32,000 bases of DNA from Rhizobium sp. BK251 (GCF_004345245.1 NZ_SLUQ01000012.1:35107-67106), one strand, 5' to 3'; positions 1-32,000 are shown, numbered from the stretch's first letter. Translations and numbers: made by a program. Notes: generated from the letters alone by a model not told the origin.

Positions 1-2
1 GG

Positions 3-578
3 GTGCGAAACCGTCTCTCCTTCTGGCCTTATGCTGTTGCCGGCGCGATCAGCTGGTACGGCTTCCATCAGGCCGGCATTCATCCGGCACTCGGCTTGCT
101 GCCCATCATCCCGGCCATACCGCATTCCGACATCGAGTTCGGGATTTTTGCGGAAGCGGAAGGACAACGGGCAGATTTGCTCAACGTTATCGAACATGCC
201 CTCAAGGGTCCTGTTCAGATCGTCCTGTTTCTGTTCGGGTTGGCAAATGCGGGGGTCGAGTTTTCCGCCTTCGGAGAGGCAACCCTGTTGGTAGCGGCGG
301 GGCTCATCATCGGCAAGCCGCTCGGGATTGCAATCTTCGGCTTTATCGCAGCCCATCTCTTGGGCCTCGGCCTGCCGGCGGGCATGGGTTTCAAGGACCT
401 TATTGTCCTTGGCTGCGTCGCGGCAATCGGTTTCACCGTTTCCCTGTTCGTCGCAAGCGTTGCTTTTCCAGCCGGCGACATTCAGGATGCGGCAAAGATG
501 GGAGCACTTTTTTCGTTTGCCGCGGCTTTCATTTCGGTCGCAGCAGGTCGCCTCTTTGCGATCCGAAGACGTCAATAA
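3..578 (+). CDS. nhaA: Na+/H+ antiporter NhaA, C-terminal ~190 aa (5' end outside the window)
   Basis: The ORF is open to the left edge. It is a polytopic hydrophobic sequence with NhaA-like stretches (LFLFGLANAGVEF, IIGKPLGIAIFGF, GCVAAIGFTVSLFVASVAF). Family call is from motif recognition only. Confidence 0.75.
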   Translation: MRNRLSFWPYAVAGAISWYGFHQAGIHPALGLLPIIPAIPHSDIEFGIFAEAEGQRADLLNVIEHALKGPVQIVLFLFGLANAGVEFSAFGEATLLVAAGLIIGKPLGIAIFGFIAAHLLGLGLPAGMGFKDLIVLGCVAAIGFTVSLFVASVAFPAGDIQDAAKMGALFSFAAAFISVAAGRLFAIRRRQ

Positions 579-685
579 GCCCTGACTAAGTCATGCTCTT
601 GATGAGATCCTAATCCTCGACCCCATTACTGCTTGGGGCTGACGAAAGCGGCAGGGCTTTGACTTCGACAAGAATAGCCAGCAGT

Positions 686-1234
686 TCAGCGCTCGAAACG
701 TTCCAGCATCTTCTTTAACTGAGCATTCTGCAGTCGGAGCTTGTTCGCCAACTGGGTCCGGAGTGCGTTGATCTCGTGGTCCAGGTTCGTCATCTCATCA
801 GCATCGGAGGGAACGGTTGGAGAGACTTGTGAAATGACCTCCGCAGTTTCAACCGTTTTTGCGCGAGTCCTTGGTTTGGGGACCGCAGCCTTGGAAGTCT
901 TATCGACCTTCGCAGCAGTAACACCGACATTAGGTAAGACTGGGTCAGCGGCTGGCGCGATCCTGGCACGATCGCTTTCCACACTATCCAGAGCCTCGTC
1001 GCGGGTTTCGCCGGATTGTTCAGGCTGTGCCGGAACCGCATCGGATCGATCGACGGCCTGCGGTTGTTCGCCTGGAGGCTGATCGGCAATATGGAAGTTC
1101 TCCTCGACTGCGGTCTCGGTCGGACCAGCGATTGCCAGTGCCCCTGGCACTACCTCTTCGTTCGAGCGATCGTCTTGCTTTGGCTGGCGCCGCGGCGACA
1201 CAAGTCGGGTAAGGAATTTCCAGGGAGACGCCAT
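686..1234 (-). CDS. hypothetical protein, largely disordered (P/A/E/Q-rich) with a C-terminal coiled-coil tail; paralog of 1363..1812
   Basis: 182-aa ORF. Its tail DEMTNLDHEINALRTQLANKLRLQNAQLKKMLERFER aligns with the tail of the neighbouring ORF (shared DEM..L...E...LR..LA.KLR..NA.L). The overlapping ORFs on the other strand look like GC-rich artefacts. Confidence 0.5.
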   Translation of the reverse strand: MASPWKFLTRLVSPRRQPKQDDRSNEEVVPGALAIAGPTETAVEENFHIADQPPGEQPQAVDRSDAVPAQPEQSGETRDEALDSVESDRARIAPAADPVLPNVGVTAAKVDKTSKAAVPKPRTRAKTVETAEVISQVSPTVPSDADEMTNLDHEINALRTQLANKLRLQNAQLKKMLERFER

Positions 1235-1362
1235 TCATTCGACCTTGCGTTTAACCGGCATGCCGCCTGCGGGCTGACGCTCTGGTAGCGTCAGTGACCG
1301 CTGTCACTTACCCCTCATGATAACCATGGGAATGCGGTCAGCGATTGGCCGCCAGTTGTTTC

Positions 1363-1812
1363 TCAATCGAGCTTCAGACGTCTACGCAGATCCGCGTTTT
1401 CCGCGCGGAGCTTTTCGGCCAGCAGCTTGCGCAGCTTCTGGTTCTCTTCTTCCAGCTGCAGGAGATCCGCCATCTCGTCACCCGCTTCTGCTACCACTGG
1501 CGACACGGAAGGTGCCGTTGGTGCGGCTGGGTTCGCCTGGACGGCCTTCGGAGCGCGTTTCACCGATGCGCTCTTTGTGGAGCTGGCGCTGTCGACTGAC
1601 TTGGTCTTGCGTCCGCGATTCTGCTTTTCGGGCCCGCCGGTCGAATCGACGGCTGGTTCGGCTGCACCATTAGCCGAGGCGGCCTGCGGAGCAGCATTTT
1701 TCCCACGAGGTCTGCGCTGCTTCTTCGCTGCGGCTGGCAATTCCACAATGGCCGGCGCATCAGAATTGGTCATCGTATCGATTTCGTCGGCCATGATTGT
1801 CTCCTCTGTCAC
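1363..1812 (-). CDS. hypothetical protein, K/R/A-rich disordered body with a C-terminal coiled-coil tail; paralog of 686..1234
   Basis: 149-aa ORF ending DEMADLLQLEEENQKLRKLLAEKLRAENADLRRRLKLD. From memory this tail resembles rhizobial proteins annotated as SyrB-like regulators; I could not verify that here. Confidence 0.55.
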   Translation of the reverse strand: MTEETIMADEIDTMTNSDAPAIVELPAAAKKQRRPRGKNAAPQAASANGAAEPAVDSTGGPEKQNRGRKTKSVDSASSTKSASVKRAPKAVQANPAAPTAPSVSPVVAEAGDEMADLLQLEEENQKLRKLLAEKLRAENADLRRRLKLD

Positions 1813-1972
1813 GCTTGTAGTTGTGTGCTACCCAACCGATGGTGTCAACAAGGGCATTTCCGGCGCGGCTTTTGATCGAGACGTGCCGCTATCGGACGTT
1901 TTCACCGCGTGGGTATCCGGCGCGAAGGGCATTCCGTCTTCCTCGACATCGCGGGCAAGGGACTTGAGATCC

Positions 1973-2290
1973 ATTACCGTTGGCGCCGGCTTCGGCAGCA
2001 CGGTCGGATCACTGCTCGGCACCAGCATCGCGCTCGCCGCGATCCTCGGCATGGCCGGGTATTTTGCCGGCGTCGTACAGGCGCCGATGACCGCTTTCGT
2101 CATCATCCTGGAAATGACTGGCGACCACCAGGCCGTCATCCCGATCGTGGCAGTCTCGATGATCGGCTACATGATCTCGCGCATTCTCTCCCGCGAACCG
2201 CTCTATCATGGCCTCTCGCGCGCCTTCATCGCGGCGTCGATCCGGGCACGGCGGCCTGCGGAGAAGGAACCGGAATCAACTCGAACGTGA
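1973..2290 (+). pseudogene. remnant of a ClC/EriC-type chloride channel (last ~105 codons only)
   Basis: The in-frame tail of ORF 1427..2290 reads GAGFGSTVGSLLG...GMAGYFAGVVQAPMTAFVIILEMTGDHQAVIPIVAVSMIGYMISRILSREPLYHGL. That matches the C-terminal helices of ClC channels. The ~300 aa N-terminal body is absent, and the upstream part of the ORF is antisense to 1363..1812. Confidence 0.55.
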
Positions 2291-2555
2291 TACAGACAAC
2301 CCACGGCCATGCGCGACTATCTCACTGACCGGTATTCTACTCGCCGCGAACATGACGGCTCCTAGACGATCTTCGATCTGTTCACCGGGCTCGCGGCGGA
2401 CTACCACGGACGTCCGACAACTCAAATGAACGAGGACGGATCGACGTCCCTGTGCATCGTCATGAATGCACTCGACAAGCAAAGGCGGCGACAAACCTCG
2501 AAGTAGCTCTCGCAGCGCCTTCGGGAGCGACACAGATCATATGGAGGAGCACACT

Positions 2556-2951
2556 ATGGAGGCAGTGAAGCGAAAAGGCAGTTGTTCCTGCGGCCAGCTT
2601 TCGATCAGGGCCGAGGGAGAACCCGTCAAGATCTCCGCCTGCCACTGCCGGGAATGCCAGCGACGCACGGGCAGCGCATTCGGGGTGGCGGTCTTCTTCG
2701 ACAGGGAGAAGGTGGCGGCTTCCGGAGCCTCGAATAGTTATAAAAGACTGGGCGACAGCGGAAGATCGATCGAGTTCAGGTTCTGCCTGGCCTGCGGGTC
2801 GACGGTCTATTGGATGCCGGAGTTCCGGAAAGATCTCGTCGCGGTCGCATTGGGATGCCTTGAAGAGCCGTCTTCCATGGTTCCTACGCAGAGCGTATAC
2901 GAGGAGAGTCGCCTGAGATGGGTGGGGTTCGACCTGCCCGGCAGAGACTGA
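2556..2951 (+). CDS. GFA-family (glutathione-dependent formaldehyde-activating / CENP-V-like) zinc protein
   Basis: Cys pattern CSCG...CHCRECQRRTGSAF...FCLACGSTVYW. I prefer the ATG at 2556 because GGAGGAG lies 6 nt upstream; the ORF track starts earlier, at 2466. Confidence 0.75.
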   Translation: MEAVKRKGSCSCGQLSIRAEGEPVKISACHCRECQRRTGSAFGVAVFFDREKVAASGASNSYKRLGDSGRSIEFRFCLACGSTVYWMPEFRKDLVAVALGCLEEPSSMVPTQSVYEESRLRWVGFDLPGRD

Positions 2952-3048
2952 CATTCCAGCGAGTCCTTGACTGATGCCCGGCTCCGCTTGCCCAAGCAGC
3001 GCGACCGCTCGCAGTATTGTCATTTTCCTCACGTCAAAAGTTGAATTA

Positions 3049-3065
3049 ATATCACGGCATGATAT
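3049..3065. promoter_or_regulatory. 17-bp palindromic site P1: ATATCA-CGGCA-TGATAT
   Basis: Perfect 6-bp inverted arms with a 5-nt spacer. It overlaps the ATG (3059) of ORF 3059..3640. It is one of six related sites (see findings). Confidence 0.45.
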
Positions 3066-3640
3066 TTTCAGCCGCAGCGATAGGCCTGAAGGTCCTTGGG
3101 TTCATTACCCCTGCCTTCCTTCGCCGACCGGACGCCCCGAGGACTGACGCGCGTGAGCTCGTGGCTGTGAGCCTTCTGCTTGACGAGTGGTGCAGACGTT
3201 CGGCGGTTAACCGAAGCGATCCGACGGCTTATGCCACAATTGCAAGGATCGTCGCGCTCCGAGAGGCCGGAAAAACCATCGAAGAGGTGGGGTCCGAGAT
3301 AATTTCGGAAACTGCGTCGGAGGCCGAAGACATCGAAAATGGCAAACAGATGCAAAAATTCGACCTGGTCGATAGCCGAACCGCCTCGGCCTATCCGGGG
3401 CACGTCATCGTCGTCGCGGGCGACGACGTCAGGACAACCGGCAAACTCGTAATCAAAGGCCAACCTCACCAAAGCGAAGCGGAGCCGCTCGAAACCGCAA
3501 TCCACCACGCCCTGCTGGTCAGGCAGAGGGACGCGTTGCCGATTGCGGTGCAAGACGATCTGGGACTGTGGCCTTCAAGGCTCGGCCACCTTGCCCTCTG
3601 GCCCCCTAACGGCGCTTGCAGGCGGCATCGCGACACATAG
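3059..3640 (+). CDS. hypothetical protein
   Basis: 193-aa ORF with no recognisable motif. Its start codon lies inside palindrome P1, so the true start is uncertain. Confidence 0.3.
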   Translation: MIFSAAAIGLKVLGFITPAFLRRPDAPRTDARELVAVSLLLDEWCRRSAVNRSDPTAYATIARIVALREAGKTIEEVGSEIISETASEAEDIENGKQMQKFDLVDSRTASAYPGHVIVVAGDDVRTTGKLVIKGQPHQSEAEPLETAIHHALLVRQRDALPIAVQDDLGLWPSRLGHLALWPPNGACRRHRDT

Positions 3641-3893
3641 GTCTGGCAGATGTGCGTCAGTAAACCGTCGCCGAGGGCAATGCGTTGATCTTGGTCGACG
3701 CCACGCCGATGAAGGTGCCGATCAGCAGCGGGGCGGTGGCAACCGCTGCGACGGAGAAAAGCGTCGCTCTGAACCAGATCTGCCGCCGCGCCAGAACCGA
3801 TATCGACCATGGCGTCCCCTTCTTCGAGACAAGATCAGATAGCTTCGAGGGATAGAAAGGCAACCTCGCAGATGTTTCGGGCCTGGAATTGAG

Positions 3894-4154
3894 CTAGAGA
3901 TGGCTCGTTCGACCGCTCAACGTCTTTCGGCGGCACTTGTCCAACGCGTTTACGACGGCGCAAAGGCTATCGGCGACGCCCTCGTCCAGTCCGTCGAGAA
4001 ACCGTCCGACATAATCCGCCGGCCAGCCGGTGAAGACGTCGAACACCGTCCAGGTGCCATCCCCTTCGACCCGTACGCCGAAACGATTGGTCTCAGATGG
4101 CTGCATTCCGGGTCTGCGGTTTCCAAACACGATGTAATTTTCTCGCGACGTCAC
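3894..4154 (-). CDS. hypothetical small protein
   Basis: 86-aa ORF with globular-looking composition (GTWTVFDVFTGWPADYVGRFLDGLDEGVADSL). An internal Met at residue 17 is an alternative start. Confidence 0.4.
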   Translation of the reverse strand: MTSRENYIVFGNRRPGMQPSETNRFGVRVEGDGTWTVFDVFTGWPADYVGRFLDGLDEGVADSLCAVVNALDKCRRKTLSGRTSHL

Positions 4155-4286
4155 GAAATAGGCACAGTCTTTTTGCCACCATCAGGAGAATATGGTCCGC
4201 GAGTGATAAGTCGATGCCCGGTGCTTTGCACTGTCTTCGGCATCGGTGGCACTCGCGAACCGTTCTCCTGACGTGGTCCGTCATTT

Positions 4287-4303
4287 ATATCACATCATGA
4301 CAT
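4287..4303. promoter_or_regulatory. 17-bp palindromic site P2: ATATCA-CATCA-TGACAT
   Basis: It ends 17 nt before the marR-like ATG (4321), directly upstream of the GGAAGGA Shine-Dalgarno. 11 of 12 arm positions match the consensus. Confidence 0.45.
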
Positions 4304-4320
4304 TTTGGAAGGACTAATCA

Positions 4321-4761
4321 ATGCCTCGATCGGGACGCCGGACATCCGGCCTGGCTGACGACGTCTATGATGGCCTCGCAGGCTTCCGGCTCGCCATGCG
4401 GCGGTTCCTGTCGTTCAGCGAGGCGGCGCTTGCCGAGGCGGGGGTGACCTCCCATCAATATCAGGTTCTGCTCGTCGTCCGGACGGCGCCCGGCCGACAG
4501 ATCAAGCTTCGCGATCTCGCAGGACAGATGCTGATGCACCACAACGGCGCGGTCCAGCTCGTTGACCGCATGTGTTCGGCAGGTCTGACAGAGCGGATAC
4601 CCGCCGAAGACGACAAGCGAAGCGTACTGATCGGTATGACGCCGAGGGGTGAGACAGTTCTTGAAGCTCTGGCGAAGATCCATGTCGACGGTATGCTCGA
4701 GAATGAACCACTATTGGCAGAATCCCTTGCGCGACTGCGACAGGTGACCGAACTCGCCTGA
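4321..4761 (+). CDS. MarR-family transcriptional regulator
   Basis: Winged-helix pattern: SHQYQVLLVV...LRDLAGQMLMHHNGAVQLVDRMCSAGLTERIPAEDDKRSVLIGMTPRGETVLEAL. A Shine-Dalgarno GGAAGGA lies upstream. Confidence 0.85.
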   Translation: MPRSGRRTSGLADDVYDGLAGFRLAMRRFLSFSEAALAEAGVTSHQYQVLLVVRTAPGRQIKLRDLAGQMLMHHNGAVQLVDRMCSAGLTERIPAEDDKRSVLIGMTPRGETVLEALAKIHVDGMLENEPLLAESLARLRQVTELA

Positions 4762-4779
4762 ACGGCGTCACCATTTTTT
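4743..4779 (+). terminator. probable intrinsic terminator overlapping the marR 3' end
   Basis: GGTGAC (4743-4748) pairs with GTCACC (4767-4772). The loop is long (18 nt). A run of six T (4774-4779) follows. Confidence 0.5.
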
Positions 4780-4813
4780 GATCGCAGTGTGCTTGACCTC
4801 TCATTCTCATTTT

Positions 4814-4830
4814 GTATCATGTCATGATAT
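4814..4830. promoter_or_regulatory. 17-bp palindromic site P3: GTATCA-TGTCA-TGATAT
   Basis: It can also be read as the perfect 15-bp palindrome TATCATG-T-CATGATA (4815-4829). It ends 20 nt before ATG 4851, just upstream of the GAGGAG Shine-Dalgarno. Confidence 0.45.
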
Positions 4831-4850
4831 AAAAACAGAGGAGAACAGCT

Positions 4851-5267
4851 ATGCAAAATGGCGAAAGTGGCTGGTCCGGATACCGGCCTTCCAAGACTCT
4901 CTGGAGTTGGTCGATCGTCGGCGCCTGCGCCCTGACGATGGTGCTCGGCTTCACCTGGGGCGGCTGGACGACGTCAGGCAGGGCTAAGGTCATGACCGAG
5001 ATTGCCGTCCGCAACGCGAAGGCGGATCTGGTCGCGAGCATCTGCGTCCATAACTTTGTCACCGCGACCGACGCCGAGCATAATCTCAAGGCCCTGCAGG
5101 CAAAGTCTTCGTGGCAGCGCGACGACTATATCACCCAAGGCGGCTGGGCGAAGATCGACGGGATCGACGGAACCGTCACGAATGCGGCCGATACCTGCGC
5201 CGACCAGCTCCTCAAGATGAAGGAACTACCGCGATCGGGAGGAGATGCGGCAGTGACTGACAGCTAG
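4851..5267 (+). CDS. hypothetical membrane-anchored protein
   Basis: 138-aa ORF with a good Shine-Dalgarno (GAGGAG). It has one N-terminal TM segment (LWSWSIVGACALTMVLGFTWGGW). A strong terminator follows. Confidence 0.6.
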   Translation: MQNGESGWSGYRPSKTLWSWSIVGACALTMVLGFTWGGWTTSGRAKVMTEIAVRNAKADLVASICVHNFVTATDAEHNLKALQAKSSWQRDDYITQGGWAKIDGIDGTVTNAADTCADQLLKMKELPRSGGDAAVTDS

Positions 5268-5306
5268 GCATCGACCGGGCGTGATGAGATCACCTGGTTG
5301 GCGCGA

Positions 5307-5345
5307 GGCCCGTCCGAAATGATTTCGGACGGGCCATTTTCTTTG
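5307..5345 (+). terminator. rho-independent terminator
   Basis: Perfect 12-13 bp stem GGCCCGTCCGAA(A)/(T)TTCGGACGGGCC (5307-5335). ATTTTCTTTG follows. It sits between the convergent genes 4851..5267 (+) and 5355..5657 (-). Confidence 0.85.
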
Positions 5346-5354
5346 AAACAGCCC

Positions 5355-5657
5355 CTACCGTCCGGCGGCCAAGGCCTCTTGCAATGCCAACAGTATCTCC
5401 TTGGTCATGAGATGTGCTGCCATCAGGACAGCTGGAGACAACGGCCGTCCATCGCGAGCGTCGCGACAGACCTTGAGGAGGCCGACAAGCTCCACTGGGT
5501 TCTCGATGAAACCATCCAGCGCCTCTTCGACGTCCTTGGGGAACTGCGGTCCGACATTGGAGGCCAACTCGCCGTCCTCGTTCAGAACTCCTCGTTCGAT
5601 CAGAATGATTTCAAGCCGGCCCACCCAGAGACCGAGTTCTGCGCGTCTGTCGATCAT
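5355..5657 (-). CDS. hypothetical protein downstream of the response regulator
   Basis: 100-aa ORF starting 15 nt after the stop of 5673..6095 on the same strand. No motif recognised. The competing + strand ORFs are antisense to the receiver gene. Confidence 0.45.
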   Translation of the reverse strand: MIDRRAELGLWVGRLEIILIERGVLNEDGELASNVGPQFPKDVEEALDGFIENPVELVGLLKVCRDARDGRPLSPAVLMAAHLMTKEILLALQEALAAGR

Positions 5658-5672
5658 GTTATCGCCCCTCGT

Positions 5673-6095
5673 TTACGCGAAGACGCGCATCCCTTCTGGC
5701 GGCGAGCGGCGCCCGCCTTCGCGAATCGTCCTCAGGTACTCAATCACGCTACCGATCAGTTTCGGCTGGGCAGGCTTCGATATCAGACCGATGACTTTTG
5801 ACAGATCGGTGACGATCATTTCCGCGTTGGCGGTAACCATGACCACCGAGACGCCGAACTCGTTCGCGAGGTACTGCGCAATCCTCGGTCCGGTGGCTCC
5901 GTCGCGAAGGTTGACGTCGACCAGGGCGATGGTCGCAAACGGGGCGAGCCGCTGAGCGCTTTCGAAACTATCGGCAATTCCCACGACCTCGTAGCCGGAG
6001 CTCGCCACCATATCCTGAACGTCCGCGGCGATCAGCGCGTCGTCCTCCACGACCAGAATCTTTTCCAAAAGCCGCTCGCCTCCCCAATCGTTCAT
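5673..6095 (-). CDS. single-domain response regulator (CheY-like receiver only)
   Basis: KILVVEDDALIAADV...IALVDVNLRDG...VVMVTAN...LISKP gives the acidic pocket, phospho-acceptor Asp, and conserved Thr and Lys positions. There is no output domain. Confidence 0.8.
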   Translation of the reverse strand: MNDWGGERLLEKILVVEDDALIAADVQDMVASSGYEVVGIADSFESAQRLAPFATIALVDVNLRDGATGPRIAQYLANEFGVSVVMVTANAEMIVTDLSKVIGLISKPAQPKLIGSVIEYLRTIREGGRRSPPEGMRVFA

Positions 6096-6134
6096 GCTGC
6101 ATTCAGGATTGACATTATGGGCGAAGGGTTAAAG

Positions 6135-6151
6135 AATGTCATCACATGATA
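6135..6151. promoter_or_regulatory. 17-bp palindromic site P4: ATGTCA-TCACA-TGATAC
   Basis: It lies in the divergent region between the response regulator start (6095, -) and a small + ORF (ATG 6166). It ends 14 nt before that ATG, abutting AAAGGAG. 10 of 12 arm positions match the consensus. Confidence 0.35.
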
Positions 6152-6446
6152 CAAAGGAGCGAACCAATGACCAAGAGCGCCATCCTTTCCGCCGTGTTCG
6201 CAAGCTATGTCGCAGTCATGTTCGCCATCGCATCGATCCCCGGTGAGCCTTCGTCCGAAGTGTCTCAAGCTGCGGCTATATTGACCTCGAACTGATCGTG
6301 GGATGTGCAAAACACTGGGCGGGAGGCCGCGTTGACGGTTGATCATGTCCCCTGACGTCAAACTCTTCCTGGCGGGTGTCGCTCTGTTCGTCGCCGCAAT
6401 CTGGGGCGGCGCGATCTACGCCCTCTTTCAGATCTAACCGCAATTT

Positions 6447-6463
6447 TCATCATCACGTGATAT
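6447..6463. promoter_or_regulatory. 17-bp palindromic site P5: TCATCA-TCACG-TGATAT
   Basis: It contains the perfect 10-bp palindrome ATCACGTGAT (6452-6461). It lies 63 nt upstream of ATG 6527. Confidence 0.35.
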
Positions 6464-6526
6464 ATTCTAAAGAGCTTGGAACCGCACAGGCGCCGGGTCC
6501 ATTACTCCTTTGAAGGAGTTTTTATC

Positions 6527-6766
6527 ATGCCGCGTTCCCGACAAGAACAGAGCCCTCTCCCATCGGTGATGGAACCCAGATACGATGTTGCAAGCCTGCG
6601 GCGACGCTACGACATCGACCGACACGAAGCGGAGCGCCTTTTGCGAAGGTTTGGGAATTCGAAGCACGAACTCGACCTGCTGCTTTCGGGAAAGGGGCGA
6701 ACCCCGACGCACCGGCTTCGAGAAGTCGCGACGCCCGATAACAAAGCGGCGTTTGGGATCGGTTGA
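6527..6766 (+). CDS. hypothetical small protein
   Basis: I prefer ATG 6527 because GAAGGAG lies 7 nt upstream; the ORF track starts at 6476. 79 aa, basic and helical-looking (RYDVASLRRRYDIDRHEAERLLRRFGNSKHELDLLL). Confidence 0.5.
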   Translation: MPRSRQEQSPLPSVMEPRYDVASLRRRYDIDRHEAERLLRRFGNSKHELDLLLSGKGRTPTHRLREVATPDNKAAFGIG

Positions 6767-6774
6767 GCCCTGCT

Positions 6775-7263
6775 TCAGTTGCAGCGAGCGACCCGCTCCA
6801 AGGCAGCCGATACTCCTGACAGCGAATAGTCGTAGCTGGTACGCGTTCCTCTCGCCGAGGTCGCCTGCAAGGTCATCTGGCTTCCGGATCGAAGCGCGTT
6901 GATGAATTCAGGTTCCCGCGCCGCGTCCGCGACCCAGGCGGTATTGTCCTTTACGAACATCTTGAACTTCTTCCCGCCAACTGAAACCTGCACCGGCGAT
7001 CCGGCCCGCACTGGGTAGCCGAGGACCGCCTCTGGCTCGTTGCCGCCACCTTTTTCAGCTGGCGCGATAAGGAAATAGTTCTTTCCGTGATCGACGTCGG
7101 AGGGTCTGGATTCCTTGGGCACCGACAGCGCGTAGCACACGAGCTTTCCATCTCTTTTGAAGGAGTAGACGCCCCAGTCGCCGGTCTGGGAGACCATTCT
7201 GGGCGCAGCCTGGGCGGTGAGGGGAATCGATAAGGCGATGAGGAGACCGACAAGTTTCTTCAT
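6775..7263 (-). CDS. secreted protein, invasion-associated locus B (IalB)-like
   Basis: Signal peptide MKKLVGLLIALSIPLTAQA. The body (GDWGVYSF..GKLVCYALSVP...) resembles the IalB family from memory. Confidence 0.65.
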   Translation of the reverse strand: MKKLVGLLIALSIPLTAQAAPRMVSQTGDWGVYSFKRDGKLVCYALSVPKESRPSDVDHGKNYFLIAPAEKGGGNEPEAVLGYPVRAGSPVQVSVGGKKFKMFVKDNTAWVADAAREPEFINALRSGSQMTLQATSARGTRTSYDYSLSGVSAALERVARCN

Positions 7264-7286
7264 TATTTTCCTTTCATCAATTCAGA

Positions 7287-7568
7287 TCAGGGTTCACGAC
7301 GCACCGTGGAAGGTGAGCTGCCCGCACGCTTTCCGCGCAGGAATCTGACCTGTTCGGAGGTGACGCTCCCATTCACGACAACACCTTCCCAGATCCGGTT
7401 ACCAAGCTGGCAGGTGACCAAGGATCCGTCGCTCCCGGTCGCGGAAGTCGTCGAAACCGAAACGAGGTTCTGCAGACGGTAGCGTTGGAATTCTTTTCTC
7501 GAGAGGCCCAAGCGGTCCGCAAGGACCTCATCAGTCGGCAGACGCCGGGGATTGGTTGGATCTGACAC
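7287..7568 (-). CDS. hypothetical protein
   Basis: 93-aa ORF with a GTG start. Palindrome P6 lies 26 nt upstream. No motif recognised. Confidence 0.4.
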   Translation of the reverse strand: MSDPTNPRRLPTDEVLADRLGLSRKEFQRYRLQNLVSVSTTSATGSDGSLVTCQLGNRIWEGVVVNGSVTSEQVRFLRGKRAGSSPSTVRREP

Positions 7569-7594
7569 GATGACGTCAAGCTCCGGTCACAACA

Positions 7595-7611
7595 ATATCA
7601 CATCGTGATAT
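7595..7611. promoter_or_regulatory. 17-bp palindromic site P6: ATATCA-CATCG-TGATAT
   Basis: Perfect arms, extendable to ATATCAC-ATC-GTGATAT. It lies upstream of 7287..7568 (-). Confidence 0.45.
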
Positions 7612-7695
7612 AAATCATCGAGCGACGCCGTTTCAACCCTTTTTGGAAAAGAGAAGCCCTGTCGGTGACGACCGCGGCATATTGGTGAGCGACGG

Positions 7696-8131
7696 CTACA
7701 CCGCATGGCGCACATTCCATGGCGCAACCCATGTCGGCGCTTGGCCCATTGCCCCGGCGGCGCGCGTGGTACTGGTGCCCGCGTGAAGCCGTTCGTAGAG
7801 GGACTTCTGGTCGATGCCCATCCGCTTGAAGATCGCTTCGAGCTTCCTAACCTCGTCCGCGTGCAGGTCACCGTCGGCCGATGCGAGTGACACGAGTTCG
7901 GAGGCGATCGCCTGGCGGGCGCTCTCGGGCACATGTGTGGACGAGTTCCTCCAGGGTAATCAAGTGTTCGGCCAATTGGCCCTCGCTAAAAATTGGCGGG
8001 CGCTGCACCTCCTTGCCGAACTGCGTGACGGTTCGGCGACACCGGTCGCCTAGCAGTCTCTGCATCCTTAAGAAAAACTCCTTGGACAGAACCGAAACTG
8101 GTGTCGAGCGGGAAACCATCAATGCCATCAA
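7696..8131 (-). pseudogene. possible frameshifted TerB/DjlA-like helical protein
   Basis: Two minus-strand ORFs in different frames (8131..7868 and 7932..7696) abut near 7930. Read through, they give ...EGQLAEHLITLEELVHT/PESARQAIASELVSLASADGDLHADEVRKLEAIFKRMGID. The A.ADG....E...L motif is TerB-like. This could be a real frameshift or a sequencing error. Confidence 0.3.
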
Positions 8132-8394
8132 CCATCTTCCAGGTCGTAAAGAAACGGCTTCACCGCCCCGGTTCTGTCGGGTTCTGCTGCTAAGGCGTTG
8201 ATGATCAATTAGAGCTCGGATTTTGAAGTCACGGTTCGACGCCTAGAGCAACTCCATAGGGCCAAGTTCGAGCTCGAATGACCCTTCCTTATCCAACACG
8301 TTCCTCTGTACCTCTGCAGGCGAACGGGGTTAAACGCACGCGAACAGAGAAGTCAGCAGCGCCGTCGCAGCAAAACAACGGCGCCCGCGCATCG

Positions 8395-8850
8395 TCAGGG
8401 CTGCGCCTTCACCGGCAGCCGGAAGGGAGCGCCGAGCCGGTTGAAGGCGTTCATGGCCGCGATGGTGATTGTGAGATCCACCAAATCTTTAGGCCCGAAA
8501 ACTGCCGAAACAGCAGCATAGGCTTCGTCGGATGCATGCGTCTCGCTGACAAGCGTCACCTCCTCGGCCCAGGCCAGCGCTGCGCAGTACACCTCTGAGA
8601 AAAGGTGCGGGACCTCTTCCCATACAGGAACCAAAGTAACTTTGTCGGCCGCCATGGTCTTCAGCAGATCGCGGGTGTGGAGGTCGATACAATGGGCGCA
8701 GCCGTTGATCTGCGATACGCGCAAGAACACCAGATGGATAAGTTCCTCAGGCAGGTTCGTGTTGTGCGTGACATAGTGATGGATGCCGAACAGGGCCTTG
8801 GCTCCAGCGGGTGCTACCTCGTACCAGTTGAGGCGCGTGGTCTCATTCAT
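8395..8850 (-). CDS. carboxymuconolactone decarboxylase (AhpD-like) family protein
   Basis: SQINGCAHCIDLHTRD CxxC core. I prefer the ATG at 8850 because AAGGAGA lies upstream; the ORF track starts at 8928. It is divergent from the ECF sigma gene. Confidence 0.8.
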   Translation of the reverse strand: MNETTRLNWYEVAPAGAKALFGIHHYVTHNTNLPEELIHLVFLRVSQINGCAHCIDLHTRDLLKTMAADKVTLVPVWEEVPHLFSEVYCAALAWAEEVTLVSETHASDEAYAAVSAVFGPKDLVDLTITIAAMNAFNRLGAPFRLPVKAQP

Positions 8851-9070
8851 GATGGTCTCCTTGAATTGGCGCCAACAGGCGGCGCTGCTCGGTTGACGAC
8901 GCGGCGATAGGAGGCGTGACATCTCCACCTGATTTTATTTTTTGCGGGCGCCATGTCACACTCGCGCGATCTGGCGCGTCCAGACGCGAGGCGGTCGGGT
9001 GCGGGAAAGTGGCATGGGGCAACACGGTGCGAACAAGACAGATAGGACTAACAAAGTCGGTGAGGCGGCG

Positions 9071-9958
9071 ATGGCCAATGAAGCGAGCTCTTGTACGTCG
9101 CTTGGAGATGAAAGAGTCATAGAATTCGCGCGAGAGAGTAAGCGCCTGCTGCGCCTAGGCCGACGGATGCTGGGATCGATCACTGAAGCGGAAGATGTGC
9201 TGCAGGATGCGTGGTTGCGCTGGGAACGCGTTGAAGACGAAGTCCGCACCCCGACCGCCTATCTCACGCGCATCGTCACCCGGTTATGCCTGGATCGGTT
9301 GAAGTCCGCGCGAGCGCGCCGCGAAATATACGTCGGCCCATGGTTGCCGGAGCCATTGGTCGAGCCGCTTGATACGCATGAAACCGTTGCTGACGATGTA
9401 ACTGTGACACTGATGTTGGCGTTGGAGCGACTTTCGCCGCTAGAACGGGCAGCCTTTCTGCTCCACGACGTGTTCGACCTAGCGCTGACCGAGGTTGCCG
9501 TCGTACTTGATCGTGAGCCGGCCGCCGTTCGGCAACTTGCTTCGCGCGCACGCAAGAATGTACAGAACGCACGATCACGGTACAGCGTGGGGCCGGAAGA
9601 GGCTGACGGAATTGCGCGTGCTTTTTTTGCTGCGTCGCGTGATGGCGATGTCACCGCACTTTCGACGTTGCTTGCGCGCGATGTCGAGATCCATAGCGAC
9701 GGCGGCGGCAAGGTGCTGGCATTCCGGGAAGTCATTCGCGGCCAGGAGCGCGCACTGCGACTGTTCGTTTCCGCTCAGCGGAAGGCAGCAACTACGCCGA
9801 CCTTGCTGCGAACCGCGATTATCGACGGCTTACCAGGATTTGTAAGCCTTGATCCCATCGGCGTTTTACAAACGACAGCTCTGGGCATTCGCGACGGAAA
9901 GATCTTCGCGATCTATATCGTCAAAAACCCGGATAAGCTGACGCATGTAAACGTTTAG
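9071..9958 (+). CDS. ECF sigma-70 factor, SigJ-like (C-terminal SnoaL-like extension)
   Basis: Region 2 is DVLQDAWLRWERV...YLTRIVTRLCLDRL. The hallmark YVGPWLPEPL linker is present. Region 4 is LSPLERAAFLLHDVFDLALTEVAVVL. A ~120 aa extra C-terminal domain follows. I prefer ATG 9071 (GAGG upstream). Confidence 0.8.
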   Translation: MANEASSCTSLGDERVIEFARESKRLLRLGRRMLGSITEAEDVLQDAWLRWERVEDEVRTPTAYLTRIVTRLCLDRLKSARARREIYVGPWLPEPLVEPLDTHETVADDVTVTLMLALERLSPLERAAFLLHDVFDLALTEVAVVLDREPAAVRQLASRARKNVQNARSRYSVGPEEADGIARAFFAASRDGDVTALSTLLARDVEIHSDGGGKVLAFREVIRGQERALRLFVSAQRKAATTPTLLRTAIIDGLPGFVSLDPIGVLQTTALGIRDGKIFAIYIVKNPDKLTHVNV

Positions 9959-9987
9959 ACCCGCCGCCGCAGCGCCATCTGCGAATG

Positions 9988-10137
9988 GGCGGCCTCGCGC
10001 GCAATCGCAATCTCTGCTGCGCGGCCAATTCCGGAGTAGCCGCCCGTCACAGGAGTTTTGCGTCCCGCCAATTTTCCCGATGCTTGGCTGCGGATTGGAT
10101 CGTGGCGAGAGAACATCACCAACCGATCCATGTTCAT
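9988..10137 (-). pseudogene. N-terminal remnant of a short-chain dehydrogenase (YghA-like SDR)
   Basis: The 70-aa ORF contains SGKLAGRKTPVTGGYSGIGRAAEIAIAREAA, i.e. the TGGxSGIG Rossmann motif. It then terminates ~10 codons later, abutting the 3' end of the sigma gene. The remaining ~200 aa of an SDR are absent. Confidence 0.45.
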
Positions 10138-10392
10138 GAGCGCGCTGCTAGGGGATGAACCGCCCAAGAACAGGACTCTTGCAGATGCAACGGACAGAAC
10201 GATCGACTAGACAAAGCTTCTCGCTGGAGAGCAGGCTTCTTAACCAAAGGCAATCAGTCAATGACTTCATGCTCTTGAACGGGAGCGAACTTACGGCCCC
10301 ATCCATGAGATGGTCAACTGGCTGAATCCACGACAATTTCTTGGAGAGCCGACAATTACCGCGAGTGGTCGAATATATCCTCTTATTTGCGA

Positions 10393-10887
10393 TCAGAGCT
10401 GTGAGCGCCAGCCGGTCGTGAAATTCAAAGCCGTCAGCATCTCAAAGCTGTCGCACCAGCGCACTTCGAGATCGTTGCAAACATCCGGTATCCTGCGATT
10501 TGCCCGTTTTGTACTCGGTTTGGACGCCTCGACTGTCACGACGATACGGTCGGCGCGATGTGCAAATGCATGGGCAATCAGGAATGGGTCACGGCCAACC
10601 TCGATAATCTCGGCGTCGTTGAGGTCGGGCGCATACTTTTCGATAACGGTCTGAACGAGAGCCGGATCGACATCCTGATCCAGCTTAAGGGCGTCATAAT
10701 TGTCACCCTCATTCAACCATTGCGCCAGTTCCGAACCCTCGGTGATTTCCTCAAGGATTTCGACCGGAATTTTTAGCTCGCCGGTCTCGCCCATATGGAC
10801 AAGCCAGTCCCAGAATTCGGGAACGCGCTGAATCGGGTAGTAAAGATTATGCGCCGTAATAAGGACGTTCGCGTCGAGAAGATACAA
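10393..10887 (-). CDS. DUF4411-like PIN-fold protein (putative nuclease/toxin)
   Basis: The N-terminus MYLLDANVLITAHNLYYPIQRVPEFWDWL matches my recollection of DUF4411 (PIN-like acidic start). TTG start at 10887 with AAGGGGG 4 nt upstream. It starts 9 nt after the stop of the ImmA-like gene. Confidence 0.7.
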   Translation of the reverse strand: MYLLDANVLITAHNLYYPIQRVPEFWDWLVHMGETGELKIPVEILEEITEGSELAQWLNEGDNYDALKLDQDVDPALVQTVIEKYAPDLNDAEIIEVGRDPFLIAHAFAHRADRIVVTVEASKPSTKRANRRIPDVCNDLEVRWCDSFEMLTALNFTTGWRSQL

Positions 10888-10896
10888 ACCGCCCCC

Positions 10897-12090
10897 TTAA
10901 GCCACGCCGTCGGTCAGCGAGAAGACGTTATTCGGCTTCACGCCGAGGATCGCCGCCGCCTTGGAAGGCGACAGGGCTCCGTCTGCAAGCATCCGCTTCG
11001 AAAGACTCAGAAGGCGATTGCCGAGCCTGTGGCGACGAACGAGATAGTAGCTCGGCCCACCTTCGTTTTCACGCGCGCGTGCTCTTTGAGCTGCTTTGTT
11101 GTTGAGCCACTGCTTCCGGAAGACAGCCGTGACGGACGACCACATGGCTTGGTCGATGATCCCTTCGCGGTAGAGCTTGTAGGCGACCATCGAATGGCTG
11201 ACCTGTCGTGGCTCCGCGATTTCGGCAATACGCGCAATCACGACGTCCTGGCGCGCTCTGCGCAACGCAACCTCGCCGGCGATCTCGGCAGAAGGCAGCA
11301 GAATACGACCCGCCACATCATTGCAGAAGGTTTCAATAGTCGATGTCGGCCGGCCGCCGCTCACACCTGTCTGGCCGAGCCAGATATGGGCGAGTTCGTG
11401 CAGCAACGTGAACGACCATGCCTGCTCGCTGTCTTGGTCGTTGATCACAACGAACGGCGCGACTTTGTCGGAAAGCGCGAAACCTCTGAACAGCTCGACA
11501 TTGAGAGCGCTGTGGTGACTTCCCAGATTGCCGATCAACAGCACGAAAATCCCCGCGGCCTCTGCGTGTTCGCGCAGATAGGCAAACCCTTTGGACGTGC
11601 CTCGACCATTACCGGACCGGAAAGACTGGAGGCTGAGACCCAGGCGCTCGCTGATCGCCGTGGCCAAGCCTTCCGCTCCACGGCGAATATCATAAGAGGC
11701 CACGAAATCGAGTCGTTCGGCCTCTTCCTCGCTCTCGAGCAATGAGCGCACCATTTCCTGACGAGCGCGAACTTCGCGCAACAGCGTATCTACCAGCGCC
11801 ACATCGCGCCGCGCATATTCATCGGGAAGGGTCCTGAAATCTTCCCCACGCGCAGCGCGTGCCGGCGGTTCAGCAAGATAGAAGGTGAGCAGCGGGCGCC
11901 GGTATTGTGTCGACATCCTGATCAGCTGCGAACGGGTCGGCTCGAGCTGGCCGTCTTCAAGCATGGCAAGCCGATCGCTGCCCGCAATACCGCGTACATC
12001 GCCAATACCGAGCTTATCGGCAGCATCTTCTACACTGAGCCCCGCGGTCTCGCGCGCCCAACGCAGGATCAATGGGTTGACCTTTGGCAC
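10897..12090 (-). CDS. XRE-type HTH fused to an ImmA/IrrE (COG2856) zinc metallopeptidase
   Basis: N-terminal HTH (LRWARETAGLSVEDAADKLGI...RSQLIRMSTQYRRPLLTFYL). HEXXH motif in FTLLHELAHIWLGQ. GTG start at 12090 with GAGGTG upstream. Confidence 0.8.
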   Translation of the reverse strand: MPKVNPLILRWARETAGLSVEDAADKLGIGDVRGIAGSDRLAMLEDGQLEPTRSQLIRMSTQYRRPLLTFYLAEPPARAARGEDFRTLPDEYARRDVALVDTLLREVRARQEMVRSLLESEEEAERLDFVASYDIRRGAEGLATAISERLGLSLQSFRSGNGRGTSKGFAYLREHAEAAGIFVLLIGNLGSHHSALNVELFRGFALSDKVAPFVVINDQDSEQAWSFTLLHELAHIWLGQTGVSGGRPTSTIETFCNDVAGRILLPSAEIAGEVALRRARQDVVIARIAEIAEPRQVSHSMVAYKLYREGIIDQAMWSSVTAVFRKQWLNNKAAQRARARENEGGPSYYLVRRHRLGNRLLSLSKRMLADGALSPSKAAAILGVKPNNVFSLTDGVA

Positions 12091-12107
12091 CTTTCACCTC
12101 TGCTCAC

Positions 12108-12148
12108 GCAAACCGTTACTTCGTTCAGTTTGATCATGCAATCGTTAC
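12108..12148. promoter_or_regulatory. direct repeat pair GCAAACCGTTAC / GCAATCGTTAC upstream of the ImmA-like operon (candidate operator)
   Basis: Repeat copies lie at 12108-12119 and 12138-12148, 30 bp apart centre to centre. They sit 18-58 nt upstream of GTG 12090 on the minus strand. Confidence 0.3.
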
Positions 12149-12339
12149 GAAAGATATAGGTGCCGGGCTAGACCGCAGCCACCCCTATCCGAATAGCACT
12201 TGGTCTCTGATGTCGCACCGGCGATGGATCGAGCGGAGCGATTCGCGACGACAACGAACAGACACCTTGATCGCAACCTAGTTGGTGAGCGCCCGCTGAA
12301 CGTACAGGCACATTGGCAGTGCGAGATTTCTGTAGCGCG

Positions 12340-13125
12340 CTAGGCGGCAGCTTGCGCTAATTCCCGTGCAAGTCCCACGATTTTCTCGGCGTTCAATTCC
12401 TTAGCGCATGCCCAGGCCGTCGCGGTAAACTCCGCCCTGTCCGCATAAAGCATTTCGATATCGTGGCAGACTTCCTTCAAGTGATCCACCGCATCCGTGT
12501 TGTTCTGGTGCCGTTGTTCCTCGATGATTTTTCGGAGCGCTTTTAGCTTCCGTTCGCACAAACGCCATTTATCACGGCGGCCTGCACACAATTTTTCCCC
12601 ATCGAGCTCAAAGACTTTAATGGTAGCCGCTACACGCTCCGTAGCGTCTCCGTCGGATGGAGTCGCACTTGTAGGTTCGCCGTTCGCGTTGAACGTCAGA
12701 AGATCAGGATCTCCCCACCGAGTCGGATCTAATAGAAGGGGCACCTCCGGCTCGATCGATGGATTGTCAGATGTCGCTTGTACGGAGCCCGCCTTGAGCG
12801 GAAAGCTATCTCGCTTGGCAATGTTCGGCACACCACCGGCCAGTCTCATGTTGCGCCATTCGAATGCTAGCCAAGGATACAGGCTTTTGGGCCTGAAGTG
12901 ATCCACTTGCCAGAACGACGCTTTGTCCTTTGCCTCCGTATACCAACACTTACCGTCGGAAAGCCCTTCAAGCGCAGGTTTGAGCGCAGTCCAAATGGCA
13001 GACCGTCCTGTTATGTATGCCGCGCGCTCGTCTTCCGGTTTTGCTGCGGCGTCCTCTGTGGCTTTCGTTGCTCGCTTGATCCATGCATCTTCCACGGCAG
13101 TCACAGGAAAGCTGATGTACTTCAC
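12340..13125 (-). CDS. HNH-like nuclease-family protein (TIGR02646 / Septu PtuB-like)
   Basis: Core KCWYTEAKDKASFWQVDHFRPKSLYPWLAFEWRNMRLAGGVPNIAKRD, then LLLDPTRWGDPDLLTFNANGE. This matches the remembered TIGR02646 layout (..DHfrPKs..W.N..., llnP...dP). GTG start overlaps the ATPase stop (GTGA, 13122-13125). Confidence 0.65.
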   Translation of the reverse strand: MKYISFPVTAVEDAWIKRATKATEDAAAKPEDERAAYITGRSAIWTALKPALEGLSDGKCWYTEAKDKASFWQVDHFRPKSLYPWLAFEWRNMRLAGGVPNIAKRDSFPLKAGSVQATSDNPSIEPEVPLLLDPTRWGDPDLLTFNANGEPTSATPSDGDATERVAATIKVFELDGEKLCAGRRDKWRLCERKLKALRKIIEEQRHQNNTDAVDHLKEVCHDIEMLYADRAEFTATAWACAKELNAEKIVGLARELAQAAA

Positions 13126-14690
13126 TTAAGACCCTCGACGATCTTCTGCATGAATTCATTCTGAGCATCAATTTCTTCTGGTGAAAAAGCGCGGTCGCGG
13201 CTTAGATTTTCCTTGTGAAGGGCGCGCAGATAACCGTCGTAATCCGGGTCGTTACTTTGATATGACAGCCCGAATTCATCTAACTCACGGTTCAATTTAA
13301 CTAGTTCTCGCTCTTGTTCCGGATCCCTAGTTTCCAAAGACAGCAACGTGTTCCGCTTCTCGACGGTCTGCTGTGTCGCGGGGTCGAGCGTGGTCGCCAT
13401 TCCGAAGATCTGGCGGAGGACTCCCGAAACACCAAGGCCTTTCGGATCCACAACTGGTTGGCTCGCCTTCACCTGCCCTTCGCTGTTCCGATAAAGGACT
13501 TGAACCTGGGTCTTTTCTAATCCGGCAATCGTGAGAGGGTCATGGCTGGTTAAGACAACGTGGCAATTCTCGTTGCGCCCGGCAACTTGTTTGATGAATG
13601 TGAGGTAGTTCCATTTCCATGCCGGGTTCAGGTGGGTGTCGGGCTCATCTAACAGAAACAAGGATTCATTATGCGCCGCAAAGCGCATCATCCCAAGAAC
13701 GCTCAATAGCTGCTTTTCTCCGTCGCTAATCTCATGAAACGGAATGGGACCATCAGCACCTTCGCGTTCGACCCAGATTCGTATCTCTCGAATCAAATCC
13801 GAGAGATCCAGCGTCTCTAAATAGGCGAAGAACGCTTGCTCATTGCCGAACGGTTCCGCAAGCCTTCTGAGGGTGGGTTCGTCTCGTAGGAAGATGAATA
13901 TCTGTTCTTCGTTTATGCCCTTCCGTCGGTAATCTTCTCGCACGCTCGACTTAGTTCGAATTGGAACCAGCGCGTGTTCCCATAAGCCGCTCAACAGCTT
14001 CCGGACAATTCCACGGGCATACCAGAATCTTGGATCAGACTTTTTAAGAATCTCGCTGGAGGGTTTTCGTTTGCCCCAATCCGTTTGCCTGAGCGTAAGC
14101 AAGGCCGAGTCAAATTTTCCTACACCAAGGTTTTTTTTCAAAAATTGCTGGGCACCCGTATCAGGAAACGCGAAATACGTGAGGAGCGCTAAAGCTCCAT
14201 AGCGCTCTCGGACGTAGAACAGTCTGCGTAGCTCAGATGTTCTGGGGTCGAGTTCTTCGTCCGCTCCAGGTTCGATGGCGGCATCATAATAGCGCTTCTG
14301 GGGCGGGTCGAAAATCTTACGGAAGCGATCTGATTCACCCGAATAATACCCAAAAACATGATTGGGCAGGAGACCAGCATCGCGCCTTTTAACCATGGCG
14401 AGAGTGCTTGGCTGGCCATCCACTGATACCGAAACGGTATCTGGGGCACTATAGCGGTAATCAATCGAAACTGTCCGACTTTTGCACTGATATTCAATCG
14501 CGTAAGGGAATTCTGTTTCTCTACGTGGATCGTCTAGGTCGCGGAATATTGTAGCGAGAGCCTCCAGAACGTTGGACTTTCCAGTGCCATTCTGTCCAAT
14601 GATGACCGTCTCCAAGCGTGACGTGTCAAAATCAATCGAGATGTCAGCTAGATTCTTAAAGCCTCGAACGGATAGACGATCAATGCGCAA
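13122..14690 (-). CDS. ABC/SMC-type AAA ATPase (Septu PtuA-like; 'restriction-system-associated ATPase' type)
   Basis: Walker A GQNGTGKSN, signature-like ISDGEKQLLSVL, Walker B LFLLDEPDTHL, H-loop LTSHDP. I prefer the TTG at 14690 (MRIDRLSVRGFKNL...) with AAGGAG 7 nt upstream. It overlaps the hsdS stop by 11 nt. The ORF-track start at 14846 would lie deep inside hsdS. Confidence 0.8.
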   Translation of the reverse strand: MRIDRLSVRGFKNLADISIDFDTSRLETVIIGQNGTGKSNVLEALATIFRDLDDPRRETEFPYAIEYQCKSRTVSIDYRYSAPDTVSVSVDGQPSTLAMVKRRDAGLLPNHVFGYYSGESDRFRKIFDPPQKRYYDAAIEPGADEELDPRTSELRRLFYVRERYGALALLTYFAFPDTGAQQFLKKNLGVGKFDSALLTLRQTDWGKRKPSSEILKKSDPRFWYARGIVRKLLSGLWEHALVPIRTKSSVREDYRRKGINEEQIFIFLRDEPTLRRLAEPFGNEQAFFAYLETLDLSDLIREIRIWVEREGADGPIPFHEISDGEKQLLSVLGMMRFAAHNESLFLLDEPDTHLNPAWKWNYLTFIKQVAGRNENCHVVLTSHDPLTIAGLEKTQVQVLYRNSEGQVKASQPVVDPKGLGVSGVLRQIFGMATTLDPATQQTVEKRNTLLSLETRDPEQERELVKLNRELDEFGLSYQSNDPDYDGYLRALHKENLSRDRAFSPEEIDAQNEFMQKIVEGLK

Positions 14691-16389
14691 CGAGGTGCTC
14701 CTTGTCCCCCGATTCACGGACGCGCCCAGCGGCGATCTCGTCGCGCAATAATCGATAGAACTCTTCAATAGGAAGCCCGCTTTGTTGCCACAGAGCGTCC
14801 GCGCGCATCTTTCCGCCCGACGAGACAATGGCTGCAACGAGGCCAAGCCCCGATACGATATTCTGCGTACTCCCCATGTTATCCAAGCTTCTAACGTTGC
14901 TTTGGTCGCGGACTTTAGGCATTGATTTCAGCGCCTTTGCTTGCATACTTCTATCATCGGCGATTTGAGCAAGAAGCTCCGAAGCGCTCCCTTTCGAGGA
15001 CGTTGTTCGAAATCCTCCTGCCATAGCGTGAGCGACAGCCCTAGAAACCAAATCGTCTGCTACGCGCGCTGCGCGATCGGCTTCAGTGGCCAGTACATCT
15101 GCGTGATGTAACAGCCGCCGGATTCGAGCTACTATCTCATGCTGCTCTTCGATTGGGGGGAGAGCAATATGGAACGCTCTTAGCTCTGGAAAATAGATAG
15201 TTGTGTGCGTGGTCCCCCGCCCAAATCGCAGCAAAGCTTTCCCCTCAGCCATAAGCGCGTACATTAGAAATTCAGGAAGAAGCGCGGGCGAACAAGTCCA
15301 TGTCGCAAAATCCTGACTTGTAGCCATAGGCTGCCCGAGGATCGTTACATAACCGACGGATGCTGTCCGAGAAAGACAGACAGTTTGCGCTGGTAAGATC
15401 CGAGCGGAGGACGCCTCCAATCCCGCCGCTGTAATCGTTTGAGCAGTCCGATCTATCACTGCTCCATGGTGTTTCCGCGCATCTCTAATGCCGAGCCAAT
15501 TGATCCCACCGCCCCAGTATTCACTGTGTTGCCGGCTGGGCGTGTGCCCTGTTTCCTGCCGCGCGAGCCTCAATAGCGAAATCCACGCCCATCCTCTCGG
15601 AAGCTCCGAGCCAGGATTATTTACCGCGATTGCGGCTACTCCAGCGATCGTTTTATCAGTGGCCTTGCGCCCACCTCGAGATGGTTCCGGCTCTGCGACT
15701 CGACGCACCAGTTCCTGAGCTGACTCGATTGAACGGCTATTAGCTCGCCAGCGTGACGAGAGCTCCCCGGTTACGCCGGCTCGCAACGCGCTCATCCTAA
15801 GCGCTTGCGACGCTTTGTACGCGCTGATCGCCTCCGCCTTCGCCGAGCGCGCCCGGCCGACCAGTGCATCTAAGCGTATAGCCAACTCTCTTTGCTCATG
15901 CTCTGGCGGCAACGGTAATTGCGCGCTACGCAACGCTGACAGGGTGATGCGAATACGTCCCACACCCTTACCATTGTCGCTGAAATAGCGTCGCAATGCA
16001 GGGCTATTGAGCCAATGCATGATCAAACTGGCGCTTACGCGATCGTGCAATCGTGACCGAAAGCAGTCAGCCTTCACTATAGCTGGACCAATTCCGTCAG
16101 GTACCTGACATGTTCTTCCCAGCGGATCGCCAAGTGCCGCCGTAATCAGATCTCCGGCACGCGCTTCATGACGTCTCAGCGACTCAAATCGCCGCAAGTC
16201 GATAAAGGCTTTATTGTCATCGACAAAAGCTCCCGCACCGATGTTGTTCAATCGAATAACCCGGCATCCGCTCTCCGTGTAGTCTGAAGATTTTAGGGCG
16301 CTACCGAATGGGCCGTCCGCTATCGAATTCGGATCTGGCGCAAGCAGATCCTGGAACTTGCAGGTCGTCCAGTTCTTGGGCAAGTTCAT
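14680..16389 (-). CDS. hsdS: type I restriction-modification specificity subunit HsdS with a ~110 aa C-terminal extension
   Basis: Two target-recognition halves are each followed by conserved helices (LPLPPEHEQRELAIRLDAL... and IALPPIEEQHEIVARIRRLL...). ATGA overlap with hsdM. At 569 aa it is longer than typical HsdS. Confidence 0.85.
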   Translation of the reverse strand: MNLPKNWTTCKFQDLLAPDPNSIADGPFGSALKSSDYTESGCRVIRLNNIGAGAFVDDNKAFIDLRRFESLRRHEARAGDLITAALGDPLGRTCQVPDGIGPAIVKADCFRSRLHDRVSASLIMHWLNSPALRRYFSDNGKGVGRIRITLSALRSAQLPLPPEHEQRELAIRLDALVGRARSAKAEAISAYKASQALRMSALRAGVTGELSSRWRANSRSIESAQELVRRVAEPEPSRGGRKATDKTIAGVAAIAVNNPGSELPRGWAWISLLRLARQETGHTPSRQHSEYWGGGINWLGIRDARKHHGAVIDRTAQTITAAGLEASSARILPAQTVCLSRTASVGYVTILGQPMATSQDFATWTCSPALLPEFLMYALMAEGKALLRFGRGTTHTTIYFPELRAFHIALPPIEEQHEIVARIRRLLHHADVLATEADRAARVADDLVSRAVAHAMAGGFRTTSSKGSASELLAQIADDRSMQAKALKSMPKVRDQSNVRSLDNMGSTQNIVSGLGLVAAIVSSGGKMRADALWQQSGLPIEEFYRLLRDEIAAGRVRESGDKEHLVAH

Positions 16390-17843
16390 GATACGAGGCC
16401 CGCAGGGTCGTCAGAATTAAGTTCATCTATTAGAGATCGGATTTCAGTCAAAGCAGTAAGAAGATGCCGCTCGACAACTGCGGCAACGTCGTCGGGCGCA
16501 GCGAACTCTAATTCCTCTTCGAATTCATCTTCCTCATTAAGCCATGTAATATACAAATCGTCATCTCGTTCGGCGATGGCTTCGCGCGTAAATCTACGAA
16601 ACCTGCCGTTGAACTCAGTCTCCGAGCGCGGAGCGTGCCCCCTCGGATCGCTGCCGTAAGCGATGACGAATTGGGCAAGTCCATCAGCGAAAGAATTGCC
16701 GCCTTGCTCCGAGGCGCTTGGCGCGCGCAGATCAAAAATCCAGGTGCCGTCCGTGGCTTCAGCTTCCGTGGGTTCTGCTGGGCGGTTAAAGAACAAGACA
16801 TTGGTTCTTACCCCCTGAGCATAGAAAATACCCGTCGGAAGGCGCAGGATCGTATGGAGATCGAAGTCTCGCATGAGGGTCCGGCGAAGAAGCTGTCCCC
16901 TCCCTCCTTCAAAGAGAACGTTATCTGGCACAATAACTGCCGCGCGCCCACCGGGAGCCAACGCTCTCATACAATGCTCAACGAAAGGAAGCTGAAAGGT
17001 CGTGGACTTGGCGGTTATCAAAAGGTCCACTCGGGACGAAACTCCTCCAGAAGGACCGAACGGTGGGTTCGAAAGGATTACATCCGCATTGCTCAGCGCG
17101 GGATCTGACCCGAGAGACGAAAGAGTATCGCCCACGAAGATGTAGTCCGACTCGATACCGTGCAAATACAGGTTCATGCAAAGCAATCGAAACGTATCGA
17201 TGACATTTTCGACGCCTCGTAAAGCGCTTTTAGTCTGAAAATGCCGCTCGCCGTCGGATAACTCCCCCTCCATTTTCTTAATCGCGCGATCGGCAGCTAT
17301 AAGGAAGCCGCCGGTCCCGGCGGCCGGGTCCTGTATTACTTCGCCAGGTTGGGGACGCAGAACGTCTACAATAGCATCAACTAGCGGCCGAGGCGTAAAA
17401 TACTGACCCGCCCCTCGCTTGGTCTCCTCAGCGTTCTTCTGAAGAAGCCCCTCGTAAGCGTCACCGAATGTATCTCGTTTATCAGAGTCCCACCCCTCTT
17501 CGTCGATAGCCTCCACGAGCCGCCTGAGTGTGCTTGGCTCCCGGACGACTGTTTTCGCCTCTGTGAAGATAACCTGCATCACTCGGCTCTGCGCCGATGT
17601 GGCCAACAACGACAGCACCTCACGATATCGATCGAGAAGCATTTGATCCGGTGTTGCGATCAAGTCACTCCAGCTACATCCTGTCGGCATACGAACCATG
17701 CCATCGCCGCGTTCGGAAGCGAGCTTCAGAAAGATGAGATATGTGAGTTCCGTCACATACTGCGGATAGGTCACCCCATCTTTGCGCAGGAGACTGCAAA
17801 GGCGCCAAAGCTTCGTCACCATTGCGGAAGATGAATTAGACAA
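16386..17843 (-). CDS. hsdM: type I restriction-modification N6-adenine DNA methyltransferase HsdM
   Basis: N-terminal HsdM helix bundle (LWRLCSLLRKDGVTYPQYVTELTYLIFLKL). AdoMet motif I is DPAAGTGGFL and catalytic motif IV is LSNPPFG. TTG start at 17843 with AGGA 8 nt upstream; ATG 17822 is an alternative. Confidence 0.9.
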   Translation of the reverse strand: MSNSSSAMVTKLWRLCSLLRKDGVTYPQYVTELTYLIFLKLASERGDGMVRMPTGCSWSDLIATPDQMLLDRYREVLSLLATSAQSRVMQVIFTEAKTVVREPSTLRRLVEAIDEEGWDSDKRDTFGDAYEGLLQKNAEETKRGAGQYFTPRPLVDAIVDVLRPQPGEVIQDPAAGTGGFLIAADRAIKKMEGELSDGERHFQTKSALRGVENVIDTFRLLCMNLYLHGIESDYIFVGDTLSSLGSDPALSNADVILSNPPFGPSGGVSSRVDLLITAKSTTFQLPFVEHCMRALAPGGRAAVIVPDNVLFEGGRGQLLRRTLMRDFDLHTILRLPTGIFYAQGVRTNVLFFNRPAEPTEAEATDGTWIFDLRAPSASEQGGNSFADGLAQFVIAYGSDPRGHAPRSETEFNGRFRRFTREAIAERDDDLYITWLNEEDEFEEELEFAAPDDVAAVVERHLLTALTEIRSLIDELNSDDPAGLVS

Positions 17844-17939
17844 AAGCGAAGTCCTGTTATGTATTAGCTGTAATAGGGCAGAAAGAGACCCCGGAAGCCG
17901 GCCGGCAAAATCCCGAGCCCGCAGATCCGAACGCGCGAT

Positions 17940-18281
17940 CTATTTCTTTCTTAGATCGAGCGAAATTGTCGCCTGCGAGACGCCGAGCATATTCCCGATT
18001 TCAGCTTGGGACATACCGTCGGCATAGAGCTGCTTCGTCAGGTTCCTCCGCTCTTTGATGCTTAATGTCGCAGGATCGAACGACGTGAGCTGTTGGAAGC
18101 TACCCTTTGCCTTCAACTTAGCCGAGTGAACGGCGCCGTTCGGCTTTTTGATGTGAACTGAGAGTATGTTCGATGATCCGGTAATCTTGAACGTGTCTCG
18201 AGGCCCAATCTTCAACCCGGTCAGAACCGCTTCAATAGAAGCTGCCGGCTTTTGTGGAAAAGTTGCTAGCAGTTTCGCCAT
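17940..18281 (-). CDS. small HTH protein heading the hsdMS operon (possible controller)
   Basis: The C-terminal MSQAEIGNMLGVSQATISLDLRK is a sigma-region-4 / Hin-like helix-turn-helix. The N-terminal ~75 aa is unrecognised. ATG 18281 is preceded by GGGGG; ATG 18293 is the alternative. It lies 96 nt upstream of hsdM. Confidence 0.6.
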   Translation of the reverse strand: MAKLLATFPQKPAASIEAVLTGLKIGPRDTFKITGSSNILSVHIKKPNGAVHSAKLKAKGSFQQLTSFDPATLSIKERRNLTKQLYADGMSQAEIGNMLGVSQATISLDLRKK

Positions 18282-18300
18282 TCCAACCCCCATTCCTGTG

Positions 18301-18340
18301 TTAATAAAATCTTATTAATCCCGCAGGATCGTGACGTCAA
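18301..18340 (-). promoter_or_regulatory. sigma70-like promoter (TTGACG-17-TAATAA) overlapping an AT-rich palindrome TTAATAA-aatc-TTATTAA
   Basis: The minus strand reads TTGACG (18340-18335), a 17-nt spacer, then TAATAA (18317-18312). The inverted repeat at 18301-18318 covers the -10 and the predicted transcription start. It lies ~20-30 nt upstream of the HTH gene start. Confidence 0.4.
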
Positions 18341-18705
18341 TTGCTGCGACCGCTCGGCCTCTAGAATCCCAAGTCTGGACGCCCCGCTTCAGGCATCGAT
18401 ATTGATGGTTTTTAGCCCGGCGCTCACGGCAAAGCGACTGGAAAGCATAAGCATCACTCGGTAAAGAATTCTTCTTGCGCTTCGCTTTCGTCGTCCATCG
18501 AGGCGGCGATTTCATTTTGAACTGCATGTCGGCTCAACAGTCCGGCGTCATCGAGCGCTTCGATGTTCCACAAGTCGCGCAGCGTCTCCATGCCGAAACG
18601 CCGAGAGGAAGTGTGGCTTCGTCACATAGGTGTAGGGTGCACCCGGCGTTGGGCTGTGCGGCCCGGGGACGATGCATCCAGCGCCGCGCAGATTGACGCT
18701 TTAGT

Positions 18706-19863
18706 TCAAATCACGCCCCAAGCCCGAAACCTCCCCCTGCCCGTCATCTCGCGCAGGCCAAGCTCCAAAACGATCCGCCGCGCCGCCTGCGGCGTTACGT
18801 CCAGCGTTTTGGCCACCATCCCGGCCGACACCAACGGCTTTGCCATGACCAGTTCGACCAGTTCCGGCAATTTTGACGACGTCCGCCGCCCCTCCAGCTT
18901 TCGCTCGAACATTTTTCGCGCCAGCACCAGCCGGTCATGTTCTTTCATGCCGATCTCGGCGGCCGCGATGAGACCTTGTGCAATGGCCAGCAGTCGTGTT
19001 TCACGATCGCGATGCCGGCGCCGATCGACCGGAATAGTTTTGAGGCCGAGATTGACAGCGGCGAGATGAGCGCCGGTGGTGATGCCGGCTTCCCGCAGGA
19101 TCGAGGCGGCAAACAGCCGCCCGAGCCAGGGCGCGTGCTGAAGCACAGATAGTTCGTTCCAGGCATCGAGGGCGACGATGGCCTGCAGTATCGCCGGCAG
19201 GGTTTCGACCTCGCGCAAGAAGGCGCGCCATTCGTCGAGCCGCACATCTTCGTCCCAATCGAGATCGTAGATCATCGGATCCTTTTCGGGACGGCTGGCC
19301 GTCGCGTGGCCGCCGCCGCGGCCGGGCCGTGTGGCGTGCTCGATCGCGGCCGACGACCGCGCCAGCGTCGCATCGATGGCCGCGAGGTCGACGCCGGGCA
19401 GATTTTCAACGTCATCCACTTCCTCCCCCTCTCCTTCCGCATCGATCGGGGCCGCGCGCCGAATGACGCCGGCTGTCTCCGCCTCACCCGCGCTGACCGG
19501 CGTGATTTCCGATGTCTGTCGGAGCGCCCGGACACCGTCGGCCGACAGTGCCCAATCCGGCGACTGCCCGGAAATGCGCCGGCGGGTTCGCAAAACGTCG
19601 CGCGCGATGGTGAGCTCGTGGGTGGGCGTGCGAATGTCGCGGGTGGCGTCATGGAGGACGAGGTCTTCGAGATGGACGAGCTCGCCGTCGATCCACAGCG
19701 AGGCGCAGGCATCGGCGAAGTGTTGGCGTTCGAGGAAGCCGGCGTCGACGGTCGAGCGGGCGATGCGCTCATCCAGACGGGTGAGCGCGACACCGGCGTC
19801 GAAAGCCGGCCGCATCAGGGCTGTCATGCTGATTTTTGAAACATCGTAAGCCATTGATATCAT
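18706..19863 (-). CDS. DUF1612 / RHE_PE00001-like protein with a C-terminal HTH (rhizobial plasmid backbone gene)
   Basis: N-terminus ...[22 protein letters not shown]...[31 protein letters not shown]-terminal [45 protein letters not shown]. Family name is recalled from rhizobial plasmid annotations. Confidence 0.6.
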
Positions 19864-19939
19864 GGTAAACGATTTCCTAAAGGAACTCTATATGAATATT
19901 TTGGTTCGCCACATGGTATGATTGCCGGACGGGGTTATA

Positions 19940-19968
19940 ACCATCGATAACCACCGTTTATCGATGGT
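19940..19968. other. dif/cer-like candidate recombination core: ACCATCGATAA-ccaccgt-TTATCGATGGT
   Basis: Perfect 11-bp inverted arms with a 7-bp spacer, in the divergent intergenic region just upstream of the recombinase operon. The arm ends ...ATAA / TTAT... match the inner ends of E. coli dif arms. Confidence 0.4.
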
Positions 19969-19971
19969 AGA

Positions 19972-20319
19972 TTGACAGAGGCCGCGAATCCACCGAATCT
20001 GGGCCAAATCCCGCTCCGCAAAGGCCTTTCCATGGAGGATCGCGTCCGGTTCGCTCTCGAAAAGCTCCTCAACGTCGCGCACGGCGACACCGGGCAGAGC
20101 CGGCGCGTCGGCAATTTCCTGCTCGCATGGTGGAATGCCGGCGTGCATGGCGGCTTCGACCTGACTGACCTGGCCGATCTCGATCGCGAAATCTGCGAGG
20201 ACATCATCACCATCTTCACCTTCATTGCCCGCGAGGAGACGTTGTCCTATCCCAATGCCTACAAGCCGGAGATTATTCAGATCATCCGCCGCTGGCGACC
20301 GCATGTCGAGATCGACTGA
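19972..20319 (+). CDS. hypothetical protein translationally coupled to the recombinase
   Basis: 115-aa ORF whose TGA shares one base with the recombinase ATG (TGATG at 20317-20321). Start is uncertain: TTG 19972 or ATG 20032. Confidence 0.5.
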   Translation: MTEAANPPNLGQIPLRKGLSMEDRVRFALEKLLNVAHGDTGQSRRVGNFLLAWWNAGVHGGFDLTDLADLDREICEDIITIFTFIAREETLSYPNAYKPEIIQIIRRWRPHVEID

Positions 20320-21473
20320 TGGCGGCCCCGAAGAAATTGGCTACCCAGTCCGCCGTTGAGCGCCGCGCCGAAGAACTCGATACCATCGCCTCTGTCCTGC
20401 CGATGGATCGCCGCGACGAGCTCGCCGAACTGCTCACCGACCAGGATGTCGAGACGCTACGCCATCTCGTCAACCAGGGCATGGGCGACAACACCCTGCG
20501 GGCCCTGACGTCTGATCTGGCTTATCTGGAGGCTTGGTGCTTGGCCGCAACCGGACGCTCCCTGCCCTGGCCGGCGCCCGAGGCGCTGCTGTTGAAATTC
20601 GTCGCCCATCACCTTTGGGACCCGCAACACCGCGAGACCGATGCGGATCACGGCATGCCGGCCGACGTCGACGAAAAGCTTCGGCACCAGGGGTTTCTAA
20701 AATCGGTCGGACCGCACGCGCCGGCAACGGTGCGCCGGCGGCTGGCGAACTGGTCGACGCTGACGAAATGGCGCGGCCTGAGTGGCGCTTTCACCTCCCC
20801 TGCCCTGAAATCAGCCATTCGGCTGGCAATCCGAGCCGCGCCAAGACAACGTCTTCGCAAGAGCGCTAAGGCGGTCACATCAGACGTCCTGGCCACACTG
20901 CTGGCCACCTGCGCGACCGACAGTCTCCGCGATCTGCGGGACCGGGCGATCCTGATGGTCGCCTTTGCCTCCGGTGGCCGGCGGCGGAGCGAAATCTCGG
21001 GGTTGCGCCGTGAACAACTAACCGTCGAGCCGCCGATCCCGCTCGAGAATGGCGCCCCCCTCCCCTCTCTCGCCATCCATCTCGGTCGCACCAAAACCAC
21101 CTCCGGCGAACAGGACGATGTCGTCTATCTGACCGGTCGGCCGGTCGAGGCGCTCAATGCCTGGATGGCGGCGGCCAAAATCGAGAACGGGAGCGTGTTT
21201 CGCGGGATCGGGCGTTGGGGAACCGTGTCGCGGCGGGCGCTCGATCCGCAGTCGGTCAATGCGATTATCAAGCAGCGGGTGGAAATGGCCGGGATGGAGG
21301 CTGGGCAGTTTTCCGCACATGGGCTTCGTTCTGGCTACCTCACCGAGGCGGCTAACCGCGGCATTCCCCTTCCCGAAGCCATGGAACAGTCGCGGCATCG
21401 CTCTGTGCAGCAGGCCTCGAGCTACTACAACAGTGCAGCCCGGCGCAGCGGACGCGCGGCAAGGCTTCTTTAG
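20319..21473 (+). CDS. tyrosine site-specific recombinase (integrase/resolvase type)
   Basis: Catalytic signature: ...FASGGRRRSEISGLR (Arg I), HGLRSGYLTEAANRG (H-x-x-R), SRHRSVQQASSYY (His / Tyr nucleophile). Confidence 0.85.
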   Translation: MAAPKKLATQSAVERRAEELDTIASVLPMDRRDELAELLTDQDVETLRHLVNQGMGDNTLRALTSDLAYLEAWCLAATGRSLPWPAPEALLLKFVAHHLWDPQHRETDADHGMPADVDEKLRHQGFLKSVGPHAPATVRRRLANWSTLTKWRGLSGAFTSPALKSAIRLAIRAAPRQRLRKSAKAVTSDVLATLLATCATDSLRDLRDRAILMVAFASGGRRRSEISGLRREQLTVEPPIPLENGAPLPSLAIHLGRTKTTSGEQDDVVYLTGRPVEALNAWMAAAKIENGSVFRGIGRWGTVSRRALDPQSVNAIIKQRVEMAGMEAGQFSAHGLRSGYLTEAANRGIPLPEAMEQSRHRSVQQASSYYNSAARRSGRAARLL

Positions 21474-21501
21474 TGCGCTGTTCGCGCTTCTTTCGCGGAT
21501 T
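21474..21501. repeat. left copy of an imperfect ~30-bp repeat bracketing the Hachiman segment
   Basis: TGCGC-tgtt-CGCGCTTCTT-t-CGCGGATT. Compare 26523-26550, TGCGC-cac-CGCGCTTCTT-cg-CGCGGATT. 23 identical bases in three colinear blocks. It also forms a hairpin, TTCGCG/CGCGGA. Confidence 0.4.
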
Positions 21502-21582
21502 GAACCAAAATCGGCCAATTCGGTTAGCGATTTGGAAGCGAATTTTCGGTATCGCGGAGTCGCAACTTCACAGCGAGGACAC

Positions 21583-22116
21583 GTGCCAGAATTTCTATAC
21601 CGAGTGGATTTTAACGACCATCTTCACTCAATTACAAACGGCATATTTCGTGCCAGAGGCTGGACCACAACAGACTTTCCGCATGCGGTGCTCAAGGCCG
21701 CCACACAGCGCGAACCCCAAAGTCGTGTTTATCGAATTTGCTTTTTCGCCACCTCGGCCGAAGCGACAAAATGCCAACAGGAGGATTTCGACACTTCACG
21801 CCGTGAACCATCACAATTGTTGCGCTGCAACAAGTCGGAACTGCAGAAGGCCGGCTTTCACGAAAGTTGGGATGACGGTTTCCACGAGGGAATAGCGTAT
21901 CTTTTCTGGCGCTTCGAGATGCCTACGGCTACGAATGATCGGTTTTCCGACAGCGGAATAGATCTCACTGCATTTGAAAAGAATGCCGATGGCGCGTGGC
22001 GACCTTATTGCTGCGAGCCAGCACACGAGATCACTGCGCCTTCGCCAACGGCGAAGCCACTCTTCGTCACTCTCCAGGGGCAGAAGAGACAATGGTGGAA
22101 GATCTGGGCCAGATAA
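21583..22116 (+). CDS. hypothetical protein (aromatic- and Cys-rich), convergent with hamB
   Basis: Only the part of the 319-aa ORF downstream of the recombinase stop is credible. A GTG at 21583 is preceded by GAGGA. The region is AT-richer than its surroundings. No motif recognised. Confidence 0.3.
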   Translation: MPEFLYRVDFNDHLHSITNGIFRARGWTTTDFPHAVLKAATQREPQSRVYRICFFATSAEATKCQQEDFDTSRREPSQLLRCNKSELQKAGFHESWDDGFHEGIAYLFWRFEMPTATNDRFSDSGIDLTAFEKNADGAWRPYCCEPAHEITAPSPTAKPLFVTLQGQKRQWWKIWAR

Positions 22117-22377
22117 GATTTTGCGTGACGCGTTAGTCTCAGTCCCTAAACACCATGGGTATGCCTAATGCGGCTGGAAACACGGGACGTTTACTTTCCT
22201 TTTCGCCCGTGATTGGTTCGGCGCGTACACTCTTCTTCGCTGCGGACATTCCAAACAGCTGTCCTTTCCCCGTATGCGAGGGTCAATCCGTCAACCAAAT
22301 TTGTTGCAGCTGCCCCTCTTCCGCCGCGTCAGAGAACAGGGGAAAGGCGTTGGTCCAGATCGGGTCCCTTCTACAAA

Positions 22378-25300
22378 TCACGTGCTTGCCAGCTCTTGCG
22401 CTACTTCTCGGAAATATTCTGGCGACGCCTCTAGTAGCGCTGCGACTATCCCAAGATTGTCTCTGCAAGCTACCTTTGCGCCATAACGATCGTTCACATT
22501 TGGAAACGCTTCGGCCAGTAATTGCGCGATCACTCGGTCCGCAAAGCCCGCCTCGTAGAAAGCAAGCGCGGATTCTGTCTGAAGTCCATTTTTCACCTGG
22601 CGTTGAAGTAACGTCGTGGCGTCGACCAAGTCTGGCTCAATCGTTTCGAGCAGGTCCACGACGGAGGCCAAAATCATTGCAACATGGTAACCAAAGCCAT
22701 CCTCACATATGGCGACGAGGTGATCGGCGGTGGCATGATCGCCACTCACACGGATATCATCCTTCACAAGGATCTGCCGTATTTCGGCGAAGGATTTTCC
22801 GTCGGTCCATGCCGATAGTATGGTGGGGATGACTGCGGCATCACTCAACGCCGACAGCGATTTTGCTGAAGCCAGCGGGAGCGCTTGCTCTATCAAAAGC
22901 GGCAGCAGGGTTCCGCCTTTAACGGCGACAGTCAGCTGCTCGGTGCTCATCTCGACCCACGCGCTGAGCTTGCGAAGTGCGGCTGGCGCCAGTGGGGACT
23001 TCTTGATCAGCAAGCGGTAAGCGGCGTCGGTATTGTTTTGGATCGATTTGACCGTCGCTTGAAAGAGCGCAATCACGCGAGGTTGTGTTGTTTCATCAGC
23101 GAGATGATAGCCCAGAGTGTTTGCGGCCAATCGTTCGGCGGCTTCAACGGCATCTTCCGCTTCGAAGTCGATATGTTGAGCGAGGTACATTGCTATGCTT
23201 TGAATCGCCCTCGCCCTCCCCTGTAGATAATCCTTGAGCTCGGAGGCGCTCACATTTGGGAACTGCTTGAGGACTTCCACTACAATCAACTCAATCGCAG
23301 CCTCATCTGCGAACGCTAAATTCTCATCAGCGAGGTCGAAGGTAAGGACGATCGGAGTGCCAGCGGTCTGCTTATAGTCGTCGAAAATTTGGAGGATACT
23401 ACTCTGGCTGGGTTCAGCACCGTCCTGATCTAAAAGCTTTTTCGCAGCCTCCCATCGCCAGTTCTTATATTCGTCTTCTCGCTCATCGTAGATCGGAGGC
23501 GCAGAGAATATGACACTGCTTTCCGTATGCATGCCAGCACGACCTGCTCGACCCATGAGGTTGTGAAAGTCACGGACTTTGATTTTCTCTTTGCCTTGTT
23601 GGGTGGCAGTCACCACCAAGTATTTGATCGGAAAATTCACGCCCTGGGCCAGCGTCGATGTACAGGCGACGATCCGCGCGTGTCCTGCCTTCATCGCATG
23701 TTCGACACAAAGGCGAATGCCGTGTGGCGTGCTTGCGTGATGAGAAAGAACCCCCAATCGACTTGCGCGGACCACGTCGGCGTCATCACCGAGATTGCTG
23801 GCGATTAGGTTAGCAAGGCGGTCTAGCTCTTGTTGATCACACCATGCACTCGGTTTCGCCAATTCGACCTTTCGCGTAAACAGATCAACTACGCGCCAGG
23901 AGACCTTTGATACGCTGGCCTTTTGGCCGCAGAACAATGCCACACTCCCGTTGCTGCCGAGGTGGAGCGCGAGGTACAACCCAATGTCAACACTCTCGGA
24001 GATTTCCGCGGAGTGATTACGATCCGGAAAGACACGATCCCGTTCCCGTTTACTCTTCTTTTCAAGCGGAAGTTCTTCAATAATTCGGGGAACGAAGTAT
24101 TCGTCTTCGTCAGGGTCCAACGGGTTCACATACCGAAGCCATCCTCGCTCCTTCTGCCAGCTTGCGAAAGCAATGCTCTTCGCAGTCGGCAGAAGGCCCT
24201 TTCCGCTAACAATCGCAGAAGCGTCTCCAATCAACCAATCCGCAATCTGCTCCGCATTGCCAATGACCGCGGAAATTAAAACGATTTGCGCAGCAGGCTT
24301 TAGCATCATTCGAAGCGACGAGAGGAGAAGCTCGTAGGTAGGCCCGCGCGTGAAACCCTCGAACTGATGACCCTCGTCGTAAACAATCAGTCCGATTCTG
24401 TCAGCCAACTCAGGGGCTCGACGCAGCATGTAGAGCAGCTTCTCCGGTGTGATGACCAGAACGCAATTTTGGACGAGAAGCTGCTCAATTCCAAAGTCCA
24501 TCAAATAGGAATCCGAAACTTCGCCCAGGAGTATATTCTCGCCCTGAAAGGCTCTCACTAGATCAGAGCGAATATCGTGGCAGAGCGACTTGAATGGCGC
24601 GACGATGATCGCGAGGGAAGCCCGTCCAGAAAGGAACGCTGCTCTGATAATAAGTTCTGTAGCTCGCGTTTTCCCGGCACTTGTTGGCATCTGGATAACG
24701 GCAGAGCGCCCATTTAACAGATCGGCATCACAGATACGCCGTTGTGCCGGCCAGAGTTCTATCGGGAAGGCCGGCTTCGCAAGCGCCGGTGACCAGGCAG
24801 CCAGGGGCAATCCTGAAGCTGGTGGAAGCCTGTTGCGCGACGAGTTCTGGATTTTACCCGCGCATATTGCCGTGACGATGTCGGCGTAAAGGACCTCACG
24901 GTCGGTTCCGATTTCATACAGCGTTACGCGAAGCTCACGGCAAAGCGCCGGAATCGCGCGTTCATTCTCGTCCTGCAGCGCATAATGCGCACGGAGCAAC
25001 TCGAGCAGACGATTTGCAAATGTCGAGTGAAAGATTTCTACCTCAATCGACTGCAGTCGATTCTGCAGGATCCTGCTCGCGAGAAGTGCTAGTCCGCCTC
25101 CAAGGTCAGCGGGAGGCTCATCTGAACGCTTCACCACCACCACAGCGTTTCCGATTGCGTCAGAAAGATAATAAGCTGCCGCACATAGCAGCGAAAATTC
25201 GACCGAGATGCTGCCGTCTAGCTTTGCCTCGAGATAAGAGTCGAAGAAGGTTGCGGCAAACCGAACGTTCTCATGGATTGATGTATCTTCCGCCCAGGTA

Positions 25301-25506
25301 GGAGGATGGGCGCTCGACCCCGGTTCGACAAAATGATCGGAGATGGCGCCCGCAGCATCTCCAAGGATTCCGACCGCCAGAGAATAGAGCGAGGCTGGAT
25401 CGCGCCGCAGCTCGATGAAGTCCTCCGCAGCGACACGGAATTCGTGCATTTTTGCCGTTGCTCGAACGGTCGAGAGGACTTGTCGTGCAGCTGCATCAGG
25501 CTTCAT
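22378..25506 (-). CDS. hamB: Hachiman HamB-like SF2 DExH helicase (1042 aa)
   Basis: Motif I is QMPTSAGKT, motif II is VYDEGHQF, motif VI is LMGRAGRAG. The ~250 aa N-terminal and ~350 aa C-terminal regions are unrecognised. The ATG overlaps the stop of the upstream DUF1837-like gene by 11 nt. Confidence 0.8.
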   Translation of the reverse strand: MKPDAAARQVLSTVRATAKMHEFRVAAEDFIELRRDPASLYSLAVGILGDAAGAISDHFVEPGSSAHPPTWAEDTSIHENVRFAATFFDSYLEAKLDGSISVEFSLLCAAAYYLSDAIGNAVVVVKRSDEPPADLGGGLALLASRILQNRLQSIEVEIFHSTFANRLLELLRAHYALQDENERAIPALCRELRVTLYEIGTDREVLYADIVTAICAGKIQNSSRNRLPPASGLPLAAWSPALAKPAFPIELWPAQRRICDADLLNGRSAVIQMPTSAGKTRATELIIRAAFLSGRASLAIIVAPFKSLCHDIRSDLVRAFQGENILLGEVSDSYLMDFGIEQLLVQNCVLVITPEKLLYMLRRAPELADRIGLIVYDEGHQFEGFTRGPTYELLLSSLRMMLKPAAQIVLISAVIGNAEQIADWLIGDASAIVSGKGLLPTAKSIAFASWQKERGWLRYVNPLDPDEDEYFVPRIIEELPLEKKSKRERDRVFPDRNHSAEISESVDIGLYLALHLGSNGSVALFCGQKASVSKVSWRVVDLFTRKVELAKPSAWCDQQELDRLANLIASNLGDDADVVRASRLGVLSHHASTPHGIRLCVEHAMKAGHARIVACTSTLAQGVNFPIKYLVVTATQQGKEKIKVRDFHNLMGRAGRAGMHTESSVIFSAPPIYDEREDEYKNWRWEAAKKLLDQDGAEPSQSSILQIFDDYKQTAGTPIVLTFDLADENLAFADEAAIELIVVEVLKQFPNVSASELKDYLQGRARAIQSIAMYLAQHIDFEAEDAVEAAERLAANTLGYHLADETTQPRVIALFQATVKSIQNNTDAAYRLLIKKSPLAPAALRKLSAWVEMSTEQLTVAVKGGTLLPLLIEQALPLASAKSLSALSDAAVIPTILSAWTDGKSFAEIRQILVKDDIRVSGDHATADHLVAICEDGFGYHVAMILASVVDLLETIEPDLVDATTLLQRQVKNGLQTESALAFYEAGFADRVIAQLLAEAFPNVNDRYGAKVACRDNLGIVAALLEASPEYFREVAQELAST

Positions 25507-26353
25507 CGGCCGCCCTTTCGTAAAGCGCGTGCACGAGATCCATCATCGAAATGCCCTTGATCACGACGAGTTTCAGGTTGTCCTTGTTGGGGTGGTCTGA
25601 AACTTGCGTCTTTTCCAGTTCCATTTTTGCTGCGGTTTCTGTATCGAGGACCGCGACCGCCCCACTCCATCGCGTGAAAGGTCGATCGGCCTCGTTCTGA
25701 AACCTCTCAACTTTGAGGGCCGATTCCCGGTTCTTGCGAAGCAGCCTCTTTTTCAGGGCGCTGAGCGTCATTGCCTCTCGTAGACGATCTTTTGCAGAAT
25801 CGTTGACGGCCGTTTGAAGTCGATTCTCCGTGGACGGACGTAGGCCGGATTTAGACTCTACGACAAAAAGCTCGTCCTTCGGGCTCGGCTTTTCACCTGC
25901 AAAGCGAAAGCCGACCACGTCCGTGCCGTTATCCGAGACGTTAGCGTTGATGCGATCCTCGTAGCGGTGCTCACGAGGGCACCAGTATCCGAGAATGAAC
26001 TCGATGTAGTCAGCAACAAGAATTTCTCCAAAGTCACCGGATCGCGTAGCTGGCCCTGACCCGACCTTGGCGCTCGGAAACTTGATCTCGGTGAGGAACT
26101 CGGCATTCGATTTTCCTGTTCCTGAAACAAGATCAGCAAGCTCCTCATCGAGGCAGTAATGCTGCCGGAAATGCTTCGCCCAGGCTGACAGAACAGCGGG
26201 ATCCTCCTCATGGTTGAGCTCCCAGACCTCCACCATTGCACCGTCTGCGGTTTTAAGCACTTCGTCAGTTTTGTGGAGCCATTTTATATGTGTCGGCGTC
26301 ATGAAGGACTGCTTATTTGTGTTTGTCGGAGGATGGCCCGATTCTCTCACCAT
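25496..26353 (-). CDS. hamA: Hachiman HamA-like protein (DUF1837, PD-(D/E)xK-like)
   Basis: The size, the position immediately 5' of the helicase, and a nuclease-like D...E.K pattern (DNGTDVVGFRF...LFVVESKSG) fit HamA. Start is ambiguous: ATG 26353, TTG 26359 or ATG 26302. Confidence 0.7.
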   Translation of the reverse strand: MVRESGHPPTNTNKQSFMTPTHIKWLHKTDEVLKTADGAMVEVWELNHEEDPAVLSAWAKHFRQHYCLDEELADLVSGTGKSNAEFLTEIKFPSAKVGSGPATRSGDFGEILVADYIEFILGYWCPREHRYEDRINANVSDNGTDVVGFRFAGEKPSPKDELFVVESKSGLRPSTENRLQTAVNDSAKDRLREAMTLSALKKRLLRKNRESALKVERFQNEADRPFTRWSGAVAVLDTETAAKMELEKTQVSDHPNKDNLKLVVIKGISMMDLVHALYERAADEA

Positions 26354-26522
26354 TCGCAAACTTCTTTACAACCATACCGTAACTAGAACATTGATTTCAT
26401 TTCGACCTCTAGTTTCTCACTAATTAAACTGCTCGACGAAACCACGGGTTCGCGTCCTGAGTTCCGACATACTGGCTTTTCCCACTGCGGAGATGGCTCT
26501 AGAGATGTTTTCAAACAATCCT

Positions 26523-26550
26523 TGCGCCACCGCGCTTCTTCGCGCGGATT
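26523..26550. repeat. right copy of the imperfect ~30-bp repeat bracketing the Hachiman segment
   Basis: TGCGC-cac-CGCGCTTCTT-cg-CGCGGATT. See 21474-21501. Confidence 0.4.
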
Positions 26551-26552
26551 TT
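26530..26552 (+). terminator. terminator-like hairpin CCGCGC-ttcttc-GCGCGG followed by ATTTTG
   Basis: 6-bp GC stem, 6-nt loop and a short T run on the + strand. No convincing + strand gene lies upstream. It may be the displaced terminator of the recombinase gene (see findings). Confidence 0.35.
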
Positions 26553-26931
26553 GCACCGCCGGTCAGCGACTCCGAAGGGGTCGCCTATAGTGTCAGTTGA
26601 TCCCGTAACTTTGTAACGCCCCCCATTGGGGCTTGAAGCCGCAAATCAACACGGAGGAAAGACAGCGGCGAAACAGCAGGTGATCCTGATCACAATATTT
26701 TTGACGAGATTGGTGACGACACAGCTCGCGGCGGATAAACGAGATTTCGCCTTGTTTTGTGGAGTTTTTGGGCCTCAGACCGGCTTTGTAGGAAGATGAA
26801 AACGCAAGGCTGTTAACCTCTCATTAACCAAAAAACGCTTGCCCACGAAACAGAATCGGAGCCTATTGCCATCGGCGGAAATCTTTCGATTTCTCGCTTC
26901 AAACCGCCACTGGCAAGAAACAGGTTACGAG

Positions 26932-28146
26932 ATGGCGAAGAACGCCGCAAAAACAGCGCCGGAAATCGAGGGACTGACCGCTTTGATGGAGCGGCATGCT
27001 GAGGCCTTGTCGGGGCAATTGCAAGCGCATCATGTCAAAGTCTTTCCGCCGTCTGCAGAGAAAGGCATCCGCGGTTTTGCGCCGTCGGAGGCCGCCAAGC
27101 TGCTCGGCGTCAAAGAGTCCTATCTTCGCCAGATTGCCTCCGACATGCCGGAACTAAACGTCAGCACGGGTGCAGGCGGCCGGCGCATATTTTCGATTGA
27201 GGACATCCATCAGATCCGGAAGCACATGGATCAGGTCGGCCGAGGCAATCGACGCTACCTGCCACACCGGCGCGATGGCGAGCAACTGCAAGTCATTTCG
27301 GTGATGAACTTTAAGGGCGGATCCGGCAAGACCACCACATCAGCGCATCTGGCGCAATATCTCGCGATGCGCGGATATCGCGTTCTTGCAATCGATCTCG
27401 ATCCTCAGGCCAGCCTGTCCGCGTTGTTTGGCAACCAGCCGGAAATTCATGTCGGTCCGAATGAAACGCTTTACGGCGCCATTCGCTACGATGAAGAACA
27501 GCGCCCGATCGAAGAGGTGGTCCGGGGAACGTACATACCCGATCTCCATCTTATTCCCGGTAATCTTGAGCTTATGGAGTTCGAGCACGACACACCCCGT
27601 GCCCTGATGAGCCGGAAGGAAGGCGATACCCTTTTCTACGGGCGGATCAGCCAGGTCATCGAGGACATCGCGGACAACTACGACGTCGTCGTCATCGACT
27701 GCCCTCCCCAGCTCGGCTACCTCACACTGTCGGCTCTAACCGCCGCAACTTCGATCCTGGTGACTGTGCATCCGCAGATGCTCGATGTCATGTCGATGAA
27801 CCAGTTTCTGGCAATGACGTCGAACCTGCTGCGGGAAATCGAAAATGCTGGCGCCAGGTTCAACTTCAACTGGATGCGGTATCTTATCACCCGCTTCGAG
27901 CCGAGCGATGGTCCGCAAAACCAGATGGTCGGTTACCTCCGGTCGATCTTCGGCGAAAACGTGCTCAATTTTCCGATGCTGAAGACGACGGCTGTCTCCG
28001 ATGCAGGGCTGACGAACCAGACTCTCTTCGAAGTCGAGCGTGGCCAATTCACGCGTTCGACCTACGATCGCGCCTTGGAGGCGATGAATGCCGTCAATGA
28101 CGAGATCGAATCTTTGATCAAAAAAGCGTGGGGTAGAACCACATGA
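26932..28146 (+). CDS. repA: RepA, ParA-type partition ATPase of a repABC replicon
   Basis: N-terminal HTH region (SEAAKLLGVKESYLRQ). Deviant Walker A is NFKGGSGKTT. Walker B region is VVVIDCPPQLG. I prefer ATG 26932 (404 aa). ATGA overlap with repB. Confidence 0.9.
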   Translation: MAKNAAKTAPEIEGLTALMERHAEALSGQLQAHHVKVFPPSAEKGIRGFAPSEAAKLLGVKESYLRQIASDMPELNVSTGAGGRRIFSIEDIHQIRKHMDQVGRGNRRYLPHRRDGEQLQVISVMNFKGGSGKTTTSAHLAQYLAMRGYRVLAIDLDPQASLSALFGNQPEIHVGPNETLYGAIRYDEEQRPIEEVVRGTYIPDLHLIPGNLELMEFEHDTPRALMSRKEGDTLFYGRISQVIEDIADNYDVVVIDCPPQLGYLTLSALTAATSILVTVHPQMLDVMSMNQFLAMTSNLLREIENAGARFNFNWMRYLITRFEPSDGPQNQMVGYLRSIFGENVLNFPMLKTTAVSDAGLTNQTLFEVERGQFTRSTYDRALEAMNAVNDEIESLIKKAWGRTT

Positions 28147-29168
28147 GCCGAAAGGACATTTTGGGCGTTTCCACAACCGTGCCGACTGCGCCCTCCCCGC
28201 ACGACCCACAAGCGGCAAAGACCCGTACCATGCCGCTTCTCGGCGTGGCTCGCAAAGACCGTGATCCGGCGACCAAGCTGACCGCCAATATCGGCAACGC
28301 TTTGCGCGAGCAGAACGATCGGGTGGAGCGAGCCGAAGAAATCGAACGGCGTCTTGCCGAAGGCCACGCGGTGATCGATCTCGATCCGAAGGTCATCGAT
28401 CCTTCGTTCATGCAGGACCGGATGCCGGGCGATATTGATGGGCTGCTTTCGTCTATCAAGGAGCAGGGCCAGCAGGTGCCGATCCTCGTTCGCCCTCACC
28501 CGCAGCAATCGGGCCGCTATGAGGTTGCCTTCGGTCACCGCCGCTTGCGCGCGGTGACCGAACTCGGTCAGGCGGTCAAGGCGGTCGTCCGGGATTTGAC
28601 GGACGAGCAGCTGGTCGTTGCCCAAGGCCAAGAAAATAACGAGCGACAGGATCTTTCCTTTATCGAGAAAGCGCGATTTGCCGCCCGTCTGAAGGAACGT
28701 TTCCCCCGGGACGTGATCATCTCATCGATGTCCGTCGACAAGGGCGATCTCTCCAAGATGCTGTCAATCATCGAGGCGCTTCCCGCGGACCTGATCGATG
28801 CCATCGGCCCTGCCCCCGGCATCGGCCTCAGAAGCTGGCAGGAAATGGCCGAGCTGATCGAAAAGGCGCCCTCTGCCGACAACGTCCTCGAACATGTGCG
28901 GTCCAGTGAATTGCAGGCGCTTCAGTCCGTCGACCGGTTCAAGGCGCTGTTTGCGCATCTGAAGCCGCGCCGGTTGGAACGCGGTCTCCCTGATGTCATG
29001 GCGAGCCCCACAGGCGAACGCCTGGCGCAGGTGAAGCAGAACAAGGCGAAGGTTGAAATCATGATCGACCGGAAGGCGACGCCGGACTTTGCGGCGTTCG
29101 TGCTCGAGCAATTGCCGGCGCTTTATGAAGAGCACCGTGCGAAACAGAAACAAAAGAAGGAAGCGTAA
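28143..29168 (+). CDS. repB: RepB, ParB-type partition protein of a repABC replicon
   Basis: ParB box region: QVPILVRPHP...YEVAFGHRRLRA, then VVRDLTDEQLVVAQGQENNERQDLSFIEKA. Gene order is repA-repB-repC. Confidence 0.9.
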   Translation: MSRKDILGVSTTVPTAPSPHDPQAAKTRTMPLLGVARKDRDPATKLTANIGNALREQNDRVERAEEIERRLAEGHAVIDLDPKVIDPSFMQDRMPGDIDGLLSSIKEQGQQVPILVRPHPQQSGRYEVAFGHRRLRAVTELGQAVKAVVRDLTDEQLVVAQGQENNERQDLSFIEKARFAARLKERFPRDVIISSMSVDKGDLSKMLSIIEALPADLIDAIGPAPGIGLRSWQEMAELIEKAPSADNVLEHVRSSELQALQSVDRFKALFAHLKPRRLERGLPDVMASPTGERLAQVKQNKAKVEIMIDRKATPDFAAFVLEQLPALYEEHRAKQKQKKEA

Positions 29169-29171
29169 CGC

Positions 29172-29230
29172 GCAAAAGAAAAGAGCCCCCTCAACGTTGC
29201 CGTCGCGGAAGCCCTTCTGTCTCTTTAGCA
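29172..29230 (-). ncRNA. inferred antisense counter-transcribed RNA (ctRNA, inc-alpha) in the repB-repC spacer
   Basis: repABC replicons characteristically encode a ~55-60 nt antisense RNA here. The minus strand has TTGACG (29264-29259), a 17-nt spacer and a weak -10 (GATTCT). About 55 nt further on there is a GC-rich segment ending in CTCTTTTCTTTTG (to ~29172). I could not fold a clean terminator hairpin by eye, so the boundaries are approximate. Confidence 0.4.
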
Positions 29231-29323
29231 CGAACAGAATCGCATTTCCTCGAATCCTCGTCAAGAGTCTTTGGCACCGATCTGGTGAGCAAATTTCTGT
29301 TGCCTGCTGAAAGGTAAGAGACA

Positions 29324-30538
29324 ATGCAAACGGGAAATGTGACGACGCCCTTTGGGCGGCGGCCGGTTTCGCTTGCCCTGGTCAGACGGCAGCAAGCCGT
29401 TGCCGAGATCAAGGCGGGGAAGTCGGCAGAAAAGTGGAAAGTCTTTCGCGACGTTTCTGCGGCAATGGCGGTGCTTGGCATTCAGTCGAACAGCCTGGCG
29501 GTGCTGGACGCCTTGCTGAGCTTCTATCCGGAAAATGACTTGCGCCAGGACGCGCCGCTGATCGTTTTTCCGTCGAACGCGCAGCTGTCGTTGCGTGCCC
29601 ACGGCATGGCGGGTTCCACTCTCCGACGCCATCTTGCGGCGCTTGTAGAGGTCGGGCTGATCGTTCGAAAAGATAGCGCCAATGGCAAGCGCTATGTTCG
29701 CAGAGACCACTCGGGCGATATCGAGAACGCCTTTGGTTTTGATCTTTCGCCATTGCTGTCTCGCGCTGAAGAGCTCGCCATGCTGGCGCAGCAGATCGTG
29801 GCAGAGCGCGCCGCCTTCAAAAGGATGAAGGAGAACCTGACGATCTGCCGGCGCGACGTGCGCAAGCTGATTTCGGCCGCCATGGAGGAAGGGGCGGATG
29901 GCGATTGGCGGGCTATCGAAGGCATTTATGTAGAGCTGATTGCCCGACTGCCACGCACGCCATCGCCCGCTGACGTGAGCGCAATCCTCGAAGAAATGCA
30001 GATGCTGAAAGAGGAAGTGCTCAACCTGCTGGAAAATAAGAAAGAAACAGAACATCCAGGCGGCAATGCTGCCCATATCGAGCGGCACATACAGAATTCA
30101 AAACCCGAATCCATCACTGAACTTGAACCTAGCTCTGAAAAAGAGCAGGGGGCAACATCGAGCGAGGCGAATGGAATTCGGCGAGAGCCGTTGAAGGCAT
30201 TCCCGCTTGGCCTGGTGTTGAAGGCCTGCCCCCAGGTTATCGATTATGGGGCCGGCGGGGCGATCGGGACCTGGCGCGAGTTGATGTCCGCAGCCGTCGT
30301 CGTCCGGTCGATGCTGGGGATCAGCCCGTCGGCCTATCAGGAGGCGTGTGAGATCATGGGGCCGGAAAATGCGGCGGTCGCGGTTGCCGGCATCCTGGAG
30401 CGAGCAAACATGATCAATTCTCCGGGCGGATACCTGCGGAATCTTACGCGGCGGTCTGAGCGCGGTGAATTTTCGCTTGGACCGATGATCATGGCCTTAT
30501 TGAAGGCGAATGGTCTGGCGCAAACGAAGGCGGGGTAG
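29324..30538 (+). CDS. repC: RepC replication initiator of a repABC replicon
   Basis: 404 aa, third gene of the cassette. It has RepC-like N-terminal (LAVLDALLSFYPE...IVFPSNAQLSLRAHGMAGSTLRRHLAALVEVGLIVRKDSANGKRY) and C-terminal (SPGGYLRNLTRRSERGEFSLGPMIMAL) regions. Confidence 0.9.
   Translation: MQTGNVTTPFGRRPVSLALVRRQQAVAEIKAGKSAEKWKVFRDVSAAMAVLGIQSNSLAVLDALLSFYPENDLRQDAPLIVFPSNAQLSLRAHGMAGSTLRRHLAALVEVGLIVRKDSANGKRYVRRDHSGDIENAFGFDLSPLLSRAEELAMLAQQIVAERAAFKRMKENLTICRRDVRKLISAAMEEGADGDWRAIEGIYVELIARLPRTPSPADVSAILEEMQMLKEEVLNLLENKKETEHPGGNAAHIERHIQNSKPESITELEPSSEKEQGATSSEANGIRREPLKAFPLGLVLKACPQVIDYGAGGAIGTWRELMSAAVVVRSMLGISPSAYQEACEIMGPENAAVAVAGILERANMINSPGGYLRNLTRRSERGEFSLGPMIMALLKANGLAQTKAG
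30030..30150. other. AT-rich stretch inside repC, candidate oriV
   Basis: GAAAATAAGAAAGAAACAGAACAT ... ATACAGAATTCAAAACCCGAATCCATCACTGAACTTGAACCTAGCTCTGAAAAAGAGC stands out from the GC-rich coding context. In studied repABC plasmids the origin maps within repC. Confidence 0.35.
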
Positions 30539-30601
30539 GGGCAGCGGCATCGTTTCGAAGCGAGCCGCGGGGACGTCTGCCTTTCAAAGCCTCTGCAAAA
30601 A

Positions 30602-30619
30602 AGTTGGTCGCGACCAACT
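30602..30619. other. parS-like perfect palindrome AGTTGGTCGCGACCAACT
   Basis: The 16-bp core GTTGGTCGCGACCAAC (30603-30618) is a perfect palindrome. It matches 14 of 16 positions of the repABC parS consensus as I remember it (GTTNNCNGCNGNNAAC). It lies 64 nt downstream of the repC stop. Confidence 0.55.
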
Positions 30620-30796
30620 CTGCTAAACCTTTGTAGTCGTTTGCTTTTCGAATTTCGGTATTTTGGAGCGAAATCACCAGTTGGAAGAACGACATTCGAG
30701 GAAGACCGGCAGGTGATTTCCGATAGGCCGTAGCGCCGGTGGGAGGAGAGCCGGTTGCCGTATCCTCGATCCCGCAGATCGGCCAAAGGCGCATCG

Positions 30797-31711
30797 TCAT
30801 GCGAAGAGGCGCTCGATCTCCTCGCGCTGTTCGGTGTGTTTGACCGGATTGTCGTTCTTTAGTTTTTGCAAGTTGAGTATCTTCCAGCGGACGGCCGGCA
30901 AGGCGAGGGCGTGCGGCAAGCCGATAATCTCGAAGTTGGGGTCACCAGCGTGAAGAGAGAGCAGAAACGTGCGGGCCCTATCATCAAGGTGGGCCTGGAT
31001 GTCCTTCATGAACCGCTCTCGCATATCCAGCAATTCGTCCAGCGAGACGGTCTCGATTGTCATCCCATCGAATTCTTGATTGAAGACATGCGCGATGTCG
31101 GCCCTATTGGGCTGTAGCAACTCGTGGGGCGGGCGTCCGGAGCTCGCCACGTAGACGAGAAAGGTGCGAAACAGCAGGTCCGTCAGTCCTTCGTTTTCAT
31201 AGAGGAGCTTGATGTCGAAGAGATCGCGCGGATGCTGGCGATCGACTGCTGCATGCATCTTGCCGCCGAAAAGGTCTTCGAAGGCGACAACCTGAATTTC
31301 CGCAAAACCAAACTGGTCTTCGACCCGCTCGCTGACCCTGCGTCGTTCGACGGGGTGCACCGTGCCGCGAGCGACCGGAGAGGTTTCGATCTTGATTGCG
31401 ATCTGGCCCTGCCTTACCTCGACGCGAGTATCGCCTCCGCCACCGCCGGATATTCGCTTTGCCCGGACGCCCTTGATCCTTTCAACCTTCGCGGCGACCC
31501 GGTCGAGGATCGCGTCGATTTCGGCCAAGCTCTCGTCCCTCGGTTTGAGGGGAAGGTAGGTCAGGTCGATATCGACCGAGAGGCGCGGGAGGTCTCTGTA
31601 AAAGAGATTGATGGCGGTTCCACCCTTCAATGCGAAAGCCGGTTCGTCAGCAATCATCGGCAAGATCTGGACGAGGAGCTCGAGCTGGGAAATATACTGG
31701 TCACGGGCCAT
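30797..31711 (-). CDS. AbiEii/AbiGii-family nucleotidyltransferase toxin (type IV TA)
   Basis: ALKGGTAINLFYRDLPRLSVDIDLTYLP nucleotidyltransferase motif. I prefer ATG 31711 (MARDQYISQLE...), which overlaps the upstream gene's stop by 11 nt. The ORF-track start at 31876 lies inside that gene. Confidence 0.8.
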   Translation of the reverse strand: MARDQYISQLELLVQILPMIADEPAFALKGGTAINLFYRDLPRLSVDIDLTYLPLKPRDESLAEIDAILDRVAAKVERIKGVRAKRISGGGGGDTRVEVRQGQIAIKIETSPVARGTVHPVERRRVSERVEDQFGFAEIQVVAFEDLFGGKMHAAVDRQHPRDLFDIKLLYENEGLTDLLFRTFLVYVASSGRPPHELLQPNRADIAHVFNQEFDGMTIETVSLDELLDMRERFMKDIQAHLDDRARTFLLSLHAGDPNFEIIGLPHALALPAVRWKILNLQKLKNDNPVKHTEQREEIERLFA

Positions 31712-32000
31712 CGTTGGCCTCCGGCTTCCCGGGAAGATACTCTTCGGGAATGGTGATACGGTATGTAGGATGCAGTTTACCGCCCTTGATGAATGAACGG
31801 TCGCCGCTTCCAAGATCAACGATCGAACGGTCGACATGCTTGAGCCAGGCGTGCTCGTGGCGGTCGGCAAAGACAAAGAAAAGCCTTTTCACCTGGACTT
31901 TGGTGCAGTCGGCCAGAAGCTCGGTGATGCGGCGCGGACGCAGGTTGGTCAGACCCTCGAAGATCGTATCGATGTTGTGAAAGCTTTCGTTATCCGGCAG
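31701..32000 (-). CDS. AbiEi-family antitoxin, C-terminal part (5' end outside the window)
   Basis: The minus-strand frame is open to the window edge: LPDNESFHNIDTIFEGLTNLRPRRITELLADCTKVQVKRLFFVFADRHEHAWLKHVDRSIVDLGSGDRSFIKGGKLHPTYRITIP. This resembles the AbiEi C-terminal domain, and it sits directly 5' of AbiEii. Confidence 0.65.
   Translation of the reverse strand: MPDNESFHNIDTIFEGLTNLRPRRITELLADCTKVQVKRLFFVFADRHEHAWLKHVDRSIVDLGSGDRSFIKGGKLHPTYRITIPEEYLPGKPEANDGP

Follow-up and report, generated by a model that had tools for sequence, protein, structure and literature searches.

The 32-kb window (the whole stretch of DNA analysed here) contains a plasmid-borne operon. As predicted, five co-directional genes were found and confirmed as ORFs, all on the minus strand, in the order HTH, hsdM, hsdS, PtuA-like ABC ATPase and PtuB-like HNH protein. 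Their features are as follows:

17940..18293, minus strand: small HTH protein (117 aa), Pfam HTH_38 at 1.9e-6
16386..17843, minus strand: hsdM, type I N6-adenine DNA methyltransferase of the EcoKI family (Pfam, PADLOC and EcoKI HsdM 2ar0 matches)
16386..16389, minus strand: hsdM/hsdS overlap ATGA, read base by base
14680..16389, minus strand: hsdS, specificity subunit of 569 aa with two target-recognition domains (TRDs), extended at its C terminus (Methylase_S twice)
14683..14859, minus strand: predicted winged-helix tail of HsdS, about residues 511-569, candidate adaptor to PtuA/PtuAB (conservation, AF2 and Foldseek)
14680..14703, minus strand: hsdS/ptuA junction, with AAGGAG at 14698-14703, the TTG start at 14688-14690 and the hsdS stop TGA at 14680-14682
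13122..14690, minus strand: PtuA-like ABC ATPase (522 aa, TTG start; PADLOC PDLC00293)
13122..13125, minus strand: ptuA/ptuB overlap GTGA, read base by base
12340..13125, minus strand: PtuB-like HNH nuclease (261 aa; PADLOC PDLC00343)

Re-reading of the junctions agreed with the original prediction that the last four genes are chained by overlaps (ATGA, 11 nt between hsdS and the ATPase gene, and GTGA) and that AAGGAG lies 7 nt upstream of the ATPase TTG. The mechanical ORF of the ATPase extends to 14846, the PADLOC model begins at residue 54 of this ORF, and 77 of 83 homologues have an ATG at the position aligned to the TTG. Since homology begins at the TTG, this codon rather than the ORF end was taken as the start. 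The start of hsdM is ambiguous (TTG 17843 or ATG 17822). The HTH protein is probably a local regulator outside the conserved system, and no homologue of it was found beside the cassette at any of 84 related loci.

The hsdM product matched Pfam N6_Mtase (2e-60) together with HsdM_N, PADLOC MTase_I (1e-163) and the EcoKI HsdM 2ar0 (383 bits), and it carries DPAAGTGGF and the NPPF catalytic motif of a type I HsdM. HsdS has two Methylase_S stretches in Pfam and matched both halves of solved HsdS chains, as expected for a type I subunit with two TRDs. In these proteins and in the overlap of their genes the locus resembles classical type I R-M systems of the EcoKI family. It differs from them in having two extra coupled genes, an HsdS about 100 aa longer (569 aa versus 398-464 aa for the chains solved in the PDB) with a predicted winged-helix tail, and no HsdR. 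None was found in the window, which covers 12-13 kb on each side of the operon, so that the type I hallmark of an HsdR encoded with the system is missing there. The only SF2 helicase present (22378-25506) is HamB of a Hachiman pair; the scan thus upheld the claim that no HsdR lies near the operon.

The PADLOC Specificity_I model spans only residues 3-463 of the window HsdS. Beyond it, a C-terminal tail of about 60 aa is conserved in the HsdS encoded upstream of PtuA in 81 sources, with the consensus LW..S..ID.FY..L..E...G, in which FY is invariant. The tail is restricted to these HsdS proteins: it was not found elsewhere in the same loci, it is absent from PDB HsdS, and it is kept both with and without HsdR. 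Its AF2 model has the arrangement H-S-H-H-S-S (pLDDT about 83-85), and every Foldseek match of this model was a wHTH domain, with weak E-values (0.015-0.05). The modelling thus points to a winged-helix fold. We propose that the tail is an adaptor to PtuA or PtuAB; it could alternatively bind DNA.

The ATPase matched the PADLOC PtuA model PDLC00293 over its full length (2-520 of 527; 2.3e-173), as well as Pfam AAA_21, AAA_15 and SMC_N, and its best PDB matches were PtuA chains. Walker A (GQNGTGKS), signature (SDGEKQLL), Walker B (LLDEPD) and H-loop are all invariant in the homologue alignment, in keeping with the ABC/AAA_21-type ATPase of Septu. The HNH protein gave no Pfam match, although it matched the PADLOC PtuB model (PtuB1, PDLC00343) over its full length at 4.3e-60 and retron PtuB chains of the PDB at 1e-8. 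Across 82 homologues, residues H76, N92, N101 and K104 do not vary. Where retron PtuB has its cysteines, the window protein has other residues in the alignment, with the exception of C60. These PADLOC, Pfam and NCBIfam comparisons agree with the domain calls made beforehand, including the PtuA- and PtuB-like identity of the pair. Both proteins nevertheless fall below the curated NCBIfam cut-offs. The HNH protein scored 45.1 against TIGR02646 (cut-off 52.15) and 48 against NF041761 (cut-off 150), and the ATPase scored 74 bits against the PtuA equivalog (cut-off 500), so that the latter is not the retron-type orthologue.

The same PtuA clade was compared across 85 sources (35-72% identity) from many phyla, including two archaea. 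The cassette occurs in Proteobacteria, Bacteroidota, Firmicutes, Planctomycetota, Chloroflexota, Verrucomicrobiota and archaea, often on plasmids or ICEs, and 76 of the 85 sources carry the complete set of M, S, A and B. The order hsdS, ptuA, ptuB shows essentially no variation, 76-78 of the sources also have hsdM, and the two gene orders found, M-S-A-B and S-A-B-M, both leave S-A-B unbroken. An overlap of 1-26 nt joins hsdS to ptuA in 65 of 77 relatives, and a 4-nt overlap joins ptuA to ptuB in 65 of 82. No clade member without hsdS was seen save at contig ends, while more distant PtuA-like pairs, with identities of at most 30%, stand alone. The ATPase and HNH genes are thus tied to hsdMS and not sporadically associated with it, in line with one of the two readings first offered. 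Because this linkage and the extra HsdS domain recur in dozens of unrelated microbes, comparative sequence evidence indicates that the M2S and PtuAB halves almost certainly form one defence system. No published description of an hsdM-hsdS-ptuA-ptuB architecture was found in the literature.

Tabulation of the homologues gave a different picture for hsdR. Adjacency to hsdMS is near-universal, but a neighbouring hsdR is absent in 33 of the 76 complete relatives; the other 43 have an adjacent HsdR, in the orders R-M-S-A-B or R-S-A-B-M, and some of them are at about 50% identity. This result argues against the original proposal that PtuAB occupies the position of HsdR and replaces it. PtuAB is instead an add-on to the type I M/S pair, and HsdR was lost repeatedly; PtuAB is not a general HsdR replacement, and it outlasts HsdR loss. 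Four HsdR-less loci, namely the window, L005, Mesorhizobium L088 and Pseudomonas L093, make up the window subclade, and others form a Bacteroidota clade or lie on a conjugative Vibrio plasmid. Of the 33 HsdR-less loci, 22 have clean flanks of at least 3 kb. HsdR-less cassettes are clade-stable and mobile. Their HsdM proteins have intact motifs: NPPF occurs in every one of 78 relatives, and all 35 of these that lack HsdR retain both NPPF and the SAM motifs. TRD identity is 29-60% versus 77-92% for HsdM, and the TRDs have been swapped or have diversified as much in HsdR-less as in HsdR-containing clades.

Several known systems share parts of this layout. Septu type I, reportedly described by Doron in 2018 and so classified in PADLOC, consists of PtuA and PtuB. 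Like it, the window has an ABC ATPase whose Walker A, Walker B and signature motifs are intact. The gene behind it overlaps and encodes an HNH protein, whose TIGR02646 score falls short of the cut-off, and PtuA1 and PtuB1 are the best PADLOC models. Canonical Septu is, however, an autonomous two-gene system, whereas in the window clade the pair is always chained to hsdS/hsdM, hsdS preceding ptuA in essentially every member. Another parallel is offered by the retron type I-A/Septu type II systems (Ec78, Eco7), where PtuAB is a modular effector with a separate sensing module just upstream; there the RT-msDNA sensor neutralises the toxin (PMC12640716). The partner in the window is M2S with its winged-helix tail, and that of the retron is a reverse transcriptase with msDNA.

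The anticodon nuclease PrrC of the EcoprrI type IC R-M locus is likewise an effector with an ABC-ATPase module next to hsdS of a type I operon, and such an effector beside hsdS is also what the window holds. The PrrC gene sits between hsdS and either hsdR or hsdM and occurs almost exclusively in type I loci; the R-M complex keeps its product latent, and PrrC fires once that complex is inhibited (PMC12707154). It is a single polypeptide, whereas the window has separate ATPase and HNH genes, and a PrrC-type protein with a C-terminal anticodon nuclease was rejected on this ground. The PrrC nuclease is of the HEPN type. Neither PrrC nor HEPN families were among the listed matches of the window ATPase and HNH protein, and no PrrC with an HsdS tail or in HsdR-less form is described in the literature found.

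The TIGR04435 "restriction system-associated AAA family ATPase" and its HNH-like partner (PADLOC PDC-M01/M62) represent a sister family of ABC ATPases. It shares PDLC00293 as its best-scoring PADLOC model and directly follows hsdS in R-M-...-S-A-X operons. The window ATPase was excluded from this family (144.2 bits, cut-off 300); TIGR04435 has other partner proteins, and two linked HsdS that were checked gave no tail profile. BREX, MADS and Hma also combine a methyltransferase with ATPases or other effectors in place of the classical restriction subunit. Weak PADLOC matches to mad2, mad3 and mad5 were obtained, and membership in MADS was rejected on the two NCBIfam mad models MAD2 (86.9 bits versus 720) and MAD3 (26.2 versus 420). 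Hma differs in its m5C methyltransferase, helicase and ATPase.

Taken together, these features suggest a type I methyltransferase-coupled Septu cassette in which M2S keeps PtuAB silent as a guarded toxin, a reading to which we assign a probability of about 0.4. HsdM2-HsdS1 would be an active, sequence-specific methyltransferase whose HsdS bears a dedicated C-terminal winged-helix domain, with PtuA and PtuB translated right behind it from the same message. The tail would dock the PtuA/PtuB ATPase-nuclease complex onto M2S, which would act as its sensor and regulator. M2S, plus HsdR where present, would hold PtuAB inactive until phage interference with the methyltransferase complex, possibly by a DNA-mimic or peptide anti-restriction protein, frees the HNH nuclease and the infection is aborted. 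HsdR would be an optional module, lost in the window lineage. This guard logic is supported by the precedents of PrrC-EcoprrI and of retron RT-msDNA/PtuAB: RT-msDNA of retron-Eco7 is an antitoxin neutralising PtuAB (PMC12640716), and PrrC and PARIS have been described as guardians of RM (PMC12707154). For OLD-ABC+HNH dyads, a role as backup modules to BREX/RM has been proposed (PMC12839542).

The main rival is that M2S finds unmethylated sites and there brings in or switches on PtuAB, which cuts the foreign DNA, methylation marking self; PtuAB would then be the sole nuclease in HsdR-less cassettes and a second one where HsdR is present. We regard this as only somewhat less probable than the guard, and the same holds for its form in HsdR-less cassettes, where the tail would steer PtuA/PtuB to unmethylated DNA as a type I-like enzyme with a Septu effector in place of the translocase-nuclease. 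The dedicated tail and the translational coupling fit here too, at least 22 HsdR-less loci with clean flanks keep four intact genes, and BREX, MADS and Hma offer conceptual precedents of methylation-marked, HsdR-free defence. The conserved catalytic motifs count against the guard, since a pure guard without HsdR needs no methylation, and TRD turnover equal to that of HsdR-containing lineages fits restriction better. On the other hand, the HsdR retained in 43 of 76 relatives implies that PtuAB did not originate as a replacement, and the partner-linked ABC-ATPase/nuclease modules considered here (retron PtuAB, PrrC, PARIS) act as released toxins and not as site-directed nucleases. Moreover, many cassettes lie on conjugative plasmids and ICEs, and no restriction-alleviation device is known for entry into unmethylated hosts, where a guard could settle easily but a restriction enzyme would pose a risk. 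The guard is narrowly preferred. Of the composite reading first suggested, with M2S as recognition module and PtuAB as effector, the functional tie stands and HsdR replacement does not, except as a possibility in HsdR-less lineages; a PrrC-like guard fits the window at least as well.

An ordinary type I R-M system, with hsdR elsewhere on the replicon or chromosome or lent by another EcoKI-family system and PtuAB as accessory, is unlikely, and would be compatible with a guard. Complementation between subunits of one type I family is possible, and hsdR can be unlinked, as in Staphylococcus aureus. The EcoKI-family HsdM of the window and the adjacent HsdR in relatives at about 50% identity favour this explanation, which would also account for conserved NPPF and TRD turnover. 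However, besides its absence from the window, no hsdR was found within 3-9 kb of the 22 HsdR-less loci or in 65.7 of the 70 kb (94%) examined of the conjugative V. vulnificus plasmid, and the HsdR-less state is common to whole subclades across genera.

Least probable is an independent Septu that lies within an orphan M+S pair or travels behind it, on a shared transcript and with no functional interaction: defence genes embedded in type I R-M loci can act alone, e.g. TgvAB, a guilt-by-embedding survey found many cassettes inside type I RM, BREX and DISARM loci, and PADLOC assigns both proteins to plain Septu HMMs, but chance nesting is contradicted by near-universal linkage in two gene orders, by the frequent S-A overlap, by the rule that members lack hsdS only at contig ends and by a tail exclusive to HsdS linked to this PtuA clade.

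If correct, our reading would add a third deployment of Septu PtuAB to the stand-alone and retron-linked ones, namely downstream of a type I methyltransferase. Annotation pipelines that call "Septu plus orphan or incomplete type I R-M" divide one conserved system into two. The C-terminal winged helix of HsdS is a candidate adaptor through which the coupling can be tested directly. Should M2S guide PtuAB, a nuclease other than HsdR can be driven by type I specificity modules; should M2S guard it, the cassette would be a PrrC/PARIS-like anti-restriction sensor, widespread across many phyla on plasmids and ICEs.

The operon consists of five genes read in one direction, all of which were found as minus-strand ORFs. 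The overlaps that the original prediction had claimed between the last four (ATGA, 11 nt at the TTG start, GTGA), and the AAGGAG, were each seen on reading the sequence. From upstream to downstream, the genes (ORF calls) and junctions (sequence reads) are:

17940-18293, minus strand, HTH gene
16386-17843, minus strand, hsdM
16386-16389, minus strand, hsdM/hsdS junction, ATGA
14680-16389, minus strand, hsdS
14698-14703, minus strand, AAGGAG ahead of the ATPase TTG
14688-14690, minus strand, ATPase TTG start, in an 11-nt overlap with hsdS
14680-14682, minus strand, hsdS stop
13122-14690, minus strand, ABC ATPase gene (ptuA)
13122-13125, minus strand, ATPase/HNH junction, GTGA
12340-13125, minus strand, HNH-like gene (ptuB)

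For the ATPase, the mechanical ORF reaches 14846 at its longest. The PADLOC PtuA model aligned from residue 54 of this ORF, and the position aligned to the TTG is ATG in 77 of 83 homologues. The G+C content of the operon region is 51-55%, against 58-64% in the flanks, as expected of acquired DNA. A promoter and terminator scan of the operon gave nothing above shuffled sequences.

Judged by its sequence, HsdM is an EcoKI-family type I methyltransferase (N6_Mtase match at 2e-60, PADLOC MTase_I at 1e-163, 383 bits against EcoKI HsdM), with DPAAGTGGF and NPPF both intact. Two Methylase_S stretches are present in HsdS, which at 569 aa exceeds the solved chains of this subunit (398-464 aa) by about 100 aa. 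The PtuA/PtuB-like identity proposed for the other two proteins was borne out by PADLOC, in which the ATPase matched the PtuA model PDLC00293 end to end (2.3e-173) and the HNH protein the PtuB model PDLC00343 (4.3e-60); the closest solved structures to the pair are Septu and retron PtuA/PtuB chains. The same HMM check failed at the curated NCBIfam cut-offs for PtuA (74 bits, cut-off 500) and PtuB (48 bits, cut-off 150), and TIGR02646 was also missed (45.1 bits, cut-off 52.15). The window proteins thus form a distinct clade inside the PtuA/PtuB superfamily. Membership of the ATPase in TIGR04435 (144 bits, cut-off 300) and membership in MADS were ruled out by curated cut-offs. Both proteins keep their catalytic residues: an alignment of 14 PtuA sequences shows no variation in Walker A, signature, Walker B or H-loop, and H76, N92, N101 and K104 of PtuB are invariant in 82 homologues. 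In the alignment, the cysteine positions of retron PtuB are occupied by other residues in the window PtuB, C60 excepted.

The tabulation of homologues proposed with the original prediction was run on 4 plasmid loci and 80 loci from species-representative genomes (PtuA identity 35-72%; 85 sources counted, of a clade with roughly 4000 members). In these loci every ORF was compared with the window proteins and an HsdR seed; an HsdR HMM search came next, and 20 large flanking ORFs were scanned against Pfam. PtuB (B) follows PtuA (A) in 84 of 85 sources, the remaining locus being truncated, and HsdS (S) lies directly upstream of PtuA in about 78 of 85. All four components, including HsdM (M), are present in 76 of 85; the other nine are contig-end cuts or have an unrecognised S ORF. 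The gene orders are M-S-A-B and S-A-B-M, with S-A-B contiguous in both. S and A overlap by 1-26 nt at 65 of 77 junctions, and A and B by 4 nt at 65 of 82. As controls, more distant PtuA-like pairs (no more than 30% identity) on plasmids of Rhizobium etli and Bacillus stand alone, without hsdMS. The linkage to M and S is therefore a property of the clade, neither sporadic nor Septu-wide, which argues against an independent Septu module merely nested in the operon. We consider it probable (roughly 75%) that PtuAB is functionally coupled to the HsdM2-HsdS1 methyltransferase (M2S), and this coupling is probably physical.

Within seven Bacteroidota loci (L049, L054, L057, L067-L069 and L073) PtuA is 66-85% identical, and PtuB falls into identity bands of about 32-36%, 49-67% and 87-91%. 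Which type of PtuB a locus has goes together with the C-terminal ~90 residues of its PtuA, which suggests that this PtuA segment and PtuB are exchanged as one module and are in contact. In decaying copies the components seem to decay together: the HsdS tail is a separate 76-aa ORF in locus L018 (6924-7154), L040 has HsdR and HsdS in fragments and a truncated PtuB, and L039 and L059 each have a split PtuA.

Throughout the set, HsdS ends in 60-70 conserved residues, and the target-recognition domains (TRDs) vary freely. This C-terminal tail has the motif L..G....LW..S..ID.FY..L..E...G.[IV].E, with FY invariant. Its profile matched 81 sources, always at the C-terminal end of an HsdS, whole or fragmentary, that lies upstream of PtuA. 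It found no match among HsdS chains in the PDB or the HsdS partners of the sister TIGR04435 ATPases; the tails from Vibrio and Pseudoalteromonas, which are divergent, likewise fell below the profile threshold. Run through a word prefilter against a set of 5.8 billion proteins, the profile returned only 10 short fragments. AlphaFold2, run on a shallow alignment, predicted the topology H-S-H-H-S-S (pLDDT 83-85 over the domain), and every Foldseek match was to a winged-helix domain (IclR, MarR or cullin-WHB type), at weak E-values of 0.015-0.05. We infer that the tail is a candidate adaptor between M2S and PtuA or PtuAB.

HsdR (R) lies immediately upstream in 43 of the 76 complete sets, comprising 38 R-M-S-A-B, one R-M-S-A-B with a weak second HsdR-like match downstream, and four R-S-A-B-M. 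It is absent from the other 33; 22 of these are flanked on each side by 3 kb or more and show no HsdR-like ORF. When the HsdR-less loci were searched for a hidden HsdR with phmmer (Pseudoalteromonas HsdR), a 41-sequence HMM and Pfam on 20 large flanking ORFs, unrelated proteins were found (TonB receptors, TraG, aconitase, SecDF and others), except for an HsdR truncated where its contig ends (L071) and a convergent DinG-like helicase (L082). A PtuA neighbour-joining tree places the window in an HsdR-less clade with loci L005-L009. In the same tree, 13 of 14 members of a Bacteroidota clade are HsdR-less, several of them beside TraG genes of conjugative elements, and the S-A-B-M group is mostly HsdR-less. 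Relatives at 72-75% identity from Mesorhizobium, Pseudomonas sp. DD1 and Allosphingosinicella have no HsdR; in an 89% relative the contig is cut within hsdM, where the HsdR state is unreadable, and at about 50% identity Rhizobium leguminosarum and one metagenome bin carry R-M-S-A-B. No hsdR was found in 65.7 kb of a 70-kb conjugative Vibrio vulnificus plasmid with M-S-A-B, and HsdR states are mixed in the same way on eight IMG/VR contigs. HsdR is optional to the cassette. Its mixed distribution indicates that it was lost (or gained) repeatedly, and that the cassette of four genes can last and spread in its absence.

The claim that no HsdR adjoins the operon holds for the entire 32-kb window, where none was found among the remaining large ORFs. 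The surrounding genes are:

8395-9958, ECF-type sigma factor gene beside a carboxymuconolactone-decarboxylase-family (CMD) gene
10393-12090, minus strand, DUF4411 (PIN-like) gene directly downstream of an HTH plus M78/ImmA-IrrE peptidase gene
18706-21473, RHE_PE00001-family gene (DUF1612 and HTH_13, NCBIfam 1e-158) and a divergent tyrosine integrase gene
22378-25506, minus strand, Hachiman HamB helicase (HamB model, PADLOC E=0)
25496-26359, minus strand, Hachiman HamA (PADLOC 8e-106)
26839-30538, plus strand, repA (ParA-like), repB and repC cassette
30797-31876, minus strand, AbiEii nucleotidyltransferase toxin (PADLOC 1.5e-119)

By this gene content, including repABC and the defence genes, the window is a defence island from a repABC plasmid of a rhizobial-type alphaproteobacterium. 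Megablast of the 6-kb operon region found no near-identical plasmid in PLSDB. HamA overlaps HamB, and this Hachiman pair shares the strand of the operon, 4 kb upstream of it; HamB was rejected as an HsdR candidate since it belongs to the full-length pair. Between operon and Hachiman, the RHE_PE00001-family gene and integrase may be a recombination module that carried the cassette in. Just after ptuB, the DUF4411 and M78-HTH genes, with weak PADLOC RmrA and CapP matches, are a probable toxin-antitoxin or defence pair.

An ImmA/IrrE gene likewise lies behind the cassette on a Pseudoalteromonas plasmid (L004), where an R-Abi-M-S-A-B operon runs on into a 'restriction endonuclease' (12443-13486, plus strand) matching PADLOC candidate PDC-S02 (8e-155). 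An ECF sigma/CMD pair also occurs near the cassette on a Roseomonas plasmid (L001, 21360-22759), which may be coincidence. Upstream of the HsdR-less Allosphingosinicella cassette (L005, 1300-5831, plus strand), overlapping ORFs of 981 and 529 aa, neither matching Pfam or PADLOC, may be an uncharacterised defence pair. Divergent from a Mesorhizobium M-S-A-B, a 1643-aa protein with NERD, protein kinase and SF1 helicase domains (L088, 1007-5938, minus strand) is probably a further defence gene.

As to mechanism, a guard model is narrowly favoured by analogy, in which PtuAB would be a toxin held silent by M2S until M2S is disturbed, as in the retron and PrrC cases. The preference derives from a prior set by three precedents: in the retron, RT-msDNA neutralises its toxic partner PtuAB (PMC12640716), PrrC and PARIS act as guardians triggered by R-M inhibition (PMC12707154), and OLD-ABC+HNH dyads near BREX or R-M have been read as backup modules (PMC12839542). 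Such a guard would also suit a module that arose or lives beside complete R-M-S systems, and would pose no establishment problem on plasmids and ICEs. A possible alternative, which the original prediction had found more interesting, is restriction, with M2S providing recognition and PtuAB acting as effector on unmethylated DNA. Two features of HsdR-less lineages fit this better than a guard: methyltransferase catalysis is kept (NPPF in 35 of 35 HsdR-less HsdM), and the TRDs turn over. In the HsdR-less Bacteroidota clade, identities are 77-92% for HsdM, 57-90% for the tail and 66-85% for PtuA, against 29-60% for the TRD region. The HsdR-containing betaproteobacterial clade gives mostly 80-91% for HsdM (~55% for pairs with locus L023), 70-96% for the tail and 67-94% for PtuA, against 30-65% for the TRD region; between these two clades, TRD turnover is thus equal with and without HsdR. 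An unlinked hsdR elsewhere in the host is also possible, and would explain both the NPPF retention and the TRD turnover.

Defence genes embedded in type I loci are well known, as in PrrC, TgvAB, DarTG2 and the 'guilt by embedding' survey. A sister family, named 'restriction system-associated AAA family ATPase' by NCBI (TIGR04435), occupies the same place after hsdS, and PADLOC files the cassette ATPase and HNH protein under Septu. The searchable literature yielded no description of an hsdM-hsdS-ptuA-ptuB or obligate hsdS-ptuA-ptuB unit, of a tailed HsdS or winged-helix HsdS tail, or of recurrent HsdR-less M-S-A-B cassettes.
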